A stretch of 64,000 nt of DNA from Planctomycetota bacterium (GTDB lineage: Bacteria > Planctomycetota > UBA1135 > GCA-002686595). The notes below the pieces were generated by a model. It was not told the DNA's origin, made no database searches, and was given only the letters and a program-made list of their open reading frames with translations. The DNA lies in contig CANKOY010000017.1 of assembly GCA_947484275.1 (NCBI GenBank), forward strand, positions 1 to 64,000, written 5' to 3'. The translations under genes were made by a program, and so were the position numbers. Positions 1 to 64,000 of this stretch are shown in pieces (positions within the stretch are counted from its first letter, which is position 1; the number at the start of each line of letters is the position of its first letter).

Positions 1-200
1 CGAAACTACGTTCGCGGGCGAACCAACAAGGAGCCAAGTAGGACGCCTGCAATGGCGCTGGGCGCGCAGGAGCACCAGTGGAGCGTGCGGCGGCTCCTCA
101 AGTGGAGGGTGGATCTACTCACTTAGGGCCCAGCCATGGGGGGCAGTATTCTGGGGGGGCGCGTTCGCAACTCCGCCCTCCCCCATCTCCCGGAACCGAC

Positions 201-650
201 ATGCTCCGATCACTACAGCTGCTCGCTGCCCCCGCACTCCTCGTGACTCTCGGCTTGTCCACCCAGGACCCTAGGGAGGAGGATCGAATTTTGGTGAATC
301 GTGCCGCACTCGATTACGTCGAGGCGTTCACCGAGGGCAAACCGGAGCTGCTGGATCGGAGCGTCGACAAGAAGCTGGACAAGCTTGGCTTCTACCGCGC
401 GCCGGACGCGACGGAGTACACGCTCATGACAATGAGCCTGGCCCAAGCGAAGGAACTGGCGGCAGGCCTCAAAGCCAGTGGCCAGGTTCCCGACGGGGCT
501 ACGCACAAGATCGCGATTCTCGATTTGATGGACAAGACTGCTGCAGTCAAGGTTGAGGCGTTTTGGGGGATCGATTACATGCATCTCATCAAGGAACGAG
601 ATGCGTGGAAAATCCGTCAGGTGGTGTGGCAGAGCGCGCCGCCGAAGTGA
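201..650 (+). CDS. Secreted NTF2-like/SnoaL-like (putative lumazine-binding fold) protein. The start was moved to an internal ATG that precedes a signal-peptide-like segment.
   Basis: The ORF 78..650 has a hydrophobic stretch MLRSLQLLAAPALLVTLGLS beginning at the ATG at 201. The downstream sequence resembles NTF2-like small proteins. Assignment rests on fold-level resemblance only. Confidence 0.4.
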   Translation: MLRSLQLLAAPALLVTLGLSTQDPREEDRILVNRAALDYVEAFTEGKPELLDRSVDKKLDKLGFYRAPDATEYTLMTMSLAQAKELAAGLKASGQVPDGATHKIAILDLMDKTAAVKVEAFWGIDYMHLIKERDAWKIRQVVWQSAPPK

Positions 651-674
651 ATCGGATGGGTGCACTAGACGCGC

Positions 675-3341
675 TCAGCCGTTCTCACACGTCAGGCCAG
701 CTTCTAGGATGCGATTCTGCAGCGTGTCCGTGTCCCAGCCGAGGTAGAGCGCCGCGCGCGTCTTGTTCCAGGTGCCCTTGCCGGTAGCGGTGCACTTCAG
801 GGCCGAGATCAGCAAGTCCTTGTCGGGATGACGCGACGGCAGACGGGCAAGGGCCTCGTGGCCGAAACGCTCAGCAAGTCCCATAAACATGCCCGCGTCC
901 ACGGCGCGGTCCACGGGGCATAGGACCAACCGATACATCCACTGGGCGAGTTCGCGCACGTTGCCCGGCCACGGCTGGCGCCAAAGAAAAGCCAGAGCAG
1001 AGTCCTCGAGCATCGGTGTACGCAGTCCTGAATGGGCCGCGAAGTGGTGCGCGAACAGGCGCGCCAGGGGCGCGATTTCCGCGCGGCGCTTGGCCAAGGG
1101 TTCGACGCGCAATTCGATGCGTGACAACAACCAGGCCAACTCGGAGGTCAGTGTGGAGTCTTCCGCGGCAGTGGAAATCGAGCGGTCTAGAACAAAATAC
1201 AACCGTCCCGGAGCGTCGCCATTTTCTTCGATGAGCTGAGCCACTCGCGCCTGACGATCCCGAGGCTGATCCAGGAGGCCCTCCACGATCCAGCCGCCGT
1301 CAGCGCCACGCGTTTCCAGGGTGCGCTCGAAATCCGCAGCAGCGCACGAAAGTCGCCGCAGGACACCGGCGCGGCTTGGGCCCTCGAAGTGCAGCCTGCG
1401 CGCCAGAATGCGGCGCCCCGATCCAAAGGGCCCGCTGATCGCGACAGGGCCGCGCGCGCTGGCGAGCGCGACCAGTTGTTCCGGCCCTAACACCGCGACG
1501 GCGGACGCAGGCTCGACGTGCGCATCGTGACCAAAGCGCTGTAGGTGCCAAGTTCGGAATTGCGCAGCGGCGAGCTCTGGTGCGAGCACGTCGGCGCGCG
1601 CACGAAAGCGCTTTAAGTCCGCGACTGAGAAATCACCCCGGCGCGCGGACTCCACCAGCCAGACCCCCAAGACACGGCCGCGCAATCCCACGGGAATCGC
1701 AACGCCGCTCAGTGCTGCGGGATGAAGCGCGAGACTCCGCTCCGCTTCGCTGATCGTCACCGGGAGGCCCGTGGAAATGGCCCGGGAAATGGCGCGGCCT
1801 GCACTAGTCGCGCAGGAGTCAGCCCCAGACGCGAGGTCGGGCGTAGTCGAGAAGTCGCTGGACTCGAGGCCCTCGCCGCCCCGGGCCACTAGCAAGGCGC
1901 CGCCCTCGCGCACGTCGAAGGCCGACCAGCGCCGTTGACTGGTCTTCAGCGACAAGCCTTCGACAAAGTCGCGCAGGACGGCAGCCGCGAAGGAGGCCTC
2001 GTCCGCAAGTTGGGTGGGTATGACGGCAAGGGAGCGACCTGCACGCGGGGCGAGGTGAATCGACCATTCAACTGCAAGTCGCGCCAGGGCGGCGCGCGAG
2101 GGCACGAGGTGGTGCTCGAACTCCAAGCGCAGCCACCCGCGCAGATCACCGTCCACGTCGGACACAGGCACGACGGCCAGGGCGAGTATTGACTGCGGAT
2201 CGATTGCGGTTCGCGCTGGCGCGCACTGCGCCAGTGCGCCGAAGTGCTCGATGCGCGCGCGAGCGTCGCCGAGCATCTGGCACTCGGGTTCGCGCGCATC
2301 CGAGGCGGCTCCATCGCGACCGGTGAGCCACGCACTCAGGCGACCGCCGTGGGCCGGCGCATGGGCGCTGGCCACGATTTGCGCGCGGCCTGGCCCAACC
2401 AATGACCAAGCCGAAAACAGCGCGGCGCCGTGGCTCTTGCGGGCGCCGTCGGCTCGCTGTTCAAGCGCCGCACCGTCAAGCTCAACTCCAGGCGGGCATA
2501 GGGGCTCCCCGGAACTCTCCTGACCTGGAAACCAGATCCCCACAGACGGAAGCCGGGCGCGCAACTCCCCCAGCGAGCGTGGCAGCCGCGCTCGAGCCTG
2601 TGAACTTGAGGCAGGAAAGCCTGCCGAGTTCACGGCTTCACCGGACAGTGCCGCGGTCCAGGTCCACAAGCACTTCAGCCGCGGATCGGCCGGGAGGCGC
2701 GCCGAGGCAGACTCCAGTCGCGCGCGCGCCGCGCGGACCGCACCGCGATCCAAGAGACACTCGACGAGACCAGCAAGTGCAAAATTGGCAAGGGCAGAAT
2801 TGCGTACGTCTCCGCGCGACTTGCCTTGCTGCGAGAGCAGGCGTTCGAAGGCCGCGGCGCCTGCCTGCGCACCTCGCGAGGCACGTTCACAGCGCGCGCG
2901 CCACAGTTCCACGCGCGGCACGCTGGCGCCAACAGACTCGAGTCCCGCCACAAGTCGCTGTGCGACTTGCTCGGCGCGTTCGCCGGGGAGCGGCACGTGG
3001 GCCAGTGGGCACGAATCAGTGCGCTCCTCCTCGAGGTCGCTCCAGGCCTGCTGCAGTTCGCCCGTGCATTCGCCGAAGTGCGCGAAGGAGTCAGCACCCA
3101 CGAGCGCGTAGAGGTGATGACGCAGGAGCTCCTCGTGGACGCGAATCCGACGATCAGCGGCGGAGCGATCCAACTCGTTCCTCGCACGCGGCAAGCTGAC
3201 GTGAACGCTGGCGCTCCCGTGGCTGCGCGCATCGTCGGAGAGCAGCCGCAGGAAGGTCGTCACGCGCTGGGCCCGCTGCCAGAATGCAGGCGCGGCATCA
3301 GGCAGCAACAGCTCCAGCGCATCGGCAGATCGCTCGTTCAT
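675..3341 (-). CDS. Large GAF-domain transcriptional regulator of the sigma-54 enhancer-binding-protein (NtrC/Fis) family, with degenerate AAA+ motifs and a C-terminal Fis-type helix-turn-helix.
   Basis: 888 aa ORF. The C-terminus carries the WPGNVRELAQ signature and a Fis-type HTH (ALYLGWDTDTLQNRILEAGL). The central AAA+ region reads GPFGSGRR where the Walker A GxxGxGK(E/T) is expected. The GAFTGA loop is absent, and ADGGWIVEGLL sits where GGTLFLDEI is expected. GAF-like repeats occupy the N-terminus. Confidence 0.75.
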   Translation of the reverse strand: MNERSADALELLLPDAAPAFWQRAQRVTTFLRLLSDDARSHGSASVHVSLPRARNELDRSAADRRIRVHEELLRHHLYALVGADSFAHFGECTGELQQAWSDLEEERTDSCPLAHVPLPGERAEQVAQRLVAGLESVGASVPRVELWRARCERASRGAQAGAAAFERLLSQQGKSRGDVRNSALANFALAGLVECLLDRGAVRAARARLESASARLPADPRLKCLWTWTAALSGEAVNSAGFPASSSQARARLPRSLGELRARLPSVGIWFPGQESSGEPLCPPGVELDGAALEQRADGARKSHGAALFSAWSLVGPGRAQIVASAHAPAHGGRLSAWLTGRDGAASDAREPECQMLGDARARIEHFGALAQCAPARTAIDPQSILALAVVPVSDVDGDLRGWLRLEFEHHLVPSRAALARLAVEWSIHLAPRAGRSLAVIPTQLADEASFAAAVLRDFVEGLSLKTSQRRWSAFDVREGGALLVARGGEGLESSDFSTTPDLASGADSCATSAGRAISRAISTGLPVTISEAERSLALHPAALSGVAIPVGLRGRVLGVWLVESARRGDFSVADLKRFRARADVLAPELAAAQFRTWHLQRFGHDAHVEPASAVAVLGPEQLVALASARGPVAISGPFGSGRRILARRLHFEGPSRAGVLRRLSCAAADFERTLETRGADGGWIVEGLLDQPRDRQARVAQLIEENGDAPGRLYFVLDRSISTAAEDSTLTSELAWLLSRIELRVEPLAKRRAEIAPLARLFAHHFAAHSGLRTPMLEDSALAFLWRQPWPGNVRELAQWMYRLVLCPVDRAVDAGMFMGLAERFGHEALARLPSRHPDKDLLISALKCTATGKGTWNKTRAALYLGWDTDTLQNRILEAGLTCENG

Positions 3342-3370
3342 CGCAGTCCTCGCGGTTGTTGCTCAGGAAC

Positions 3371-3847
3371 TCAGCACAAGTTGCCGGACAGCGGCAGGGC
3401 GCGAAATTGCTGGGCCGCATCGCGCAATGTGGCGAGACCGCAGGCGGCGCGCGGGAGTCGTCCGGCCAGCTTGCGTCCATGGGCGAGCAGCGACGAGGGG
3501 AAAAGGTGCGTACTCGCGGCGCACTGCAGTTCCTCGCGCAGCAACGCGCCCATCTCGCGGCGCCCAGCAGGCAGGTCCTCGCCACGCTCGAGTGCGTCTG
3601 CGGCCTGATCGAACAGCACGGCCACAGCGCGCGCGATCAGGCCCGCAAGTTCGAGCTCCGCTCGCTCCAGCGAGCAGATCGCCGGAGGTGCGCCCGTCGC
3701 ACTGGAGCAACGCGGCTCTGCCGCAGGACCCAGGCGCGCGAAAATGTGCGCGGAGTCCGCCAGTGCGCGCTCGAGTTCTGCTCCCGAGCAGCGCGAGAGT
3801 TCGAACAGCAGTCGAGCGAAAGGGGTGCTTGTGTTTCGGGGGGTCAT
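3371..3847 (-). CDS. Hypothetical protein, translationally coupled to the upstream sigma-like gene.
   Basis: ATG at 3847..3845 overlaps the TGA stop (3846..3844) of the upstream minus-strand ORF, giving an ATGA overlap. A GGAGC ribosome-binding-site-like sequence lies 5 nt upstream. No recognisable domain. It sits directly upstream of the GAF/EBP-like regulator. Confidence 0.35.
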   Translation of the reverse strand: MTPRNTSTPFARLLFELSRCSGAELERALADSAHIFARLGPAAEPRCSSATGAPPAICSLERAELELAGLIARAVAVLFDQAADALERGEDLPAGRREMGALLREELQCAASTHLFPSSLLAHGRKLAGRLPRAACGLATLRDAAQQFRALPLSGNLC

Positions 3848-4440
3848 GAGGGCTCCTGTCCTTGTGTGCACTCGGGTTCCCGCGCCTCGGTGCTGGCGCA
3901 GACTCCTGACGTCGATTCCGCTCCAAGTCGATTCTCCTGTTCCACTTCAACCGCGGCGACCTGCGCCCCGGGAAGTTGCCCAGCTGCGATCAACACAGCC
4001 TCGAGGCCGTGGCGCGCGCGACGGGCGATTTCGACTCCGCTGACGCCCTGCGCTTTTGCGAGTTCTTCCAATGAACGGCCGGCGATCACCAGTCCGTAGA
4101 ACGCCTGTCGGTCGGGTTCTCGAAGAAGATTGTGAGCCAGGCAAACTCGCCCCATGGCTGTGGGCTCCAGACCGAGAGGTCTCGCCAATTCCACGAAGGC
4201 CGCGAGGATCTCGGCATCGGGCGCGCTGCCACGGCGCTCGGCGGCCGCGTCCTCGCGCAGCAACTCGAAGAGCGCCAAATCGACCAGTTCTGCCAACCAC
4301 GTTTCCAACGGCGGATTGCCGCGGTAGCGGAGGGCCCGGCGCGCGCAGTGTGCCAGGGCACGCAGGTGAACTCGGTCAGCGTCGAACAGGTAGGCCCGTT
4401 CCGTCAAGCGCCTGGAGACGACGACGCGCATGTCGAGGGG
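3844..4440 (-). CDS. Sigma-70 region-4 domain protein (ECF sigma-factor-like). The start is uncertain, since the ORF stays open up to 4821.
   Basis: The C-terminal half contains an HTH that resembles sigma-70 region 4 (RQAFYGLVIAGRSLEELAKAQGVSGVEIARRARHGLEAVL). There is an internal Met at MRVVVSR. Confidence 0.4.
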   Translation of the reverse strand, partial: PLDMRVVVSRRLTERAYLFDADRVHLRALAHCARRALRYRGNPPLETWLAELVDLALFELLREDAAAERRGSAPDAEILAAFVELARPLGLEPTAMGRVCLAHNLLREPDRQAFYGLVIAGRSLEELAKAQGVSGVEIARRARHGLEAVLIAAGQLPGAQVAAVEVEQENRLGAESTSGVCASTEAREPECTQGQEPS

Positions 4441-4939
4441 ATCACCCTGGAGCATCCGCGCCAGAACTTCACGCGGGCTCTGACCGCCGAGGACAGCGCG
4501 CCAGTGCTGGCGTGCGCGAGGCGCATCCTCCGGTTCATAGCCAGTTTGCGAGGGGCTGTTCTCGCGGAGTCGGCAGGTCTCTTCGCTGCTCACGGGACGA
4601 TCCCTCTGAATGGCGCCGGGTGGAACAGAGCCGGAGGAACTCCGGCCGAGCCGCGCGGGGTTCCTCGCGCTTCTCCGCCGCAGTTTAGAGACAGCTCTAA
4701 GAACAGGGGTGGTCGATTCGAGTCGGCCACGCGCGCGGGGCTCCAGAGCGGGAACCGAGCCCGTGGTGGCACGAAATCCCCCCATTAGGTGCACGGGGTC
4801 TATCCCGTAGCACCGGCGCAACTGTGGAGAACTGCAGTGGAACTCCGCTCGCCGCTTCGGCGATGCGGGCCCGGCAATTGGCGCTCCCGCCCATCAGGGG
4901 GGCAAGGGGGGGCAGCGTTTGGTCAGCGGCGCAGCGAAC

Positions 4940-6607
4940 TCACGCGCCCTTCGCGGGCTTCTCAGGTTTCGCAGGGGTCTCATGGACTGCGCCCGCAGCG
5001 TCTTCGGCTGGCGCGGCCGCGGCGGGCGTGTCCTGCGTGGTCAACTTGCCGAAGTATGGCGGCAGTTCGACGCCTCCGATCGTGCGCATCACATCCATCA
5101 AGGGCGGAACGGCGGAGCCGAGGTTCTTCAGAAAACCGGCAGTGCCGCCGCCGTCCTTACCACCGTCCCAGACCGTGATCTTGTCGAACTTGATGTTCGA
5201 AATTGCTTTGGAGGCGGAGTCCGCCAGGTGATCGAGGTGCTCGAGCATCATCAACTGGAACGCTGCGTTCGCGTTGCCCGTTCCCTTGATGATCTCGCGC
5301 AAACCCTCGCCCTTCTTGGCCAGGATCTCGTACTCCCCGCGCGCCTGGGCCTCCAGCTTGGCGAAGATCGCCTTGGCCTCGCCCTCGGCTTCGATCGCCG
5401 TGGCGTTCGCGCGTGCCTGGGCCTCCAAGTTGAGCTTGGCCGCAGCCGCCTCGGCCTCGACAACGATACGCGCCTTTTGCGCGCGCGCGGGTGCTTCGAA
5501 CATGGCGCGCTGCTCGGCTTCGATCTGCTTGGATTTCGCCTCGGCGGCCAGGGTTTGGGCGCGGTACTGCGCTGCGAGCACTTCGGCTTCGGCTTCGCGC
5601 TTGCGGCGCTCGCCGACCGCGTAGGCCTCGGCCTGACGCACCTGCAATTCAGCCTCGGACTCGGCCACCGCGGCCTTCGACTTGTTCTCGCCGGTGACCG
5701 CTTCGGCATTGGCGCGCGCGACTTCGATGCGCATCGCGCGTTCGGCCTCCTTGACCGTGGCCTCGCGCTGATATTCGGCGGATTGCTCGCCGATTTGACG
5801 CTCTTTCATCAAGTCCGCGACGCGCACGGCCATCTCGCGCTCGGCTGTTTTCGTCCCTACTTCCTGATCCTTGACCGCCTCGGAAACCTGGATCGCGCGC
5901 TCGCGATCGGCCTTGGCGACGCCGATGGCGCCAAGTTTGACCTGCTCGGCCACGTCCACCTGAGCCTTTTGGATCGCTTCGCTGGCAGCCTTCTTGCCGA
6001 TGGCCTCGATGTAGCCGGACTCGTCGGTGATGTCGGTGATGTTGACGTTGATCAGCACCAGACCGATTTTCTCCAGCTCAGGCTCGAGATTGTGCTGGAT
6101 GCTCTTCAGGAACCCGTCGCGGTCCTTGTTGATCGCTTCGATCGGCATCGACGCGATCACCTGGCGCAGCTGGCCGAAGATGATGTCCATGGCCTGGTTC
6201 TTGATCTGATCGGTCGTCAGGCCCAGCAGACGAATGGCCGCGTTCTGCATTGCGGCGGGCTCGGTGCCGATCGCTACCGTGAAGTACGACGGCACGTTGA
6301 CGCGGATGTTCTCCGCGGAGAGGGCACCCTTCAGCGGCACCTCGATCTGAATCGGATCCAGGCTGAGGAATTCGTACTCCTGCACCAGGGGCCAAACGAA
6401 GGCCCCACCGCCGTGGAGGCAGCGCGACGACTGGCCGCCGCCGACCTTGCCGTAGATCACCAGCACGCGGTTCGAGGGGCAGCGCTTGTAGCGGCGCACA
6501 AGCACGAGCACGAGGCTCAAGCCGAAAAGCAGGACCGCGATCGCGATCACCACCAACCAGAAGTCGCGCGGAGGGGTGTCTTGAAGCAGCAAGAACGAGC
6601 TTGTCAT
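4940..6607 (-). CDS. Flotillin family protein (SPFH/band-7 domain, YqiK/FloT-like).
   Basis: 555 aa. N-terminal TM helix. SPFH domain. Long Ala/Glu/Gln/Arg-rich flotillin coiled-coil region (EAERAMRIEVARANAEAV...). Characteristic C-terminal tail. Confidence 0.9.
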   Translation of the reverse strand: MTSSFLLLQDTPPRDFWLVVIAIAVLLFGLSLVLVLVRRYKRCPSNRVLVIYGKVGGGQSSRCLHGGGAFVWPLVQEYEFLSLDPIQIEVPLKGALSAENIRVNVPSYFTVAIGTEPAAMQNAAIRLLGLTTDQIKNQAMDIIFGQLRQVIASMPIEAINKDRDGFLKSIQHNLEPELEKIGLVLINVNITDITDESGYIEAIGKKAASEAIQKAQVDVAEQVKLGAIGVAKADRERAIQVSEAVKDQEVGTKTAEREMAVRVADLMKERQIGEQSAEYQREATVKEAERAMRIEVARANAEAVTGENKSKAAVAESEAELQVRQAEAYAVGERRKREAEAEVLAAQYRAQTLAAEAKSKQIEAEQRAMFEAPARAQKARIVVEAEAAAAKLNLEAQARANATAIEAEGEAKAIFAKLEAQARGEYEILAKKGEGLREIIKGTGNANAAFQLMMLEHLDHLADSASKAISNIKFDKITVWDGGKDGGGTAGFLKNLGSAVPPLMDVMRTIGGVELPPYFGKLTTQDTPAAAAPAEDAAGAVHETPAKPEKPAKGA

Positions 6608-6652
6608 GGGAGTCGCTTGGGTTCGCTTGGGATCTCGGACTCGGGTGGAAAC

Positions 6653-7267
6653 TCAGATGGGGTCAACAAGCAGCGTATTGCCCGCCTGGACGGCGGTGAC
6701 TTTGCACAGCGAACCGGTTTTCAATTCCGGCCCCGCGGTGATCGCTCGGTACTGCATCGTGCGGCCCTGGACGACGACCGTGACTGCGCCCTGTCCGGAC
6801 TTTTCGGTGGGAATCGTGAGGTAGACGCGGCCTTCCACGCCCACAGTGTTCTTGACGTCGACCGTGCCCGAGGAGCGCAGCTTGTCGAACTGCATCAGGG
6901 CGAGGCGCGTCAACACGAACGCCATCGAGCCCACGCCGAAGGCGACGATCACGGAAATCAGGCCAGTGGTTCCTTGGGAGACCGCAACCATTCCACCCAG
7001 GCCGAAGAACGTGAGGAACGCCACCACGGCGCGAAAGGACAACCAGCCGCCTGCCCCGCCGTCGTGACTGACGTCGCCGTCAGACCCGACCTCCGTGTCC
7101 ACGTCGTGACCGACGCCGAACAAGGAAAGCAGCACCTGCAACAGCAGGACCACTCCGCCAATGATCGAGGCACCTAGGTACAGCCACTCGATAGCCGAGT
7201 CCGCCTTCAACCAGGGAAAGCCGGAGAAGGCCCCGATGTATGCGAGGGCGAGTTGGGACATGTTCAT
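6653..7267 (-). CDS. NfeD-like/YqiJ membrane protein (flotillin-associated, OB-fold C-terminus).
   Basis: 204 aa with several TM helices and a C-terminal soluble domain. It lies immediately upstream of, and in the same orientation as, the flotillin gene, which is the classic yqiJ-yqiK arrangement. Confidence 0.8.
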   Translation of the reverse strand: MNMSQLALAYIGAFSGFPWLKADSAIEWLYLGASIIGGVVLLLQVLLSLFGVGHDVDTEVGSDGDVSHDGGAGGWLSFRAVVAFLTFFGLGGMVAVSQGTTGLISVIVAFGVGSMAFVLTRLALMQFDKLRSSGTVDVKNTVGVEGRVYLTIPTEKSGQGAVTVVVQGRTMQYRAITAGPELKTGSLCKVTAVQAGNTLLVDPI

Positions 7268-7474
7268 ACGGTGGATGTCTCGTGGATCGACGCTGTCGCG
7301 CGCGTGCGAGTTCGCCGAGCGCGCGTCATACGTCGATGACCCGAAGGGAATTCAGCCCAGAACGGGCAGCGAGCCTACGCAACCGCTGGGCAGGGGGCCA
7401 GCGTTCCCTTGCCGTGCTTGTGGTCGCAGGTGCGCAGGCTAGGATCACCGCCCTCGCCACCGGCAAGACCACGC

Positions 7475-8266
7475 ATGGAATCAAAAGACACTCCGCTTCA
7501 ATTGCTCACTGGCCGCACCGGCATCGTTTTCGGTGTGGCGAACAAGCGCTCGCTGGCCTGGGCCTGCACCAAGTCGCTGTCCCAGTCCGGCATGCGGTTG
7601 GCTCTGACCTACGCGAGCGAGCGCATGGAGCGAACGGTGCGCGAGCTCGCCGCGGATCTGCCGGGCGCGCTCGTGCTGCCCTGCGACGTGACCAAGTCGG
7701 AGGAAGTCGAGGCGGTGTTCGCCAAGCTGAAGGCCGAATTCGGTTTCCTCGACACGATCGTCCATGCCATTGCCTACGCGAAGCGCGAGGAACTCGAAGG
7801 CGATTTCTATCACACGTCGAAGGCCGGCTACATGATCGCCCACGAGGTGTCGTGCTACTCGCTGACCGAGATCGCGCGCTGCGCACTGCCGTTGATGGAG
7901 AATCGCCAGGGTTCGATCGTGACGCTGAGCTATATCGGCGGCGAGCGCGTGGTGAAGAACTACAACGTGATGGGCATCGCCAAAGCAGCTCTCGAAGCCA
8001 GCGTGCGCTACTTGGCACACGACCTTGGACCGCGGGGGATTCGCGTCAACGCGATTAGCGCGGGGCCCGTGCGCACGCTGTCCGCCTCGGGCGTCTCCGG
8101 TTTCAGCGAGGTGCTCGACCACATCGCCACCAACGCGCCCCTGCGACGCAACATTACCGCCGAGGAAGTCGGCGACGCCTGTCTGTTCCTCGCCAGCAAT
8201 TTGTCGCGCGGAATCACCGGCTCCACGATCTACGTGGACGCTGGATACAACATTATGGGCGTCTGA
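7475..8266 (+). CDS. fabI: Enoyl-[acyl-carrier-protein] reductase (NADH), FabI.
   Basis: GIVFGVANKRSLAW N-terminus. Catalytic Y-x6-K context (SYIGGERVVKNYNVMGIAKAALE). C-terminal ITGSTIYVDAGYNIMG typical of FabI. ATG at 7475. Confidence 0.9.
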   Translation: MESKDTPLQLLTGRTGIVFGVANKRSLAWACTKSLSQSGMRLALTYASERMERTVRELAADLPGALVLPCDVTKSEEVEAVFAKLKAEFGFLDTIVHAIAYAKREELEGDFYHTSKAGYMIAHEVSCYSLTEIARCALPLMENRQGSIVTLSYIGGERVVKNYNVMGIAKAALEASVRYLAHDLGPRGIRVNAISAGPVRTLSASGVSGFSEVLDHIATNAPLRRNITAEEVGDACLFLASNLSRGITGSTIYVDAGYNIMGV

Positions 8267-8308
8267 GATTTCAGGCCGCGCGACCGAAGCGCACTTTGCG
8301 GGCCGAGA

Positions 8309-8926
8309 CTACTTCGAACGCTCGGCTGGCCAGCGGATCTGCAGCGACTCCAGGGCGCCGTCCACCTCGGCCGCAACTTCGCCCCACTTCACGGCGCGCA
8401 CAGTCGTGGTCAGAACCACCTGATATTTGCCGCGCCGCCAAACGACGGCGACGAAGCGCATGGGTTCGGAGCCGTTGCGCGGCGTGCCGTTGTAGTCGAA
8501 CCGCAGTACTTTGCGGCCCATGACGTAGATTTCACGCCGGTCCTCCAAGTGCAAGTCGGGATTGACGGCCAGTTCCTCGAGGTTCTCGCGCAGCAAATCG
8601 TCGAGCGAGAGGCCGAAGGCATTCGGCATCAGGAGCAGGTTCATATTGCCGTCGAGAGGATCGGCCTCATTGCGCAACAGGCGCTCGTCGCCGTTCACGC
8701 GACCGAGGGTCCAGTTCGTCGGAATCCTGATGCGTGCATCCACGGAGGTCAGGTTCCACAGCACACCATCCATATCAGGAAACGGCGGCACCTCCACGGA
8801 CGGCGCGACCGGCGCGGAGATCACCGGCGCCGGAGGCTTCTGCGGCTTGCGGGTCACGCCCGTGAGCAGCACGACCCCGACGACGGACAAGACGACCAGC
8901 GCGACGGCAATGAGGGAGGCCTTCAT
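8309..8926 (-). CDS. Hypothetical membrane-anchored periplasmic protein.
   Basis: N-terminal TM/signal anchor (MKASLIAVALVVLSVVGVVLL). No recognisable domain. It is the last gene of the tamB-tamA minus-strand operon. Confidence 0.4.
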   Translation of the reverse strand: MKASLIAVALVVLSVVGVVLLTGVTRKPQKPPAPVISAPVAPSVEVPPFPDMDGVLWNLTSVDARIRIPTNWTLGRVNGDERLLRNEADPLDGNMNLLLMPNAFGLSLDDLLRENLEELAVNPDLHLEDRREIYVMGRKVLRFDYNGTPRNGSEPMRFVAVVWRRGKYQVVLTTTVRAVKWGEVAAEVDGALESLQIRWPAERSK

Positions 8927-9010
8927 AGGCAATAGTGGTCGACCGGATCGCTCACCGGCTTGAGCGGCGGCACAGGGCGCGTGCCGCCCGTGGTTCGGGT
9001 TCCTCCGCCC

Positions 9011-9214
9011 CTATTTGGATGGCTTCTTCAGGCCCAGGCGCGAGAGCAGCCCCGTGGCTCCCGAGCCCAGGAGGGCCGAGATGATCACGACCAATCCAAT
9101 CGGCATCTCGAGCTTGATGCCGAAGAGCCAGATGCGTGCCGCCTGCAGATTGAAGACGACGAAAAGGACCAGGAGCGTGATCAGGATCCAGGCGAGAATT
9201 TGGCGCGAGCTCAT
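9011..9214 (-). CDS. Small inner-membrane protein, LapA-like (DUF1049).
   Basis: 67 aa with two TM segments. Its architecture and spacing resemble the YciS/LapA family. It lies between tamA and the hypothetical gene. Confidence 0.45.
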   Translation of the reverse strand: MSSRQILAWILITLLVLFVVFNLQAARIWLFGIKLEMPIGLVVIISALLGSGATGLLSRLGLKKPSK

Positions 9215-9241
9215 GTGTGGATCATGCCTTGGGAATCGGAT

Positions 9242-11323
9242 TCAGAAAGCCATGCCTACAGTAAAGTGCAGCACTGCGCGACTCTCGCCAGTGTCTGGAT
9301 CAGGATTGATGCCGTAGTCCAGGCGAATCGGGCCGATCGGCAAAACGTAGCGCAGGCCAGCGCCATAGGCCGAGCGGAAGTCTTCGGTGTCGAAGAACTC
9401 GCTGGCCTTGAGCTGCACGTTGCCGGTGTCGACGAACAGGGCGCAGTCAAGATTGCCTGTCAGCTTTTGGCGCAACTCGAGCGAGAAGACATGGAAGGTC
9501 TCGCCTCCAAGATGATTGCCGAAAACATCCGTCGGACCCAGGCGGTCCTCACGGAAGGAGCGCACGGTGTTCTCACCGCCGTTGAAGAAGCGCTCCTGCA
9601 GCGGAATCGAATCAGAGGAGCCGATCGGCGTGATCGAACCGGCGCGCCATGACAGGGCCAGGACGCCACCGCTCCACAACGGGCTGTACGTCGAATGGCC
9701 GAGCCGAAGACGAACGAAACCCAATTCAGAGCCGATGGTCGAGTCGGCGAATTCCAGAGTGACACGCGTGACGGATCCACTCGACGGCGCAAACACGGAA
9801 TCACGGGTGTCGTACACCGGCGTGAGTGAAATCGAGCTGATCTCCACTGCGTCGATCAACGCCTGCACGGCTGGGCCGACGAGGGTCACGCCCGTGACCG
9901 ACGTCGAGCGAAACGCGTAGCCCAGGGTCGCCGAAAGCCGCCGGGTGAACCGGCGGGAAAGATTCCAGCCGACGCCGGTCTCGCGACTGGTGAACGAGGG
10001 TTCTTCGCGGCGGTTGGCGAACAGGCTGGTGGTGGAGCGCACGTCGCTGCCGAAGAAGCGCGGATTGATCACACTCAGTCGACCGCTCTGTGCCAGCTCG
10101 GAAAGCGTGGTCTCCAGTTCCACCGAGCGACCTGTGCCGAAGAGGTTGTTATGCCGCCCACCAAGTCCAATCCGGAAGCGCTCGTAGGATCCGTAGCCGG
10201 GTTCGACGAACAGCTCAGCCCAGGGCGCTTCGCTGACTTCTACAACCAAAGCGCGTTCCGCCCCGGCACCGGATTCGAGGCTCACGCTGACGCCGGAGAA
10301 CAGGCCGCTCTGGTACAGGGCACGAAAACTCTCGCGCTCCTTCTCGGAGTTGTAGAAGTCCCCCGGGGAGAATTTGACCAGCGCCAAGATCGTTGACGAG
10401 CGCGTGCGCTCCGCACCGCGGATTTCGATCGAGGAAATGCTGACGCGCTGGCCGGCGTCGACTTCGAACACAACCGCCGTTCCTCCGTCATCGCGGCCCT
10501 CGATCGCCTGCACGGCAGCTCGCGCTTCCGGATACCCCTGGGAGCCGAGCGACTCTTCCAGGCGCGCGCGAATCTCGCCCGCCAAGAGCGGCGAGTAGGC
10601 CCTTTGCACATAGGACTCTGCGACGCGGTTCAGGGCGACCAGTGTGTGCTCGGGCGCGCCGCGAAGATCCACCTGCGTCAACTTGGAGCGCACCCCTTCG
10701 CGGACTTCGATCACGACGCGCGCGTGGGTCCTCTCCGCGTCGAGTGTGGCGCGCGGCTGCGCGACGCGAACATCCAGGAATCCGTTCCTGTAGTAGTAAT
10801 CCTCCAGGTCGCCCGCGGCACTCTCGAGTGCGGACTCGACCCACCACGGTGGACCGACGCCGGGAAGCTTCAACTCGGCCTCCGTGTCGGCCTCCCCAAT
10901 GAGAAGACGCGGTACCTCCGGAAAGAGATTTTCTAGAGTCTTGCGATTGAGCGAAGTCGCGCCCTCGATGCGAATCGACGCGAGCGCCACGCGCGGGCCC
11001 TCCACCACGTTGAAAATCGCGCGTTCGACCTGCTCGGGATCGCGCGCGAACTCGTACGCCACGCGCGCGGAGGGGAAGCCTTGACTTGCGTAGAAGCGTT
11101 CGATGGCGAAGGCGCCGTCGTCCACCGCGGAGCGCGCCCATTTGTCCGAGATGCCATCTCCGACCTCCGCGGCTACGAGCTCGCGCAAGCGCTGCGCGGA
11201 GAAGGTGCTTGCGCCCTCGATCCGCAGAGGCGGCAGCCCGCCCCCACTTCCCACGGTGCTCGCGCAGGCGCAAAGGCACAGCCCCGCAGGCAAGAGAAGG
11301 AACTGAAGGCCGCGCACGTTCAC
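9242..11323 (-). CDS. tamA: Omp85-family outer-membrane protein (TamA/BamA-like) with POTRA domains and a C-terminal beta-barrel.
   Basis: 693 aa. Signal peptide with a lipobox-like CLCACAS. POTRA-like repeats. C-terminal barrel ending ...HFTVGMAF (terminal aromatic). ATGA overlap with tamB. Confidence 0.85.
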   Translation of the reverse strand: MNVRGLQFLLLPAGLCLCACASTVGSGGGLPPLRIEGASTFSAQRLRELVAAEVGDGISDKWARSAVDDGAFAIERFYASQGFPSARVAYEFARDPEQVERAIFNVVEGPRVALASIRIEGATSLNRKTLENLFPEVPRLLIGEADTEAELKLPGVGPPWWVESALESAAGDLEDYYYRNGFLDVRVAQPRATLDAERTHARVVIEVREGVRSKLTQVDLRGAPEHTLVALNRVAESYVQRAYSPLLAGEIRARLEESLGSQGYPEARAAVQAIEGRDDGGTAVVFEVDAGQRVSISSIEIRGAERTRSSTILALVKFSPGDFYNSEKERESFRALYQSGLFSGVSVSLESGAGAERALVVEVSEAPWAELFVEPGYGSYERFRIGLGGRHNNLFGTGRSVELETTLSELAQSGRLSVINPRFFGSDVRSTTSLFANRREEPSFTSRETGVGWNLSRRFTRRLSATLGYAFRSTSVTGVTLVGPAVQALIDAVEISSISLTPVYDTRDSVFAPSSGSVTRVTLEFADSTIGSELGFVRLRLGHSTYSPLWSGGVLALSWRAGSITPIGSSDSIPLQERFFNGGENTVRSFREDRLGPTDVFGNHLGGETFHVFSLELRQKLTGNLDCALFVDTGNVQLKASEFFDTEDFRSAYGAGLRYVLPIGPIRLDYGINPDPDTGESRAVLHFTVGMAF

Positions 11324-14300
11324 CGGAAACGAAAGAGAAGTTTGACGCCGAAGTTGACGTGCTCGTACACGTCCTCCTCCGCGCGCAGGAACAGGATCCG
11401 CGACTTGCCCTTGGGATTGGGCGTCAGGCGAAAAATGAACTCGGTGGATTCGATTCCTGTCTGGCTGACTTCCGCGCCGCGGTAGAACTCAAAGCGCTCC
11501 GAGATCGGATCCTCGCTCTCGCCTTCGATCCCCAGCCAGCGGGTCATGATGTCGCGGCCGAGATACACTGCCACGGTCTCGACGGCGGCTTCGCTGCCTC
11601 GGGCACTGAGCGCGGTCTCGGGCAGTTGACCGGTCAGCACGAGCACCGCGAGTTCTTCGCTGGCGAGCGGAGGCGAGGAACTGAACAGAAGCTCCGGCTC
11701 GGCCGAGGTGCCGCTCACGCGGGCCGTGATGTCATAGCCGCGCACGCGCGTGATCGCGGAGATGTCGAGGTCCGGAGTGAGCCGATTGCCACCGCGAAAG
11801 GTCAACAACCCAGACGTCACGTCCAAGTTCGCCGCAGGCAGTTTTACGCGCCCGGACCCAATCACGAGCGTGCCCTCGAGCCGCGGAGCCGCGCCGCTTC
11901 CGCGCAGTTCCAGCTGCGGCTCGAGCGTGCCCCACACGATGTTCGTCTCAACGCGGATGGGCCGGCGCGAACCGATTCTGACGTCGAACTCGATGTTGGC
12001 CCAAGGTAGCTCGCGCAGGAAGGGCAGTTCGACTTCGCTTGTGCGACCCGTGTTCACACTCCCCGGCAGTGAGACGAGCTTGAAGTCCTTGGAGAAGCGC
12101 CCGTCGACCACCATGAATTCGCCGCTCAGTTTCAAGGCACTGAGGGCACCGACAAGCGCAAGGTCGGCGTCCGCGCGCAGGCGCAGGCCTTCGTCGCGGG
12201 CGAGCAGCAGACCTTCGCCTTTGACCTTGAGGTCCAGCTGCGGCTCGTGTCTGCCGAACGCCACGGTCCCGCTGGCTGCGAAGGGTGCTGCGCCGTAGTC
12301 CCCCGTCAAGGAGTTGATGCGCAGGTCCATTCCGTCGAGCTCGATCGCGGCCGCGAGGTTCTCGAATGCCGCCAAACTGTTGGCGAGACGCACTTCGGCG
12401 CGCGACAAGTCCAGGTTGCCCGTAAGTGTCGGCGCGCCGAGAGTGCCACCGATGTCGAGCTTCCCAGTCAGCTCACCGGCGGTGCGCCTTAGGTTGCTTG
12501 AGAGTCCGGCGACGAAACCCAGATCCGCAACGCTGATACGCGAGGAAAACGACAAGGGGAGTTCGTCCCAGACTGGCGGCCCGTCGATGAGCCAACGCCT
12601 CAGGTTCAAGCGCAAGCCGATTTCACCCTCGAAATTCGCCTCGACTCGCTCGGGGAGCCACAGGCGCGCACGCTCCAATTTCAAGCTCTCGCCTAGTCGC
12701 GCAGCGCCTTCGAATTGGAAGGTGCCCGAGGGCCCGCGGCTCAAGCCGGGATCGTCGGGAAACCCAGCGATCTCCACGCGCGTCTCTAAGCTGCCGCCGA
12801 CCTGCGAACTCGTGCCGTCCAGCTGAAACCGCGCGGTGCCATTGCCGCGCCAATCCTCGGACAGGCCTAGGCGCCGCAGGGGCAATCGCGACAAGTCGGA
12901 GATGATCGCATCGCCAGCAAGTTCCAGCGGGCCTTCGCCAATCCACGGAGTCGCAAGCGGATCCACGGGAACGCGACCGCTGAGCGCCAGTCCAAAATGC
13001 CCCGGCGCCGAGAGCACCAATTGCCGAATCAAGAGCTCCCGGCCCGAGAGTTTTCCGATGAAGGACAGCGTGCCCGGTGGTGCGTCCGCGAAGAGGCCCA
13101 GTTCGTCCACGCGTAAATCCACGTCGAGGGCCAGATCAGCGCCCGTGTGGCGGTAGGCCAGCGAACCGTGCACTCCCTCGATCGTCATGCCCTCGGGCAG
13201 GAACGGTCGCAGGAGCTGCATCGGATGGAGTTCGGCGGCATCGATCGCAATCGACTTTTCATTCCCCGTCCACACGATGTCCGCGTTCGCTCGACCGGCG
13301 CTCCCGCTTACGCACAGACCTCGAACGATCAGTCCCGCCGGAGGAAACTCCAATTCCACCTGCGATTCCAACGTGAGGTCCAACTCCTGGCGCGAGAGTC
13401 GCGCGCGATCGAGCAGGACCTTGGGGCCAGAAAGGTCGGTCGGAATACGGAAACTCCCGCTCGCACTCACGTCGACACCGGCAACCTTGGCCTCGAGTTG
13501 ATCGATGCGCGCACAGCCGGCTGCAAAGGCGCCTGAGAGTTCAAGCTGCTCGATCATCCTGGGGCTGCCCGCAGCCGCAGCTTCCGGAAATTCGAGGTCC
13601 CAGGCTTGGACCGTCGCGCCGACTCTCGGGTCGCGCCAAGGTCCTGCGAAATTCGCGTCGAATGTCAGGAGCCCCGCGGAGGCCCGCGAATTGCTCCACT
13701 GCTCTAGTGCGAATGTGCGCCCGCGAACGCGCGCGTTCGAAAGCACGCCATTCGCGTATTCGAAGTCGCCGCTGGCGCTGGCGTACCCGAGGGGGCCGTC
13801 GAGTTCGAGCCGCTCGAGACGCAGGCGCGCATTGTCCGCGCGCGCCTCGATGGCCACGGCGCCGACCTTCGATCCAAAGAGGGACAAGTCGCTGCCCGAG
13901 AGTCGGAATCGCCCCGAGGGGCTGGTCAGCGGACCGCTCAATGCAAGTGTGCCCGCAAGCGCGCCCTGGACATCGCCCTGGCCGAACAACGCCGCCACGG
14001 GTGCGAGATCCTCGAAGGACAGCACTGCATCGAGATCTATGAGCAGGCCCTCGTACCACGGCAGACTGCGCGGTCCCCAGCTCCCGCTGCCGCGCTGGAC
14101 CACGAGTCCGCCCACATCCGTGCGAACCAGTCCGGTGCGCACTTGAAAGCCTGTGGGAGAGAATTCGAACGAGAGCTGCGCCCGTCGCACACGATCAGCG
14201 GCGCGCAGGACCTCCGGCGCGGCAGCGACCAGCAGCGAACCTGCGTCGAGAACTTCCAGCTTCGCCGAACCGTGAAGCGAGCGAAGAACTCCCTCGAGCC

Positions 14301-15411
14301 CTGTATCCGCGAGGGAAAAGCCGAAATTGGAGAGAGCCAGGGTGTTGGGCCCACGGATCAGCGTGCCCTCGCGAATCTCGAAATCCTCGGCATCGAAACT
14401 GCCCGCAAATTCGAGGTGATCGTAGTGCCGCTCAAGAAACCTCACTTCGTCCACCTGACCGCTGGCGTGGGCCGTCCAATCTGCAATCGACGCCAAAGGC
14501 GCGCGGAAGACTCCGGTCAGGTTGGCGCGGCCCGCCAAGGTCGTGGTGACGCGAAGTTCGCTCAGCAACGCCGCGAGCTCCAATTCGCGCGCGCCGACCC
14601 AGAGCTCCAATCCTCCGCCGCCCACTGCGCCGTGCAGTTCCAATTCCCCGGCCCCAAGGTCGAGCGTTCCACCGAACCTCGCGCGCGAGCGCTCGAGTTC
14701 CCGCAGGTCCAAAGTGAAATCGCGGCAACTGGCGCCGCCTTCAAGGTCCAGTCGCGGGGACTCGAACACTCCCGCGCGGTAGCGTGCTTCGCCTGCCAGA
14801 CGAAAGGAGCGCTCGCCGTAGTTGACGTCGCGATACAAGCCGCGCCCGATGACGAGTTTCCAGGCGAAGGTGCCCGCGTTCGGCGCCGGAGCGCGAAGCA
14901 AGTCCAGCGCCCCGAGCTCCAGGAGCATTCCCGCGCCAAAATCGAGCGAAACCGACGCGTCGCGGACCTCGATCGGCGGCAAATTCGCGGGCCAGGGGAA
15001 GGGAGGCAAGTCCGCTCCGGGGACCACAACGGGGCGCTCGGCAGAAGAACGCTCCGCCAAGTCAATTTTCACGGACGCGTCACCCAAGTCGATCGAGTGA
15101 ATCGCGTTCAAATCGCCGCTGATTAATCCGCGCAGGTCGAAGTGCGCCACTGCCTTGCCAACATGCAGCGAGGTGAGCTCCGTAGTCGGTGTTCCGCCGT
15201 CCAAACGGCAGTCCTCGAGCTCGATTTCGCTCCACCAGTTGCCGCCGAGACGGCCCACTCGCAGTTCCAATCCCGTCGATGCGCGCAGGACCTCGGCCGC
15301 GCGCGCGACAACGAAGGGTGCGAGAACGCGCTCGCGCCCCAAGTACGCAGCGCCCGAAAGCAAGAACAACACACACACCAGCGCGCCGACCCGCTTGGTC
15401 CAGCGCCGCAT
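11320..15411 (-). CDS. tamB: Translocation and assembly module subunit TamB (DUF490-family, AsmA-like).
   Basis: Over 1300 aa, repetitive and beta-rich, with an N-terminal TM anchor (RRWTKRVGALVCVLFLLSGAAYLG). The C-terminus has a TamB-type conserved tail (...NFGVKLLFRFR). Its stop overlaps the tamA start. The start was chosen at the internal Met at 15411. Confidence 0.85.
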   Translation of the reverse strand: MRRWTKRVGALVCVLFLLSGAAYLGRERVLAPFVVARAAEVLRASTGLELRVGRLGGNWWSEIELEDCRLDGGTPTTELTSLHVGKAVAHFDLRGLISGDLNAIHSIDLGDASVKIDLAERSSAERPVVVPGADLPPFPWPANLPPIEVRDASVSLDFGAGMLLELGALDLLRAPAPNAGTFAWKLVIGRGLYRDVNYGERSFRLAGEARYRAGVFESPRLDLEGGASCRDFTLDLRELERSRARFGGTLDLGAGELELHGAVGGGGLELWVGARELELAALLSELRVTTTLAGRANLTGVFRAPLASIADWTAHASGQVDEVRFLERHYDHLEFAGSFDAEDFEIREGTLIRGPNTLALSNFGFSLADTGLEGVLRSLHGSAKLEVLDAGSLLVAAAPEVLRAADRVRRAQLSFEFSPTGFQVRTGLVRTDVGGLVVQRGSGSWGPRSLPWYEGLLIDLDAVLSFEDLAPVAALFGQGDVQGALAGTLALSGPLTSPSGRFRLSGSDLSLFGSKVGAVAIEARADNARLRLERLELDGPLGYASASGDFEYANGVLSNARVRGRTFALEQWSNSRASAGLLTFDANFAGPWRDPRVGATVQAWDLEFPEAAAAGSPRMIEQLELSGAFAAGCARIDQLEAKVAGVDVSASGSFRIPTDLSGPKVLLDRARLSRQELDLTLESQVELEFPPAGLIVRGLCVSGSAGRANADIVWTGNEKSIAIDAAELHPMQLLRPFLPEGMTIEGVHGSLAYRHTGADLALDVDLRVDELGLFADAPPGTLSFIGKLSGRELLIRQLVLSAPGHFGLALSGRVPVDPLATPWIGEGPLELAGDAIISDLSRLPLRRLGLSEDWRGNGTARFQLDGTSSQVGGSLETRVEIAGFPDDPGLSRGPSGTFQFEGAARLGESLKLERARLWLPERVEANFEGEIGLRLNLRRWLIDGPPVWDELPLSFSSRISVADLGFVAGLSSNLRRTAGELTGKLDIGGTLGAPTLTGNLDLSRAEVRLANSLAAFENLAAAIELDGMDLRINSLTGDYGAAPFAASGTVAFGRHEPQLDLKVKGEGLLLARDEGLRLRADADLALVGALSALKLSGEFMVVDGRFSKDFKLVSLPGSVNTGRTSEVELPFLRELPWANIEFDVRIGSRRPIRVETNIVWGTLEPQLELRGSGAAPRLEGTLVIGSGRVKLPAANLDVTSGLLTFRGGNRLTPDLDISAITRVRGYDITARVSGTSAEPELLFSSSPPLASEELAVLVLTGQLPETALSARGSEAAVETVAVYLGRDIMTRWLGIEGESEDPISERFEFYRGAEVSQTGIESTEFIFRLTPNPKGKSRILFLRAEEDVYEHVNFGVKLLFRFR

Positions 15412-15580
15412 GCTGCCCGCCTTTCGCGGAGCCTTCTCGGGCGTTCGTCCGCTCACTGGATCGCTCCTGCCGCGCGCAGTGTAGACCACGGCGGCCGCCC
15501 AGTTGAGCGCGCCACGGTATGGATTTCGAACAAGCGCAAGGCCCCGGCGACGCGGCCGGCCGGAGGGCGTCGTGGATCGA

Positions 15581-17002
15581 TCAGCGAGCGTAGCTGTCGA
15601 TCACACGTTCGATCGCGCGCTCGCACACGGCGCAAAAGCGCGTGGGGTTGCGTGTGAACATGATGCAATCGACCTCGGGCCGAAAAAGGCCCTTGGCCTG
15701 GTAGCTCGCCCCTTCAAAGGCTCCGACCGCGTTGGCGTAACGCTCCCGAGCCAGGAGCGGCGCCGTGGAGCCTTTGACTTCGCGGAACAGGCCTTCCATC
15801 GCTTCCTCGCTGGCCTTGGCCTCGAGCATCTGCGCGCGACGGGCCTGGTAGGCCAGGTCGATTTCGTCGAAGTGTTGCTGACCCCAGGGCGTCGGCAGCG
15901 GTGTGTCCTTGGCCACAAGGTCCTTCCACTTCAAGTTCGCGGGATCGAGCAGGGCGGTGACGTTCGGCTCCCAGGGTTCGACGCCGGGCTTGATGAACTC
16001 TTCGTAGGCAACCTGGGAGGAGTAGTACTCATCCGCGAGCCCGGCGAAGGAATGGCCGAACTCGTGGACGAAGACGTACGCAGCGGGCTCGGTGTCGGCG
16101 GCGACGGTGGCCCACAGGTTGTAGATGCCGCCGCCGCCGTACTTGCGCTCGTTGAACAGCAGAATCAGCGTGTCGTAGGGCGCCTGGGCACAGGTCTGTC
16201 GCAGTGCGAAGTCGTCCATGGTCAGGACGTAGCGATCGGATCCAAACGCGTTGTAGGAAAGGCCCAGGGCGCTCTTGCGCGCCACTTCCTTGCGCGGATT
16301 CGCGATGCCCGCTTCCTTCGAGGGCACGAACAGCGCGCGCACGTTGAAGTCGGACTTGCGGCGCTGGAAGGGCTCGGTCGTGAACATGACCTCCACCAGA
16401 CGGCGCGTGTCGGCGACGAATTTGTCGCGCTGCTCCCGCGTGTAGCCGTCTGAGACGATCAAGAGGTCGACGTGGGTTGCATTGTCGCCATGGACGAAGA
16501 TCGGCACGGTCTCACCAAGTTGTTCCGGATCACGTCGCCACGGTCGGTCCACGGCAAGGTCGACGTCCCGCGTGGCTAGATCCTGAAAACTCCCGTCGTC
16601 TGCGCGCTTCTGGATCGCGAGCCGGAATGGCAGACGCGGCTCGGGCAGGCGCACAGTCTCCTCGAACGCCTTGAGGAACTCCTTGGCCTCGGCCGTGGTC
16701 TCCCACTCGCCGAAAATGCTCGCGAAACCGCGCGAGTACAAGAGCCGCTGACTGGCGAGGTCGCGCATTTCCACGCGGTACTTGCCGAAGTCGTTGGGGT
16801 CGATCAATTGCGTGCGCGAGCCGGGCCAGTCGCCGGAGATGACCACATGTTCGAAGCCGATTTCCCCTGACCCGCCCTTGCGGTTGGCGTGGTTGTAGCC
16901 GACCTGCATGCACTTCCCGGTGAAGGCCTGATCGAAGTCGGGCCTCGCCAGGGTAGAGCAACCGCACAACGCGAGAGTCAAGAGCAGCAAGAGCTTGTCC
17001 AT
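15581..17002 (-). CDS. M64-family (IgA-peptidase-like) zinc metallopeptidase lipoprotein.
   Basis: HEFGHSFAGLADEY is an HExxH plus downstream acidic motif. Lipoprotein signal MDKLLLLLTLALCGCS. The start was placed at the Met at 17002, which begins the signal peptide. Confidence 0.8.
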   Translation of the reverse strand: MDKLLLLLTLALCGCSTLARPDFDQAFTGKCMQVGYNHANRKGGSGEIGFEHVVISGDWPGSRTQLIDPNDFGKYRVEMRDLASQRLLYSRGFASIFGEWETTAEAKEFLKAFEETVRLPEPRLPFRLAIQKRADDGSFQDLATRDVDLAVDRPWRRDPEQLGETVPIFVHGDNATHVDLLIVSDGYTREQRDKFVADTRRLVEVMFTTEPFQRRKSDFNVRALFVPSKEAGIANPRKEVARKSALGLSYNAFGSDRYVLTMDDFALRQTCAQAPYDTLILLFNERKYGGGGIYNLWATVAADTEPAAYVFVHEFGHSFAGLADEYYSSQVAYEEFIKPGVEPWEPNVTALLDPANLKWKDLVAKDTPLPTPWGQQHFDEIDLAYQARRAQMLEAKASEEAMEGLFREVKGSTAPLLARERYANAVGAFEGASYQAKGLFRPEVDCIMFTRNPTRFCAVCERAIERVIDSYAR

Positions 17003-17008
17003 GGCCAC

Positions 17009-17064
17009 GACCATAGCGGATGGGTGAAGGAACGGCACAGTTCCTTCACCCATCCGCTATGGTC
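17009..17064. promoter_or_regulatory. Perfect 25 bp inverted repeat with a 5 nt spacer, in the 70 bp divergent intergenic region between the M64 peptidase and epimerase genes. Candidate operator site.
   Basis: gaccatagcggatgggtgaaggaac GGCAC agttccttcacccatccgctatggtc. The two arms are exact reverse complements of each other. The palindrome covers nearly the whole gap between the two start codons. Confidence 0.5.
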
Positions 17065-17072
17065 TGCGCAAC

Positions 17073-18647
17073 ATGCGGGTACTCGTCAGCGGAGCCACGG
17101 GATTTGTCGGCCGCGCCCTTTGCCTGCGCCTTGCGCGCGACGGGCACCAAGTCGTGGCCTGGGTGCGCAGTCCAGAGCGCGCGCGGCACTTGCTCGGGGC
17201 GGATGTCGAACTTGTCGCTATCGATGCTGGCGCTGGCGCCCGCAACGACGATTCCGGCGGGGAACTCGCACGGGAACTCTCGACCTGCGACGCGATCGTG
17301 CACCTCGCGGGCGAACCGGTGATCGGCAAGCGCTGGAGCGCGACGCAACGGGAGCGATTGCACTTGAGTCGCGTCGGCCTGGCGAATCGCCTCGTAGCAG
17401 CCATGTCCAAGTCCTCGCGCGCTCCGCACACCTTCGTCAGTTCGAGCGCCGTGGGTTATTACGGCGAGCGCGGCGACGATCGCTTGGGCGAGAATTCTCC
17501 CGCGGGGGACGATTTCCTCGCGCGCCTGTGCGTCGACTGGGAACAGGCGGCCCAAGCTGCCGCAAAGCACGGCGCGCGCGTCGTCTGCATGCGCACCGGA
17601 ATCGTCCTGGGCCCCGAGGGCGGCGTGCTCGGCGCGATGCGCTTGCCGTTTCAATTGGGCCTCGGCGGCCCCCTGGGTTCCGGCCGCCAGTACGTGCCCT
17701 GGGTTCACCTCGACGATCTGTTGGAGATGTACGCCCTCGCCCTGACGGATCCGACCATCGAAGGCCCGTGGAACGCGACCGCTCCAGAACCGGTGACCAA
17801 TGCGGAGTTCACTCGCGCCCTGGGCCGCGTTCTCCGACGCCCCGCCATTTTTACCGTGCCGAAGTTCGCGCTGTACGCAGCCCTGGGCGCGTCGGCTTCT
17901 GCGCCCCTCGGCAGTCAGCGCGCGATTCCAGAGCGCTTCCTCGGCCGCGGCTTCGCTTTCGTTCATCGCCAGATCGAGTCGGCGTTGCGCGAGATTCTGC
18001 GCGGCGATCACGGACTGCGCCTCGGCCCCGCGCGCGAAGTTCCAGATCACGCCTACTTGCGCGCTCGACGACCGACTCACGTCTTGGAGCAGACCACCGA
18101 AATTCGCGCGCCCCTGGCGCAGGTGGCGCAGTTTTTTTCCAAGGCGGAAAACCTCGGGATCCTGACGCCGCCGTCGATGGTCTTCCGCGTCGAGACGCCG
18201 CGACCGATCGCCATGGCCAAGGGCACGCGCATCGACTACACGCTGCGCCTTGGACCGTTTCCCTTGCGCTGGCGCACATCGATCGAAGTCTGGGACGACA
18301 GCGCAGGTTTCAGCGACGCGGAGGAACGCGGGCCGTTCCATTGTTGGTGGCACGAACATCGCTTCGAGGCCCAGGGGGAGGGCACGCTGATGCGCGACCG
18401 CGTGTTCTTCGCGGTGCTCCCCCGCTGGATCGGTTGGCTCGGATGGATGGAACGCGCGATCGTCGCGCTGACCGTGGGGCGCAGACTGCGGCGCATCTTC
18501 GGCTATCGCTCGCAGGCCATGGCCTGGAGGTTCGACGCCCGCGTTCCTAGCAGCCCGTTGAAAAAATCCCGTCGCGAGGCGCAGCGATCTTCGTCGTGGC
18601 TAGGAACGCGACGGAGGGACGGCGGAGGCGGCCTTCCTGGCCGCTGA
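17073..18647 (+). CDS. TIGR01777/YfcH-type NAD-dependent epimerase (DUF1731) fused to a C-terminal SRPBCC (START/Bet v1-like) domain. The last approximately 32 codons are read from a repeat element.
   Basis: MRVLVSGATGFVGRALCLRL is a Rossmann motif. The YfcH-like core follows, then a 150 aa SRPBCC-like region. The ORF continues into the palindromic element that begins at 18551. Confidence 0.8.
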   Translation: MRVLVSGATGFVGRALCLRLARDGHQVVAWVRSPERARHLLGADVELVAIDAGAGARNDDSGGELARELSTCDAIVHLAGEPVIGKRWSATQRERLHLSRVGLANRLVAAMSKSSRAPHTFVSSSAVGYYGERGDDRLGENSPAGDDFLARLCVDWEQAAQAAAKHGARVVCMRTGIVLGPEGGVLGAMRLPFQLGLGGPLGSGRQYVPWVHLDDLLEMYALALTDPTIEGPWNATAPEPVTNAEFTRALGRVLRRPAIFTVPKFALYAALGASASAPLGSQRAIPERFLGRGFAFVHRQIESALREILRGDHGLRLGPAREVPDHAYLRARRPTHVLEQTTEIRAPLAQVAQFFSKAENLGILTPPSMVFRVETPRPIAMAKGTRIDYTLRLGPFPLRWRTSIEVWDDSAGFSDAEERGPFHCWWHEHRFEAQGEGTLMRDRVFFAVLPRWIGWLGWMERAIVALTVGRRLRRIFGYRSQAMAWRFDARVPSSPLKKSRREAQRSSSWLGTRRRDGGGGLPGR

Positions 18648-18722
18648 GCACGGCCCGACGAGCGTGACGACGCCACGGCGAAGATCGCGAAGCCGCAGCA
18701 GGGCTCTTTTTCAATGGGCTGC
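18551..18722. repeat. Copy A of an approximately 175 bp palindromic intergenic element (MITE/REP-like).
   Basis: About 90% identical to 39839..40022 in the same orientation. The terminal arms are inverted repeats (cagcccgttgaaaaa...tttttcaatgggctg). The internal IR is gcggccttcctggccgc. Confidence 0.7.
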
Positions 18723-18728
18723 TAGGAT
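18720..18728 (+). promoter_or_regulatory. Extended -10-like element TGcTAGGAT, 11 nt upstream of the UDG start codon (near-leaderless).
   Basis: TG-n-TAGGAT matches the extended -10 TGnTATAAT at 5 of 6 hexamer positions. The same motif recurs upstream of two other start codons in this window. Confidence 0.35.
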
Positions 18729-18738
18729 CTGAAACTCC

Positions 18739-19452
18739 ATGGCGCGCCGAAGCACGAAGTCCAACGGCCGAGCTTCAGCCTGGACGACCCTCGAGCGCGA
18801 AATCGTCGGCTGCCGCGCCTGCCCGCGCTTGGTGCGCTGGCGCGAGGAAATCTCCTGCGTCAAACGCCGCGCCCACGCTGAGAAGGACTACTGGGGCCTG
18901 CCGGTGCCTTCCTTCGGGCCCCAGGACGCGCGCATCCTGCTGCTGGGTCTCGCCCCGGGGGCCCACGGGGCCAACCGCACGGGGCGGCCCTTCACGGGCG
19001 ACGGCGCCGGTCCCTTCCTTTATGGAGCGCTGCACCGGGCCGGGCTCGCCACGGGACCAGAATCGGTGTCACGGGACGACGGGCTCGAGCTGCGGGGCGC
19101 GCGGATCGCCAATGCGGTGCGCTGCGTCCCCCCGGGGAACAAACCGAGCCCGAGCGAGAGTCTGCGCTGCGCGCCATTCTTGGATCGCGAGTTGGAGCTG
19201 CTCGGGGAACTGCGCGTGATCCTCTGCCTGGGCGAAATTTCATGGCGCGCGGCCCACGGAGCCCTGGCGCGCCGAACCGACGGTCCAGCGCTGCGGCGAA
19301 CGCGCTTTGGCCACGGGGCCGTAGCCAAGATCGGCGCGCTGCACGTGCTTGGCTCTTACCACCCGAGCCAACTCAACACGCGCACAGGACGCCTGACCGC
19401 CGCGATGTTCGACGCCGTGATCGCGCGCGCGGTCGCCCTGGCGCGCGCGTAG
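18739..19452 (+). CDS. Uracil-DNA glycosylase, family 4/5 (thermostable UDG-type, Fe-S).
   Basis: GLAPGAHGANRTGRPFTGD motif. Cys residues (CRACPRL ... C) in the N-terminus are consistent with family-4/5 UDGs. A C-terminal HPS motif is present. Confidence 0.8.
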   Translation: MARRSTKSNGRASAWTTLEREIVGCRACPRLVRWREEISCVKRRAHAEKDYWGLPVPSFGPQDARILLLGLAPGAHGANRTGRPFTGDGAGPFLYGALHRAGLATGPESVSRDDGLELRGARIANAVRCVPPGNKPSPSESLRCAPFLDRELELLGELRVILCLGEISWRAAHGALARRTDGPALRRTRFGHGAVAKIGALHVLGSYHPSQLNTRTGRLTAAMFDAVIARAVALARA

Positions 19453-19461
19453 GGCCGGGCC

Positions 19462-20478
19462 ATGGAGTTCGAACCCCATCCGCTGCTGCGCGATGCGCAC
19501 GCGATGACCCTGGCGGGGATGCTGCCGCGCAAGTGGTTGGATCCTTCCTTTGCGCCACTGGCCCGCGGCGAGCCGCTGCACGTGCGGGTCGACCGCGAGA
19601 CCGAGGTCTTCGTCTGGGTGCACAGACAGCCCCACGACAGTGACGCGCCGCTCGCCGTGCTGCTGCACGGACTCTCCGGCAGCGCGGAGTCGCGCTACAT
19701 CCACGGGCTCGGAGCGCGCCTTTATGCCCGCGGTTTCCATGTGGCGCGCATGAACATGCGCAATTGCGGCGGCAGCGAACACCTGAGCGCGACCTTTTAT
19801 TGCACGGCCCAGAGCGGCGACGTGTTCGAGGTCGCCCGCGCGGCTCGCGAGCGCTGCGACGCGCCGCGCGTCTACGTCTGCGGTTGGTCCATGGGCGGCA
19901 ACATGGTGCTCAAGCTCGCCGGTGAACTTGCGGACCAAAGGCCGCCGTGGCTCGCGGCCGTAGCTGCGGTGTCGCCTGCGCTGGACCTCGAAGCGGCTCA
20001 ACGCTCGCTCGACGAAGTGGTCTCCAATGAGGTCTACCGGCGTTTTTTCCTGGGCCAGATGCGGGACCTGATCCGACGCAAGGAAGCGCGCTGGCCTGGA
20101 CGCTACTCCAGTCTGGGACTGGAGCGGATCGAGACCTTTCGCCATTGGGACGAGCGCGTGACCGCGCCCTACTTCGGTTTCGCAGATGCGCCCGACTTCT
20201 ATCGCCGCGGCGCGGCGCGGTCGGTGTTTGAGCGCATCTGTGTCCCCGTGTGCGTGGTCCACGCCCAGGACGATCCCTTCGTTCCCTTTGCGCCCTGGCA
20301 CGATCCCGATCTGCGCCCGAGGGCACGCTTCGAGTTCCACGGTCCGGCCTTTGGCGGTCACTGCGCTTTCATCTCCAGTGCCACGGGGCGCGAGCGTTTT
20401 TGGGCGGAGCAACGGATCAGCGATTTTTTCTGGCGCGAGGAGGCGCAGCGCGAGGAGAACGCCGCTGTTCACGTCTGA
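19462..20478 (+). CDS. Alpha/beta-fold hydrolase, YheT/COG0429-like.
   Basis: LLHGLSGSAESRY. Nucleophile elbow GWSMGG. Length and motif order are typical of the YheT/ABHD1-3 family. Confidence 0.8.
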   Translation: MEFEPHPLLRDAHAMTLAGMLPRKWLDPSFAPLARGEPLHVRVDRETEVFVWVHRQPHDSDAPLAVLLHGLSGSAESRYIHGLGARLYARGFHVARMNMRNCGGSEHLSATFYCTAQSGDVFEVARAARERCDAPRVYVCGWSMGGNMVLKLAGELADQRPPWLAAVAAVSPALDLEAAQRSLDEVVSNEVYRRFFLGQMRDLIRRKEARWPGRYSSLGLERIETFRHWDERVTAPYFGFADAPDFYRRGAARSVFERICVPVCVVHAQDDPFVPFAPWHDPDLRPRARFEFHGPAFGGHCAFISSATGRERFWAEQRISDFFWREEAQREENAAVHV

Positions 20479-20557
20479 AAGCGCGGCGGGTCGTCCTGAT
20501 CGCAGGGACACGCGCGAGTCGGCACGGGGAGCATTCAATCGGGGCGCCCCCTTCGGC

Positions 20558-20563
20558 TAGAAT
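20558..20563 (+). promoter_or_regulatory. TAGAAT -10-like hexamer flanked by a short inverted repeat (cttcgg/ccgaag), upstream of the efflux operon.
   Basis: ggcTAGAATcc is embedded in ccccttcgg...ccgaagctgg, about 65 nt upstream of the membrane-fusion-protein start. Confidence 0.25.
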
Positions 20564-20629
20564 CCTGCCCCCCCGAAGCTGGCTGGGAACTCCCCGCCGC
20601 CCCTCGCACACTCACCTGGCGCACGAAGC

Positions 20630-22039
20630 GTGGACCTCAATCAACTGAAAATCGACCGCGACGCCAACGGCGGCGCGCGCAAGCGACGTTCGCGCTTCCC
20701 GATCGGCTGGCTGGTGACGCTCGCGATCCTGGGCGGCGCGGTCTACGTTTTTTGGGAGCCACTGAATCGCTACGTCGATGATCTGCGCCTCCCCGAAGTC
20801 AGCGCGGTCAAGGCCCTGCGCTCCAGTCCCCTCGCCGCGAGCGCCGTGTCGGGCACGGCTGCCAATGGCTACATCATCGCCGCCAAGCGCGCGGCCCTGT
20901 CCGCGGACTCGCCGGGGCGCATCGTCGAGATGAACGTGGTCGAGGGCTCCGTGGTCAAGAAGGGCCAGGTGGTTGCGCGCCTGTACTCGGAGGAAGTGAA
21001 GGCCCTGGTGCAGCGCGCCGACGCGGACCTCATTGCTGCCAACGCATCCGTGGCCCGGGCCCAGGTCCAGTTGGAGGCCGCCGCGGCCGACCTCGAGCGC
21101 CTGCGCGCGGAGATCGCGCGCGCCGAGGCCTTGGTGGTCGAACCGCAGTTGCAGCGCGACTGGTACCGCACCGAGGTGGCGCGCTTTGAGAAGCTCGCCA
21201 AGGAGCAGATCCAGGATCAGCGCACCGCGGACGAGGCAGTGTCGCAATTGGCCCGCGCCGAGGCCTCGGTGAAGAGCGCTGAAGCCGGCGTGGCCCAGGC
21301 GCGCGCCATGTTTTCCCAGGGCGAGGCCCAGGTGCGCGTGCTCGACGCTTCGTTGAAGGAAGCCGGGTCGCGCATCGCCATCGTCGAGGCCGAGCGCGCC
21401 CAGGCCTTGGCGGCCCTGGACAAGCTCGAAGTCCGCGCGCCCTTCGACGGCGTCGTGGTTCTCAAGGACGCCGAAGTGGGCGAGGTCGTCAGCCCGAACT
21501 CCCAGGGCGGCAACTCGCGCGGCTCGGTGGCCACCATGGTCGATTGGGCGTCCTTGGAAGTCCAAGTCGAACTGCAGGAGACCAGCCTCGCGTCAGCCGT
21601 GGTCGGCGAGAGCGCGAACATCTACCTCGACGCCTATCCCGACCAGCTCTACCACGGCACGGTGCAGCGCATCTGGCCCACGGCGAATCGCCAGAAGGCC
21701 ACGGTCGAAGTGCGCGTCGGATTCAACGAACCAGGCGAGCGCCTGCGACCCGAGATGGGAGCCCGCGTCGTCTTCGGGGCGACGCCCCAGCCCGCAGAGG
21801 GAAGCGCAACCGAAGGCGAGCCCGCGATCATGATCCCGCGCGGCGCCCTGACCCTTGTGGATGGCGTCCAGGGAGTTTTCATTCTGGAGCGCGATGTCGC
21901 GCGCTTTTCGCCGGTGGAAACGGGCGATGAGCGCGGCGGTCGCGTGTTGGTCAAGTCAGGTCTCGTCGGTGGCGAGCGGCTGGTGAATGAACCGCCCGCG
22001 TTCCTCAAATCCGGCGACCGAGTGCGAGTCAAGGAGTAG
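20630..22039 (+). CDS. HlyD-family membrane-fusion/periplasmic adaptor protein of an ABC (MacA-like) efflux system.
   Basis: N-terminal TM. Long coiled-coil alpha-hairpin (ADLIAANASVARAQVQLEAAAADLERLRAEIARAEA...). Beta-barrel/lipoyl motifs. It sits upstream of an ABC ATPase and FtsX permeases. Confidence 0.85.
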   Translation: MDLNQLKIDRDANGGARKRRSRFPIGWLVTLAILGGAVYVFWEPLNRYVDDLRLPEVSAVKALRSSPLAASAVSGTAANGYIIAAKRAALSADSPGRIVEMNVVEGSVVKKGQVVARLYSEEVKALVQRADADLIAANASVARAQVQLEAAAADLERLRAEIARAEALVVEPQLQRDWYRTEVARFEKLAKEQIQDQRTADEAVSQLARAEASVKSAEAGVAQARAMFSQGEAQVRVLDASLKEAGSRIAIVEAERAQALAALDKLEVRAPFDGVVVLKDAEVGEVVSPNSQGGNSRGSVATMVDWASLEVQVELQETSLASAVVGESANIYLDAYPDQLYHGTVQRIWPTANRQKATVEVRVGFNEPGERLRPEMGARVVFGATPQPAEGSATEGEPAIMIPRGALTLVDGVQGVFILERDVARFSPVETGDERGGRVLVKSGLVGGERLVNEPPAFLKSGDRVRVKE

Positions 22040-22042
22040 CGA

Positions 22043-22756
22043 ATGAGCCAGGCGATGATCCGGGTCCAGGCCGTCACCAAGTCCTACCGCCGCGGCGGCG
22101 AGACCCTGGTGGTGCTCGACAAGTTGAACCTCCAGATGGAGGAAGGCCGCTTTTACGCATTGATGGGACCGTCAGGTTCGGGCAAGACGACGCTGCTCAA
22201 TTTGATCGGCGGCCTCGATCAGCCCGACGCCGGCGAACTGTACGTTTCCGGCGAGAATCTGTCGGACCTTTCCAAAGGCGAGTTGGCCAACTGGCGCGCG
22301 GCGAACGTCGGCTTCGTGTTCCAGGGCTTCAACCTGATCCCGGTGCTCTCGGCCTTCGAGAACGTGGAATTGCCGCTGAAGTTGACGCCGCTGTCGCGCA
22401 AGGAGCGCCGTGAGCACGCCGAGCACGCGCTCAAGCTCGTGGGCCTCGAAGACCGCATGCACCACCGGCCCAAGCAACTCTCAGGCGGACAGGAGCAGCG
22501 CGTCGCAATCGCGCGCGCAGTCGCCAGCGATCCGAAAGTGATCCTGGCCGACGAGCCCACCGGCGACCTCGACCGCAAGTCGGCGGAGCAGGTGCTCGAG
22601 TTGCTCGTGCGCCTCAACCGCGAGTTCAAGAAAACGATTCTGATGGTCACCCACGACCCCCACGCCGCGGCCCACGCGCAATCGATCGTGCACCTCGACA
22701 AGGGTCAGCTCGGCAGCATCGTGGACAACCAGCCCATGGCCCTGGGCCCGAAGTGA
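22043..22756 (+). CDS. ABC transporter ATP-binding protein, MacB/LolD-type.
   Basis: Walker [10 protein letters not shown]. Signature [14 protein letters not shown]. Walker [12 protein letters not shown]. LolD/MacB-like N-terminal motif pattern. Confidence 0.9.
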
Positions 22757-22760
22757 ATCC

Positions 22761-23924
22761 ATGGCATCGATGAAACTCGTCTGGCGCAACTTGATGCGCC
22801 ACCCGCTGCGCTCGGTGTTGACGATCCTGTCGCTGACCGTGGCGATCTTCTTGATCTGCGGTCTGCGCACGCTGATCACGACGCTCAACGCAGGCGTCGC
22901 GAACGCGGACAACCGCCGGCTCGCGGTGATGTCCTCCACCGGGCTCTTCGTCGAACTGCCGATGAAATACCAGGCCCAGATCGATCGCCTCGATGCTGTG
23001 GAGCAGACGACGAAATTCCAGTGGTTCGGCGGCTACTACAGGAGCCCGAAGAACTTTTTCGCCCAGTTCGCGATCGATCCCGCGACGCTGTTCTCGATGT
23101 ACCCAGAGTGCCAGGTGCCTCCGGAGCAGCAGCAGACGTTCCTCAAGAATCGCGTCAGTTGCATCGTCGGCAAAGGCCTGGCTGCGGACTACGGTTGGAA
23201 GGTGGGCGACACGGTCCCGATCATCGGCGCCCTGCATCCCCATCCGGAGAACAAGGCCTGGGAGTTCTATGTCGCGGGCGTCTATCGCTCGGACGCTCCG
23301 AACTTCGACAACCGCACACTGTTCTTCCACTGGGACTATTACGAGAAGACGCTCGAGTCCGGCGGCGTGACCCCGGGCGTCGGCGTGTTTTCCATTCGCG
23401 TCAAGCCCGGCACCGATGTGCCACAGGTGATCGCGGACGTCGAAAACCTCTTCAAGGACTCCGAGCAGCTGGTCTCCTGCGAAACGGAGGCTGAATTCCA
23501 GCGCCAGTTCGTGACGATGTTCGGGAACATCCCGCTGTTCGTCGGTTGGATCGGCGGTGGTGTGGTCCTCGCGATCTTGCTGGCCTGCGTCAACACGATG
23601 CTGATGAGCATGCGCGAGCAGACCACGGACATCGGCATCTTGAAGTCGATCGGCTTTAGCGATCGCTCGATGTTCGGCCTGTTGATCGCCCAATCGCTGT
23701 TCTTGTGCACGCTCGGCGGCGCCTTGGGTCTGTTGCTCGCCCGGGGCACGCAGCCCATGGTTTCCAACTGGTTTGCGGCCACTTTCCCCGGCTACGCGAT
23801 CACCAACGGGACGTACCTGTTCGCTTCCGCCGTAACGCTCGGGCTGGGAATCGCAGCGGGCGTGATGCCCGCGATGCAGGCACGGCGCTTGCGCTGCGTC
23901 GATGCCCTGCGAGGGATGGACTAA
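22761..23924 (+). CDS. ABC transporter permease, FtsX/MacB-type (first of two).
   Basis: N-terminal TM, large periplasmic domain, and a C-terminal 3-TM FtsX domain (GILKSIGFSDRSMFGLLIAQSL...). Confidence 0.85.
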   Translation: MASMKLVWRNLMRHPLRSVLTILSLTVAIFLICGLRTLITTLNAGVANADNRRLAVMSSTGLFVELPMKYQAQIDRLDAVEQTTKFQWFGGYYRSPKNFFAQFAIDPATLFSMYPECQVPPEQQQTFLKNRVSCIVGKGLAADYGWKVGDTVPIIGALHPHPENKAWEFYVAGVYRSDAPNFDNRTLFFHWDYYEKTLESGGVTPGVGVFSIRVKPGTDVPQVIADVENLFKDSEQLVSCETEAEFQRQFVTMFGNIPLFVGWIGGGVVLAILLACVNTMLMSMREQTTDIGILKSIGFSDRSMFGLLIAQSLFLCTLGGALGLLLARGTQPMVSNWFAATFPGYAITNGTYLFASAVTLGLGIAAGVMPAMQARRLRCVDALRGMD

Positions 23925-23929
23925 CCGCC

Positions 23930-25387
23930 ATGTTCGTACCGCTCAGCTACAACCTTCGCAGCCTGTTCGTTCGCAAGAGCGCCACGCTGCTGACCGTGCT
24001 TGGCATCGGCGCCACCGTGGCGATCGTGTCGGGTGTCATCGCCCTGCAGCAGGGATTCAGTTCGATGTTCACCGCCGGGGGCCGCGACGACGTCGCGATC
24101 TTCCTGCGTCCGGGCGCCAACAGCGAGGGCGACAGTCAATTCAGCCGCGACCGCGGATTGAAATTGATCAAGTCGATTCCTGAGATCGAACTCGGTCCCA
24201 ACGGGCCGGTCGCGTCGATGGAAGCCTACTTGGCCGTGCTGCTTTCGCCTTCGCGCGGAGGCGTGACCAATGTGCCCTTGCGCGGCGTTCAGCCGATGAC
24301 TTTCGAGATTCGCAAAAACGAGCTGCGCATCACCGAAGGCCGGAACTTCAATCCCGGCAGCGACGAGTTGATCGTTGGGCGGCGTTTGATCGGCCGCATC
24401 GACAACTGCTTCATCGGCGGCGAGATCAAACTCAACAAGACGCCCTTCCGCGTGGTGGGCGTGTTCGAGCATCCGGGACAATTCGGCGGGGAGGTCTGGG
24501 GCGACCTCGATCGACTGGTCAGCGCCATGGGCCGCTACGGCCCGAACCGCATGATCGCGCAGTTGAAACCGGGCACGGAGGTCGGCGCGCCCAATCCCAT
24601 GGCGGCCTTCAACATGGAGGAGCCCGAGCGCGGCATTGAGCGCATCCTCGAGTCCAAGATGGAGTCCACGGCCGCCGTGCATTCAACGGCCAAGCTGCTC
24701 TCGGGTCGGAGCGATTGGCGCGCGCTCCTGGACCTGTCGCCGGAGGAGTTCCAGCTTCAGCTGTCCCTGTCGGGCGTCGGGCCCGCGCCCGCGGAAGGGT
24801 CCGGCGCGGATCTCGCACTGGCCACGGAAATCCTGACCTATCTGGAGCAGGCGCGGGCCAAGCTCGATCCCACGCCCGGCTCCCTGGCGGACCGCCTGCG
24901 CAGCGACACGGAAGTCCCCGCCAAGGTTTTTTCGGAGAAGCAGTTCCTCGCCTCGCAGACGGTGATGCTGACCTTCATGCTCGTGGGATTGGGCGTCGGG
25001 CTCGGGCTGATCATGGGAACTGCCGCGGTGTTCACAGCCACCAACACGATGCTCTCGGCCTTGGCCGCGCGCACCAAGGAGATCGGGATCCTGCTGGCCA
25101 TGGGCTATCGCCCGATCCCGATTTTCATCTCGTTCATGATCGAGGCGCTGCTCCTCGGCTTGATCGGGGGACTCGTCGGCTGCCTGATGGCGCTGCCTTT
25201 CAATGGCGTGAGCGCCGGCACCATGAATTTTCAGACTTTCACGGAGATGGCTTTCGCGTTCCAAGTCACCCCGACCGTGTTGATCGTGGCCATCTCCTTC
25301 TCCGTCATGCTTGGTCTGCTCGGCGGCGCCCTGCCGGCCTGGCGTGCGGCGCGCATGAAAGTCACGGACGCAATTCGCCAAAGCTGA
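23930..25387 (+). CDS. ABC transporter permease, FtsX/MacB-type (second of two). Start taken at the internal Met MFVPLSYNLRS.
   Basis: Same architecture as the preceding gene, with an FtsX C-terminal 3-TM bundle (GILLAMGYRPIPIFISFMIEALLLGL...). The longer ORF from 23705 overlaps the previous gene in another frame. Confidence 0.8.
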   Translation: MFVPLSYNLRSLFVRKSATLLTVLGIGATVAIVSGVIALQQGFSSMFTAGGRDDVAIFLRPGANSEGDSQFSRDRGLKLIKSIPEIELGPNGPVASMEAYLAVLLSPSRGGVTNVPLRGVQPMTFEIRKNELRITEGRNFNPGSDELIVGRRLIGRIDNCFIGGEIKLNKTPFRVVGVFEHPGQFGGEVWGDLDRLVSAMGRYGPNRMIAQLKPGTEVGAPNPMAAFNMEEPERGIERILESKMESTAAVHSTAKLLSGRSDWRALLDLSPEEFQLQLSLSGVGPAPAEGSGADLALATEILTYLEQARAKLDPTPGSLADRLRSDTEVPAKVFSEKQFLASQTVMLTFMLVGLGVGLGLIMGTAAVFTATNTMLSALAARTKEIGILLAMGYRPIPIFISFMIEALLLGLIGGLVGCLMALPFNGVSAGTMNFQTFTEMAFAFQVTPTVLIVAISFSVMLGLLGGALPAWRAARMKVTDAIRQS

Positions 25388-25392
25388 CGCAG

Positions 25393-25743
25393 ATGTCGAG
25401 CCCGAACTACGAAAAGAAGCCCTGGGGCGAGTACCGCGTTCTGGAGCAGGGCGCCGGATTCAAGCTCAAGCGCATCGACGTCCTCCCGGGCAAGCGGCTG
25501 TCCTACCAGCGCCATGAACGGCGCAACGAGCATTGGATGGTCATCCACGGACGTGCGCGTGTCACGCTGGATGGCCGCGACATCGAACTCGGCCCGGGCC
25601 AGGCCCTGGACGTGCCCGCCGGAGCCGCCCATCGCGTGGAGTGCATCAGCTCGGAGACCTTGGTGTTCATCGAGGTTCAGACGGGGACCTACTTCGGCGA
25701 GGACGACATCCAGCGACTCGAGGACGACTTCGGCAGGGCCTAA
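25393..25743 (+). CDS. Cupin-2 domain protein (mannose-6-phosphate isomerase type-II C-terminal-like).
   Basis: 116 aa. WGEYRVLEQGAGFKLKRIDVLPGKRLSYQRHERRNEHWMVIHGRARV...GAAHRVE is a cupin beta-barrel with His/Glu metal-binding ligands. It begins 5 nt after the permease stop. Confidence 0.7.
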   Translation: MSSPNYEKKPWGEYRVLEQGAGFKLKRIDVLPGKRLSYQRHERRNEHWMVIHGRARVTLDGRDIELGPGQALDVPAGAAHRVECISSETLVFIEVQTGTYFGEDDIQRLEDDFGRA

Positions 25744-26121
25744 GTCCGGGTCCCAGTGAACCGGGCCCAAATGAAATCGCAGGCCTAGCTCGACTGCGGG
25801 CCGCGGGGCGCTAACTGCGTCCAAATGTCGGTCCCCGGGCCACGGCGACCGCGACGCGCTGCAGGATTGGACCCAGACTGCCGCCAACGCTCCCGCGCCC
25901 CCGCGCGTAAGGGCGCCAAACTGGCCTCGTCCGAGCGCCGACCGGGGCCACGGTCACGATCCGGTGTCTATCGCTTGCCCCCCATGCGCCGTCCTGCGTA
26001 ACCTCTTCGCCCCTCGAAGTCTCCGCCCTGAGGCGGAATCACCGCTCACCGCGCGTGGGCTGCCGATCGACTTCGCGGACGCTGAGCTTTCCCACGTCTC
26101 GCTCTCCCACTCTCCGCCCCC

Positions 26122-27069
26122 ATGATCGAGATCCACAAGCTGACCAAGCGGTTCGGCCTGTTCACCGCAGTCGACGACATCTCCTTTTCCGTCCAGAAGG
26201 GCACCGTGCTTGGCTTCCTAGGTCCCAACGGAGCGGGCAAGTCGACCACGATGAAAATGATCACAGGCTTCCTGTCGCCCACGTCGGGCAGCGCGAAGGT
26301 CTGCGGCCACGACGTCGAGTCGGAGCCCATCGCAGCCAAGTCGCGCCTGGGCTACCTGCCCGAAGGCGCGCCCCTGTACCCCGATATGACGCCGCGGGCG
26401 TTCCTCGGCTTCATCGCCGAGCTGCGCGGCATGGCTGGCGATCGTCGCGCGCGCATCGAGGAGGTCGTGGCCAAAATCAATCTGCAGAGCGTGCTCGATG
26501 TGCCGATCGAGCATCTTTCGAAGGGCTACAAGCGCCGCGTCGGAATCGCCCAGGCGATCCTGCACGACCCTGAGGTCTTGGTGCTCGACGAACCCACGGA
26601 TGGACTCGATCCCAACCAAAAGCACGAGGTGCGCGCCCTGATTCGCTCCATGGCCCGCGACAAGGTCGTGATCCTCTCCACGCACATCCTCGAGGAAGTC
26701 GAGGCCCTGTGCACCCGCACGATCATCATCTCCAACGGGAAACTGGTCGTGGATTGCTCACCGGCGGAACTGGCGGCGAAGTCGCGCTATCACAACGCGG
26801 TCTCGCTTCGCGTTCCCTCCAGTCAAAGTGAACGCATCGCTAAGACCCTGGGGGCCATGGAGCAAATTGCCAAGCTCGAAACCGTCCCGGGAAATCAAGG
26901 TCGCGACACACTGGTCGCTTTTCCGCGCAACGGCGCCTCGATCGCAGCGGACATTGGCGCAAAAGCGCGCGATGAACGCTGGGAAATTGATGAATTGCGC
27001 GTCGAGGCCGGCCGGCTCGACGAAGTCTTCCGCACCCTGACGGGCGCCACCTCGCCGTCCGCCCTCTGA
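26122..27069 (+). CDS. ABC-2-type transporter ATP-binding protein (GldA-like).
   Basis: Walker A GPNGAGKST. LSKGYKRRVGIAQAI signature. Walker B LVLDEPTDGLD. It is followed by ABC-2 permease and GldG-like genes. Confidence 0.9.
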   Translation: MIEIHKLTKRFGLFTAVDDISFSVQKGTVLGFLGPNGAGKSTTMKMITGFLSPTSGSAKVCGHDVESEPIAAKSRLGYLPEGAPLYPDMTPRAFLGFIAELRGMAGDRRARIEEVVAKINLQSVLDVPIEHLSKGYKRRVGIAQAILHDPEVLVLDEPTDGLDPNQKHEVRALIRSMARDKVVILSTHILEEVEALCTRTIIISNGKLVVDCSPAELAAKSRYHNAVSLRVPSSQSERIAKTLGAMEQIAKLETVPGNQGRDTLVAFPRNGASIAADIGAKARDERWEIDELRVEAGRLDEVFRTLTGATSPSAL

Positions 27070-27079
27070 ACCACGCGTC

Positions 27080-27820
27080 ATGTCCAAGACAATCACACTC
27101 ATGAAGCGCGAGTTGGCGGGCTACTTCGCCACGCCGGTCGCCTACGTCTTCCTGGTCATCTTCTTGCTGCTGAGCGGGATCCTGACTTTCTACGTCGGCA
27201 ACTTCTACGAGAACGGTCAGGCAGACCTGCAGGCGATGTTCGCCTTTCAGCCCTGGCTGTACCTGTTCCTGATCCCAGCCATTTCGATGCGCCTGTGGGC
27301 CGAAGAACGCAAGAGCGGCACGATCGAACTGTTGATGACCTTGCCGGTCTCCCTGGGCCAAGCCGTGCTGGCGAAGTTCATTGCCGCCTGGCTGTTCGCC
27401 GGGATCGCCCTGGCGCTGACATTCCCCTTCTGGATCACCGTCAATTTCCTCGGCAGCCCCGACAACGGAGTGATTCTGGCGAGCTACCTCGGCAGCTTCC
27501 TGATGGCCGGCGGCTTTTTGGCCATAGGCAGTTGCGTCTCCGCCTCGACCAAGAACCAGGTGATCGCCTTCGTGATCGGGGTGGCGATCTCGTTCATGTT
27601 CGTGATGGCCGGCTATCCAGCCGTGCTGAACTTCATCAAGGCGATCCCCGGAAGCGGTCAGACGCTGGTCGACGCGGTCAGCTCGCTTAGTTTCTTGACG
27701 CACTTCTATGCCATCACCACCGGAGTCATCGACGTGCGCGACCTGGTGTACTTCGGATCACTGATCGGTTGCTTCTTGTTCGCGAATGCTGCGTTGGTCG
27801 AACTCAAGAAGGCGGACTAG
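27080..27820 (+). CDS. ABC-2-type transporter permease (GldF-like).
   Basis: 246 aa with 6 predicted TM helices. Its position is typical of gldA-gldF-gldG-type operons. Confidence 0.8.
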   Translation: MSKTITLMKRELAGYFATPVAYVFLVIFLLLSGILTFYVGNFYENGQADLQAMFAFQPWLYLFLIPAISMRLWAEERKSGTIELLMTLPVSLGQAVLAKFIAAWLFAGIALALTFPFWITVNFLGSPDNGVILASYLGSFLMAGGFLAIGSCVSASTKNQVIAFVIGVAISFMFVMAGYPAVLNFIKAIPGSGQTLVDAVSSLSFLTHFYAITTGVIDVRDLVYFGSLIGCFLFANAALVELKKAD

Positions 27821-27823
27821 TCC

Positions 27824-29731
27824 ATGAACAAACGCTTCCTCACCCTGGGCGGCCTGGGCATCGCGGCCGCAATGCTGATTTCGATCAACGTGGTCTCGAA
27901 CGCGACCCTGCGCTCGACGCGCGTCGATTTGACCGAGGACAAGCTGTTCACGCTCTCAGCCGGGGCAATCAACATTCTCGGCAACCTGAAAGAGAGCGTG
28001 ACGCTGCGCCTGTACTACTCGCACAAGGTCGGCGGCGACATCGCCTCGATCGCGAAGTATGCGCAGCGCGTCGAAGAACTGCTGCGAGAGATGACGGTGC
28101 ACTCCAAGGGCAAGCTGACGCTCGAGGTGATCGACCCCGAGCCCTTCAGCGAAACCGAGGACCGCGCGGTGCAATTCGGTCTGAAGGGCGTGCAGGTCGC
28201 GCCGGGCCAGGACCTGTTGTACTTCGGCCTCGCGGGCACGAACACGACCGATGAAAAGGACGTGATTCCGTTCCTGCAGCCGGACAAGGAGGCGTTCATC
28301 GAGTACGACGTCACCAAGTTGGTTTTCTCGCTGTCGAACCCGACGAAGAAAGTGCTCGGCATGCTCAGCACGCTTCCGCTCGACGGCGCCATGGCCAATC
28401 CCATGACGCGCGGCCCCGGCGCCGAGCCCTGGCTTGTGGTGGAGCAGATGCGCGAGTTGTACGAGGTCAAGACCGTGCAACCGAACGCGAAGGAGATTCC
28501 CTCCGAAATCAGCGTGTTGATGGTCGTGCACCCCAAGGCTCTCGGTCAGGAGACGCTGTTCGCCCTCGATCAGTACGTGCTCGGCGGCGGGCGCCTGATG
28601 GTGTTCGTCGATCCGTTCTGCGAAGCGGATCAACCGCCCCAGGACCCGAGTGATCCTATGTCGCAGTTCAAGGCCCAGCGCGGCTCGGACCTCGGTCTGC
28701 TGTTCAGCGCCTGGGGCGTGCAACTGGAAGCGGGCAAGATCGCCGCGGACCTCGACAACTCGTTGCGGGTGCAGTTCTCGAACCGCTCACGGGATGACTC
28801 CGGAAAATACGTGGTCTGGCTCGACCTGAATTCGAGCACGCTCTCCAAGGAGACGGTGGTCACCGATCAGATCAAGTCCATGAATCTGATCTCGGCTGGC
28901 GTGCTCTCACAACCGGCGGAGGCGACAACCAAGTTCACGCCGTTGATTTCCACCGGAGACAAGGCCTCCACGGTCCTGGTGTCATCGGTGCAGTTCCAGG
29001 CGGATCCGAAAACGCTGCTCAATGACTACATGGCGGGCGACAAGGCCCTGACCTTGGCCGCGCACATCACTGGCAATGTCAAGACGGCCTTCCCCGGCGG
29101 ACGGCCGAAGGCGCCGGAGAGCATGGACGAAGTTCCCACACCTGCGCCCGCGGAAGGAACGGTGCTGACGGAATCCAAGTCGCCGATCAGCGTGATCGTG
29201 GTCAGCGACTGCGACATGCTCCAGGACCGCTGGGCCTTCAGTTCACAGAACATCGGTGGCATGCGCTTCGCTTCCCCGGCCAACGGAAACATGGCCTTCG
29301 TCTCGAACTCCGTGGACTTCCTCGAGGGCTCCACTGATCTGGTCAGCCTGCGCAGCCGCGGTAGTTCGCGCCGGCCCTTCGAGGTCGTCGAAGCCCTGAA
29401 AACGGCCGCCGATCAACGCTTCCGCGCGCGCGAGCAGGCACTACTGACGAAGTCCGACGATGCTTCGAAGCGCATCGAGGAACTGCTGAGCAAGCGCCAG
29501 GGCGCCAGCTTCGACCTCCTCTCGGCCGACGTGCAGGTGGAGATCGAGAAGCTGCGCGAGGATCAGCTGAGCGCGCGCAAGGAGCTGCGCGAGGTGCGCC
29601 TCTCGCTAAACAAAGACATCGAGAGCCTGGGCTCGCGGGTAAAGATGATCAACATTGCCCTGATCCCGGCGCTCCTGGTGGCGTTTGCCCTGGGGCTCTC
29701 GCGTTGGCAACGTTTGCGGCGCAAGTCCTAG
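27824..29731 (+). CDS. GldG-like ABC-transporter auxiliary component (COG3225 family).
   Basis: 635 aa with N- and C-terminal TM anchors and a large periplasmic domain. The gene order matches GldG-type auxiliary proteins. Confidence 0.7.
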   Translation: MNKRFLTLGGLGIAAAMLISINVVSNATLRSTRVDLTEDKLFTLSAGAINILGNLKESVTLRLYYSHKVGGDIASIAKYAQRVEELLREMTVHSKGKLTLEVIDPEPFSETEDRAVQFGLKGVQVAPGQDLLYFGLAGTNTTDEKDVIPFLQPDKEAFIEYDVTKLVFSLSNPTKKVLGMLSTLPLDGAMANPMTRGPGAEPWLVVEQMRELYEVKTVQPNAKEIPSEISVLMVVHPKALGQETLFALDQYVLGGGRLMVFVDPFCEADQPPQDPSDPMSQFKAQRGSDLGLLFSAWGVQLEAGKIAADLDNSLRVQFSNRSRDDSGKYVVWLDLNSSTLSKETVVTDQIKSMNLISAGVLSQPAEATTKFTPLISTGDKASTVLVSSVQFQADPKTLLNDYMAGDKALTLAAHITGNVKTAFPGGRPKAPESMDEVPTPAPAEGTVLTESKSPISVIVVSDCDMLQDRWAFSSQNIGGMRFASPANGNMAFVSNSVDFLEGSTDLVSLRSRGSSRRPFEVVEALKTAADQRFRAREQALLTKSDDASKRIEELLSKRQGASFDLLSADVQVEIEKLREDQLSARKELREVRLSLNKDIESLGSRVKMINIALIPALLVAFALGLSRWQRLRRKS

Positions 29732-29747
29732 TTTACGGAGGCACAGC

Positions 29748-31025
29748 ATGAACGCACGCACACTCCAAGTCATGACGATCGTGGCGCTCGGCGCAGCCGG
29801 CGCGGCGTGGTACGTCTCGCGCACCACCAGCTCGAGCGCGGCCAAAGCCGCCTCGAACGGCGCGCTGTTCTTCCCTGAACTGGCGGCGAAGTCTGCCGCT
29901 GTCCAGTCGATCCTCGTGCAGTCCAAGGGTCAGAGCTTCACCCTTCAGAAGCAGGGCGACACCTGGGGAATGACCGACAAGGGCGGCTATGCCGTCAACT
30001 TCGACAAGGTGAAGGATCTGGTGTCGAAGCTCGCCTACTTCGCGGTCCTCGAGAAGAAGACCGACTCACCCGAACTTTTCGGCAAGCTCGAGCTGGAAGA
30101 CGCGGGCGCCGAGGGCGCGAAATCGACGCGCGTAACGCTCTCCGATGCTTCGGGCACGGCGCTCGCCGACATTCTGCTGGGCAAGAACGCCAGCGGCGGC
30201 GGTCCGGGCTTGTCGTCGATGTATGTGCGCCGTCCGGGCGAGAACCAGACCTACGAGGTCAACGGTTCGGTGTACATCGACGGCACGGCGAGCAATTGGC
30301 TCGACAAACAGATCGTCAAACTCGAGCGCGCACGCGTGCACCGCGCCGAAACGCTGCGCGGTGACGGCGAACGCCTGCTGATCTCCAAGGCGTCGCCCGA
30401 TGAAAAGAACTTCTCGGTCCAAGATCTTCCGGCGGGCGCGGAGCTGAAGTGGCCCGGCGTGGCTGACGGAATCGCCGGCGCCATGGAGTACCTGAATTTC
30501 GACGACGTTCAGGCCGCGGGCGCAGTGGATTTTGGCGCGCCGCAGAGTTCCACGATGACCCTGCGGACATTCGATGGACTCGAAGTCACGGTCAAGGTGA
30601 TCGAGCAAGAGGGCAAGTTCTATGCGCAGTTCGGTGCGCGCTTCGATCCGAGTTTGCGGGTCGAGGTGGTGAAGTACGAACTCCCGCAGGTCGGCCCCGA
30701 ACTGCCCGCCACGGACCCGGCGGCGGACCCCGCCGCGGCGCAACCGGTGGAAACTCGCTCCGTGCCCGGCAAGTCCGCGGAAGAGGTCGCCAAGGAAGCC
30801 GCTGAGCTGTCCGAGCGCTTTTCCAAGTGGACCTACGTGCTCCCGGGCTACGCCGCCTCGAACTTCTCCAAGTCCATGGGCGAGATGCTCAAGGAAGTCG
30901 GTCCGCCATTGGGCCCCGTGATCGGAGACGGCGACGTCGACGGGGGCGACGAAGGCGGAATCCAAGACCCAACCGAGGTCCCCCCCGCGGAAGTGCCTCC
31001 CCCGCCCACCGGCGGCGGCCAATGA
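29748..31025 (+). CDS. DUF4340-like protein, the frequent fourth gene of GldA/F/G-type ABC operons.
   Basis: N-terminal TM/signal. Approximately 425 aa periplasmic protein with a Pro/Glu/Asp-rich C-terminus. Its position directly after the GldG-like gene matches the common DUF4340 arrangement. Start taken at the ATG at 29748. Confidence 0.55.
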   Translation: MNARTLQVMTIVALGAAGAAWYVSRTTSSSAAKAASNGALFFPELAAKSAAVQSILVQSKGQSFTLQKQGDTWGMTDKGGYAVNFDKVKDLVSKLAYFAVLEKKTDSPELFGKLELEDAGAEGAKSTRVTLSDASGTALADILLGKNASGGGPGLSSMYVRRPGENQTYEVNGSVYIDGTASNWLDKQIVKLERARVHRAETLRGDGERLLISKASPDEKNFSVQDLPAGAELKWPGVADGIAGAMEYLNFDDVQAAGAVDFGAPQSSTMTLRTFDGLEVTVKVIEQEGKFYAQFGARFDPSLRVEVVKYELPQVGPELPATDPAADPAAAQPVETRSVPGKSAEEVAKEAAELSERFSKWTYVLPGYAASNFSKSMGEMLKEVGPPLGPVIGDGDVDGGDEGGIQDPTEVPPAEVPPPPTGGGQ

Positions 31026-31771
31026 TCGAGCGCGAGATCCACGGCGACGTCGCCGTGCTGCGCCTCGCCCACGGCAAGGCCAGCGCACTGGACCTCGAGT
31101 TCCTCGGTGCACTGGAGTCTGCGTTTCGCGCCGAGCAGGACTCGAAAGAGCGCGCGCTGGTGCTCACCGGCACGGGCTCGATTTTCTCAGCCGGCGTAGA
31201 TCTCAAGCGCATCGTCGAGGGCCGGCGCGCCTACATCGAGGCCTTCTTGCCCGCGCTGGAGCGCGCCTTCGCGCAGCTGTTTTTCCTCGAGAAGCCCGTG
31301 GTGGCGGCGATCAACGGCCACGCGATCGCCGGCGGCGCTGTGCTGGCCCTGTGCTGCGACCACCGTCTCTTGGCGCGCGGCAAAGGGCTCGTGGGCACGC
31401 CAGAGTTGAAAGTCGGAGTGCCGTTTCCCTATCTGGCCCTGGAGATTGTGCGCGCGGCCGTGGGCCCGTTGGTCGCGGCCGAGCTCGTGCTCGAAGGCCG
31501 CACCTACAACGGCGAAGAATCCCTGGAGCGCGGGCTGGCCCATGAGTTGCTCGGCCCCGAAGCGCTGCTTTCGCGCGCCCTCGACAGTGCGGCGAAGCTC
31601 GCGGCCACGCCGCCGAATTCCTACGCCTTGACCAAACGTTTCCTGCGCCTGCCCGCGCGCGTGGCCTGGGAGCACGAGCGCGAGCGCAACGCCGCGGCGA
31701 TCCTCGACAACTGGTGCAGCGACGCGACCCTTGGCGCCATCGACGCCTACGTGGCAAAGACACTGCGCTAG
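31022..31771 (+). CDS. Enoyl-CoA hydratase/isomerase (crotonase) family protein.
   Basis: The crotonase fold motifs GSIFSAGVDLK and AAINGHAIAGGAVLALCCDHRL are present. There is an ATGA overlap with the preceding gene. Confidence 0.85.
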   Translation: MIEREIHGDVAVLRLAHGKASALDLEFLGALESAFRAEQDSKERALVLTGTGSIFSAGVDLKRIVEGRRAYIEAFLPALERAFAQLFFLEKPVVAAINGHAIAGGAVLALCCDHRLLARGKGLVGTPELKVGVPFPYLALEIVRAAVGPLVAAELVLEGRTYNGEESLERGLAHELLGPEALLSRALDSAAKLAATPPNSYALTKRFLRLPARVAWEHERERNAAAILDNWCSDATLGAIDAYVAKTLR

Positions 31772-31783
31772 AAAAGCGTCGCA

Positions 31784-31818
31784 GCCGCACTCAGCCGCGC
31801 AGGGCGACTGAATGCGGC
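31784..31818. terminator. Candidate bidirectional hairpin terminator between convergent genes.
   Basis: gccgcactcag N13 ctgaatgcggc is an 11 bp stem with one mismatch, lying between the enoyl-CoA hydratase stop (31771) and the convergent LVIVD gene stop (31840). There is no T-tract. Confidence 0.3.
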
Positions 31819-31839
31819 CGCGAGTTGCTTCTGGCCTGC

Positions 31840-33903
31840 TCAGGGCGCGATTTGCGCTTCGAGCGCGTTGGTCAACGTCGCGTTGTTCGGCGCGGCGAAT
31901 CCCTGGTCGCGGCCCCAGAACTGGGTGCGCACTGTGTTGCCAACCACCTGCAAGCCCGGATCGCCCGTGCCGCCGGTGATGAAGGCGTTCAAGTCGAGCG
32001 TGTACACCCCGCTGCAGTCATTGCCCGTGGGATTGCCGCCCGAATTGAGCGCCGACGAGCGGCGAACAGGGCTGGCCACGCACAGCGTGCCTCCGGAGAA
32101 CGGCGCCGCGGCGCGACCGGTCAGGCTGTACATCAAGAGCCCCGGCTTGTTGTTGCGCACGTTCGTGCCGCGGACCGTGAAGCCGCTGCCCGCGCTGACG
32201 GACGGATTGCTGCCGATGAAACCGATCGACGGCGTGCAGCCCAGTGAGTTCACCTTCGGCGTGCAGTACACAACCGGCGGCGTGGTGCAGATCGACGCAG
32301 TGGATGTGTGGAACGCGGTGGGTGCGTCCTCGGGGCTCGACCAGACGATTCCGTTGCTGGCCGTGGTGCCGGTCACGTAGTACTGGAAGGTCGTGTTGCA
32401 GGCCACCGCCGGAAAATTCGCGTCGTAGAGTCCCCCGCCGAGCGCCACCAGGGGCACGCTGATCCAGTTGCCGGTCGTGCGATACCAAAGGCGCTCGGTG
32501 CCAGCGGTCAAAAGGCCCGCCTGGGACTGGTTGATCTGCACGCGCAGGCTGTGTCCCAGGTTGGAAACGGCCGCGGGTTGACCGTTGGGGAACGAAAAGG
32601 TGAGTTGGTGCGCGCCGACCCACCACACGAACAGGCCGCTCTCCAAGTCGGAGCCGGTGACCACGCCACCGGGGTGGAACGGATAGACGTTCCAAAGCCC
32701 GTTGTAGGTCGGGTTGTCGTCCGTGGTGCGCGTGTCGAACCAGGCGATTTCGGGAGGATTGTTCGGATTCTGCGCCAGGTCGTAGACGCGCACTCCGCTG
32801 GTGTACGCGGCCTGGAACAGCTTTGTCCCCAGGGTGTACTCGTTGTGCGGAATGGCCGAATTGCCATTGTTGAAGGAGCCGAGGAACACGGGCGCCGATG
32901 TGCCCAGACCCGAGATGTCAAAGACGTGGTTGATCGTCGGACCGCCGAGGTTGGGCACGTAGAGTTCGTCGTTGAGGTACAGGCGCGACTTGTCGGCGGA
33001 CAGCGTGCACTGATGGCCGTACTGACCGTTCGGCCAGGTGATGCGCGGCGTCACCGCTGTGATGTTGGCCTTGTTGGTTACATCGAGGATATCGACGCCG
33101 GTGTTCGCCCAACCGCCGTTATCGCCGCCGCAGGCGAAGGCGATCTCTTTGCCCGCGAGCGGACCGCTGGTGTAGTTCACCAGGGTGACTTCGTGTGTGT
33201 ACCGAGAGGACCAGGACGCCACGTACAACGGCGCCGCGGGGTTGGGATTCAGGTTGTAGATCCGCAGACCGTTCGAACCTCCGCCGGAGCGATAGAGGTA
33301 TCCGGTTTGAGTGTTGATCTCCATCGAGTGTGTCGCCGCAGGCGACGGGCCCGAGGTAATCGTGTTCACCAGGGTGACGACGCCACTGTCGATGTTCGCC
33401 AGATCGATCACCTGGATGCCGCCGCCGCCCTCGCTCACTGCGTAGGCGTAGTGCGAGAACACGCGCACGTCGCGCCACAGACTGTCTGGTCCCGCGATGT
33501 AGCCGACGTTCACGGTTTGCCCCGGCGCCGTGATCTCAGCGAACCCGGTGCCGCCGTAGAGCCCCATCAATGCGTAGCGCCGACCCGAGGCGGAAACGTA
33601 GCCCCAGCCGGAATTGCCGTTCTGCTGGTTCGCGCCCCAGGTGTTCAGGGGCAGCCACGACAGGAGCTTGACGTTGAATGAACTGAACGGCGACGAACTG
33701 TAGGAACCGGAACTGCCGGGGCCGGCGGGCACGAATCCAGGCAAAGGCGCGCCCAGCGGGCCCAGGGGGCTGTGGTACCCGGGCCCCGTGTAGGGCGCGC
33801 GGCGATCAAGCACCTTTCCGTCGCCATCGTGGGCGCCAACTAGGGCGCCGAGGGTCATGGCAGCTGCCAAGGCGAGGAACAGGTTGCGGGGTGAACCGAT
33901 CAT
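31840..33903 (-). CDS. Secreted LVIVD-repeat beta-propeller protein carrying a approximately 150 aa Cys-rich C-terminal domain of unrecognised type.
   Basis: Signal peptide ([24 protein letters not shown]). LVIVD-like repeats ([39 protein letters not shown]). The C-terminal 150 aa are approximately 65% identical to the C-terminus of the 46741..48726 protein. Confidence 0.75.
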
Positions 33904-34276
33904 GGAAGGGCTCCTGCGGTGCGAATCGGGTAGGGGCAATCGCGAGTATGTCGCCCCTGGATCCTACACCCTGGGACGGTTCGTCAATGATTCGTGAAGA
34001 CTCTGTCAGCCGGGCCATTCGGTGCAGGAGCGCAAATCCCAGTCAGGCAGGGCTCCGCCTGTTGGATGTCGAGCCCCTCGCGGACTCGATCCCCTGGGAC
34101 GCTGGTCTCGGTCGGGTGCCGGAGGAAAGAGGGCCCGCAGCTCCACTAGGGAGTACTCGCTGCGTCTGGACGAAAGGACGGCCCTGGGTTCATGAAGCCC
34201 TTCGGCGCCTGTGGAATCGATCCCGCCCGCAGGCCCGGGTGGATTTGCTGCGGAGCCCCCGGTAGCGTGCGGCCCA

Positions 34277-34939
34277 ATGACGCCTTCCCCCAGCGCGCCG
34301 ACGTTCCGCGACCTGATCGCCTTCGAAGAGCGTTCGGATCGAGTTCGGTTCCTGGAGCGTACTTTCCACGGGATCGTCCGCGGCAGGGTCCTCGACGTCG
34401 GCTGCGACGTGCGACACCTGAAACAGCTGCGCCCCGATCTCGACTACATCGGAATCGACGTGGGCGGCCAACCCGACCTGACGATCGACCTGGAGGCGAC
34501 GGAGCGCTTGCCCTTTGGCGATCGCGATTTCGACCTGGTGATCTGCTCGGAGGTGCTCGAGCACCTAGACGCCTTGCACCGTGTGTTTGCTGAGCTCGTG
34601 CGCGTGTCGCGTTCGAAGATCCTGATTTCGTTGCCCAACTGCTGGACCGCGGCGCGCAAGCCGCTCTCGCGCGGAAAAGGAAGCATCGGCCACTACGGAT
34701 TGCCGTTGCGGCGTCCGCCGGACCGACACAAGTGGTTCTTCTCGCTCACCGAGGCGCGTGCTTTTTGCCAGTCGATGGCCGAGCAGCACGGCTTGTCCGT
34801 GATTGAAACGCGCATCAGTGAGAAACCTCGGCCCGCAGTGGTTCGCTTCCTGCGCCATATGCGCCACCCCGTCGCAGATCGTTACGACAATCTCTTTGCC
34901 CACACTTATTGGGTCGTGTTCGAGCGCAAGGGAAGCTGA
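34277..34939 (+). CDS. Class I SAM-dependent methyltransferase (Methyltransf_11/23-like). The start may be the ATG at 34211.
   Basis: Motif I VLDVGCDVRHL. Acidic motif II IGIDV. Motif IV-like LVICSEVLEHLDA. Confidence 0.65.
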   Translation: MTPSPSAPTFRDLIAFEERSDRVRFLERTFHGIVRGRVLDVGCDVRHLKQLRPDLDYIGIDVGGQPDLTIDLEATERLPFGDRDFDLVICSEVLEHLDALHRVFAELVRVSRSKILISLPNCWTAARKPLSRGKGSIGHYGLPLRRPPDRHKWFFSLTEARAFCQSMAEQHGLSVIETRISEKPRPAVVRFLRHMRHPVADRYDNLFAHTYWVVFERKGS

Positions 34940-34988
34940 CCCCTCAGACGGCTCGGAACTTTGCCGCAGTGGCCCCCTGGCCGTCCTT

Positions 34989-37076
34989 CTAGAAACTGCT
35001 GGTCACCTCGAGTTCGCGGGCCTCCGCCAGCAAGCGCGCCGCTTCTCGCACGGCGTCCTGGGTGCCCGACAGGGCGATAACGTCGCCGCTGCGCAGGACC
35101 TCCTCGTCCTCGGGCTGCACCAGAACCACCCCTTCGCGGTCGATGGCCACGACGCAGGCCCCTGTGCGGGCCTGAAGGTCGAGGGCATCGAGACTGCGTC
35201 CCACGGCCAACGACTGTGAGGAGAGCCCGAGCATGGAGAGGTGTCCGATCCCGGGCAGCATTTGTTCCAGGTCCTCGATGCTCGGCGTCGGGATTGTCGC
35301 CCCCGTGCGCGTCAGAGCAGCGGCGATGATCTGGGCGCCCGCCTGCACGTGCCCTTCGAGTTCGTTGGCGCGTCGCCAGAAGGAAAACGCCAGGGCCCCG
35401 AGCACCAGGGACAACACGATCAGTCCACCCAGCGGCGGCACGAATGGTTGGGTGATCGCCTGGACCATCAACCCCGCCACGAGCACGATGCCGCACTCCA
35501 GTGCAATGGCCAGTGCGCGCCGGGGCGTGTAGGCCGGATCCACTCGGGTCGCTTCGGGCAGGGGCAGCGCGGACTCCGCGATCAGGCCGCCGATACGCGC
35601 GCCCATCCGCAACAATCCCAGGCCGAATGGCAGGGAAGCCAGTGTTGCGCAGCCGACGATCAGACCGCGCACGAGATCGGGACGATCGCCGATCTGCCGC
35701 GAGAGCAGTCCGCCCAATTCCTCGTGCCAGATGGCAGCGTTCGCGATGACTCCGGCGAGCAGCAGCACGTCGGCCGCAAGCCAGGCGAACATGCGCCACA
35801 GGCGGCGCCGCGGCAGTGGATTCTGTTTGCCCGCGCGCCAACCCTCGAGCCACGTGGCGTACAGCGAAACAAAGGTCCGCATGCGCTCTGGCAAATTGCG
35901 CTCGAAGGCCTCGGCGATCCACGGAGAGGCCCGCACGAGCCAGGGGTTGAGCATGGCCGCCAGCACAGCGACCGCCACGGCGACTGGGTAGAGGAACTCG
36001 CCGACTGCACCGCTTTGCACGCCGACGGCAGCGATGATGAATGAGAATTCGCCGATCTGAGCCAGGGTCAGACCCGCGCGCACGGATTCGTGAATGCCAT
36101 GTCCCGTGAGGAAGGCCCCGAGAAACACAGCGCCGGCCCGGCCCACGAGAACGACGGCTAGCAAGGCAAACACGGCGCCGAGGTTCTCAACCACCAGCGC
36201 GGGATCGAGCAGCATTCCGACCGAGACGAAAAACACCGCAGCGAACAGATCGCGAAGCGGAGTGATCAGAGTGCCGATCCGGCCCCCGGCGCCGGACTCT
36301 GCTACGAGCATGCCCGCCAAGAACGCGCCCAGGGCCACGGAATATCCGGCCGCGTGGGCGAGCCAGGAGAATGCAAAGCACAGACCGACGGAGGCAACCA
36401 CGTTGACTTCCGGGCTGGCCACGCGCGCCACGGCGCGCACCATGGGCGGCACGACGTACATCCCCACGGCCACCAGTGCCGCGAGGAAACCCGATAGGCG
36501 CGCCACGGTCCAGCTCAGTTCGCTGGCGGACACGTCGCTGCCGGAGGCCACCGCAGTCAGCACCGCCAGTAGCAGCACGACGACGAGGTCCTCGATGACC
36601 ATCACGCCAAACACGAGTTCGCGGAATTCTGGCCTGGACTTCGAGTCGCGCAGGGCTCGCTCCACCAGCATCGAGCTGGAGATCACCAAGGTCGCGGCCG
36701 CGAAAATGGATTCCAGCGGCGTCCAGCCAAAGGCCTGCCCCACCAGAAATCCCGCCGCGAACAAAAGCGGCACTGAGACGGCGACCATGGCCCCCGCAGT
36801 GGGCAAGAGGCGCGTGAACCGTCTCAGGGTGAAACCCAGGCCGATGGAGAACATCAGCAGCGTGACGCCAAGCTCCGAGAGCACGCGCACGTTTTCCACG
36901 TTCGCGTTGAAAATCAGGGTCACATGGGGCCCCACCAGTACTCCAGCCAGCAGGTAGCCCAGGACCAGGGGCTGACGCAGTCGGTGACAGAGGACGGCGG
37001 TCAAGGCCGCGGTGCAACACACCAGCGCCAAGTCCTCCATGGGGTTGTGGGTGCCCATTCCCGCGCACGATAGCAC
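34989..37076 (-). CDS. Cation:proton antiporter, CPA2 family (KefB/YbaL-like), with a C-terminal TrkA-C (RCK_C) domain.
   Basis: About 12 TM helices with the Na_H_Exchanger signature. The C-terminal ...VVAIDREGVVLVQPEDEEVLRSGDVIALSGTQDAV... is an RCK_C-like domain. Confidence 0.85.
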   Translation of the reverse strand: MLSCAGMGTHNPMEDLALVCCTAALTAVLCHRLRQPLVLGYLLAGVLVGPHVTLIFNANVENVRVLSELGVTLLMFSIGLGFTLRRFTRLLPTAGAMVAVSVPLLFAAGFLVGQAFGWTPLESIFAAATLVISSSMLVERALRDSKSRPEFRELVFGVMVIEDLVVVLLLAVLTAVASGSDVSASELSWTVARLSGFLAALVAVGMYVVPPMVRAVARVASPEVNVVASVGLCFAFSWLAHAAGYSVALGAFLAGMLVAESGAGGRIGTLITPLRDLFAAVFFVSVGMLLDPALVVENLGAVFALLAVVLVGRAGAVFLGAFLTGHGIHESVRAGLTLAQIGEFSFIIAAVGVQSGAVGEFLYPVAVAVAVLAAMLNPWLVRASPWIAEAFERNLPERMRTFVSLYATWLEGWRAGKQNPLPRRRLWRMFAWLAADVLLLAGVIANAAIWHEELGGLLSRQIGDRPDLVRGLIVGCATLASLPFGLGLLRMGARIGGLIAESALPLPEATRVDPAYTPRRALAIALECGIVLVAGLMVQAITQPFVPPLGGLIVLSLVLGALAFSFWRRANELEGHVQAGAQIIAAALTRTGATIPTPSIEDLEQMLPGIGHLSMLGLSSQSLAVGRSLDALDLQARTGACVVAIDREGVVLVQPEDEEVLRSGDVIALSGTQDAVREAARLLAEARELEVTSSF

Positions 37077-37217
37077 GGCTAGGCGCCGACGAAGCTCAGC
37101 AGTGCTCGCGATTGTCGTCGCGGCGGCGCGAGTTCAGACTAGACGCGCGATCGGTTGCTGCCGATCGTGAATCCACACCCTGCGAACGTCCGGGAATCCC
37201 GGCGCTGAGGAACGCGA

Positions 37218-37970
37218 ATGGCGGCGCTGAATCAACCGGAAGTCAAAGTGACCCAGGACGCTATGGCCGCGGCGCAGGCCTGCGCGGTGTCGATCGTGGC
37301 CGCGGCCCGCTCGGCCATCGCGGCGCGCGGAAAGTTCACGCTGGCGATCACCGGCGGTTCGACGCCACTGGCCACGTACGAAATCCTGGCCAAACAGCAC
37401 GCCGACGATCTGGATTGGAAGCGCGTGCATTTCTTCGTCGGCGATGAGCGCCTAGTCCCCTACGACGACCCGCGCTCGAACTACGGCGTCGCCCGCAGCG
37501 TGTGGCTGGGCCGACTCGCGCTCCCGACGCAGGTGCTGCATCCGATGCCCGTGGACTTGGACGACGACGGTGCCGCGCGCAGCTACGAGCGCGAGCTGCG
37601 TTCCGTGGCGCCCGAGGGACTGGACTTCGTGATGCTCGGACTGGGCGACGACGGACACACGGCGTCGCTGTTCCCGGGGCGCATCGACGGCCTGCCGCCT
37701 GCGCGCTGGGTCGTCGCGGCCAAGGCGCCGGCCACCAGTCCCGTGGAGCGCCGACTGACTTTGACCTTCGCTGCCTTTCAAGCTGCGCGCGAAGTCGTCT
37801 TCCAGGTCTGCGGCTCCAGCAAGTCGCCGTTGGTGGCGGACGTGCTCGCGGGCCGCGGTCGGCACCCGGCGGAACAGGTGCGCGCGAGGGAGCGCCTCTT
37901 GTGGATCCTCGACACCGCCGCAGCGCGGCAATGGCTCGCCGAACGACCTAGGGGCCCCGTTGCTTCTTGA
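37218..37970 (+). CDS. pgl: 6-phosphogluconolactonase.
   Basis: FTLAITGGSTP, HFFVGDERLVP and GLGDDGHTASLFPG motifs are typical of the DevB/Pgl family. A GAGGA RBS lies 7 nt upstream. Confidence 0.85.
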   Translation: MAALNQPEVKVTQDAMAAAQACAVSIVAAARSAIAARGKFTLAITGGSTPLATYEILAKQHADDLDWKRVHFFVGDERLVPYDDPRSNYGVARSVWLGRLALPTQVLHPMPVDLDDDGAARSYERELRSVAPEGLDFVMLGLGDDGHTASLFPGRIDGLPPARWVVAAKAPATSPVERRLTLTFAAFQAAREVVFQVCGSSKSPLVADVLAGRGRHPAEQVRARERLLWILDTAAARQWLAERPRGPVAS

Positions 37971-38643
37971 AGATCAGGAGGTGATTGAAACCGCGCAGGA
38001 AAAAGTTGCCCTCGGCCGCCGCGCGGTGAAAGTTGGGCTTTTCCAGAGTGCGGTTGCCGCGCACAACGGCGATGTGATCGACAGGGCGAAAACGCTTGGA
38101 GAGCAGCGCGAACAACTCGGCCCCCAGGCCTCCGAAGGGCTGGCCCTTCTTGAAACTGTCGGAGACGTAAAGCGCGAGGTAGCGGCGGTCGAGCAGCACG
38201 CGCTCGACCTCCGCGAAGACTTGGTCCATGGCCCGGTAGTATTCGCCGCCTTCGAGGGCATCGAGCTTTCCGATGTCGCGGGGGTCGTCCCCGTAGTCCA
38301 GGTGCGTCGAATAGGGCGGATCCATGAAAACGAAGTCGGCTTTGCCGTCCTCAAGCGGCAGTGCGCGCGCGTCAGCGCGAAAGATGTCGTCGCGCGTCGG
38401 ATGCACGTCGTAACCCAGGGCGCGGCGCTTGCCCTCGCGCGCCACATCAAGCGTGGTCCCGCCGCCCGCGAAGGGGTCGATCACCAAGTCGCCCTCGCGG
38501 GTGTAGCGCTCCAGAAGATTCCAGACCACGTAGGCCGGCGTCGCACCCTCGAACCGCGGATCGCCCTTGGGCTCGCCCGGATACTGTTGGGACGGGTAGT
38601 ACCACAGGGTCGTGGTTTGCAATCGCAGCGGCGGGAGGTTCAC
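37948..38643 (-). CDS. Putative orphan DNA methyltransferase (N6-adenine/N4-cytosine, DPPY family).
   Basis: FxGxG SAM-binding motif (DPFAGGGTT) followed by the catalytic DPPY motif (FMDPPYS). 231 aa. No restriction endonuclease-like neighbour. The 3' end overlaps the convergent pgl gene by 23 nt. Confidence 0.65.
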   Translation of the reverse strand: MNLPPLRLQTTTLWYYPSQQYPGEPKGDPRFEGATPAYVVWNLLERYTREGDLVIDPFAGGGTTLDVAREGKRRALGYDVHPTRDDIFRADARALPLEDGKADFVFMDPPYSTHLDYGDDPRDIGKLDALEGGEYYRAMDQVFAEVERVLLDRRYLALYVSDSFKKGQPFGGLGAELFALLSKRFRPVDHIAVVRGNRTLEKPNFHRAAAEGNFFLRGFNHLLIFKKQRGP

Positions 38644-38684
38644 GGGCAGGGTTGTAGTGCATCCGGCGCGGGAGGCAAAACGCG

Positions 38685-39374
38685 GTGAACAGCGAACCGA
38701 CGTTCAACCTCGAATTCGAACTGGAATCAGGGGCGCGCTTCGAGGCGCGCTGGAGGCCCCATGCCACGGCACGACCTCGGCCCGTGCTGCTGGCCCACGG
38801 CGCCGGCGCCGGTCACGCTCACCCACTTCTCGCGGCACTGGAGCTAGCGCTCGCAACTCAACGCTTCGATGTCCTCTCCTTCCACTACGCATACATGACG
38901 CGCATGCTGCGCGAAGGTCGGCGCCGGCCGCCGGATCCGATGGAGCGTCTCGAAGCAGTCCATGATCGGGCCTTGGAGGAGTTGTCCAAGCTGCGGCCCG
39001 GGAGGCGCGCGCTGTTGATCGGCAAGTCCATGGGCGGCCGGGTGGGGAGCCACATCGCAGCCAAGGGTGCCTCCGCGGCGGGACTAGTGCTGGTGGGATA
39101 TCCCCTTCATCCGGCCAAGGTCCCCCAAAAGCAGCGCAGCGAACACTTCAGGGCCTTGGTTCAACCGGCTCTGTTTCTGTCGGGGACCCGGGACGCCCTG
39201 TGTGAATTGCCGCTCCTGCGCCGGGCCTTGGCGAGCTATGGCGGGCCGGCCACGCTGGTGGAAATCGAGGGCGCCGACCATGACTTTGCGCAGCGCTCGG
39301 TCAGTTGCGACGCCGCTGCCGCCGCGCTGGCCCGACACATCAGCGCCTGGGTGGATACAACCTGGCCCGAGTGA
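38685..39374 (+). CDS. Alpha/beta hydrolase (dienelactone-hydrolase-like/KANL3-TEX30 family). Likely GTG start.
   Basis: VLLAHGAGAGHAHP. Nucleophile elbow GKSMGG. C-terminal EGADHDF His motif. Confidence 0.75.
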   Translation: MNSEPTFNLEFELESGARFEARWRPHATARPRPVLLAHGAGAGHAHPLLAALELALATQRFDVLSFHYAYMTRMLREGRRRPPDPMERLEAVHDRALEELSKLRPGRRALLIGKSMGGRVGSHIAAKGASAAGLVLVGYPLHPAKVPQKQRSEHFRALVQPALFLSGTRDALCELPLLRRALASYGGPATLVEIEGADHDFAQRSVSCDAAAAALARHISAWVDTTWPE

Positions 39375-39393
39375 GCCAGAGGCACCGGATAGC

Positions 39394-39720
39394 TCAGGAA
39401 CCGCCCAGGGAAGTTCCGGCCCCGCGGCGATCCGCGGCGGACTCCACCGAAAGCTCCTGGGCCGTGCCCATGCGGCTGCGGACGGCAAGCGATTGGCGCA
39501 CCTGCGAGCAGCTGGTCTCGCAGGGCAGCTGGCGCGTCTGGCCATCGACACAGCCCTCGGCCTTTGCTCCAAATGTCTCCGTCTGGGTGTTACAGCAGTC
39601 CACCGCAGTCGCCGATTCGCGCGCCGCCGGGCTGCGGTCTGCGGAGAGATAGCAGTAGGCACTACCAAGAACGCCGGACACCAGCAGGAAAACAAGCGCG
39701 GCGAGACTCTTGATCGACAT
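39394..39720 (-). CDS. Small secreted Cys-rich protein (hypothetical).
   Basis: Signal peptide (MSIKSLAALVFLLVSGVLGSA). A 85 aa mature region contains 8 Cys (CYLS...CCNTQTE...C...C...C). No known family. An AT-rich patch lies upstream. Confidence 0.4.
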   Translation of the reverse strand: MSIKSLAALVFLLVSGVLGSAYCYLSADRSPAARESATAVDCCNTQTETFGAKAEGCVDGQTRQLPCETSCSQVRQSLAVRSRMGTAQELSVESAADRRGAGTSLGGS

Positions 39721-39838
39721 GGGCACGGTCCTTGACTGGGGTAACCGACGAACACTAACCGGCGGAATTCCCGGGGATACGTCGCTCGCACGTACGGTGC
39801 CGGAAAAAATTCAATAAATGGGGCTGGGAGTGCCCTCG

Positions 39839-40022
39839 CAGCCCGCCCGAAAAAGTCCCGTTGCGAGGCGGAGCGATCTTCGTCGTGGCTAGGAACGCGC
39901 TGAAGGGACGACGGGGGGACGGCGGAGGCGGCCTTCCTGGCCCCTGAGCACGGCCCGACGAGTGTGACGACGCCACGGCGAAGAGCGCGAAACCGCAGCA
40001 GGGCACTTTTTCGGGCGGGCTG
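39839..40022. repeat. Copy B of the approximately 175 bp palindromic intergenic element (MITE/REP-like).
   Basis: About 90% identical to 18551..18722. The terminal inverted repeats are cagcccgcccgaaaaag...ctttttcgggcgggctg. It lies immediately 3' of the M3 peptidase stop. Confidence 0.7.
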
Positions 40023-40083
40023 CGAGCCAGGCCAGGAGCTGAGACGGATCACGCCGAAATCGCGCCCCCGGGGTGCCCCCGCC

Positions 40084-41997
40084 CTACGCCTCGAGCCAGC
40101 GCCGCCAGGCGTCGATCGAGTACGACCGGCCGAGGAAGTCCTCGACAAGTTCGTTCGCGTCCTTGGCGCCCCCCGGAGCGAGGATCTTCTCGCGATACTC
40201 ACGAGCGACCTCGCGGTCCATGGGATTGGCGGCGAAGCGGCTGTGCAGGTCCTTGGCGATGACCAGCGACCACATGTAGGTGTAGTAGATCGCCGAGTAG
40301 CCGTGCAGGTGGCCGAAGGAGCACTGAAAATGCGTCCCCTCCTCGTGGGGGAAGGGCAGCATCGCGCGCTTGAGTTCGATCATGCGCGCGGTCGTGTCCA
40401 AGTCCCGGGGATCGACTTCGTGGTACGCGATCGCCAGCCTCGCGTAGAACATCTGCTGCGCGACGCCGAGGCCCTTTCCGAATTCGTCGGCAGCGCGCAT
40501 GGAGCGCGCGAGTTCCTGGGGCAGGAGTTCGCCAGTCTTGTGATGCTTGGCGAAGCGCGCCAGGACCGCGGGGTCCCAGGCCCATTCCTCGAACAGTTGG
40601 CTGGGCACTTCAACAAAGTCCCATTCGGTTGCGATGCCTGAGAACGCGAACTGCCGCCCGCGTCCGGCGAACAGGTGGTGCAGTAGGTGCCCGAATTCGT
40701 GGAAGAACGTCGTGACGTCGCGATGTTGAAGCAGCCCGGGGTCGCTGGCGCTGGACTGGCTGAAATTGCAGACCAGACAAGCCTCCGGCAGGATCTCGCC
40801 CGCAATTCCAGCGTGCAGCGGGAACATCGCGGCGTGCTTGTACTTGTCCTTCCTGGGGTGCATGTCGAGCCATAGGCGAGCGACGCGCGCGCCATCGCCC
40901 TCGAAGACGTCGTAGCACTCGACGGATTCGTGCCAGCGCGCCTCCTCGAGATTCAATTTGAAGCGCACGCCAAAAAGCTCGGCGGCAAGGTTGAGGACGC
41001 CGCGCTTGACGTTGTCGTATGCGAAATACGGCCGCACGGACTGGGAATCGAACGCGAATTGGTCCGCCTTCACGCACTCAACGAGGTAGGCGCGCTCCCA
41101 ATCGAAAACCTGTTCCGCCCCGGGATCGAGGACGCGTTTGTGGGTCAGGAGCACCTGCAATTCGCGTTCGACCGCGCCGCGCGCTTCAACGCCGATGCGA
41201 TCGACAAAGGCGCGTGCGGCGTCGGCGGACTTCACCATCTTGTCTTCGGTGACGTAGTCGGCGAAGGAGCGATGACCCAAGAGGCCCGCGAGCTCGTGCC
41301 GCAGCCCCAAGAGCTTCCCCAGGTTGGCGAGGTTGGCCGGGTGGCCGCGATTGACGTACTCGCGGTACAGCCTGCGACGCGCCTTTCCGCTCTTCGCGTA
41401 GCACATGAACGGAACGAAGTCCGTTGGATCTGTGCTGACGCTAACGGCACCCTGGGCGTCCGGCGGGTGGTTGGCGATCCAGTCCTGGGGCAAGCCCTCG
41501 AGCGCGCTCACTCCCTCGGCGAAGATCACGCCGCGCACATCTCCGACAATCGCCAGGTCGAAGGCCTGACCGACTTTGGTCAACTCATCGGAGAGCGCCT
41601 GGATCCGGGCCCGTGTGGCTTCGTCGCGATCCACTCCGCTGCGTTTGTAGTCGCGGGCCGCGTGGCGAACTGCGCGCGCGTCCGCTCCCCGAAGCGTCGC
41701 CGAGGGGACCGCCGACAGGCGCTCATAGGCTCCGCGATCCAGACTCAGCTCCGTCTGAAACGAGGCGAAATCCTGCTCGAGTTCCCGCGCGGCCTGGCGC
41801 ATCTGTGCGGCGGGGTGCACCTGGGAGAACAGCCCAGCCCAGCCGAGGTAGGCGTCAAGGGGCACACCGATGCGATCGAAAGCGCGCGCGGCTTCCACGG
41901 CCGGCGTATTGGGGGGGAGCGCAACGAATGCGTCGCGCCGCGCCCGCGCAGCGCGGATCGTCGCGCGCGCATCGGCCAGCCAACGCTCTGCGCTCAT
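40084..41997 (-). CDS. M3-family zinc metallopeptidase (oligopeptidase A/dipeptidyl carboxypeptidase-like).
   Basis: HEFGHLLHH is the HExxH. Downstream Glu, typical M3 thimet-oligopeptidase architecture, 637 aa. Confidence 0.9.
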   Translation of the reverse strand: MSAERWLADARATIRAARARRDAFVALPPNTPAVEAARAFDRIGVPLDAYLGWAGLFSQVHPAAQMRQAARELEQDFASFQTELSLDRGAYERLSAVPSATLRGADARAVRHAARDYKRSGVDRDEATRARIQALSDELTKVGQAFDLAIVGDVRGVIFAEGVSALEGLPQDWIANHPPDAQGAVSVSTDPTDFVPFMCYAKSGKARRRLYREYVNRGHPANLANLGKLLGLRHELAGLLGHRSFADYVTEDKMVKSADAARAFVDRIGVEARGAVERELQVLLTHKRVLDPGAEQVFDWERAYLVECVKADQFAFDSQSVRPYFAYDNVKRGVLNLAAELFGVRFKLNLEEARWHESVECYDVFEGDGARVARLWLDMHPRKDKYKHAAMFPLHAGIAGEILPEACLVCNFSQSSASDPGLLQHRDVTTFFHEFGHLLHHLFAGRGRQFAFSGIATEWDFVEVPSQLFEEWAWDPAVLARFAKHHKTGELLPQELARSMRAADEFGKGLGVAQQMFYARLAIAYHEVDPRDLDTTARMIELKRAMLPFPHEEGTHFQCSFGHLHGYSAIYYTYMWSLVIAKDLHSRFAANPMDREVAREYREKILAPGGAKDANELVEDFLGRSYSIDAWRRWLEA

Positions 41998-43220
41998 GGA
42001 CGCCCGGCGTGGAGTCTTGCGTACTCCATCAGACGCTCGAATTGCGCGTGGAAATCGTGGGTGCCCCCACCGATCGGCGACTTGAAGAAGCTAGCGGTGT
42101 GCGCCATATCGCCCACTTCGCCGCGCTCCGCCGCGAAATCCGCGAGGCGCGCGAGATCCAGGACCAGCGGCGCGGCCAAGGCCGAATCCGACCCGGTCCA
42201 GGTAAACGACAGCGTCATGCGCGTGCGCAGGAAGCCCTCGAAATGGATCAGGTCGAAAGCGGTCTTCCAGTCCTCCAGGGACGGCACGAAATCGATGCCA
42301 ACGTGGGTGTGGGCTTGATCGTCGCCCAGGATCGAGCGCAGGGCGTCGTCCTTGTTGCGCAGCTTGGATTCCTTGTGCAGCGGATCCGAAAGCACTTCAC
42401 CGTCGCGATTGCCGAGCATGTTGTAGCCCTGCCAGGCGCGCACGCGCAGGGCGCGCGCCACAAACATCGGCGCGAGCACGGTTTTCAATAACGTCTCGCC
42501 GGTCTTTCCGTCGCTGCCGCAGTGCGGCACCCCGTGCGCACGGGCCAGCTCGCGCAGGGCAGGGATCGACGCGCCCGGACTGGGCGTGAAATTGACGTGG
42601 GGATGGCCGTTGGACAGGGCCGCGTAGGCGTATAGACACGACGCCGGCTGCGAGACGCCTTCATCGAGTGCCTTTTCAAAGGCTTCCAGGCTGCGCCAAG
42701 AGGCGTGGGCGGGTCGGTAGGCCTCGGTGCTCGCAAGGTGCACGACGACGACGCGTTGCAGGTCTTCGCTGCGCGCGAATTGCTCGATGTCCGCGGCGAC
42801 CTGCGCGATTTTCTCCCGCGGCGAGAGCCCGCCCAGTCGCGCGCTGGCCGGATCGAGGTTGGCGAATCCGACGTCGGCGTCGTCAAGCAAACCGGGACGC
42901 AAGCGCGCTTCGTAAGCTCCCGCGTGCGGCGCAGCCAATGTCACCAGCTCCTGGGTGAGGATGTGGCTCGCCACGAGCTCGCCGGCTGACTCGGTCATCG
43001 GGCGACGGCACACGTCGTGACCGCCGACGACGAACTCGTCAAAGCCCGCCAGCTGCAATGCGCTGAGTGGCAGCTGCGCCGTGATCAGGCCCGTGGGCTC
43101 GAGCCAGCCCTCGCGCAAACCCGCCAGGCCGTAGACGACGCATGTGGACACCGAGCCGCGTCCACCGATCAACCACAGGCCGACGCGGCGCTGGGGCACA
43201 GTTTTCTGTTGTTGGGGCAA
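41994..43220 (-). CDS. myo-Inositol-1-phosphate synthase (inositol-3-phosphate synthase).
   Basis: 408 aa. GxGxxG-like N-terminus (GLWLIGGRGSVST). Conserved MIPS core blocks. Family assignment rests on overall resemblance to archaeal/bacterial-type MIPS. There is an ATGA overlap with the M3 peptidase gene. Confidence 0.85.
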   Translation of the reverse strand: MPQQQKTVPQRRVGLWLIGGRGSVSTCVVYGLAGLREGWLEPTGLITAQLPLSALQLAGFDEFVVGGHDVCRRPMTESAGELVASHILTQELVTLAAPHAGAYEARLRPGLLDDADVGFANLDPASARLGGLSPREKIAQVAADIEQFARSEDLQRVVVVHLASTEAYRPAHASWRSLEAFEKALDEGVSQPASCLYAYAALSNGHPHVNFTPSPGASIPALRELARAHGVPHCGSDGKTGETLLKTVLAPMFVARALRVRAWQGYNMLGNRDGEVLSDPLHKESKLRNKDDALRSILGDDQAHTHVGIDFVPSLEDWKTAFDLIHFEGFLRTRMTLSFTWTGSDSALAAPLVLDLARLADFAAERGEVGDMAHTASFFKSPIGGGTHDFHAQFERLMEYARLHAGRP

Positions 43221-43259
43221 GGCTTGGCTCTGTCTTGATCGGGACCGGACCGCGGGCGG

Positions 43260-44378
43260 TTATTGCTCTCCCCGCCGCGCGGCGAGCGCCCGCCTCCAGC
43301 CTTGCACGACTGGATCGTAGCGCTCGGGCCACCAGCGTCCGGAGATCGCTCCCGCCTCCGCTGACAGCCCCGTACTGGGCTGATCCGGGGAGCCGGGCGC
43401 GCCGGGCGCCGCAACCGTCGATCGATTCGAGCCGACCATTGTGCGGTCCGGCGGCCCGTTGGCCAGCGCAGACTTTGTCGCGTCCATTCCCGCGGAGTCC
43501 TCGGGCCCGCCGCCGAGGCCCGGGGAGGCGCCCGAAGCGCGAACAGGCGCTGGCGAGGCTCCCTTTTCAGCGCTGGCCAATTCCGTGACCGGCAGCGCGC
43601 GTTCGCGGTCGATTTCCTGCTGCAGCCGGTCGATCGCTTCGCGCGCGGCGGACCTAGAAGCGGCGCGCTCGCGCTCGCGGCCCAGCTCGACCCCGGCAAG
43701 ATCGAGATCCGCGAGCCGTCGCGCGCGGGCCTGGGGATCCACCGCAGCCGCCGCGCGCTGCTCGCGGGCCCTGGAGAGCGCGGCCCGTGCCGAGGATTGA
43801 GGGGGTGTCCGCCGGTCGCCGCCGGCCGCGGCAAGTTCGCTTTCCTGCCCCAGATGCGCGCTGCTCACGCGCCCGGGCGCCTCCAGGGCCAAGGCTGCGA
43901 GCGACAAACCTACGGCAGGTGGCGCGAGCCAGATCCAGCCCGGGGCGGGCTGAGCCCGTGCAAGGCTCACTTTGGTGAGCGCCGACAATTCGCGCTGCTC
44001 CAGTGAGCGTGCCAGGGCCCCCACTTCACCGCGACACAGCGCCTCGTACACGCTTGCCAGGGCTCCACCGCGCCCCAAGCGCCCGTCGATTTGCTGCGCC
44101 AACTCGAGATCAGTTCGCTTTGCGCGCTCGACCCACCACGTGGCGGCGGCCGCTGCGCCAGACAACGCGGCGCATGCGACCAACCCGGCGAGTCGGTCCC
44201 TTATCGAAGTGTGAGCATCGAACGAGAGGATCGCGGCCGCGGCGCCGAGAGCCCCGGCGCACAGCCCGAGGGCAGCGGACTCAAGGGCCGTGAAAGCTCT
44301 GCGCCGGCGGCGAACTTCGGCAACGAATTCGACGATCGAATTCGGTGCATCGCGGCGGTCGTGCCCCGTTGGCATCAA
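43260..44378 (-). CDS. Hypothetical membrane protein with an Ala/Arg/Glu-rich coiled-coil-like region.
   Basis: Two to three N-terminal hydrophobic helices followed by low-complexity A/R/E-rich sequence. Overlaps the upstream gene by 4 nt. No known domain. Confidence 0.4.
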   Translation of the reverse strand: MMPTGHDRRDAPNSIVEFVAEVRRRRRAFTALESAALGLCAGALGAAAAILSFDAHTSIRDRLAGLVACAALSGAAAAATWWVERAKRTDLELAQQIDGRLGRGGALASVYEALCRGEVGALARSLEQRELSALTKVSLARAQPAPGWIWLAPPAVGLSLAALALEAPGRVSSAHLGQESELAAAGGDRRTPPQSSARAALSRAREQRAAAAVDPQARARRLADLDLAGVELGRERERAASRSAAREAIDRLQQEIDRERALPVTELASAEKGASPAPVRASGASPGLGGGPEDSAGMDATKSALANGPPDRTMVGSNRSTVAAPGAPGSPDQPSTGLSAEAGAISGRWWPERYDPVVQGWRRALAARRGEQ

Positions 44379-45298
44379 CGACCGTCCTTGGGCGGCGGCG
44401 GGCCTTCGTCCCCGGGCGCGAGGACGCGGCGCGCGTCGCGGGCAGCCGGCTCAATTTTGGGCAGGCCGGCGGCCAGGGCAGCGGGAATTTCCGTGAGCCT
44501 CCCGCGCGAGAAAAATAGCGCCACCTGCTCGCCGCGCTGGGGAATCAGCCACGCGTTCGGCAGCCAGATGGTCTGCTCGACGCATTCGGGCAGGGCCGAC
44601 GTGATCAGGGTGTACGCCTCGTTGAAGTAGGCGACGTTGATCAGATTCTGGTACACGTCCGCGGCGAATTGCTCCCGCGGATCCTTGTCTTTCTTGCGCG
44701 GATCCGGCGGCAGCATCTTCGATCCCAGATACACCCAGCGATGGCGCTGCATGCTCGCACCCGTGAGCAAGTTCCGCAGCAAGTCCTCGACGCGATAAAA
44801 GAACAGCTCCTCGCCCTGGCGCCAGGCGAGGTTGAGTTCGAATCCGTCGCCCTCGGGCACGGTCACTTCATAGGGCGTGACGCCTGCGCGCATTTCCGCT
44901 TCGCTGGGCCGCGGCTCGCGCGCCTGCCACTTCGCATTGCGCCCCGGAGCGACGCCGAGGGCGAGCAGAGCGGTGTTGAGCACACTGGGCCGAATGTGCG
45001 TGCTGAACATGCTCTCGTGGGTCGCGCCCGCGGAGCCCACGAGCAGGTACTCCAGCAATTCGTCGCGCACCTCGATGCGCACCGGAATCCACATCGCATT
45101 TGATTTCGGATCGAGATGCACGTCCTGGGCGCGCATGGCTTCCACCAGGGCTGCGAGGGCAGGATCCTCAGGCCCAACCTGGGCCGGCGACTGCGGGGTC
45201 GCGGTGTGGGAGCGCCAGGCCAGAGCCGTGGCCGCAAGCAACGCGATCAGCGCAAACGCGCTCGCGAACTTCGTTAGGCGGGATGAGGTTTGCGACAT
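44375..45298 (-). CDS. Hypothetical secreted protein. Start taken at the Met that begins the signal peptide.
   Basis: MSQTSSRLTKFASAFALIALLAATALA is a signal peptide. No recognisable domain. It is the first gene of a four-gene minus-strand unit ending in MIPS and the M3 peptidase. Confidence 0.4.
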   Translation of the reverse strand: MSQTSSRLTKFASAFALIALLAATALAWRSHTATPQSPAQVGPEDPALAALVEAMRAQDVHLDPKSNAMWIPVRIEVRDELLEYLLVGSAGATHESMFSTHIRPSVLNTALLALGVAPGRNAKWQAREPRPSEAEMRAGVTPYEVTVPEGDGFELNLAWRQGEELFFYRVEDLLRNLLTGASMQRHRWVYLGSKMLPPDPRKKDKDPREQFAADVYQNLINVAYFNEAYTLITSALPECVEQTIWLPNAWLIPQRGEQVALFFSRGRLTEIPAALAAGLPKIEPAARDARRVLAPGDEGPPPPKDGR

Positions 45299-45431
45299 GA
45301 CAGGAGTGTAGTGCGGCGTGGAGGGCGTCCAAAGTCGGCGATCTGCCGCAGCCGCAAACGCCCCGTGTCCAGGGCGGTTCATTCGCGGCGGATTCCGGGC
45401 GTGTGCACAGGGGAAGCAGCGCGGCTCGCGC

Positions 45432-45440
45432 TGCTAGACT
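45432..45440 (+). promoter_or_regulatory. Extended -10-like element TGcTAGACT, 6 nt upstream of the GTG start of the SGNH hydrolase gene (apparently leaderless).
   Basis: Same TGcTAG[GA][AC]T motif as upstream of the UDG and 58876 genes. The spacing puts the predicted transcription start at the start codon. Confidence 0.3.
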
Positions 45441-45446
45441 GGCCCG

Positions 45447-46661
45447 GTGACGGGCCCGCGGACTCTTTTCTTACGCATCCTCTTGGTGCTCGCACTGGTC
45501 GCGGCGGTGGATGTGATCCTGAGCCTTACCTGGCTCTCGGAGGGCCGGGTCGGCAAGCGCCCGCTGCCGCCATTTGGCATCGAGTTCGACGAGCCGCAGT
45601 TGGCGGTGCTCGCCCGTCTGGAGGCGGGCCTAGTCAATCAGAACAGCGTAGTCGGCTTCGATCGCGATTTGGGCTGGTGCGTGCGCCCCCTTGCTGCACA
45701 CCCCACCCAGCCGATTCGAATCAATTCGCGCGGGCTGCGCGGCGAACGCGAGTACTCGGAACTTCCGCCGCCGGACAAGTTGCGCGTGGCCTGCTACGGC
45801 GATTCCTTCGCCTTCGGAGACGAAGTGGGCGACGAAGCTACCTACGAGTCGTTTCTCGAGCGCATCCAGCCCTCGGTCGAAGCCTTGAACTTCGGGGTGT
45901 CGGCCTACGGCACGGACCAGGCGCTGCTGCGCATGGAGCGCGATGGGATCCTCGGCGCGCGCGCGGTGATCGTGTCACTGCTGTTGGAGAACATCGGGCG
46001 CAATGTGAATCGCTACCGGCCGCTGTGGACCGCGCGCACGCTGTCGCCCTTGGCCAAGCCGCGCTTCGTGCTCGTGAACGATCAGCTGCAGTTGATTCCA
46101 CAGCCCTTCGCGGATGGTCGCGAGTTTGCGCAAGCCGCGCGCTCGGGCGCCGCGCTCGAAATTCTCGCCGAGCACGAGTACTGGCGCGGACGCCCTGAGT
46201 TGTGGACCGGTCGCGCGTCGTCGCTGGGAAGATTGGCCGCGGGTTGGTTCGCTTACCGCGAGCGCGACCCACAGCGTTTGTGGCTTGATCGCGACGGCGA
46301 GCCCTTTCGCGTGACCGTCGCGTTGATCGAAGCGCTCCGCGAACGGGCGCGCGCCCTGGGCGCGAAGGAGTTCCTCGTATTGCTGTTTCCGATGCGCGAG
46401 GAACTGGCGGACTATCGCGAGAGCGGCAAGGCCTACTGGAGCGCCGTGGCCGACGAATTCACTTCGCGCGGAATCGACTGCATCGATTTGGCGCCTGCCC
46501 TGGCGGCCGAAGACCTGCGCTGCGAACAGGATCCGCTGCACCCGACGCTGTTCGTCGCCGCGCACCTGTCGAGCGTCGGCAACCAGACCGTGGCCGTGGA
46601 AATCCAGCGCTGGCTGCTGGACCGCCGCCTGCTGGCCCACGAGGACGTCGAGCGTCGATAA
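45447..46661 (+). CDS. SGNH/GDSL-family hydrolase or acyltransferase with an N-terminal membrane anchor (AlgJ/AlgX/DltD-like superfamily).
   Basis: GTG start. N-terminal TM (LFLRILLVLALVAAVDVIL). ACYGDSFAFGDEV is a GDS(L) block-I motif. Later blocks are present but degenerate. Confidence 0.65.
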   Translation: MTGPRTLFLRILLVLALVAAVDVILSLTWLSEGRVGKRPLPPFGIEFDEPQLAVLARLEAGLVNQNSVVGFDRDLGWCVRPLAAHPTQPIRINSRGLRGEREYSELPPPDKLRVACYGDSFAFGDEVGDEATYESFLERIQPSVEALNFGVSAYGTDQALLRMERDGILGARAVIVSLLLENIGRNVNRYRPLWTARTLSPLAKPRFVLVNDQLQLIPQPFADGREFAQAARSGAALEILAEHEYWRGRPELWTGRASSLGRLAAGWFAYRERDPQRLWLDRDGEPFRVTVALIEALRERARALGAKEFLVLLFPMREELADYRESGKAYWSAVADEFTSRGIDCIDLAPALAAEDLRCEQDPLHPTLFVAAHLSSVGNQTVAVEIQRWLLDRRLLAHEDVERR

Positions 46662-46740
46662 TGGCTGCGGCCCGCGCAGGAGCACTCCTGCGCGGGCCGC
46701 GTGAATCCCGAGGATGCGAGTCAACAGACTCGCTGGAGAA

Positions 46741-48726
46741 TCAAGGGCCAACGATGAACTCGAGCCCGTTGGAAAGCGTCGAGTTGTTCGGGGACGCGAA
46801 GCCGTTGTCGCGACCCCAGAACTGGCAATCCACCAGCGTGCCCAAAACCGTCAGGAACGCCTGCGGGCTGCCACCGAGACCGCCAACGGCGAACGTGTTC
46901 ATGTCGATCGCGTAGGTGCCCGAGCAATCGTTCGGCGGAGGATTGCCACCCGAGTTCAGCGCGGTGGAGCGACGGACCGGCGTGCCGACGCAGCGCAGAC
47001 CGCCTTGGAACGGAACTGCCGCTTGACCACCATTGGTGTAAAGCAAGAGGCCCGGCTTGTTGTTGATCACGTTCGTCGCGGTGACGCTGAAGCCCACACC
47101 GGCCGTCGCGCTCGAAACGCCCGAGGATCCGATCGAGGGCGTGCAGCCCAGCGAGTTCACTTTCGCCGTGCAGTAGACGACCGGGCAGGTGCCCGAGAGC
47201 GTGTAACCGAACGCGGACGATGCGGTCCAATCCGAAAGCCAGGTCCTGCAGGAAGCGCCAGGCTCGAAGCCTCCGCGGTAGGACGCTGGGGTGAAGAATC
47301 CGTCGTTGGGGGCCGAGGCAACGCTGACCATGGCGGCGTTCGCCGGACGCGGGTTGAGCCCGATGACCGGAACCATCGTCTTGCCCCCCTTGACCACGGC
47401 CGGGCCGCGGGTGACCGACACCACGGGCGCGTCAGCGTCCAGGATGCCCGGGATCAGCACGTTGTTGTTGCCCGCACCGAACACTCCAACGGTGGTCGCC
47501 TGGGTGTAGGCCGAGGCGAACGGATTGCGGAAGAAGACGCTGTCGGTGACCTCGGCCAATTTGCCCGAGGTTTGCACCTGGTAGAACGCTGCCGGATTCG
47601 CCGGATCATTGGCATGGGCCGGGACTGCATTGAAGTCGGTCGTCCAGGTGTTCGCCCAGCTCAAGGTCCCATTGAATCCGTAGCCGTTGGCGCCATCGCC
47701 ATCTACGTTGTCGAACTTGACCAGCTCCTCGCCGAGGTCCATGAAGATGCAGTTGCGGTACTGAGCACGAGCGTTGTCGCGCCAGGCCGTTCCATGGTCA
47801 CCGGCAACCGGCTGGCCGATCACCGTGAAGTTGTAGATCGTCGTCGTGGTCACGGGCTGCCAGTTGGAGTCCTCGGCGCCGTCCACCTCGAAGCAGTTGT
47901 CGCCGACGCCCGAGCCCTGGGCCGCGTTCAGGCTGTGGCCTTGAACGATCAGGCCAAACTGCGCCTTCCCGCGCCAACCCTGGTCGACGTCGAAGGAGTC
48001 GTCACCGATGTTCCAGATGCTGATGTACTTCAGGCCGACGGTCCCGCCCCAAATCTCGATGCCGTCGTCGACGTTGTTCATGATCTCAACGTGATGGATG
48101 TCCGTGCCACGGCCGATGCCGCCGAGGGACAGACCGTTCAACTCGTTGTTCAGCCCGACGACCTTGCCGCCGTAGCGCAGCGACAGATAGCTGATCGTGC
48201 CGCTGTCATCGTCGTCGTTGCCCCCGCCGTAGCGATCCGTCGAGGGCCCGTTCACGAGGCCTTCCATGTCGGCGACGTTGCTGGCGCTCGGGACAGGTGT
48301 GTTCGTACCAATGGCGTTTTCGGAAATGAAAGCCGCGCCCATGATCGTGAGATTGCCCCACTCGTTGGCGGACTCGCGCCACGTTCCGGTCTGGGGGTTG
48401 CCGCTGATCCAGGTGGCCTGGTCGGCCGTGGAAGTCATGATCACGGGCTGGGTGCGCGTGCCGTTGACGAAGATCTGCGCGCCCTTGCACACCGCGAGGC
48501 TGCCGCCAAGGTTGGTCTGGCTTGCGATGACGGTGCCCGGCTCGATCGTCAGTGTTGCGCCGGGCAGCACGTAGATCTGCTGCTGCAGCTTGTAGGTGTT
48601 GTTCGCTGTCCAGGTCGTTGAAACAGCGATGTTTGCGGTCACGAGGATGTCGGCGGCCTGGGCGGTCGAAGCAAGGCCGGCGCAAAGCAGGGCGGGAACG
48701 GCGGTTCCCTTCAAGAGGCGTCTCAC
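46741..48726 (-). CDS. Secreted right-handed parallel beta-helix protein carrying the same approximately 150 aa Cys-rich C-terminal domain as the LVIVD protein.
   Basis: GTG start at 48726 with an AGGAGA RBS 7 nt upstream. Signal peptide [22 protein letters not shown]-terminal [30 protein letters not shown] is typical of beta-helix glycosidase/lyase-like proteins. The C-terminal 150 aa are approximately 65% identical to those of the 31840..33903 protein. Confidence 0.75.
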
Positions 48727-49059
48727 GGTTGGCTCTCCTTGGAGTCGGATGGGGATCTCCGCGCAGGCCAGGGAGACTCCCCGGCGAAATGCTGCACGTG
48801 CGGGGGATGCTAGAAGCGCTTTGTGCATGGCCCGTGAAGCGACAGTGAAAGTCCGCCGGGAAAAACGACCGCGCCAGAGCACAGGATCAGGGCCCAGCAT
48901 CCAGCGCGAACCCCTGCGGACCGCTGGACCTTGAGAGCGTGATCGCGCCGCCAGCGCACCTTTCCGCCTGCCGGACCCGAGAGAAACGACACCGGATGAC
49001 GCGCAGGAGGCTGCGCGCTGTGAACTCCTCTCGAAAAGGAGTTGTGTTCGAAGGCTGGG

Positions 49060-50469
49060 TTAGCGCTGAGACTTGGAAAGGCGCTCGACCTGCTCGAGGT
49101 AGCGCGCAATGTCCTCGCGCGGCTTGAGTTCCTGCGTGCGTCGCAACGGCGCAAGTGCGTCGCTGTACCTGCCCATCCCCACGAGTACCTGCGCTTGACT
49201 GATCAGGGCCTGGGGCGCGTAGGCATCCAGGCTCGCGGCGCGCTCGTAGTAGAAAATCGCGCGGTCCGGTTGGCTGGTCCGCGAGTAGTGCTTGGCCAAG
49301 AGCATCAATGCCTCGCCATCCAGTGGATCGACCTTGACGATCTCCTCGAGCACGCTCGCAGTTTCCTCGTTCTCGCTACCGTCGGCCATGGCAAGTCGCG
49401 CGTCGAGTTTCAGCAACTTCTGGCGCTCGATCGGCTCGATTCGTCCCGCCCAGGAGCTGTTGATGCGCCCCAGAACTTCGCGCGCCAGTTGCGGCGTCCC
49501 GCGCGAGGCGAGAATTTCCGCGGCTCGCATGGGGCGGGAGATGGGTTGATTCACATCGACATCGATCGCGCGCAGGTAAGCCCGGGCGGCGAGGTCCAGC
49601 AGGTTTTCCCCGACGTAAATGTCGGCGAGCGTGTGCGCGCTGTCGACGCTCGCAAGCCCCAGGCGATCGATGGCCTCAAGGTTGACGGCAGCCTTCAGCG
49701 GTTGCTTCAGCCCAAGATAGGCGTGTGCCTGCAACAGCCAGAATTCTGCTTTGTCCGGATAGCGCGCAATCAGGACCTCCAATAGCGAGGCGCAATCCTC
49801 GAACTTGCCCTGCCGAAACACACAGCGCGTGAGCCCCAGACGCCACTCGGTGTTTTCGGGCTGCAGCAACAGCGCATTGCGGTACGCCGCCTCCGCGGGC
49901 TGATAGTCCTGCTTGGACGAATACGCGAATCCGAGGAGCCCATAGGAATAGGCGTCTCCGCCACCAAGCTCGAGCATGCGCACGAACGCGGCAATCGCCG
50001 GATCGTATTTGCCCTGACGCACCTGGATCAGCCCCAAGTTGCGCCAGGCACGGCGAAAGCTCGGGAACTTCTTGATCGCCTTGTCGTAGCTCTCGAGCGC
50101 CGAATCGAAGTTTTCCTGCTGGAAATGAATGCCGGCGAGGGTGAAATCAAGGATCGCCGAGCAATCCGGCTTCATGGCCTTCTTCAGCGCCGCCTCGGCC
50201 TTGGCCAAGTCGTTCGCCGCCATCAATGGACGCACCTTCTCGAGAATCCCAACCTCATCAAGGGTGACGCGCGGCTCGATCTCGGCGTTGACTCCGTAGG
50301 CCGCGACGAACTGACGCTGGAACGTGGGATCGTTCCAGATCGATTCGATAGTTCCTCGGGCGCTCTCCTGGGCGGCCGCGCCAGCTGCCAGGATCAAGCC
50401 CGCCACGCAGGTCCCCAGGATTGTGAAGCTGCGCCGTGCTCGGCGCCCATTGCTCAAGGTTTTCATGTT
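49060..50469 (-). CDS. TPR-repeat periplasmic protein of the TonB system cluster (TtpD-like).
   Basis: Signal peptide (MKTLSNGRRARRSFTILGTCVAGLILAAGAAAQ). Multiple TPR-like repeats. It is the last gene of the minus-strand TonB cluster. Confidence 0.7.
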   Translation of the reverse strand, partial: NMKTLSNGRRARRSFTILGTCVAGLILAAGAAAQESARGTIESIWNDPTFQRQFVAAYGVNAEIEPRVTLDEVGILEKVRPLMAANDLAKAEAALKKAMKPDCSAILDFTLAGIHFQQENFDSALESYDKAIKKFPSFRRAWRNLGLIQVRQGKYDPAIAAFVRMLELGGGDAYSYGLLGFAYSSKQDYQPAEAAYRNALLLQPENTEWRLGLTRCVFRQGKFEDCASLLEVLIARYPDKAEFWLLQAHAYLGLKQPLKAAVNLEAIDRLGLASVDSAHTLADIYVGENLLDLAARAYLRAIDVDVNQPISRPMRAAEILASRGTPQLAREVLGRINSSWAGRIEPIERQKLLKLDARLAMADGSENEETASVLEEIVKVDPLDGEALMLLAKHYSRTSQPDRAIFYYERAASLDAYAPQALISQAQVLVGMGRYSDALAPLRRTQELKPREDIARYLEQVERLSKSQR

Positions 50470-50477
50470 CAAGTTCC

Positions 50478-51185
50478 TCAGTCGGGTTGAAAGCGCATGG
50501 TCAAGCGCATCCTCGCGGGGACACGTTTTCCACCCTGGAGCCGTGGCTCGAAGCGCCACTGGCGAATGGCCTCCAGCGCGGGCCGCTCAAAGGCGGGGTG
50601 CGAGGACTCCGCGACCTTGGGAGTGTTCACGCTGCCGCTCTCGTCGAGATTGAAGATCAGCGTGACTTGTCCGTCGATGTTCTTGCGACGCAGTTCGGCG
50701 GGATACAGCGGCGCCACTTGGAAAATGGCGCGCGCACTTTGATCGAATTCGGACAAACCGAGCGCGGTCTCGATCGGGTCGCCGGGACCGCCAGCCTTGC
50801 CCGTGCCGCCGATGCGTCCGCCTGAGCTGAAACTGAGTGCGGCGCCGAAGTCAGAGCCGCCACCGGTTTGGTTCAGCGCCGCCTCGATCGCGCTCAGGCT
50901 GGCGGCCTCCAGCGCCGGAGCGCTCTCCTCGAGGCTGGGAGCGCTGCTTTGAGCCACGTCGATCGGGTCCGGAGGACTCTCGGTTTCTTGCTCGAGTTCC
51001 TGCTCCTGCGGCACTTCCTCCTGTGGCTCCTCGGGTTTCTGCGCTTCGACTGCGCCGAGCAATTCCACTTCCTGCGTGGTCGCAACGCTGCTCTCGCCCT
51101 GGCCGAACAACAGACCACCGAACAGCAGGATCCCCAAGTGGAGCAGCACTGCCCCCACGATTCCGAGTCCCCAAGCGACCTTCAC
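50478..51185 (-). CDS. tonB: Energy transducer TonB.
   Basis: N-terminal TM. Pro/Glu-rich spacer (EEPQEEVPQEQELEQETESPP). C-terminal TonB domain (NIDGQVTLIFNLDESGSVNTPKV...RMRLTMRF). Overlaps exbD by 4 nt. Confidence 0.85.
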   Translation of the reverse strand: MKVAWGLGIVGAVLLHLGILLFGGLLFGQGESSVATTQEVELLGAVEAQKPEEPQEEVPQEQELEQETESPPDPIDVAQSSAPSLEESAPALEAASLSAIEAALNQTGGGSDFGAALSFSSGGRIGGTGKAGGPGDPIETALGLSEFDQSARAIFQVAPLYPAELRRKNIDGQVTLIFNLDESGSVNTPKVAESSHPAFERPALEAIRQWRFEPRLQGGKRVPARMRLTMRFQPD

Positions 51186-51604
51186 TTGCGCTCCGTGTTG
51201 ATGCCGACCTTGGCGATTCCGATCCGGCGAACTTCGTCGAGGACGGCGACCACGTGCTTGAAGTTGGCGCCGCCATCGCTGTTGATCATCACCTTGGGGT
51301 CCTTCGAAGTCGCCTTGAAGGTCTGCAGCTTGAGGGGCAGTTGGGCCAAGGTGATCTTCTCCTTGTTGAAGAAGACGTCGCCCTTCTCATTCACGCTCAG
51401 CGTGACGGCCTTCTCCATTTCCTGCTGATCGCCGAGCGACGCCGCAGTGGCCGCCGTGGGTAGCGCGACTTGCACGCCCTCGTTCTTGGTCATCGAGAGC
51501 GAGACCATGATGAACGTGGCCAGCAGGAAGAAGATGATGTCGATCAGCGGGATGATCTCGATCCGCGCCCGCTTGCGTGACTGGCTGCTTCTGGAACGTC
51601 GCAT
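51182..51604 (-). CDS. exbD: Biopolymer transport protein ExbD/TolR.
   Basis: 140 aa. IPLIDIIFFLLATFIM is an ExbD N-terminal TM. Periplasmic ExbD domain. Confidence 0.9.
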   Translation of the reverse strand: MRRSRSSQSRKRARIEIIPLIDIIFFLLATFIMVSLSMTKNEGVQVALPTAATAASLGDQQEMEKAVTLSVNEKGDVFFNKEKITLAQLPLKLQTFKATSKDPKVMINSDGGANFKHVVAVLDEVRRIGIAKVGINTERK

Positions 51605-51606
51605 GG

Positions 51607-53028
51607 CTAGGTGGTGGCCTGGGGCGCGATTTCAGCCGCGGCATTCCCGTGGGGATGAACGAGCAACTCGAGCTGCGTGGCAGCGGACTCGATTTCATGG
51701 CCGGCCTCCTCCATCTTCGTATTCAGGAAGTTGAAGGGGATCAGAGCCGTGATCGCGATGCCCAGGCCGAACGCGGTCGCGATCAGCGCTTCGGCAATCC
51801 CGCCGGTGATCGCTCCGGGCGCGCTGAGCTCGCCGCCGATCAAGGCGAAGGAACCCATCATGCCCACCACCGTGCCCAACAGCCCGAGCAACGGTGCCAG
51901 GGTGATCACCGTGTCGAGAATCGGAATTCCGCGCCGGAAGCGCTTGAGCTCCTGAGCCTGGGCGAAGAACAGCGCGTTGGCCAGGGATTGCTCCTGGTGT
52001 CCGAGCGCGTAGCCAAGGGCACGCACGAGGTAGAACTTGCTCTCCCTGCCGATGCGAATCGCGGACTCGATATCGCCTCGGTTGACCGCGGCAAAGAAGC
52101 TCTCCAGTGCCGCTGGATCGCGCTTGATTCGTTCGCGCATCAGGAAGATGACGCGCTCGAGCACCGTGCCCAGGGCGAGGATCGATGCCAATAGCAGCGG
52201 CCACATGATCGGCCCGCCCTTCTCGAAGATGTGGAACAAGTTCGTGCGCTGCACCAGGGCCTTGAGCGCGCCGCCGCGCGACGGATCGAGCGGCATGAAC
52301 CCCTCTCCGCTGTCCACGAGCGACAGCAGCCCTGCCTGCATCTCACCTTCGAGCGGACGAATCAGCGGACGGCTGGAACCGGACTGGGGCACGACGAGGC
52401 CCGCGGCGCCGCCGCCGTCGGAGCGAAAAAGGGCCACCGGACCGAGCAGGGCGAACTGACCGCGGGACACCGCACCCAGCAAGTCGACTCCGACTCCCGG
52501 GAACCGCATGCCGCCGACCGCATCGAACAACCGTTGCAGCGACAGATTGGCCAGCTCGAGCTGGATCGCGAACTTCTGCGGCATGGAAAGCGCGCTGTTC
52601 TCACCGGCCTGCTTGGCCCGGTCGATCGCCTCCTGGCAGTACTGCAATTCGCAGACGTTGATCTTGGACTCGAACGTGCGCGCGTACTCGTCCAGCAGGT
52701 TGCCCACATAGGTGAACTCGTCCTGGCGCGACTTGATCTCCGAGCGCAGTCCGGGAAGATCCAGGTTGCCCTGATCCATCAGGCGCGTGACGCGCTCGTG
52801 CTCGCGGCGCAATCGAGTCAGCTGCTCCTCGGCGACAGTCAGGTCCTGGGCCAGGGGCAGTTTCTCCCCGGCAATTTTCTCGCGCAGTTGATTGAGCTCA
52901 AGAATGCTGATGTCGAGCTGGGCCTTGGCGGACCCCGCGAGCTGATCGATGGTGCCTTCAGCCGAACTTTGGGCAGCGGCGGGCAGTGCGAGCAGCAGAG
53001 CCCAAAGTGTGATCGTCAAGAGTTTCAT
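51607..53028 (-). CDS. MotA/TolQ/ExbB-family proton-channel protein with a approximately 250 aa N-terminal periplasmic extension (TtpC-like).
   Basis: Signal peptide (MKLLTITLWALLLALPAAAQS). Long coiled-coil periplasmic region. C-terminal 3-TM MotA_ExbB domain (LGLLGTVVGMMGSF...GIAEALIATAFGLGIAI). Confidence 0.85.
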   Translation of the reverse strand: MKLLTITLWALLLALPAAAQSSAEGTIDQLAGSAKAQLDISILELNQLREKIAGEKLPLAQDLTVAEEQLTRLRREHERVTRLMDQGNLDLPGLRSEIKSRQDEFTYVGNLLDEYARTFESKINVCELQYCQEAIDRAKQAGENSALSMPQKFAIQLELANLSLQRLFDAVGGMRFPGVGVDLLGAVSRGQFALLGPVALFRSDGGGAAGLVVPQSGSSRPLIRPLEGEMQAGLLSLVDSGEGFMPLDPSRGGALKALVQRTNLFHIFEKGGPIMWPLLLASILALGTVLERVIFLMRERIKRDPAALESFFAAVNRGDIESAIRIGRESKFYLVRALGYALGHQEQSLANALFFAQAQELKRFRRGIPILDTVITLAPLLGLLGTVVGMMGSFALIGGELSAPGAITGGIAEALIATAFGLGIAITALIPFNFLNTKMEEAGHEIESAATQLELLVHPHGNAAAEIAPQATT

Positions 53029-53921
53029 TGGATCCTCACCGGCAACGGCACGAAGGCCGGAGTTTGCTTGCCCTGGAGGATTTCCAGTGCGTTCAAAACG
53101 TCCTTGGCCAGGGCAGCCGAGGGTTTCCACGCCCAGCCATCAGCAGTGGGCGTGCCGACGCCAGCTTCGCCCGAGGCGCTGACGTAGTAGCCCTGGGCCA
53201 GGCCCACGTACAGCGCACGGACTTCCGAAGGCCGCCCATTGGCCAGTTCACGCACTTCGTAGCTGACCGTGATCTCGCCGTTCTGCTTGTTGACCTCATT
53301 GAGGATGCCGAGCACGTTTTGAAAACGCTCCGCAACACTGACCCGCGACTCGGCCGTGTCCGCGGGGACGCGCTGGGTCAAGGGCGAGAGCTTCCCTTGC
53401 ATCGGCTCAGGCAATTGCCGAACCAGGCGCAGGATCCTCGACTCCATCTCGCCCACGGACACGGCGAGATTCGAGCCATCGGCCTTGAGAAGGTCGTTCT
53501 CGGCAACCAACTCCGCGCGCTTCTTGTCCGCCTCGGCCACGCTGGCCTCGGCCTGCTTGATCTTCTCCTCGAGGAGCGCGACCTCGCGCTGGACCAGTTC
53601 CAGTCGGCTGACCAGGATCTCGCGACCCTGCTGCCAGTCATTGCGTTCGTGCGAGATGATCTGCTGGGTTTCAATCCACTTGGTCAGGGTCATGCGCGTT
53701 TCCTCCAGCGAGGGTGCAGATCGCGGATCGTCGCCGCTCACCGCTGACTCGCCAGGCGCCCCAATCCCCGGCGTGGGCCCGGCGAAGCTGCCGATCGAAA
53801 CGACCGAGCAGGCGGCGGCTCCGGTGAGGAACCGGCGCAATCCCCCTCGCGGGCGCGCTGCCTTGGCGCGGCGCGGCGGGCGTTCTTGGGGTGAACAGGA
53901 GTTCGTCATTTGCTTATTCAT
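53025..53921 (-). CDS. DUF3450-family periplasmic protein (TtpB-like) of the TonB2-type cluster.
   Basis: Coiled-coil-rich secreted protein of about 300 aa, positioned directly upstream of the long ExbB-like gene as in Vibrio ttpB-ttpC. There is an ATGA overlap with the next gene. Confidence 0.55.
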   Translation of the reverse strand: MNKQMTNSCSPQERPPRRAKAARPRGGLRRFLTGAAACSVVSIGSFAGPTPGIGAPGESAVSGDDPRSAPSLEETRMTLTKWIETQQIISHERNDWQQGREILVSRLELVQREVALLEEKIKQAEASVAEADKKRAELVAENDLLKADGSNLAVSVGEMESRILRLVRQLPEPMQGKLSPLTQRVPADTAESRVSVAERFQNVLGILNEVNKQNGEITVSYEVRELANGRPSEVRALYVGLAQGYYVSASGEAGVGTPTADGWAWKPSAALAKDVLNALEILQGKQTPAFVPLPVRIQ

Positions 53922-53974
53922 GCGTCAGTTCGCTGGTTCGTTTGCGATGTGTGGATCGGTGCAATGTCGATGAT

Positions 53975-56900
53975 TCAAAGTGCGATGGTCGCGGTGAGGC
54001 TCAGCGAGTATTCGATTCCCCTGGAGTAGGAGCTCTTTTCCACGTCTCCGCCGATGTAGGGCGAGCGATAGACCTCCTCGATCGAAGGGTCGGTGAGGTT
54101 CTTGGCCTGGAACTGCAGCTTGAAGTACTTGCCAAGACGCTGTGAGACGCTCAGGTTCAGAGTGTCGTACCCAAGCGCGTAGGCGTTCGGCACGAAGTTG
54201 CCCAGGGCCTGCCCCGCGCCGGCCACCAGCGTGTCGCCTTGGATGGTGTAGAACAGCGCAATCTGCGTGTCAGTCTTCGCTATGTCGTAGGTGACGAAGA
54301 AGTTGCAGAGGTACTCAGGCGCGTTGGTCATGTCGCGCGAGCGCATCGGCGCCTGGATTCCCGGCAAATTGAAAGCGGCGGCTTCCGCGGCCGGCAGGAT
54401 CACTTCAGATTCGATGAGCGTGCCGTTGGCGCCGACCGTCAAGCCAGCGAAGGAATCCGAGAGTACGCCGATGTCCTGGCGGAGTTCCAATTCGAAGCCA
54501 GTGAGCTCGCCCTTGGGATAGTTGATCGGCGTGGTGTATGTGAAGCCGGCAAGTCGCTGCACGTACTCGATCGGATCGCGAATGTCCTTCTTGAACCAGG
54601 AGCACGATACGAGCCCGCCTTCATAGGGCACGTAGTCCGCGCGCAAGTCGTAGTTGTCGAGCGCGCTCATTTCCAGCGTCGGCTCGCCGATGAAGATCGG
54701 GCCGCCCGCGTATTCCTGCTGCAGGATTGGCGTGAGTTCCTTGAACGTCTGGCGCGCGACGGTCTGACTGAAGGAGCTGCGCAGGGTCCAACGCTCCGCT
54801 GGTTCGTAAACCACACCGATCGACGGCAGCAGGTCGTCCTGTCGGAAGGAAACGTCGCCATCGCCCTGCTGCATGGACACCGGGGCCGTGGCGCCGGGCG
54901 GAATCCAGGTCGCGCTGGATTCCGGATCGTTGGCGATGTCGAGCCTCGTGGATTCGGCGCGCGCGCCTCCGATGACGCTCCAGCGCTTCGAAAGCGGCAT
55001 GTCGACCATGGCATAGAGCGCCTTGATGTCCTGCGTGGCCCGATAGTCGACGTCGAACAGTGACTCGGTAATCGGATGGCTCTCGGCCGGAAAGCTCGCG
55101 CTCCAGAACTCGTCGAACTCCCCTACGAAAAACGCGCCTGCGTCGCCGAAGTTGCTGAATGTGTCCTGATCGAACCCACGTTTCACTGAGTCGTCGAACA
55201 GGCCGACCTTCACGTAGCCGGAGTCTGCGGTCCATTGCTCGAACGGGAAATTGAGATTGATCGAGTACTGGTCGCTCTCCTCGTTCACCGACTTCCATAT
55301 CCGCTGAAAGTTCCCCAGGTTGAAATTTGCAGCCGGGAAGTACGGAAACCACGTAGCCGGCGTCGTGGAGGGCGGCGTGAATGGCGGCACGCCCGGATCA
55401 AAAGACGTGGCGTGGAAGAGTGCGCCGAACACCCGCTTGTCGGGCTGATACATGTCGGCCGTCGAATGGGACGCGGTCCAGCTCAGCTCCGGCGCCTTGA
55501 ACCGAAAGCTGGATCCGACGACATAGTCCTCGACGTCGAGGCTGTGCCTGCCCCCCAGCTGCAGCGTGCTCGTCGAGCGTTCGGTGTACTCGAGGGTTTC
55601 GAGGCGCAGGTGCGGCGCCGCATCGAGTTGATTGGGTTGGTTGCCGTTCCCGGTCGGGTTGTTTGGGTCGTAGCCAGGGAAAAAATATTCCTTGCCGCGG
55701 GTGTCTTGCGCGAGCGTCGCTGTGTCGCGCGCGTTGCGTGTGTACAGGTAGGACAGCCCGAGGAAGTTGCGCTCGGTCTCGATGCCGAGGCTGGCGAGAC
55801 CGCCCCAGGTCACTGACTGTGAACCTTGGACCACGTCGAAGAGCGAGGTCTTGAAGTTGCCATCGCCCGGCGTGCCCTGGTTCGTCTGCGGCACCATTCC
55901 CGCGCCCGGCGTCTCGACCCAGAGCGAATCGTCGCGACCGTCGTCGTGGAAGGAGCTCGAGCGCTCATAGAACAGGCTGGCGATGCCGCCGACCCTCACG
56001 CCGTTGTCGAAGGTACGTGCGTTGCCGGCTGTGAAGGACCATTTGTGGTCTGTGGGAGCTGTCCCTTCTGAAACTCCCGCCGCACCGTCCCAGTTCGAAC
56101 CCAGGTTCTGGAGCTGCTTGTCCCGACCGCCATCGTCGAGACCGAAGAAACTCAGGCCGCCGCCGCGGTACGTCAGGAAATCGTCGCGACCGGTGAGCCC
56201 GGGGCTGTAGGTGTACTGGGTCTTCAGCTGGAAAATCGGCTCGTCCGGCAGGCCCTTCAGGATCACGTTCACTGCGCCGCCTGAGGCATCGCCCTGCTGA
56301 TCTGGCGTGAAGGTCTTGCTGACCTGAATGCTGCTGATTACGGCGGTCGGGAACTGGTCGAGCTCCACGGCGCGCTTGTCCTCGTCCGCCGAGGGCAGGC
56401 GCACGCCGTTCATCTGGGAGTTGACATAGCGATCCGGCAGTCCGCGGATCACTGCATACTTCCCGCCTTGCACCGAAGCTCCCGCCACGAGCTTCAGGGC
56501 GGTGGCCGCGTCCCCGGCCCCCGCGCGACTCATCAGCTCCGATCCGATGGAGTCCATGAGCGCCGGGCTTTCGAAGCGCATGCGCAGGAGCGCAGCCTCG
56601 GAGCCCGCGTCGGGCTGCAGCAGATCGCGGACGATGTACTCGTCGAGTTCGGTGAACTCACCGTTCAGTTCGACGTCTACGTCGGCCAGTTGCCCAGCCG
56701 TGACCAGCACGTCCGCGCGCACCTGGCGGTAGTAGCCCTCCTTGATGAAGATCAGGGTGTAACGGCCCGCGGGAATCTGCGGGAAGACGAAGTTGCCCTC
56801 GCCTGTGCTCAGCGCCACCTGGCCGGTCTCGACGATCGTGATGCTCGCGCCAGCGAGAGGCACGTCGAAGTCCTTGTCGCGCACCAGGCCCCGGATCGAG

Positions 56901-56983
56901 CCCGAATCCTGCTGCGCAGACGCCATGACACTGAGAGAGACCATTGCTCCGAGGGTCAGCCAGCGGGATGAACTTCCTTTCAC
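53975..56983 (-). CDS. TonB-dependent outer-membrane receptor with an N-terminal carboxypeptidase-regulatory-like domain.
   Basis: 1002 aa. Signal peptide. CarbopepD_reg-like start (SGSIRGLVRDKDFDVPLAGASITIVETGQ). Plug domain and a 22-strand barrel-sized C-terminal region rich in aromatic/Gly beta-strand signatures. Confidence 0.9.
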   Translation of the reverse strand: MKGSSSRWLTLGAMVSLSVMASAQQDSGSIRGLVRDKDFDVPLAGASITIVETGQVALSTGEGNFVFPQIPAGRYTLIFIKEGYYRQVRADVLVTAGQLADVDVELNGEFTELDEYIVRDLLQPDAGSEAALLRMRFESPALMDSIGSELMSRAGAGDAATALKLVAGASVQGGKYAVIRGLPDRYVNSQMNGVRLPSADEDKRAVELDQFPTAVISSIQVSKTFTPDQQGDASGGAVNVILKGLPDEPIFQLKTQYTYSPGLTGRDDFLTYRGGGLSFFGLDDGGRDKQLQNLGSNWDGAAGVSEGTAPTDHKWSFTAGNARTFDNGVRVGGIASLFYERSSSFHDDGRDDSLWVETPGAGMVPQTNQGTPGDGNFKTSLFDVVQGSQSVTWGGLASLGIETERNFLGLSYLYTRNARDTATLAQDTRGKEYFFPGYDPNNPTGNGNQPNQLDAAPHLRLETLEYTERSTSTLQLGGRHSLDVEDYVVGSSFRFKAPELSWTASHSTADMYQPDKRVFGALFHATSFDPGVPPFTPPSTTPATWFPYFPAANFNLGNFQRIWKSVNEESDQYSINLNFPFEQWTADSGYVKVGLFDDSVKRGFDQDTFSNFGDAGAFFVGEFDEFWSASFPAESHPITESLFDVDYRATQDIKALYAMVDMPLSKRWSVIGGARAESTRLDIANDPESSATWIPPGATAPVSMQQGDGDVSFRQDDLLPSIGVVYEPAERWTLRSSFSQTVARQTFKELTPILQQEYAGGPIFIGEPTLEMSALDNYDLRADYVPYEGGLVSCSWFKKDIRDPIEYVQRLAGFTYTTPINYPKGELTGFELELRQDIGVLSDSFAGLTVGANGTLIESEVILPAAEAAAFNLPGIQAPMRSRDMTNAPEYLCNFFVTYDIAKTDTQIALFYTIQGDTLVAGAGQALGNFVPNAYALGYDTLNLSVSQRLGKYFKLQFQAKNLTDPSIEEVYRSPYIGGDVEKSSYSRGIEYSLSLTATIAL

Positions 56984-57113
56984 TACGATTCGCCTGTTCC
57001 GACTCGCGCGGGCTGTCTGGCAAGATTCAACGAGTCTCCGATCAGCGCCATGTGCAGCGAATATGAGAAACAGGTGAAGACGCGCGCGCCGCGCGGAGAC
57101 ACTGCCCCGAAGG

Positions 57114-58421
57114 TCACCAGGGATTCCCCAGTCCGTCGCAGACTTGAACCAGGCGCGCCCGAAGCGCTTCGTCGGGCTCCACGTTGCAGCGGGCCATCGA
57201 GCAGCAGATCGCCGCCAGGTCCTCGGCCCGCGGACGTGAGTTTGGATTCGTGAGCGACTCCTCGAGCGCCGTGCGGTAGTGCCTCAGCGCTTCGCTCTCG
57301 TGGCCAGCCAGGTGGAATGCCTCGGCCAAGGCCAAGACCACATCGCATCGATCTATGTCATTGATCTCACCGCGCCGAGTGGCGTAGGCGGCAACCTCGC
57401 GATCCAACAATTCCCGCGCGCGCACCGGGTCCCCAGCAGCGTGGCGCAGGCCAGCGAGTTTCGCGCCCATGGCGATGCCATCTTGCGCCGTCCAGGCGCC
57501 CTGATCGGCCAGACCCTCGGCCTCCGCCACAAGCTCGAGCGTCTTCACGAAGTCCTGTCGATCCGCGGCACGGCGAGCCATGTCCGCAAGGCCTTCGATC
57601 CGCACGAACAGTGGCACGCGCGTCCAACCCGCGCGCATCGTGACGCCGAGCTTCGCCGCGCGCTCGGGATCGTCGCGCAATCGATCGAACAACTCGGCGC
57701 AGATCGCCAGGGCGCTACGGGCCTGATCGAAACTGCCGTTGGCGAAGAGCTGCTCCACCAGGAGGATGTGAGAGTCCAATTCAGCTCCACTGGCAGCGCC
57801 GGCGCGCGCGGCAAGCAGTACGCCGACCTCCGCCTCGCCCAGTCCCTGCCCGTGGCGCGCCGCCTGCTCCGGCTCGCCGAGCAAAGTGTAGGCACCAGCG
57901 ATGCGCGCCAGAATGCGCTCCTTTTGCCAGGTCTGGGAGCCCGTGTCCTCCTCGGTCACGGCTCCCAGGGGAACGAGCAGATCGACGACCAGACCCAGAT
58001 AGTGCCGCGCCTTTTCGCGCTCGCCGCGCTGTGCTAGCCGGTATGCGTAGTTCGCAGTTGCCAGTCCGCGGCGCCACCCTTCCATCTTTTCGATGCAGCG
58101 CACGGCCAGCAGGTCTTCGTTCAAGGCGATGCACGTCGAGACCACACTCTCCTGGATCCGAGCGCGATTCCTTGCGTGGGGAACCGTCGGGAAGGCACTG
58201 GCCGCCGTGAAGGCGACGTCAAGAAGGAAGGCATGGGACACCGACCGGGGCCGGGCCTGAGTCGAAGGCGTGGATCGGGCCAGCGCCGATTCTGGTTTTG
58301 CAGCAGATGCATCGGAGTCGCAGGCGCAAGCGAGCGCGATCGATGCCACAAGTGCGAGGCATCGAAGCGCTGCGGCGTGGTGGCTCAGCGAAGATGCGGT
58401 GGAAGTGTGCTGGATCATCAT
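57114..58421 (-). CDS. Hypothetical alpha-helical (TPR-like) lipoprotein.
   Basis: Possible lipobox (LACACDS). Helical repeat-like content. No recognisable domain. Confidence 0.35.
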   Translation of the reverse strand: MMIQHTSTASSLSHHAAALRCLALVASIALACACDSDASAAKPESALARSTPSTQARPRSVSHAFLLDVAFTAASAFPTVPHARNRARIQESVVSTCIALNEDLLAVRCIEKMEGWRRGLATANYAYRLAQRGEREKARHYLGLVVDLLVPLGAVTEEDTGSQTWQKERILARIAGAYTLLGEPEQAARHGQGLGEAEVGVLLAARAGAASGAELDSHILLVEQLFANGSFDQARSALAICAELFDRLRDDPERAAKLGVTMRAGWTRVPLFVRIEGLADMARRAADRQDFVKTLELVAEAEGLADQGAWTAQDGIAMGAKLAGLRHAAGDPVRARELLDREVAAYATRRGEINDIDRCDVVLALAEAFHLAGHESEALRHYRTALEESLTNPNSRPRAEDLAAICCSMARCNVEPDEALRARLVQVCDGLGNPW

Positions 58422-58859
58422 GGTGTGCAGCGCTCGGCGCCCGCGAAGGTCCTTGCCCTACAGGTCTAGACCAGGGACCGCAGCCAGCAGCACATTTGCC
58501 ATGTGTGCTCCGCGGACGTGATGGCCCGGGTTCACGACGAAGTTCGGTGGGGCGTCGACTCGATGTGCGAGAAAAATGGCCCCGCGGCGTGTAGGCAGGA
58601 GGAACACCCGGTCAAGGCTTGATCAAGGCATGCGCAGTCTCAGCCGCGCGCGAACACGGACGACCTGCAGGCCCTCGGGGTGCACCTCGATTCAGTGCGC
58701 CGATGGGGACGCCCCAGCCGTGAACGATGGCGTCGCAATCTAATTCGTCGTCAGCACCCGCCGACAGCCAGCCCGAGCGCGGCAGGCAGCGGCGCACGCC
58801 GAAACTTCAGAATCGCATCCGGGCTGCGCTGCGACCCGCGTTCCGGGTCCACGAAACCC

Positions 58860-58868
58860 TGCTAGGAT
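58860..58868 (+). promoter_or_regulatory. Extended -10-like element TGcTAGGAT, 8 nt upstream of the start codon (leaderless-type spacing).
   Basis: ccctgcTAGGATcgcgcccATG. Identical to the motif upstream of the UDG gene. Confidence 0.3.
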
Positions 58869-58875
58869 CGCGCCC

Positions 58876-59733
58876 ATGATGCCTTCTCATTTGCGTGCCC
58901 ACGCGCTACTCGCGCTAACCCTGGTGGCTGCCCTTTCCTCAGGCTGCACAGGACCGAGCATCGACCTCAAGCCGTGGCGGACCGAGCAACTCGCCGCAAT
59001 TCCCGCGCCAATTACGGCCGCGATTCCAATGGAAGCGCGCGCCCCGGGTGCGCTCGCGGCGAGGTTGTCGCACATCGAGCAGCTGCGCACGCAGCGGCAA
59101 GTGGAGCAGGCTAGACAGCTTGCACTGACCTTGGTTTCCGAGCACTCCAACGATCCTGCGGTGTTCACGGCCGCCTCGCGCGCGGAATCGGACGCCGTGT
59201 TCATGTTCCCCGAGAGCGACAAGCTCTCGCGCAATCACGCTGCGGCCAGTTCTCTCGACTACGCGCTCGCGGCGCAACGCCTCGGCGCGAGCACGGCCCG
59301 TGATCGCGCGCAACTGGCGTGGGCCCTGGGCACGACCACCCATCTGCAGCCAATGTTCGATCGCGCGGGGCACGCACAGCGCACGCTGGAGGCTGCCGAG
59401 GCGGCCCTGGCGCAGGATCCGCGCGAGGCAACGGCGCTCGCAACCCTGGCCGTGGTGAACCTGCGACTGCAGACGCTGCCGTGGATCGCGAAACTGATGG
59501 CCTGGAGCGCGCCCGACTCCAGTCTGGCCGATGCCGAACGCTTCGCGCGCAGCGCACAGGAAGCCGCGCCCAGTCGCGAGCATCGACAGATCCTGGCCAA
59601 GGTGCTGATCGCCCAGGACAGGCACGAAGAAGCGCGGGCGGAACTCGATGCCGCGCTCGCCGCGCCGGAGTCAAGTCCGCGCGACGCGCTGCTGGAACCC
59701 GCATTGCGCGCGCTGCGACAGTCGCTGGACTGA
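58876..59733 (+). CDS. Hypothetical lipoprotein (alpha-helical/TPR-like).
   Basis: Lipoprotein signal MMPSHLRAHALLALTLVAALSSGC. Ala-rich helical content. Confidence 0.45.
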   Translation: MMPSHLRAHALLALTLVAALSSGCTGPSIDLKPWRTEQLAAIPAPITAAIPMEARAPGALAARLSHIEQLRTQRQVEQARQLALTLVSEHSNDPAVFTAASRAESDAVFMFPESDKLSRNHAAASSLDYALAAQRLGASTARDRAQLAWALGTTTHLQPMFDRAGHAQRTLEAAEAALAQDPREATALATLAVVNLRLQTLPWIAKLMAWSAPDSSLADAERFARSAQEAAPSREHRQILAKVLIAQDRHEEARAELDAALAAPESSPRDALLEPALRALRQSLD

Positions 59734-59858
59734 GCGGGCGCTCAGTGCGTCGACACTGATCTGGCACGCTATCGCACGCACCTTCATTCGCCGCACCCCG
59801 CCGCGATTTTTCTCCGCACGCGTCGTTCGCTTCGCATCGCGGCCAAAGGCAACTGCCC

Positions 59859-61589
59859 TCAGCCGACTTCGCGCGCGCGCGAGGTGTGCAGCGACTCCAG
59901 CTCACCGCGCAAATAGCATTCGCGAAAGTGCCGATGGCGGCGCTTGCCGCTGGAGGTCTTCGCAAGCACTCCCTTGCGCACGAGCAACAGCACCTCGACG
60001 ACCACGCCGACTTCCACAGCCAGCTTGCGCCTGATTTCCTTGTCGAGTTCGGGCAGGCGAGTTTCGGCTTCCGGCTCTACCTCACTGACCACGACCAACA
60101 CTTCTGTGCCACGTTCAGTGTCTTCCACACCGAATGCCGTGAAGCAGCCTTTGCGCAGTCCGGGCAATTCGAACAGCGCGTGCTCGAGTTCGCTCGGCCC
60201 GAGCTTCTTGCCTTGGAGATTGATGCGCTCGCTCCGGCGTCCGGTCCAGAAAAACTCACCGTCGCGCAGGTAGCCCTCGTCGCCGGGAAACACCAAGTCG
60301 CCGCGGCGCGTGCGCGCGGTCTCTTCGGGATCGCCGAGGTAGCGTTCGAAGTGCGCCTCGCCGCGCAGTCCAAGTTCACCGACCACTCCATCGGGCAGGC
60401 GTTCGCCCTCGGCGTCGAAAATGCCTAGTTCCAGACCCGGATGTGGGCGCCCGCAGCTGACGAACCACTGGCTCGTGCGCGTCGACCTGTTTGCGACGCG
60501 CGCGATGCCATCCTGCCGCAGCACGTCAAGGTCCACTTGCTCGGCCAGCAGCGGAGCAGTGGGAGCGGTGAAGGTCGCGCCGCCGATGAGCTCCACACAA
60601 CCGAAGTCCGCCTTGCAGGCGTTCCAACGCGCGCCGTGGCGCTCGAAGCGCGCGTGAAAGCGTCTGAAGGTCTCAAAGTGCACGCGCTCAGCTGCGTTCC
60701 AGAAACCGCGCACACGGGAGAGATCCAGGCCCTCGAGTTCCTCGTCGGAGCAGCGCTGCGTGGCGAGGGCGTAGCCGAAATTCGGCGACCACGTTTGGGT
60801 CGCGCCCGCTTCGTCGAGCGCCCGCAGCCAGCGCGCCGGTTGGCGCACGACATCCAAGGGTGAAAGCAGCGCGAGCGGAATCCCGAGCACGAGGCAGGTC
60901 AGCAAGTTGTTGACCAGCCCCATGTCGTGATAGAGCGGCGTCCAATTCACGTAGACATCGTCGGCGGCGAGTCCCATGGCGCTCGCCATGCCGTCGATGG
61001 CAGCGAGTACGCGCCCATGCTCCCAGACCGCAATGCGCGGAAAGCGCGTGGTGCCCGAGGTCTGCTGTAGTGCGGCGATCGAACCCGCGCGCTCTGCTCG
61101 CGCCGGATCCACAGCCGCTGCATTCCAGGGTCCGCTCTCTTCGAGCAACCTCTCGAATCCAGGTTCGATGTGCGCGGCCGGATGTAGCGCGCCGAATGTC
61201 GCGGCCTCGGCCGCCATTGCGCGCGGCAGGATCACGATGCGTGCTTTTGCGCGGCGCACGACGTCGTGCAGGATCTGCGTCAGATTCGAGTTCATGCCCT
61301 GAATCGAAGGCGGTGCCGCCAGCAGCGGTACCGCGCCCGCCAGCAAAACCCCGTGGAGCGCGGTCGCGCACTCCTTGGGATCGACCGACACGATGACCAC
61401 GACCTGCCCCGGAGCGAGGCCGCGATCCACAAGTTGCGCGGCGACCCGAGCAGCTCGCAGGTGCAGGTCGCCGCGAGTCCACCACACAAGTCGTCCGCCT
61501 GCGCCGGGGAACGCCAGCGCCCGATGTTCCGGTTGGGCTTCGAGTCGCGCGCGGATGCGACGCTGCAGGGAATCGGCTGCGAGGGTCAC
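59859..61589 (-). CDS. Fatty-acyl-AMP ligase (FAAL)/acyl-CoA synthetase-like adenylating enzyme.
   Basis: QQTSGTTRFPRIAV is the A3 motif with the Lys replaced by Arg. TPLYHDMGLV is a FAAL-type A5-like motif. 576 aa. The start overlaps the ACP gene stop (ATGA). Confidence 0.85.
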   Translation of the reverse strand: MTLAADSLQRRIRARLEAQPEHRALAFPGAGGRLVWWTRGDLHLRAARVAAQLVDRGLAPGQVVVIVSVDPKECATALHGVLLAGAVPLLAAPPSIQGMNSNLTQILHDVVRRAKARIVILPRAMAAEAATFGALHPAAHIEPGFERLLEESGPWNAAAVDPARAERAGSIAALQQTSGTTRFPRIAVWEHGRVLAAIDGMASAMGLAADDVYVNWTPLYHDMGLVNNLLTCLVLGIPLALLSPLDVVRQPARWLRALDEAGATQTWSPNFGYALATQRCSDEELEGLDLSRVRGFWNAAERVHFETFRRFHARFERHGARWNACKADFGCVELIGGATFTAPTAPLLAEQVDLDVLRQDGIARVANRSTRTSQWFVSCGRPHPGLELGIFDAEGERLPDGVVGELGLRGEAHFERYLGDPEETARTRRGDLVFPGDEGYLRDGEFFWTGRRSERINLQGKKLGPSELEHALFELPGLRKGCFTAFGVEDTERGTEVLVVVSEVEPEAETRLPELDKEIRRKLAVEVGVVVEVLLLVRKGVLAKTSSGKRRHRHFRECYLRGELESLHTSRAREVG

Positions 61590-61843
61590 TTTGCTTGCTT
61601 GCCTTGAATTGTGCGCGAGATGTGCTCGATCGAGTCCAAGTAGTCCGCGCTCATTTCGAAGGCCTCGAAACTGATACCGAACTCGCGCTCCAGATCGGAG
61701 ATCATGGTCAACATGCGGATGGAATCCAGAACGCCGCCAGTCAGCAGTGGAGTCGAGTTCTCCAGAGCCGCGTGTGCAGTCCCCTTCAGCACGCCTCTCA
61801 GCAGCACCTGCCGCACCGTGAGCGCGATCTGGGAGAGATCCAT
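61586..61843 (-). CDS. Acyl carrier protein (phosphopantetheine-binding).
   Basis: 85 aa four-helix carrier protein with a GGVLDSIRML Ser attachment motif (DSx). Translationally coupled to the downstream ligase. Confidence 0.75.
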   Translation of the reverse strand: MDLSQIALTVRQVLLRGVLKGTAHAALENSTPLLTGGVLDSIRMLTMISDLEREFGISFEAFEMSADYLDSIEHISRTIQGKQAK

Positions 61844-62166
61844 GCTTTGAATCGCCGTGCGGGAGTGAGGTCAGAGTGTCGAGTGCAGACTGCGCTGCGC
61901 CAACGATATCAGAAACGGAATCGGATTCGCGCTGATGCGATAGGGCGCGCTGACAGGAGCAGCGGGGAGTAGCTGATGCCGGCGAGTTCGCGAGGCCGCT
62001 GGCTCGCGCACGCGCGGGCGGCCCATGGAGTCAGCTCGCCGACTGCAGGCCAGGCACGGCGCGCAGCCACTGGCGCGTGAGATGCCGGACGTAACTTGGC
62101 TATTCACGCCGCCTGTGTGAATTGCGCACTGTCCGCAGCGCCGACACCCCGGCGGAAGCCCTGCAA

Positions 62167-64000
62167 ATGACGGCTGATATACTTGCGACCATGAGCTGGC
62201 AGTTGCTTTCCGCGGATCTATCGCCCGCGGCTCTGGAGCATGCTCAACCACGGCGAGCACACTTGGGTGCATTCGTCCGGAATGGGGCTCAACTTGGGCT
62301 CTTGCTGGTCGCAATCGCCGGGCTCGAGATCGAGTCTGGGTTCGACCTGCCTACCATCTTGCCGGTGATTGGCCTGGGCTACTGCGCCCACGCGTGGCTG
62401 CCGGCTGCATGGAAGTTGCCGTTTTTCCTGCTGCTTTCGTGCCTCGGCTTTTCCCTGGTCCTCGGAGTGCAGGCCTGCGCCACGGTCTTCGCGCTTGGAC
62501 TCGCGCTGATCGGTGTCTGCCATCTGCCCCTGCGACTGGGCTGGCGCATTGCACTGCTGCTTGGAATTGGAATCGGGCTGACGCTGCTGCGCGGCGGCGC
62601 ACTTGCGCTCCCGTGGAGTCCGGCGGTACTGCCGATGCTCGGTTCGATGTTCCTGTTTCGGCTCGCGATCTACCTCTACGACGAGCACACGGGTCGCCGG
62701 CCTGCGTCGATTTGGATGCGGCTTTCCTACTTCTGCCTGCTGCCCAACGTGTGCTTCCTGCTGTTCCCGGTGATCGACTATCGGACCTATCAGCGCACGT
62801 ACTACGAGCAACCGGCCGCCGCGATCCATGCGCGGGGCCTGCGCTGGATCTTGCGCGGCGTTCTACACCTGCTCGCCTACCGAATCGTCGTCAATTACTG
62901 GAGCCTTGATTCATCCGGTGTGGTGGATCTCGCGGGGGTGATGCGCTTTGTCAGTTCGAGTTTCCTGCTCTACCTGCGCATCTCCGGCCACTTCCACTTG
63001 ATCATCGGATTCCTGCACTTGTTTGGATTCCACCTGCCGGAGACGAATCACCTCTACTGGCTGGCGACGAGTTTCAGCGACTGCTGGCGGCGCACGAACA
63101 TCTACTGGACCAACTTCATGAAGAAGCTGGTCTACTTCCCGGTGTTCATGCGCCTGCGCAAACAGGGGAACACGTTTGCCCTGGTCATCGCGACGTTGCT
63201 CGTATTCGTCGCAACCTGGCTGTTGCACGCACTGCAGTGGTTCTGGCTGCAAGGTGAGCTGCCCGTGACCACGGATGGACTCTTCTGGGGCCTAGCGGGC
63301 GGCTTCGCCCTGGCAAGCGTCCTGCGCGAGGCGCGCCGGGGCGATTCCTCCGCCCTGCAGCCCCCTGTCAACAGCTGGCGGCTGAGCGCGCGAGCTGTGC
63401 TGAAGGCGGCTATGGTGTTCATTCCCTGCGCAGTGACCTGGTCCTTCTGGTCCAGTCCATCAACCTCGGATTGGCTCGATGTACTTTCGATGTCGCGCAA
63501 CACGACGCCGATCCAAGTTGCCTCGATTGGCGGTGCAGTGGCAGCGATCTTCCTTCTCACAACGGTCGCCTCGCGTTTTCTGCTCGAGCCGAGTGCTGCG
63601 GTTGACGCCGTGCCCGGGCCAAGGGGCGCAGCATTGCAGTGGGTCGCCTGCGGATCCCTGGCGCTGCTCGGCCTGGATTCACTCTCGGCGCGAGTTGCGC
63701 CGTCCGTGCAGAGTTTTCTTGCGCCCCTGATCGCTGAACGCACGCGGACCGATCCCGACGGGAACGGGCTCTCCTACTACGACAACCTGCTGGACGATCA
63801 GCGTCATCGGCAGTGGGAGTGGGGTGAGCAAAATGAAGAAACGCGCGAGACACGGCCCTTTGTGAAGGCCGGGCTGGTGAAGGTCGGGCCGCCGCCATTC
63901 GTTCGGGAGTTTCTGCCACTCCAACGGGCTCGGTATGCCAACTCTGTCCTGGAGACGAACAGCTTTGGTATGCGAGACCGGGAATACGCGCTCGAGAAGC
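62167..64000 (+). CDS. MBOAT-family membrane-bound O-acyltransferase (DltB/AlgI-like). It is 3'-truncated by the window end, and the ORF continues beyond the TM region into a soluble domain.
   Basis: Multi-TM protein. DCWRRTNIYWTNFMKKLVYFPV matches the MBOAT WRRW(H)ISL...YVYIP region. The conserved His region is HFHLIIGFLHLFGFHLPETNH. There is no stop before position 64000. Confidence 0.8.
   Translation, partial: MTADILATMSWQLLSADLSPAALEHAQPRRAHLGAFVRNGAQLGLLLVAIAGLEIESGFDLPTILPVIGLGYCAHAWLPAAWKLPFFLLLSCLGFSLVLGVQACATVFALGLALIGVCHLPLRLGWRIALLLGIGIGLTLLRGGALALPWSPAVLPMLGSMFLFRLAIYLYDEHTGRRPASIWMRLSYFCLLPNVCFLLFPVIDYRTYQRTYYEQPAAAIHARGLRWILRGVLHLLAYRIVVNYWSLDSSGVVDLAGVMRFVSSSFLLYLRISGHFHLIIGFLHLFGFHLPETNHLYWLATSFSDCWRRTNIYWTNFMKKLVYFPVFMRLRKQGNTFALVIATLLVFVATWLLHALQWFWLQGELPVTTDGLFWGLAGGFALASVLREARRGDSSALQPPVNSWRLSARAVLKAAMVFIPCAVTWSFWSSPSTSDWLDVLSMSRNTTPIQVASIGGAVAAIFLLTTVASRFLLEPSAAVDAVPGPRGAALQWVACGSLALLGLDSLSARVAPSVQSFLAPLIAERTRTDPDGNGLSYYDNLLDDQRHRQWEWGEQNEETRETRPFVKAGLVKVGPPPFVREFLPLQRARYANSVLETNSFGMRDREYALEK

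Follow-up and report, generated by a model that had tools for sequence, protein, structure and literature searches.

T9SS cargo proteins, which belong to the Bacteroidota/FCB group, carry C-terminal domains of type A (Por_Secre_tail, PF18962/TIGR04183) or type B (TIGR04131), compact beta-sandwiches of some 70-100 aa that are strictly terminal and present in a single copy; one of the core components of the system, PorU, is a member of the peptidase C25 family. Tags of the PEP-CTERM/exosortase, GlyGly-CTERM and MYXO-CTERM kinds are 25-40 residues long, with a motif followed by a transmembrane helix and then by a basic cluster. Dockerins (PF00404) are calcium-binding EF-hand pairs of around 60 aa, which dock non-covalently to a surface scaffold. 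The Fib_succ_major (PF09603/TIGR02145, Fibrobacter succinogenes) and PPC (PF04151) segments, of approximately 100-180 aa, are found at the ends of many secreted proteins, are expanded in particular lineages and are presumed to act in surface retention or secretion. Bacterial surface proteins that have alternative C-terminal attachments, whether LPXTG, PEP-CTERM or T9SS, have been termed 'choice-of-anchor' proteins (bioRxiv 10.1101/2023.03.06.531300), the source of the name being concerned with choice-of-anchor A, a relative of the choice-of-anchor B family represented at the locus described here.

The window, by which we mean the whole 64,000 nt stretch of DNA that was analysed from a Planctomycetota bacterium (GCA_947484275.1 CANKOY010000017.1:1-64000; G+C content 65%), encodes two secreted proteins, ORF A and ORF B, that end in a common domain, hereafter the CTD (Table 1). 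The mechanical ORF list has the two minus strand frames as 31840..33939 and 46741..48900; the starts of both genes were inferred, and Shine-Dalgarno-like sequences lie upstream of each. Both proteins have predicted Sec-type signal peptides, which, as read from the sequence, end VGA/H in ORF A and AQA/A in ORF B. The proteins are present as exact sequences in a public collection and are both encoded on a 67,343 bp ENA metagenome contig (k141_3286239), where the gene call for ORF A agrees with that given here.

Table 1. Positions of the two CTD-bearing genes, their parts and the gene cluster upstream of ORF B, counted from the first nucleotide of the window.
Feature	Position	Strand	Description and basis
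ORF A	31840..33903	-	687 aa; secreted choice-of-anchor B/LVIVD-type beta-propeller protein; ATG start at 33903, preceded by AGGAG
ORF A CTD	31840..32292	-	150 aa plus stop codon (31840..31842); BLASTP, family alignment A1, AF2 model, conservation statistics
ORF A spacer	32293..32625	-	Propeller to CTD, ~110 aa; without Pfam or NCBIfam family match
ORF A passenger domain	32626..33696	-	Choice-of-anchor B (TIGR04312), residues 82-438 of the 699 aa ORF listing; NCBIfam
ORF A signal peptide	33832..33903	-	Predicted Sec; 24 residues, followed by HDG; read from sequence, cleavage site inferred
ORF B	46741..48726	-	661 aa; secreted; GTG start at 48726, preceded by AAGGAG; passenger without family match
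ORF B CTD	46741..47193	-	150 aa plus stop codon; BLASTP, tblastn, alignment A1, profile search
ORF B signal peptide	48655..48726	-	24 residues, followed by ADIL; read from sequence
TPR protein	49060..50559	-	Pfam/NCBIfam; cluster upstream of ORF B
TonB_C protein	50478..51185	-	Pfam/NCBIfam; cluster upstream of ORF B
Large MotA/ExbB protein	51607..53130	-	Pfam/NCBIfam; cluster upstream of ORF B
DUF3450	53025..53921	-	Pfam/NCBIfam; cluster upstream of ORF B
TonB-dependent receptor	53975..56983	-	Pfam/NCBIfam; cluster upstream of ORF B, same strand

Outside their C-termini the two proteins are unrelated. The passenger of ORF A matches TIGR04312 over 355 of the 364 profile positions (224.7 bits, the curated cut-off being 100; E value 2.1e-66), and its homologues go by the name of choice-of-anchor B, with matches to PF08309 (LVIVD), such that the original description of the protein as an LVIVD beta-propeller was a reasonable one. 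A stretch resembling the spacer that follows the propeller is also found in some homologues (e.g. P0380). The ORF B passenger has no sequence match in Pfam, NCBIfam or the PDB, and so the beta-helix formerly ascribed to it is without sequence-level evidence. When the whole proteins were compared by BLASTP, a single significant match was found, covering the C-termini at 58% identity over 170 aa (E value 8e-52), with all other segments having E values above 2. Hence the original prediction that unrelated proteins end in a common module of around 150 residues is borne out. A codon-level alignment of the two CTDs gives 63% amino acid identity over 147 codons. In this alignment dS is ~0.9 and dN ~0.36, and the two are old paralogous modules under purifying selection; because of the dS value of ~0.9, a recent duplication or gene conversion was ruled out. 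Neither a third copy nor a degenerate one was found elsewhere in the window using tblastn and two profiles, one of them of a divergent subfamily.

Comparison of 128 members of the family, which have a median pairwise identity of 64%, revealed the motifs YCTAKxNSLGCxP (also given as YCTxKxNSLGC), NNKPGL, NDCSG and QxWGRD, and an end of the form LEYxVxP. The FWGRD(N/Q)GF block that was first noticed in the two window copies is real and forms part of the family-wide QxWGRD motif. The count of cysteines required more revision: rather than six conserved residues, the two window copies have five in common, and only four are invariant, in 128 of 128 members. Furthermore, the upstream cysteine thought to be missing from ORF A is in fact present, in an 11-residue segment, and the one that is missing is that of the 'VDCQ' strand. 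The invariance of the four cysteines fits with the CTD folding outside the cytoplasm. Two disulfides, Cys16-Cys76 and Cys25-Cys99 in the profile numbering, are predicted in the main family from the sequences, because the second and fourth of these cysteines are absent from a divergent relative of the CTD, described below, which has the other two. Approximately 57 of the 150 columns are conserved in at least 90% of members, across paralogues with unrelated passengers; many of these columns are polar, and lie in segments without regular secondary structure in an AF2 model of the ORF A CTD.

This model (pLDDT 93.2, pTM 0.88) is a largely beta structure, a beta-sandwich with two short helices, and the structural comparison that had been suggested as a check returned only generic Ig-like or macroglobulin-like domains as neighbours. 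No known family could be assigned by sequence either: Pfam had no match to ORF A or ORF B at E values up to 1, the only NCBIfam match under the same threshold was that of TIGR04312 to ORF A, with nothing on ORF B or on either CTD, and scans of 29 members of alignment A1 against both databases were empty even at E values up to 10. Searches of PDB sequences with a single CTD and with a profile gave nothing better than an E value of 0.08. There was no significant match, in sequence or structure, to a described carbohydrate-binding or Ig-like family, and no description of the domain was found in full-text searches of the literature. The view that it matches neither the known short CTERM tags nor the T9SS CTDs has therefore held, and the CTD belongs to none of the known sorting-signal families. 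It is best explained as a beta-sandwich domain that folds autonomously and has not been described before, with one copy in each of the two proteins.

The profile search for further carriers proposed in the original prediction, run exhaustively with HMMER over 1.84 billion representatives, detected 5,956 proteins with E values of 1e-3 or below (4,804 at 1e-10 or below and 1,749 at 1e-30 or below), each standing for a cluster at 50% identity. The best 150 matches include 146 that reach the last or second-last residue of the protein. A profile search of loci fetched from related genomes placed the end of the CTD between zero and two residues before the stop codon in 127 of 128 complete ORFs, and it ends no more than two residues from the stop in 293 of 298 database proteins, none of which contains two copies. 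Only four clear non-terminal exceptions were seen among these 298, three of which look like frameshift read-through; P0154 has an internal CTD followed by Cys- and Asp-rich repeats. Neither a match to a known family nor an absence of enrichment at protein C-termini was thus encountered, and the supposition that the pattern points to a signal for sorting or anchoring, or else to a shared binding module, gains support from this strict position and from the dozens of copies in each genome.

Species-representative genomes contain 265 confirmed copies, the best 80 of which come from only seven MAGs, labelled Planctomycetota or Planctomycetaceae. Five MAGs have at least 51, 21, 20, 20 and 13 CTD genes respectively, these counts being lower bounds that derive from the fetched loci alone. 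At many loci the genes form tandem arrays, such as one comprising four complete copies and a fragment (L001). Every match with a source name originates from an uncultured 'Planctomycetota bacterium' MAG, and the family is restricted to one uncultured lineage of this phylum. Comparisons of orthologues put the divergence of the CTD roughly on a par with that of its passenger (64% vs 73%, and 77% vs 83%). Unusually slow evolution of the domain was considered and is not seen; at this ordinary rate, the CTD is therefore not unusually constrained.

The proteins carrying the CTD are highly diverse. Clustering the N-terminal parts of 127 carriers from related genomes gave 43 groups with no detectable similarity to one another, so that the passengers represent at least 43 families, in agreement with the idea of a module portable across unrelated secreted scaffolds. 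A Pfam scan of 30 passenger representatives identified proprotein-convertase P-domains, subtilases (S8) and an M14 carboxypeptidase; RCC1, FG-GAP, SBBP and other beta-propellers; and a legume-type lectin, a PQQ-type sugar dehydrogenase (GSDH), a cytochrome-c-peroxidase-like (CCP) protein, DUF4394 and DUF7453. Precomputed Pfam labels on carriers add DUF4082 and BNR repeats. Proteases, propellers and oxidoreductases are the dominant types among the 30. When 115 full-length representatives were put to a crude hydrophobicity test, 91 proved to have the basic-plus-hydrophobic N-terminus expected of a signal peptide. Neither a low-complexity or flexible linker nor a conserved cleavage motif was found before the CTD, which abuts the preceding domain, and cysteine is the only residue enriched directly upstream of it.

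These passengers bear upon whether the CTD might be a new family of CBM or lectin, directing proteins to an external substrate instead of to the surface of the producing cell. A beta-sandwich with invariant Trp, Arg, Asp, Asn and Gln loop motifs would be typical of sugar-binding sites, such modules need no linker, and the ordinary rate of divergence between orthologues likewise speaks for one. However, the 30 passenger representatives include no glycoside hydrolase, polysaccharide lyase or carbohydrate esterase, for which reason sorting or anchoring is favoured over a substrate-targeting carbohydrate-binding module. CBMs occur at variable positions and in variable numbers, whereas the CTD is single-copy and almost always constitutes the last residues of the protein; nor does any Pfam CBM match it, and the corresponding slot in the ORF A passenger family otherwise holds anchors, not CBMs. 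We therefore regard a substrate-binding role as quite unlikely.

A second alternative is that the CTD has no targeting role at all, having spread by domain shuffling within the lineage as a structural, stabilising or oligomerisation element, an intramolecular chaperone or a pro-domain. Its generic Ig-like or macroglobulin-like structural neighbours are often spacers, and C-terminal pre-peptidase-type domains occur on secreted proteases. Yet a spacer would not sit at the extreme C-terminus in around 98% of approximately 430 proteins, nor would some 57 of its positions, most of them polar, stay nearly invariant over 43 unrelated types of passenger, and a chaperone with specificity for a single fold could not assist such a range of them. 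This explanation is consequently very improbable.

Further evidence for the role of the domain comes from the tails of 120 homologues of the ORF A passenger. At least 32 of these have dockerin-like EF-hand pairs, several labelled as PF00404, and the tails of at least 20 consist of a short hydrophobic helix with a basic cluster. Eight have the CTD, and another eight a divergent module of about 140 aa with the motif FQxWYRD. An hhalign comparison of this module with the CTD (probability 97.4%, E value 9e-12) demonstrates that the two are homologous. Members of this passenger family thus have alternative C-terminal anchors or sorting signals, as the choice-of-anchor name implies. Since the tails are dockerin-like, hydrophobic, or formed by the CTD or its relative, it follows that the CTD occupies the slot of a surface anchor or sorting tag.

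ORF A has a methyltransferase and a Na+/H+ exchanger to one side, and an enoyl-CoA hydratase and an ABC-2/ABC_transp_aux/DUF4340 operon to the other. ORF B lies at the end of a TonB-type cluster (49060..56983, minus strand), and the order TonB_C, TPR and ORF B is also found in another MAG (L022), whose orthologue of ORF B shows 70.5% identity. In a wider neighbour analysis, 1,260 flanking ORFs from 79 CTD loci were clustered. No gene family recurs beside CTD genes in these loci, the most widespread being present in only six; this commonest neighbour, a CarboxypepD_reg repeat protein, was considered as a partner for the CTD and rejected. Hence the check for a dedicated processing protein co-occurring with the domain was negative in the 79 loci, amongst whose neighbours there was no partner, translocon or processing enzyme. 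A regular expression screen covering about 600 kb of flanking sequence taken from carrier MAGs found no PEP-CTERM-like or dockerin-like tails, although this is weak evidence.

A third alternative is that the CTD is a cleavable secretion signal comparable to those of T9SS cargo, such that a dedicated outer membrane translocon would recognise the folded domain and a sortase-like peptidase would remove it, possibly joining the passenger to a glycolipid of the surface by a covalent bond. The confinement of the CTD to the terminus, in one copy, goes beyond what binding modules usually show and matches the behaviour of T9SS CTDs, the fold of the model is a beta-sandwich, and the dozens of cargo genes scattered through each genome without a local partner are as observed for T9SS cargo, which the S8 proteases with P-domains, propellers and lectins also resemble. 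A Peptidase_C25 gene, of the same family as PorU, lies around 9 kb from one CTD gene (L083), but was dismissed as a partner as it occurs at that locus only. Furthermore, none of the T9SS CTD models of Pfam and NCBIfam matched the 29 members scanned, the CTD is approximately twice the size of these domains, and there is no conserved junction motif preceding it. None of the T9SS core genes (SprA/Sov, PorV, PorU, GldK/L/M/N) is found within the 64 kb window, a link between the ABC operon adjoining ORF A and GldA/F/G of the T9SS was rejected with scores under the curated cut-offs, and T9SS is not known in the Planctomycetota. A cleavable signal of this type is therefore unlikely; were it correct, this lineage would possess a system of secretion or attachment that has yet to be described.

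The CTD is instead probably a common C-terminal module for sorting proteins to, or anchoring them at, the cell surface of this uncultured Planctomycetota lineage. This interpretation is favoured because the domain is terminal and single-copy, exists as dozens of paralogues and is attached to unrelated Sec-exported passengers, and also because it has invariant cysteines and polar loops, is confined to one lineage and substitutes for dockerin-like and hydrophobic tails. In the mechanism that we envisage, the N-terminal signal peptide would take each protein through Sec, after which the CTD would fold in the oxidising periplasm, with the two predicted disulfides locking the fold. The invariant loops YCTAKxNSLGC, NDCSG and QxWGRD could then present one constant surface on dozens of unrelated proteins, and a single partner in the envelope would recognise this surface and set the destination of the protein.

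Within this explanation, we lean towards an envelope receptor or glycan as the partner, which would retain the passenger on the cell surface non-covalently, in a dockerin-like manner, and place a translocon that removes the tag second. Non-covalent retention is preferred because the other devices found in the same slot are retention devices, because the CTD is large and has motifs resembling those of ligand-binding sites, and because neither a junction motif nor evidence of a T9SS was found. A more radical proposal is that the CTD serves as the cargo-recognition domain of an undescribed outer membrane secretion or attachment pathway, an independently evolved analogue of the T9SS with its own translocon, possibly a C-terminal signal peptidase and 50 or more cargo proteins per cell; this we consider doubtful.

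Some features of the CTD sit less comfortably with an anchoring role. At 150 residues it is larger than any established sorting tag, and its conserved W, R, D, N and Q motifs would suit a ligand-binding lectin equally well. The lack of a recurring partner amongst its neighbours, the ordinary rate at which it evolves, the missing linker or cleavage motif and the internal copy in P0154 likewise count against anchoring.

The placement of enzymes and adhesins on the unusual cell surface of the Planctomycetota is poorly understood. The CTD marks out much of what is probably the surface or secreted proteome of an uncultured lineage from soil and wastewater, with no fewer than 51 genes in a single MAG and around 6,000 clusters in public data. 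Its profile would provide an annotation handle, through which thousands of 'hypothetical' proteins become probable surface or secreted cargo, and the domain itself could serve as bait with which to identify the receptor or machinery that would recognise it. Should this machinery prove to be a dedicated translocon, it would constitute a new protein-sorting system; should the partner be a receptor or a glycan, it would represent a new principle of non-covalent surface anchoring, operating beside the dockerin-like modules of related bacteria.

Of the described systems, Fib_succ_major and PPC differ from the CTD in lineage, motifs and cysteine pattern, with no sequence relationship detected. The T9SS CTDs are alike in being strictly C-terminal, one per protein, and probably in their beta-sandwich fold; in each genome they too are attached to dozens of unrelated cargo proteins exported by Sec, which are encoded by scattered genes and have a similar repertoire of proteases, propellers and lectins. 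In contrast to these, the domain described here has four invariant cysteines and conserved polar loop motifs as well as about double the length, and is found in Planctomycetota. The PEP-CTERM/exosortase, GlyGly-CTERM and MYXO-CTERM tags are likewise lineage-restricted and C-terminal on many secreted proteins, and in other choice-of-anchor B proteins the slot of the CTD is taken by hydrophobic-plus-basic tails of broadly this kind; however, the CTD is globular, lacks a hydrophobic helix, finishes with a beta-strand (LEYxVxP) and has no NCBIfam match. Dockerins are EF-hand pairs, whereas the CTD is a beta-sandwich with predicted disulfides; it was not matched by the dockerin models of Pfam, its model is largely beta, dockerin-like tails replace it rather than occurring within it, and a cohesin-like partner was not found. 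Nevertheless, dockerins are also small, mostly C-terminal modules present on many different secreted proteins, and it is dockerin-like tails that fill the position of the CTD in homologues of ORF A.

Genes encoding the C-terminal domain (CTD) shared by ORF A and ORF B are frequently found in head-to-tail tandem arrays of three to five (loci L001, L004, L042, L034, L047, L062 and L069, from related genomes). Adjacent members often have a passenger family in common, which indicates that entire cargo genes have been duplicated locally. The sole convincing instance of an internal CTD is that of P0154 (742 aa), where it occupies residues 464-612 and is followed by Cys/Asp-rich repeats (CPxDPLKxxPGxCGCGxxDTDxDGDG). 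Among orthologues of ORF A with a source name, the nearest (72% identity) is P0310, a 550-aa protein of the MAG Fred_18-Q3-R57-64_MAXAC.309, which has an Arg-rich nonsense tail in place of the domain; this looks like an assembly frameshift concealing a CTD, and counts from such assemblies would therefore be underestimates.

The CTD has a divergent homologue (97.4% probability in hhalign), a C-terminal module of around 140 aa marked by the motif FQxWYRD, in which only two of the four invariant Cys residues are retained. It is carried by P0385, P0387, P0357, P0394, P0410, P0414, P0426 and P0363 in alignment A2, which comprises the divergent CTD-like tails among homologues of the ORF A passenger. 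This homology and partial Cys retention suggest that both domains are part of a wider superfamily, and that the CTD has a specific disulfide pairing. The commonest C-terminal tails on homologues of this choice-of-anchor B passenger (P0311-P0428) are dockerin-like EF-hand pairs, in proteins from Planctomycetota, Phycisphaerae, Acidobacteria and Acanthopleuribacter; their prevalence hints that cohesin-dockerin-like surface docking is widespread beyond the Firmicutes.

Features of the window and of two fetched loci
Feature	Position	Strand	Remarks
Omp85/BamA-type and TamB-domain proteins	9242..15489	-	
ABC operon	26122..31025	+	convergent with ORF A
TonB-type cluster	49060..56983	-	terminal gene ORF B (46741..48726, -)
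Long predicted ORFs	4919..7177 (+), 17046..18359 (-), 43260..45382 (-)		752, 437, 372, 335 aa
FQxWYRD-module ORF, L014	approx. 1952..3697 (locus coordinates)	-	
Peptidase_C25-family gene	L083:20111-21002	-	~9 kb from CTD gene; 340-kb metagenome contig

The Peptidase_C25 family includes PorU, the T9SS signal peptidase. The L083 member, which has DsbD and thioredoxin-like genes close by, was the only one in the fetched loci. The operon beside ORF A encodes an ABC ATPase, an ABC-2 permease, an ABC_transp_aux (GldG-like) protein and a DUF4340 protein; its top NCBIfam matches are GldA, GldF and GldG, all scoring below the curated cut-offs. The Omp85/BamA-type protein exceeds the BamA cut-off and has a 1,389-aa TamB-domain protein immediately upstream, a pairing that confirms that the envelope is diderm and has a TAM/BAM-type assembly module. 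Several long predicted ORFs in the window had no match in Pfam.

Preceding ORF B are a CarboxypepD_reg-TonB-dependent receptor, DUF3450, a 507-aa MotA/ExbB protein, a TonB_C protein and a TPR protein. The cluster is similar to the TonB2/Ttp clusters of Vibrio. Since another MAG (L022:1546-5435) has kept the gene order TonB_C, TPR, ORF B, ORF B may function alongside this uptake system.

Follow-up and report, generated by a model that had tools for sequence, protein, structure and literature searches.

The C-terminal domains (CTDs) of T9SS cargo in Bacteroidota (TIGR04183 and TIGR04131) are beta-sandwiches of roughly 70-100 aa found on many unrelated Sec-exported proteins, 'choice-of-anchor' passengers included. 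They are lineage-restricted, and dozens or more cargo genes may be present per genome. Type I dockerins (PF00404), whose partners are cohesins, consist of duplicated Ca-binding helical segments and are usually single, C-terminal, non-catalytic modules that tether diverse exported proteins to a common scaffold. The short sorting signals, namely PEP-CTERM (exosortase), LPXTG (sortase), and GlyGly-CTERM (rhombosortase), are about 20-35 residues long and comprise a motif, a transmembrane helix, and a basic tail; one such tag occurs on many unrelated secreted proteins, and orthologues may bear alternative tags. The 'choice-of-anchor B' family (TIGR04312) is named after its occurrence with alternative C-terminal sorting signals. 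Among energy-transducing loci, the TonB2 clusters of Vibrio encode TtpB (DUF3450), TtpC (ExbB), ExbD, TonB2, and TtpD. In Vibrio vulnificus the DUF3450 protein TtpB2 is the product of the first ORF of TonB2 systems (PMC6957404).

The present analysis concerns a 64,000-nucleotide stretch of DNA from a Planctomycetota bacterium (GenBank assembly GCA_947484275.1, contig CANKOY010000017.1, positions 1-64,000 of the forward strand), referred to below as the window. An earlier note, made from these letters alone, had pointed to the gene at 46741-48726 (minus strand) as bearing the second copy of a Cys-rich C-terminal module, here joined to a pectate-lyase-like beta-helix. We describe this gene, its CTD and its locus, and compare them with the systems above.

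Results

The longest minus-strand ORF across the region spans 46741-48900. Within it, 46741-48726 (minus strand) is a complete CDS of 661 aa plus stop, which encodes a signal peptide, a Beta_helix_4 passenger, a short linker, and a class-A CTD; this assignment draws on the ORF list, the start region, a public gene call with PF28492, and a confident full-length AlphaFold2 model (pLDDT 91.8, pTM 0.85). The start codon is GTG (48726-48724), and a Shine-Dalgarno sequence, AGGAGA (48734-48739, minus strand), lies 7 nt upstream of it. The public gene call (ENA ERZ27280196, k141_3286239, a 67-kb record of the same metagenomic contig) has the identical GTG start and 661-aa product; its gene coordinates were mapped across to the window, from which it differs by 3 mismatches in 21,986 nt. 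AGGAGA, a 7-8-nt spacer, and GTG were present in four of four orthologous loci of the beta-helix gene, and the remaining upstream spacer of these loci (170-335 nt) yielded no alignment outside the Shine-Dalgarno sequence and GTG. The GTG start behind an AGGAGA ribosome-binding site, as read in the earlier note, is therefore borne out by the sequence, the public call, and the orthologous loci. Scanning the window or locus for Rfam families, tRNAs, and promoters or terminators gave no relevant match.

Residues 1-24 (48655-48726, minus strand) form a predicted Sec-type signal peptide with a putative cleavage site after AQA (followed by AD), as judged from the sequence, a hydrophobicity heuristic, and a low-pLDDT N-terminal helix in the model. 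The right-handed parallel beta-helix passenger follows (residues 25-509; 47200-48654, minus strand) and terminates in a conserved WTASxAFG(F/Y)T motif. The linker between passenger and CTD, LSGTCPV (residues 510-516; 47179-47199, minus strand), was placed by junction mapping in orthologues and by lower pLDDT around residues 500-520. The class-A CTD itself (residues 517-661; 46744-47178, minus strand), recognised by its homologues, its model, and its invariant residues (see below), contains QFWGRD and reaches the last residue. The span attributed to the module in the earlier note, 46741-47200, thus equals the stop codon and the last 152 codons, i.e., the ~7-residue linker plus the CTD. That note had asked whether the domain boundary coincides with a linker, which it does, and the peptide that it quoted is found in the protein.

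The passenger (searched as the N-terminal 509 residues) has 2,495 homologues at E <= 0.001. The best 120 of these (E <= 1e-225) are 60-78% identical to it, and all carry PF28492 (Beta_helix_4); a precomputed PF28492 match is also on record for the exact target protein, the model of which shows the right-handed parallel beta-helix fold. A PDB sequence search with the whole-protein profile gave no match at E <= 1. The 'pectate-lyase-like' description is therefore sound at the level of fold, from Beta_helix_4 and the AlphaFold2 model, but no enzymatic assignment follows from it. Compared with pectin-lyase-fold proteins (e.g., pectate lyase Pel9A, alginate lyases/epimerases, phage tailspike depolymerases, and NosD), the passenger is only 7-16% identical to any solved structure, its conservation among homologues (60-78%) is unusually high, and its gene is fixed in a TonB/TonB-dependent-receptor locus as opposed to a recognised polysaccharide-utilisation locus.

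When the whole target protein was compared with the window by tblastn, a single further match was obtained, at 31843-32343 on the minus strand (57.6% identity over 170 aa, E 7e-49). It falls in a gene for a 687-aa protein (31840-33903, minus strand) whose residues 70-426 match choice-of-anchor B (TIGR04312) at 224.7 bits against a cut-off of 100 (E 2e-66). The paralogous class-A CTD of this protein, located by tblastn, BLASTP, and a class HMM, occupies 31843-32277 (minus strand), and HMMs of the target's and related tail classes detected no CTD in the window beyond these two. BLASTP of both full proteins aligned residues 496-661 of the target with residues 521-687 of the paralogue (58% identity, E 4e-52), and all other segments were noise (E > 2). 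Since the similarity is confined to the CTD, the module is a shuffled one, as the earlier note had proposed. The idea that the two genes are whole-length paralogues has nothing but the common C-terminus in its favour and can be given practically no credence, because BLASTP refutes it and the passengers come from two distinct families (Beta_helix_4 and TIGR04312). At the nucleotide level the CTD copies share 65% identity, with dN of 0.37-0.40, dS of 0.9-1.0, and dN/dS of about 0.4, indicating that the domain is under purifying selection. A recent duplication or gene conversion was ruled out by the dS of about 0.9-1.0; judged from their sequences, the second copy is genuine, and the two are paralogues of long standing that purifying selection has maintained.

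The last 152 residues of the target, used as a query, retrieved 158 proteins with varied N-terminal parts, in all of which the domain stood at the very end; each of these matches that has a name (names exist for part of the set) was from Planctomycetota MAGs, and in the family as a whole the named matches are nearly all planctomycetal. Most members of the family are unnamed or labelled 'hypothetical protein.' By profile search of 1.84 billion cluster representatives, 6,106 proteins were found at E <= 1e-3, and 1,923 at E <= 1e-30. Among the best 150 of the 6,106 representatives, the CTD was single and ended at, or no more than 3 residues from, the protein end in 147. Three exceptions to C-terminal placement were an N-terminal (P0339), an internal (P0341), and a stand-alone copy (P0115). 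Two of three 'stand-alone' CTD genes resemble split genes, and the neighbourhoods of stand-alone CTD genes, examined for machinery, held nothing recurrent. In species-representative genomes at least 552 encoded copies were confirmed. The best 80 of these were all from five Planctomycetota MAGs, and 21 of the 80 loci had tandem arrays of two or three CTD-bearing genes. A Pfam scan of 111 representatives revealed unrelated passengers (FG-GAP, DUF4394, SBBP, P_proprotein, Laminin_G_3, legume lectin, C1q, CHRD, subtilase, and ice-binding), and a simple hydrophobicity heuristic found a signal-peptide-like stretch in 100 of 116 complete N-termini of CTD proteins. Neither Pfam and NCBIfam scans of the CTD nor a PDB sequence search with its profile gave a match at E <= 1, and no description of the domain was found in the literature searched. 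The CTD is a member of a very large, so far unannotated C-terminal domain superfamily of Planctomycetota.

Across 120 orthologues, the beta-helix passenger is conserved as far as the invariant WTASxAFG(F/Y)T, and the tail that begins about 5-10 residues later varies. As counted with regular expressions, the tails comprised class A, the target's own type (10/120); class A2 (NYCTAGTTTNGC; 10/120); class A3 (YCT..NSTG; 6/120); class B (FCFGDGTGTACPCGN; 21/120); class C (WTDLG...PFKGG; 22/120); class D, an unrelated ~88-aa module (8/120); and class E, another module of ~140 aa (7/120). Sixteen of the 120 had no tail or a short one, and 20 were left unclassified by the expressions, some of them visibly A2, B, C, or D and one dockerin-like (P0162). 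Comparison by hhalign gave probabilities of 100% for A-A2, 97.9% for A-A3, 96.2% for A-B, 77.6% for A-C, and 91.5% for A2-C, and detected no homology of classes D and E to the A-type classes. On these profile comparisons, classes A, A2, A3, and B are homologous, and class C is probably homologous to the A-type classes. Scans of eight alternative tails against Pfam and NCBIfam at E <= 1 returned nothing meaningful. Homologues of the choice-of-anchor B passenger bore tails of class A (30), A3 (34), B (26), and A2 (7), and a further 23 were without class match, many of them dockerin-like (e.g., P0443 with PF00404). The like tail patterns on both passengers indicate that two independent passenger families draw on one set of alternative C-terminal modules. 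Members of the superfamily are exchanged at the C-termini of unrelated exported proteins, and sister classes and dockerin-like modules substitute for them on orthologous passengers.

Modelled alone with AlphaFold2, the CTD is a beta-sandwich (pLDDT 96.7), all-beta save two short helices. Fold comparison of this model revealed no specific structural relative; the matches were generic, and the weak ones included CBM56 and a porphyran-binding CBM. Residues C10, K13, N15, C19, P21, G27, G58, C70, G85, C92, G94, Q126, W128, and D131 are invariant, and the first of these make up a motif, C-[TV]-A-K-x-N-S-L-G-C-x-P, that is extremely conserved exactly at the junction of passenger and CTD. The four invariant cysteines (columns 10, 19, 70, and 92) are present in 98-100% of 229 near-full-length domains. 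In sister class A3 the equivalents of C10 and C70 are kept (98% each) and those of C19 and C92 are both lost (0%), a pattern of joint retention and joint loss that suggests the disulfide pairs C10-C70 and C19-C92. A third disulfide, between the optional Cys125 and Cys151, was also considered and was rejected on the lack of co-occurrence of the two residues (odds ratio 1.1, p 0.68). Class C lacks the junction motif and is nearly free of cysteines, so a 'Cys-rich' character is not the defining trait of the superfamily. That label from the earlier note is also overstated for the target CTD, in which ~150 aa contain 5 cysteines, or 6 if that of the linker is counted, four of them invariant.

The beta-helix gene stands at the end of a TonB-dependent-receptor/ExbB/ExbD/TonB locus. 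Its conserved upstream part (49060-58421, minus strand), defined by gene calls and Pfam matches on record for the contig and by the recurrence of this gene set at orthologues in three other genomes, encodes on the minus strand an uncharacterised 435-aa protein (57114-58421), a TonB-dependent receptor with CarboxypepD_reg, Plug, and barrel (53975-56944), a DUF3450 protein (53025-53693), ExbB (51607-53028), ExbD (51182-51604), TonB_C (50478-51185), and a TPR protein (49060-50466). The same gene set flanks orthologues with three other tail types in those three genomes, where a 412-435-aa protein is encoded directly downstream of the beta-helix gene; its homologue in the window (38-42% identical) lies upstream of the receptor. 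The series DUF3450-MotA_ExbB-ExbD-TonB_C-TPR beside a TonB-dependent receptor resembles the Vibrio TonB2 clusters, and we found it in one directon next to the receptor on the window contig and at the three orthologous loci. The window-type locus differs from that of Vibrio in belonging to another phylum and in its extra conserved proteins, the beta-helix protein and the 412-435-aa protein. That the receptor, ExbBD, and TonB neighbours are kept whatever the tail agrees with a beta-helix protein that is located at the surface as the partner of an outer-membrane transporter. The window also encodes Omp85/TamA and TamB, and the organism is diderm.

On the other side of the beta-helix gene, outside the conserved locus and convergent with it, lies a gene for a weakly SGNH/GDSL-like protein with an N-terminal membrane anchor (45447-46661, plus strand). 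Its Pfam and NCBIfam matches are sub-threshold, i.e., 28.5 bits to PF13472 against a cut-off of 32.9, over profile positions 1-70 only, and 36 bits to NF047475 against a cut-off of 325, although a GDS block is visible (CYGDSFAFG). No homologue of this gene was found beside the beta-helix orthologues in the three other genomes, and functional linkage of the two genes was rejected on synteny. The suggestion of an extracellular polysaccharide-processing role, drawn earlier from this neighbour, is consequently not upheld, the neighbour being weakly supported, convergent, and not syntenic. The synteny comparison proposed along with it came out differently for the two sides of the gene: the TonB-dependent receptor/ExbBD/TonB genes are conserved in the three other genomes, but the SGNH neighbour has no counterpart beside the orthologues there.

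Discussion

Like a T9SS CTD, the planctomycetal CTD stands as one copy at the extreme C-terminus of cargo that appears to be Sec-exported (147 of the best 150 representatives; signal-peptide-like stretches in 100 of 116). It differs from T9SS CTDs in its planctomycetal distribution, in its length of about 145 aa, in the lack of a specific fold match, and in its rare non-terminal copies, and NCBIfam searches that covered the T9SS family HMMs gave no match for the whole protein at E <= 0.1 or for the CTD alone at E <= 1. Nor was T9SS machinery (SprA/Sov, PorV, PorU, and others) noticed in the scanned parts of the window. Dockerin-like tails hold the position of the CTD on orthologues of both window passengers (P0162; P0443 and others), but the CTD is an all-beta sandwich in its model where a dockerin is helical, and it matched neither PF00404 nor any other Pfam family at E <= 1. 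With the short sorting signals the CTD shares the principle of a single tag on many unrelated secreted proteins and of alternative tags on orthologues, but it is a folded globular domain of 145 aa that ends (...LEFIVGP) inside a beta-strand and has no hydrophobic helix, and no NCBIfam sorting-signal model matched the target protein. By these HMM, fold, and sequence-feature tests, the CTD belongs to none of the T9SS CTDs, the dockerins, or the short sorting signals.

The analysis directly supports a modular and exchangeable CTD of beta-sandwich fold that stands at the C-terminus, a large family, and a syntenic locus. Its C-terminal placement on diverse signal-peptide proteins, together with the exchange of tails, leads us to read it as an anchoring or targeting tag. 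More specifically, and with confidence that is evenly balanced, we suggest that it may be a lineage-specific surface targeting/retention tag that holds its passenger at the envelope. The CTD, an autonomously folding beta-sandwich of ~145 residues, stands behind the ~7-residue linker on a Sec-exported beta-helix protein. After export, the CTD would bind a common envelope component, presumably a protein scaffold or a surface glycan, and this binding would keep the passenger at the cell envelope. The beta-helix protein might thereby be retained beside the TonB-dependent receptor of its own locus.

A bolder reading takes the CTD, by analogy with T9SS CTDs, as a signal that marks cargo for a dedicated, so far undescribed system of outer-membrane translocation and attachment in these Planctomycetota, in which it would be recognised in the periplasm, pass the outer membrane, be cleaved at the junction, and have its passenger attached to the surface. 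Several features would suit such a signal: the domain is single and strictly C-terminal in 147 of the 150 best representatives, genomes have dozens to hundreds of cargo genes whose products bear signal peptides, the fold is a beta-sandwich, the distribution is lineage-restricted, and the conserved, probably disulfide-closed motif (C-[TV]-A-K-x-N-S-L-G-C-x-P) lies exactly at the junction. A diderm organism whose window encodes a TonB-dependent receptor as well as Omp85/TamA and TamB would suit it too. However, no candidate machinery was noticed in the scanned parts of the 64-kb window, the CTD resembles T9SS CTDs neither in sequence nor specifically in fold, the domain also occurs N-terminally, internally, and alone, and sister class C is devoid of the junction motif and the cysteines. 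Moreover, the same passengers also carry dockerin-like modules, which are binding modules and not secretion signals. We therefore regard this reading as unlikely. Doubtful to a slightly greater degree is its broadest form, that the A/A2/A3/B/C superfamily could be the cargo tag of a previously unrecognised outer-membrane sorting/attachment pathway of a large planctomycetal clade, analogous but unrelated to T9SS, with the junction loop C-x-A-K-x-N-S-L-G-C as the recognition/cleavage site.

The CTD might instead be a carbohydrate-binding (lectin or CBM-like) module that steers its passengers to an external polysaccharide. Its beta-sandwich has a conserved aromatic/polar cluster (K13, N15, Q126, W128, R130, and D131), CBM56 and a porphyran-binding CBM are among its weak fold matches, the target passenger is folded like polysaccharide lyases and hydrolases, and the domain is able to stand alone or elsewhere in a protein. 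Yet most passengers are non-enzymes (FG-GAP, beta-propellers, P-domains, and DUF4394), and CBMs are typically variable in position and copy number, whereas 98% of the best 150 representatives have one CTD, placed at the terminus. Given also that no Pfam CBM matched even at E <= 1, that the fold matches are generic, and that the SGNH neighbour behind the polysaccharide idea is not conserved, a role of this kind seems distinctly improbable. Still harder to credit is a passive structural or oligomerisation/stabilising domain that has become common through lineage-specific expansion. The generic fold and the 16 of 120 orthologues that are tailless or short-tailed would agree with a domain of this sort, but its strict terminal position, its invariant surface-type residues, the purifying selection on it, its presence in more than 6,000 representatives on unrelated passengers, and the way in which homologous classes or dockerin-like modules take its place in two passenger families independently all argue against passivity. 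We accordingly retain the surface targeting/retention tag as our working interpretation of the CTD.

How Planctomycetota transport many large extracellular proteins to and across the outer membrane is poorly understood. As a tag carried by thousands of proteins with predicted export, the CTD would delineate the surface or secreted proteome of a clade that is uncultured and common in soil and activated sludge. Recognition of this tag, which is absent from the Pfam and NCBIfam libraries searched, would also improve annotation. As a pull-down bait or a phylogenetic-profiling query, the CTD is a possible handle toward an anchoring or secretion partner. Finally, the beta-helix protein, 60-78% conserved and encoded in a TonB2-like locus, suggests that a TonB-dependent uptake system has a surface component so far uncharacterised.

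Genomic context of the beta-helix gene

In the window, the beta-helix gene lies directly downstream of a TonB2-like locus encoding a TonB-dependent receptor, DUF3450, ExbB, ExbD, TonB, and TPR proteins (49060-58421, minus strand). We found that this locus was kept beside the beta-helix orthologues of three other genomes (loci L082, L083, and L084), independent of the type of C-terminal tail that they carry. An additional conserved component of the locus is a protein of 412-435 aa, for which no solid Pfam family was found, the sole trace being a faint TPR_7 match at one locus. Its copies in the three other genomes (L082, 12089-13330; L083, 12239-13531; L084, 11905-13143) share 55-60% identity and are encoded after the beta-helix gene. 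The window homologue (57114-58421, minus strand) is 38-42% identical and is located at the opposite end of the locus, to which its gene has been relocated. In L082, a complete-genome-scale contig, a single gene call (5596-9765) occupies the interval between the DUF3450 and beta-helix genes, i.e., the site of the ExbB, ExbD, TonB, and TPR genes in the other loci. Its 1389-aa product, which has ExbD, TonB_C, and TPR among its listed Pfam matches, either reflects a genuine fusion or results from an artefact of gene calling.

The beta-helix genes of the four orthologous loci all have a GTG start preceded by AGGAGA at a short, similar spacing (window 48724-48739, minus strand; around position 10001 in L082-L084), and the rest of the upstream intergenic spacer was unalignable across the four loci. 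A poly-aspartate segment of 10 residues (window ~48160-48190, minus strand; residues ~175-185 of the 661-aa protein) is conserved, and several DDG/GDD turns also occur in the beta-helix. Because of these features, the sequence suggests putative metal (Ca) binding by the beta-helix protein.

Elsewhere in the window, TamA (POTRA plus Omp85; 9245-11323, minus strand) and the 1389-aa TamB (11323-15489, minus strand) make up an outer-membrane translocation and assembly module (9245-15489, minus strand), which an M64 peptidase gene (15584-17053) adjoins. Genes for a GldG-like protein (ABC_transp_aux plus DUF7088) and for a DUF4340 protein (27824-31022, plus strand) are convergent with the choice-of-anchor B gene, the bearer of the other CTD copy, whose 3' end lies ~0.8 kb away.

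Arrangement of CTD genes

Exceptions to the C-terminal position of the CTD were rare. In protein P0339, the signal peptide is followed by the CTD and then by 250 further residues; in P0341, the domain is internal, with Cys/Asp-rich repeats after it; and P0115 (170 aa) consists of a signal peptide and the CTD, with nothing else. Two or three consecutive CTD genes, each with its own terminal class-A CTD, form tandem arrays at loci L007, L010, L011, L047, and 17 others; these loci are from MAGs JAYUOR01, JANMRV01, JAYUUV01, DATHET01, and JADJQU01. At locus L062, the gene after a class-A gene is of class A3 and, therefore, CTD classes coexist within one genome.

Follow-up and report, generated by a model that had tools for sequence, protein, structure and literature searches.

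Three genes at the end of a 64,000-nucleotide stretch of Planctomycetota DNA (the window) likely form a single cassette for carrier-protein-dependent acyl transfer across the inner membrane, Dlt-like but built from different parts; we put this reading at roughly 0.65. The original prediction had seen in ligase, carrier, and MBOAT the logic of DltA, DltC, and DltB. That logic survived every test run, and is supported by a DltB-like fold, a fused DltD-type SGNH domain, a PCP/DltC-like carrier, linkage in 36 of 41 loci, and a FAAL insertion in the ligase. The cassette appears to be related to the D-alanylation machinery of Gram-positive bacteria, and to be both widespread and undescribed.

The locus and its three proteins

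All three genes lie where they had been placed from the sequence alone (Table 1), and the Dlt-like three-gene observation as a whole was confirmed on re-reading. The predicted translational coupling of carrier and ligase held, because the carrier stop overlaps the ligase start; the overlap is GTGA (61586-61589), not ATGA. A spacer of 320 bp had been claimed, which is approximately right (323 bp when ATG 62167 is taken as the start). The ligase-carrier unit and the membrane gene are transcribed divergently, not as an operon, and the spacer has neither a sigma70-like promoter nor a terminator, gives no match in Rfam, and lacks notable repeats. Five clade relatives carry a block of seven genes, about 8 kb long, at this position; no remnant of it is left in the window's spacer. 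Within the window, no second ligase or carrier was found in the vicinity of the membrane gene. The Gram-negative (diderm) host also held: TamA/TamB are present along with a TonB/ExbBD/TonB-dependent receptor set.

Table 1. Features of the cassette, in window coordinates
Feature	Position	Strand	Remarks
FAAL-type acyl-AMP ligase	59859..61589	-	576 aa, GTG start
Ligase A10 motif TSSGKRRH	59934-59957	-	
FAAL-specific insertion of ligase	about 60435-60548	-	
Ligase motif NWTPLYHDMGLVNN	60906-60947	-	
Ligase A3 motif TSGTTRFPR	61035-61061	-	
Stand-alone carrier protein	61586..61843	-	85 aa
Carrier phosphopantetheine-site Ser41 (LDSI)	61721-61723	-	
Divergent intergenic region, carrier gene / membrane-protein gene	61844..62166		323 bp
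Fused MBOAT (DltB-like)-linker-SGNH protein	62167..64000	+	5' 611 codons only
Putative MBOAT active-site region	63085..63228	+	conservation, Asn...His spacing
W275-R-R-x-N279-I-Y-W282	63085-63108	+	
Basic helix 280-302	63100-63168	+	likely carrier docking site (inferred)
H322 of MBOAT domain	63226-63228	+	
Flexible extracytoplasmic linker, residues 491-535	63733..63867	+	pLDDT, charge pattern
Invariant Tyr505-Tyr506	63775-63780	+	candidate internal acyl shuttle
SGNH-fold domain, residues 583-817	beyond 64000	+	parent contig L001
Cys592 codon	64036-64038	+	parent contig L001

The ligase matches Pfam AMP-binding (1.3e-40), and its best PDB matches are E. coli FAAL (3pbk, 4e-44), FadD23, and FadD32; these, with PRK09192, are its best solved or curated relatives, all long-chain fatty acyl-AMP ligases. 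Its top NCBIfam matches are FAAL subfamilies, each under its own cutoff (best, 266 versus 600). The assignment as FAAL-type held, since the FAAL-specific insertion is present; compared with the A-domain ligases that fill the same slot at other loci, the protein has an insertion of about 24 residues. "FadD32-type" held only in part, as FadD32 itself is ruled out (169 bits; cutoff, 975). The supposed replacement of the A3 lysine by arginine had to be mended: TSGTTRFPR is the normal FAAL pattern (TSGSTRFPR in 3pbk). Two identities would have refuted the original prediction, and both were rejected: a beta-oxidation acyl-CoA synthetase for the ligase, and AlgI of an alginate cluster for the MBOAT.

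The carrier scores 19.3 bits with PP-binding (gathering score, 20.8), 66.9 with the NCBIfam model ACP_for_OlsHI (cutoff, 130), and 18.7 with DltC. Its family profile matches type II PCPs (2my5, 9e-16; PltL; PigG) as well as DltC (6bug_A, 3e-9), and all 22 orthologues compared share D40 and S41. On the strength of this profile search, the carrier is PCP/DltC-like, closest to stand-alone PCPs and DltC. The closest curated family, matched by 22 of the 22 orthologues tested, is NF052616, a carrier tied to the OlsH/OlsI ornithine-lipid pathway of planctomycetes (PMC12493201). However, every orthologue falls below the cutoff, including the A-domain-linked ones (108-129 bits), and neither a GH3-like OlsH nor an alpha/beta-hydrolase OlsI was seen in the carrier flanks.

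The membrane ORF may start at ATG 62167, ATG 62191, or TTG 62263 (the gene caller's choice), and it runs beyond base 64000 to end 713 nt past the window; its 3' part was recovered from the parent contig. The complete protein has 817 residues from the TTG, or 849 from ATG 62167. Its nearest solved fold is DltB, at only 10-12% identity, and none of the MBOAT HMMs searched recognises it. Conservation is complete or almost complete at H245, N279, H322, Y505, and Y506 (H322 in 118/118 homologues; N279 in 117/118). The N279...H322 pair, spaced by 43 residues, resembles known active-site pairs: His289/His336 in DltB, and Asn or Asp with His in other MBOATs (PMC11035591). Family-wide, the basic helix carries a net charge of +3.7.

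The charge pattern places the linker and the SGNH domain outside the membrane. Confidence drops in the linker (pLDDT 59, 63, 48, and 44, against >90 elsewhere in the protein), and Y505 and Y506 are present in all 118 homologues, inside the motif G-Y-Y-E/D-x-L. This motif bears only a loose resemblance to the FxYxxF shuttle known from DltX and PatA (PMC12148441). The predicted "soluble C-terminal domain" held and is identified as an SGNH-fold domain, wholly past the window end; its fold marks it as a DltD-type partner, fused onto the MBOAT. It scores only 14.7 with PF13472 (against 32.9), and its triad is non-canonical, with Cys for Ser and no block V Asp. The window's clade has Cys592 at the nucleophile position, where most family members have Ser. 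Cys592 and a new His661 are each found in 14 of the 14 clade members, along with a fixed two-residue deletion. Inferred from sequence conservation, these coordinated changes look more like an active site altered under selection than like decay.

Gene linkage in other genomes

Linkage was examined in 41 species-representative loci from other genomes, each flanked by 3 kb or more on either side. Carrier and adenylating ligase flank the membrane protein in 36 of these (88%), mostly directly downstream of the membrane gene and on the same strand; no further neighbour is widely conserved in the flanks. The ligase is an A-domain enzyme in 30 loci and a FAAL in six. The majority A-domain ligase passes the TIGR01733 amino-acid adenylation model (354-408 bits; cutoff, 317), with DltA next, and has the FDLS alpha-amino-binding motif. 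Judged by this majority type, therefore, the membrane-protein family began as a Dlt-like system for aminoacyl groups.

FAAL orthologues (41-75% identity) fill the same slot in L007, L025, L047, and L064, and in metagenome loci L086, L095, L117, and L128. The window's membrane protein falls in a neighbour-joining clade whose linked members are of the FAAL type only, and within its Cys-type sub-clade ACP-FAAL lies no more than 8.5 kb away in seven of the eight loci with enough flank. Neither ACP nor ligase occurs within 10 kb of the membrane gene in clade member L164, and the well-flanked Ser-type loci L022, L061, and L069 also lack both. Eight metagenome loci carry an unfused version, in which a canonical PF03062 MBOAT, an ACP, and SGNH-like proteins accompany the same FAAL subfamily; these are independent support for a ligase-carrier-MBOAT-SGNH cassette.

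Seen from the ligase, the linkage is weaker. Metagenomic loci with the window's FAAL subfamily have an MBOAT-SGNH gene nearby in only about 11 of 80 cases; the remainder have chorismate lyase and a PaaK-like ligase, NRPS C domains, glycosyltransferases, or halogenases. The FAAL is thus not dedicated to the MBOAT-SGNH system, nor does the cargo have to be a fatty acid. Fatty-acyl cargo, originally offered as a possibility, is not established because the subfamily occurs in these unrelated contexts too.

Proposed mechanism and rival explanations

The gene anatomy, folds, conserved residues, and conserved linkage are shown; every chemical step that follows, with cargo and acceptor, is inferred, and there is no experimental evidence for any of them. 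The ligase would adenylate a carboxylic acid, with a fatty acid or another non-amino acid as the most likely substrate, and load it on the phosphopantetheine of the co-translated carrier rather than on CoA; both inferences rest on its family, the latter on the FAAL insertion. From fold and conservation, acyl-carrier is predicted to dock on the basic cytoplasmic helix of the MBOAT domain, whose Asn279/His322 site would pass the acyl group across the membrane to Y505 or Y506. The linker may thereby act as an internal equivalent of DltX or of the PatA C-terminal shuttle. Finally, the SGNH domain would accept the acyl group on its nucleophile (Cys592 here, Ser in most) and hand it to an envelope acceptor, whose identity remains unknown, as originally stated.

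The same machine might instead place a different cargo on the envelope, such as an aryl, hydroxy, branched, or otherwise modified acid, and this remains possible. Around 17 metagenome loci have the FAAL subfamily next to a chorismate pyruvate-lyase (Rv2949c-like, 2e-18), with a PaaK-like ligase, ACP, and DAHP synthase, an arrangement that recalls the mycobacterial p-hydroxybenzoate route. In that route FadD22, a FAAL-family enzyme, loads p-hydroxybenzoate. Moreover, the block in the five relatives lies between ACP-FAAL and the MBOAT-SGNH gene, and includes a B12-radical SAM enzyme, methyltransferase, sulfotransferase, APS kinase, and PEP-utilising phosphotransferase, which could tailor a carrier-bound acid. 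Against this, the ligase's best relatives are the long-chain enzymes, and the window has no tailoring or chorismate genes.

A membrane-lipid acyltransferase seems unlikely. Here the clade's SGNH domain would have lost esterase-type catalysis to serve only as a binding or scaffold module, and the MBOAT would acylate a membrane lipid or lipid-linked intermediate directly, as do LPCAT and DGAT; but the SGNH changes are coordinated throughout the clade, unlike decay, the Tyr-Tyr linker is kept, and DltB is a better match than the lipid MBOATs. Least credible is coincidence, in which FAAL-ACP would supply some other pathway for lipids or natural products (an aminolipid route resembling that of the OlsHI-associated ACP, for instance) and an independent MBOAT-SGNH would use, for example, acyl-CoA, as PatA and AlgI do. 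Divergent transcription, the multi-context FAAL subfamily, the carrier's best curated match, and the four loci without ACP or ligase speak for it. However, the carrier is orthologous to the flanking one in 88% of well-flanked loci with either ligase type, the sub-clade keeps ACP-FAAL close, the OlsHI match is below cutoff with no OlsH- or OlsI-like gene in the flanks, and the window's membrane gene has no alternative ligase or carrier nearby.

Comparison with known systems

In the Dlt system of Firmicutes, DltA (ligase), DltC (carrier), DltB (MBOAT), DltX (Tyr-shuttle microprotein), and DltD (SGNH) are separate, whereas the window cassette joins MBOAT and SGNH in one polypeptide and has no DltX gene, for which the Tyr-Tyr linker is a candidate substitute. 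Asn replaces DltB His289, and the ligase is a FAAL, not DltA; even the majority A domain is nearer LgrA module 2 and PltF than DltA. Cassette hosts are mostly diderm, without teichoic acids, and no cassette protein reaches a Dlt NCBIfam cutoff.

Known FAALs (3pbk, Legionella 3kxw, and mycobacterial FadD23/28/32) load stand-alone or PKS carrier proteins. The window ligase shares their ANL fold motifs, TSG(S/T)TRFPR, YHDMGL, FAAL-specific insertion, and carrier partner, but is under every curated FAAL subfamily cutoff, and its PCP/DltC-like partner would feed an MBOAT rather than PKS, NRPS, or Pks13. In Vibrio cholerae, AlmEFG (a glycine ligase, a carrier, and an acyltransferase modifying lipid A) is, as proposed for the cassette, a Gram-negative system with a Dlt-like ligase and carrier pair modifying an envelope molecule. 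AlmG, however, is a cytoplasmic-face LpxM-type acyltransferase, not an MBOAT-SGNH, and is not known to have a trans-membrane shuttle.

The O-acetylation systems PatA/PatB, AlgI/AlgJ/AlgX, and WssH/WssI pair an MBOAT with a separate SGNH protein, and use acetyl-CoA, no carrier protein, and FxYxxF at the MBOAT C-terminus (PMC12148441). The window cassette differs in its dedicated ligase and carrier, its fusion, and its internal linker motif, and no alginate, cellulose, or Pat genes were found in the cassette neighbourhood. OatA-type AT3-SGNH proteins likewise lack ligase and carrier, use acetyl-CoA, and have AT3 rather than MBOAT in the membrane. Nevertheless, they combine a membrane acyl-translocating domain, an extracytoplasmic SGNH domain, and a Tyr intermediate in one polypeptide (PMC12148441), and the window protein joins the same two kinds of domain in the same way.

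Anatomy of the proposed cassette

The three genes at the end of the window are best read, at a probability of about 0.65, as a single carrier-dependent cassette for trans-membrane acyl transfer: a FAAL-type acyl-AMP ligase, a small carrier protein, and a membrane protein in which an MBOAT domain is joined by a linker to an SGNH domain. The TGA stop of the carrier gene and the GTG start of the ligase gene share the bases GTGA, a 4-nt overlap, and a 323-bp spacer separates this pair from the divergently transcribed membrane-protein gene. A search of the divergent spacer turned up neither a sigma70-like promoter nor a terminator, no Rfam match, and no repeat of note. The parent metagenomic contig (L001; 67,343 bp), retrieved by exact ligase sequence, reaches 3.35 kb past the window end. 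It shows the membrane protein to be 817 aa long from the TTG start (P0001, the full-length protein, 100% identical across the overlap) or 849 aa from ATG 62167, of which the latter better suits the N-terminal length seen in the homologues.

Coordinates of the three genes, their surroundings, and the related gene clusters (window positions unless a contig or locus is named)
Feature	Position	Strand	Remarks
Ligase	59859..61589	-	576 aa; GTG start
Carrier	61586..61843	-	85 aa; directly upstream of the ligase gene
Membrane-protein ORF	ATG 62167 to past the window end at 64000	+	Other possible starts: ATG 62191, TTG 62263
SGNH domain	L001 2636-3344 (would be window 64009-64713)		Beyond the window end
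Large partial ORF	L001 3-2357	-	Beyond the window end
10-gene clusters	L163:36-12556; L165:1-12487; L004:3-12490; L005:2-12466; L009:2-12442		
TPR-like protein	58876-59733	+	
TPR-like protein	57114-58421	-	
TonB cluster	49060-56983		
Peptidase M64 gene	15581-17053	-	
TamA and TamB	9242-15489	-	693 aa and 1389 aa
Protein with sigma54-interaction domain	675-3341	-	888 aa

The ligase is a FAAL-family enzyme that belongs to no curated FAAL subfamily. It matches Pfam AMP-binding (PF00501) at 139.9 bits (1.3e-40) and satisfies the criterion for an ANL adenylate-forming core: the motifs TSGTTRFPR, GDEGY, and TSSGKRRH are present, with the A10 lysine of the last intact. Its top NCBIfam matches are all FAAL subfamilies (PRK09192 at 266 bits, PRK05850, MbtM, FadD32, FadD21, and FadD28), each with a score below the curated cutoff (for PRK09192, 266 versus 600; for the FadD32 equivalog, 169 versus 975). 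The nearest solved structures are E. coli FAAL 3pbk (4e-44), McyG, FadD23, FadD32, Legionella FAAL 3kxw, and FadD28. The FAAL-specific insertion, which lies between the N- and C-terminal domains and blocks CoA ligation, is a further criterion satisfied: this region aligns to 3pbk without gaps and to McyG with a 20-residue gap, and it represents an insertion of about 24 residues relative to five A-domain (amino-acid adenylation) ligases from the same slot in sister loci. Rejected were FadD32, whose equivalog cutoff is unmet; membership of any curated FAAL subfamily, all cutoffs being unmet; and DltA (3e7w), only a weak C-terminal match to this FAAL-type enzyme.

The original prediction, whose coordinates and gene anatomy held with small corrections upon ORF listing and direct translation, had singled out a lysine replaced by arginine in the A3 motif. 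The arginine is real and nothing unusual: TSGTTRFPR follows the pattern of 3pbk (TSGSTRFPR), and Arg in this motif is a FAAL trait. Ligase orthologues have either Arg or Lys at this position. The ligase may activate a fatty acid and transfer it to holo-ACP rather than to CoA, although the support is contextual only (the 4-nt overlap with the carrier gene) and activity is untested.

The carrier scores marginally in a single-sequence Pfam scan (PP-binding, 19.3 versus 20.8). It satisfies the phosphopantetheine-carrier criterion, that of a four-helix carrier with a conserved (D)S attachment motif, Asp40-Ser41 being invariant in the alignment of 22 orthologues. A profile of these orthologues best matches type II stand-alone PCPs (2my5 at 9e-16, PltL, and PigG), then DltC (6bug_A; 3e-9), with fatty-acid-synthase ACPs far behind (about 4e-4). 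The DltC criterion is unmet (18.7 bits versus the NCBIfam cutoff of 68). By the profile and NCBIfam scores, the carrier is related to DltC without being orthologous to it.

The best curated carrier family, matched by all 22 orthologues, is NCBIfam ACP_for_OlsHI, a model for the carrier linked to OlsH/OlsI, the ornithine-lipid pathway of planctomycetes (PMC12493201). Against this model the window carrier reaches only 66.9 bits, compared with 92-129 for its relatives (108-129 for those linked to an A-domain ligase), all under the cutoff of 130; no GH3-like OlsH or OlsI-like neighbours appear in the clustered flanking genes of the relatives' loci. Membership of the ornithine-lipid pathway was rejected for these two reasons, and the carrier family is a close sister of the ACP_for_OlsHI model. 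As a practical matter, the A-domain-linked carriers (for example L059:12420-12662 and L067:5258-5506) come near enough to the cutoff to risk automatic naming as "ornithine lipid biosynthesis ACP" despite the MBOAT-SGNH cassette.

For the membrane protein, HMM recognition of an MBOAT domain failed at every level. Neither the window fragment nor the full protein matches the Pfam models (PF03062, PF13813), even at E=10; NCBIfam gives no MBOAT or AlgI match; per-member Pfam scans match PF03062 in 0 of 36 homologues; and the 36-sequence family profile finds no MBOAT among PDB sequences, only weak SGNH matches. The MBOAT call therefore rests on fold. An AlphaFold2 model from 118 homologues (pLDDT 91.3; pTM 0.89) retrieves DltB at the top of a Foldseek search of the PDB (8jem_A at 1.7e-7; 6bug_C), followed by HHAT, PORCN, and DGAT1. 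The predicted model and Foldseek thereby establish an MBOAT fold, defined as a multi-helix bundle around a central tunnel or funnel, with DltB as the nearest known structure, at an identity of only 10-12%. Many homologues carry the JGI label "DltB (MBOAT superfamily)". Canonical AlgI, PatA, or DltB identity was rejected: HMM matches are absent, the neighbouring genes are not those of alginate, Pat, or Dlt systems, and the two domains are fused.

Conservation within this fold is pronounced. Invariant across the 118 homologous sequences are H245, W275, N279 (117/118), Y281, W282, H322 (118/118), and Q325. N279 and H322 lie 43 residues apart, within W-R-R-x-N and W-L-L-H motifs, and satisfy the MBOAT criterion of an invariant His in a transmembrane helix with an Asn, Asp, or His 35-47 residues upstream. 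Comparable pairs are H289/H336 in DltB, N378/H415 in DGAT1, D339/H379 in HHAT, and N301/H336 in PORCN (PMC11035591). It is likely, by analogy and from sequence spacing without a three-dimensional comparison, that Asn279 and His322 mirror these catalytic pairs. The helix just after N279 (residues 280-302) has a family-wide net charge of +3.7; by analogy, it fits the horizontal cytoplasmic helix on which DltB docks DltC.

The MBOAT core is followed by three more hydrophobic helices, with family-wide loop charges of +4.7, -0.9, +2.4, then 0 and -1.8. From this pattern, everything after about residue 470 is inferred to lie outside the cytoplasmic membrane. Here the model becomes uncertain: linker residues 491-530 have pLDDT values of 59, 63, 48, and 44 versus more than 90 elsewhere, so the linker is presumably, if tentatively, flexible. 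Within it, Tyr505-Tyr506 is present in 118 of 118 sequences, inside the motif G-Y-Y-E/D-x-L. This motif agrees with FxYxxF at the Tyr and the final hydrophobic residue only. No conserved small ORF was found among the neighbours in the relatives' loci.

The C-terminal domain satisfies the criterion of an SGNH alpha/beta/alpha fold, but the canonical block I Ser and block V Asp-x-x-His are unmet in the window protein, which has Cys592 in place of the Ser and LGHVPT at block V (PF13472, 14.7 versus 32.9). Ser is present in 104 of the 118 family members, and the block V Asp and His in 103. The window's clade comprises the other 14 homologues; its members with a source name are Planctomycetota MAGs. 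Their block I reads G-[STA]-Cys-x-E-[ML]-G (Cys592 in 14/14) versus G-x-Ser in the other 104, and the block V D-x-H is lost, giving LGHVPT in the window and SRRYPN and LQYQPT in others. All 14 have His661, in a [ST]-[NS]-His motif next to block III and accompanied by a fixed deletion of two residues, whereas Ser-type proteins show no conservation at this site; their Tyr-Tyr motif is Y-Y-D instead of Y-Y-E. The pattern has the look of a rebuilt Cys-His active site and not of decay. This remains a possibility inferred from conservation, with the geometry unmeasured and the activity untested.

Gene linkage and the ligase slot

Membrane proteins of this family are widespread. A GTDB scan at one genome per species found at least 587 loci in Planctomycetota, Rhodothermales, Gemmatimonadota, Acidobacteriota, Beta- and Gammaproteobacteria, Chloroflexota, Methylomirabilota, Calditrichota, and others, and an exhaustive profile search yielded 1,762 representatives of 50%-identity clusters at E<=1e-30. 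The closest homologues of the window protein, at 67% identity, come from Planctomycetota MAGs, and the source organism is therefore probably itself a planctomycete.

Linkage was evaluated in 80 fetched loci, whose six-frame ORFs were compared with the window carrier, the window ligase, and one A-domain ligase; the count was restricted to the 41 loci flanked by 3 kb or more on either side. Carrier and ligase accompany the membrane gene in 36 of these (88%), the carrier alone in two, and neither in three. The usual order in the 36 is MBOAT-SGNH, carrier, ligase, on one strand and with gaps of tens of bases. Clustered flanking genes revealed no other widely conserved neighbour beyond the triad. 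Genes for glycosyltransferase, UDP-glucose dehydrogenase, carbamoyltransferase, asparagine-synthase-like, and sulfatase proteins occur in 3-7 loci each; an acceptor pathway was sought among conserved neighbours, and only such scattered polysaccharide-type genes were found. After score filtering, 10 of the 80 loci contain two or three tandem copies of the membrane gene.

The ligase slot is occupied by two types of enzyme. In 30 of the 36 loci it is an A-domain ligase of about 515 aa that passes TIGR01733 amino-acid adenylation (354-408 bits versus 317), with DltA as the runner-up. This majority ligase has the FDLS alpha-amino-binding motif and falls below the DltA cutoff (287 versus 560); the closest matches (for example, to L031:12745-14313) are LgrA module 2 (452 bits) and the prolyl-PCP ligase PltF (382), with DltA at about 200-228. 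Judged by these matches, the main family probably carries an aminoacyl group other than D-alanine. Cultured bacteria with the Ser-type, A-domain-linked form include Methylomonas subterranea SURF-2 (L021) and Rhodocaloribacter litoris (P0032). FAAL orthologues of the window ligase, 41-75% identical to it, hold the slot in six loci. In a rough neighbour-joining tree of membrane proteins, without support values, the window protein's clade is FAAL-linked wherever the flank allows a call (L025, L007, L005, L009, P0001, and L004), and four other FAAL-linked loci lie dispersed across A-domain lineages. The slot appears to have changed occupant several times.

Within the window's clade, the ACP-FAAL pair is directly divergent from the membrane gene in the window and in its closest relative, L003. 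Five other loci (L004, L005, L009, L163, and L165) match at both divergent ends and contain a conserved 7-gene block in between, 48-65% identical among loci. Called genes with Pfam labels identify its members: B12-binding radical SAM, sulfotransferase, NTP_transf_3 nucleotidyltransferase, class I GATase/C26, PPDK_N/PEP-utiliser phosphotransferase, APS kinase, and methyltransferase. The gene content of the resulting 10-gene cluster raises the possibility of PAPS-dependent sulfation chemistry. By tblastn, none of the seven block genes is found anywhere in the 64 kb of the window or in the 3.3 kb adjoining it, and the window locus is therefore a minimal triad; L003 also is without the whole block. 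Because the rough tree places the window within a group of block-bearing lineages, block loss is, tentatively, the simpler reading for the window. The basal FAAL-linked loci L007 and L025 lack the block, follow the usual co-directional order, and use Ser as the nucleophile. Of two further loci, L164 shows neither a carrier nor a ligase within 10 kb of the membrane gene, and L006 is too short for a gene-context call.

A reciprocal test applied the same analysis to 80 metagenomic loci carrying the window's FAAL subfamily (42-62% identity). Only about 11 have a fused MBOAT-SGNH gene nearby. Eight others (L096, L109, L111, L122 at 3379-7606, L125, L126 at 2252-5721, L131, and L149) contain an unfused version arranged as an operon, in which the FAAL accompanies a canonical PF03062 MBOAT (2e-17), a carrier, and one or two proteins whose block V is SGNH-like. 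These last proteins are of 338 aa, with the block V sequence DGEHLNHEG and no Pfam match. In about 17 loci the neighbours of the FAAL are an Rv2949c-like chorismate pyruvate-lyase, a PaaK-like adenylating ligase, and a carrier, in many cases joined by a DAHP synthase, conceivably a pathway to a p-hydroxybenzoate-derived product. Such loci include L135:9604-12352, L119:9965-13880, L097, L103, L113, L116, L120, L132, and others, with glycosyltransferases and a sulfotransferase-like gene nearby. The remaining loci adjoin NRPS condensation domains, glycosyltransferases, or halogenases. FAAL pairing with MBOAT systems thus is recurrent, in two architectures, and not exclusive. The mixed contexts mark the FAAL subfamily as a general loader of stand-alone carriers; that the ligase takes a plain fatty acid is not a safe assumption.

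A putative acyl-transfer route, its rivals, and known systems

The best-supported route for the acyl group, with its chemistry inferred, combines the locus evidence with published Dlt and PatAB mechanisms (PMC12148441, PMC11035591). The FAAL would adenylate an acid and load it onto the co-translated carrier. The acyl-carrier would dock at the basic helix on the cytoplasmic side of the MBOAT domain, whose Asn279/His322 site would move the acyl group onto a Tyr of the flexible outer linker. Finally, the fused SGNH domain, acting through Cys592, would hand the acyl group to an envelope acceptor.

Other explanations must be weighed. The cargo might be something other than a fatty acid, carried by the same machine; this rival is compatible with the cassette and is retained. 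Also retained is the view that the MBOAT domain acylates a lipid directly and that the SGNH domain is non-catalytic. A third explanation, that the FAAL-ACP pair and the membrane gene are adjacent by coincidence, is unlikely, since the family-wide linkage speaks against it.

The single-cassette reading, which we continue to prefer, also admits a bolder form. Here the family (at least 587 species-level loci, or about 1,760 50%-identity clusters) would constitute an unrecognised, self-contained machine for trans-envelope acylation. The roles of DltB, DltX, and DltD would be fused in one protein as the MBOAT domain, an internal Tyr-Tyr swinging arm, and the SGNH domain, served by a dedicated PCP-like carrier and an interchangeable loader, either A domain or FAAL. 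The window's Planctomycetota lineage would have switched to lipid-like or otherwise non-amino cargo and rebuilt its SGNH site on a Cys-His pair, and the product would be an extracytoplasmic lipidation of a new kind on some component of a diderm envelope. As a joint claim, we judge this to fall a little short of an even bet.

Carrier-protein-driven trans-membrane acylation is known from essentially one system, Dlt of Gram-positive bacteria. The window cassette is similar to Dlt in working logic but fails membership on every component test. Dlt has the D-alanine ligase DltA and the carrier DltC, whereas the window cassette has neither above cutoff. Dlt also has separate DltB, DltD, and DltX proteins, the last with a C-terminal FxYxxF; the window instead encodes MBOAT and SGNH in one ORF with an internal G-Y-Y-E/D-x-L. 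The cassette differs from PatAB, AlgIJX, and WssHI by its ligase and carrier and by the fusion, and from OatA-type fusions by having an MBOAT instead of an AT3 membrane domain. A 2025 mechanistic synthesis describes MBOAT/SGNH pathways other than Dlt as lacking a carrier protein, and AT3-SGNH as the fused bifunctional class (PMC12148441). No description of an MBOAT-SGNH/carrier/ligase family was found in the openly searchable full-text literature, subscription-only papers being outside the scope. It is likely that the locus represents Dlt-type, carrier-dependent MBOAT/SGNH acylation in which the architecture is fused, the ligase interchangeable and, in the window's clade, the SGNH site of the Cys type; it is apparently undescribed.

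Two further statements of the original prediction can be assessed here. It had named a canonical AlgI inside an alginate cluster as a refuting case, which does not apply here: HMM searches give no match to AlgI or any MBOAT, and the neighbours are not the alg8/44/K/E/G/X/L/J/F genes. Its interpretation of ligase, carrier, and MBOAT by Dlt-like logic is supported; gene anatomy, folds, conservation, and linkage are directly shown, and the cargo, acceptor, chemistry, and topology are inference.

If this interpretation is correct, the Dlt principle extends to diderm phyla (Planctomycetota, Gemmatimonadota, Rhodothermales, Acidobacteriota, Betaproteobacteria, and others); to a single-polypeptide DltB+DltD architecture; to swappable classes of cargo, aminoacyl or FAAL-activated acyl; and to an SGNH domain with a Cys nucleophile. 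The compact three-gene unit would provide a test bed for acyl handover from thioester to Tyr to Ser or Cys to acceptor. Moreover, it points to unidentified decorations of Gram-negative envelopes, aminoacyl or acyl in kind, with possible effects on charge, permeability, and resistance to phage or antimicrobial peptides.

Surroundings of the locus

Window neighbours of the membrane gene are TPR proteins, a TonB-dependent receptor, and ExbBD/TonB. The TonB cluster, about 3 kb from the ligase gene with two TPR-like proteins between, encodes a TPR protein, TonB_C, ExbD, ExbB/MotA, DUF3450, and a 1002-aa TonB-dependent receptor with N-terminal CarboxypepD_reg. On the parent contig, a large partial ORF lies 620 bp downstream of the MBOAT-SGNH gene. 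It is of 671 aa as called, or 785 aa as the longest ORF, with only a weak DUF1565 match (E=0.07) and no informative domain, and it is not conserved in relatives.

Farther away, an 888-aa protein combines a C-terminal sigma54-interaction AAA+ domain and lid with a large N-terminal region lacking a domain match. The TamA (Omp85 plus POTRA) and TamB pair confirms an outer-membrane-bearing host. Adjoining tamB is a gene for an IgA-peptidase-like peptidase M64 (2e-108).
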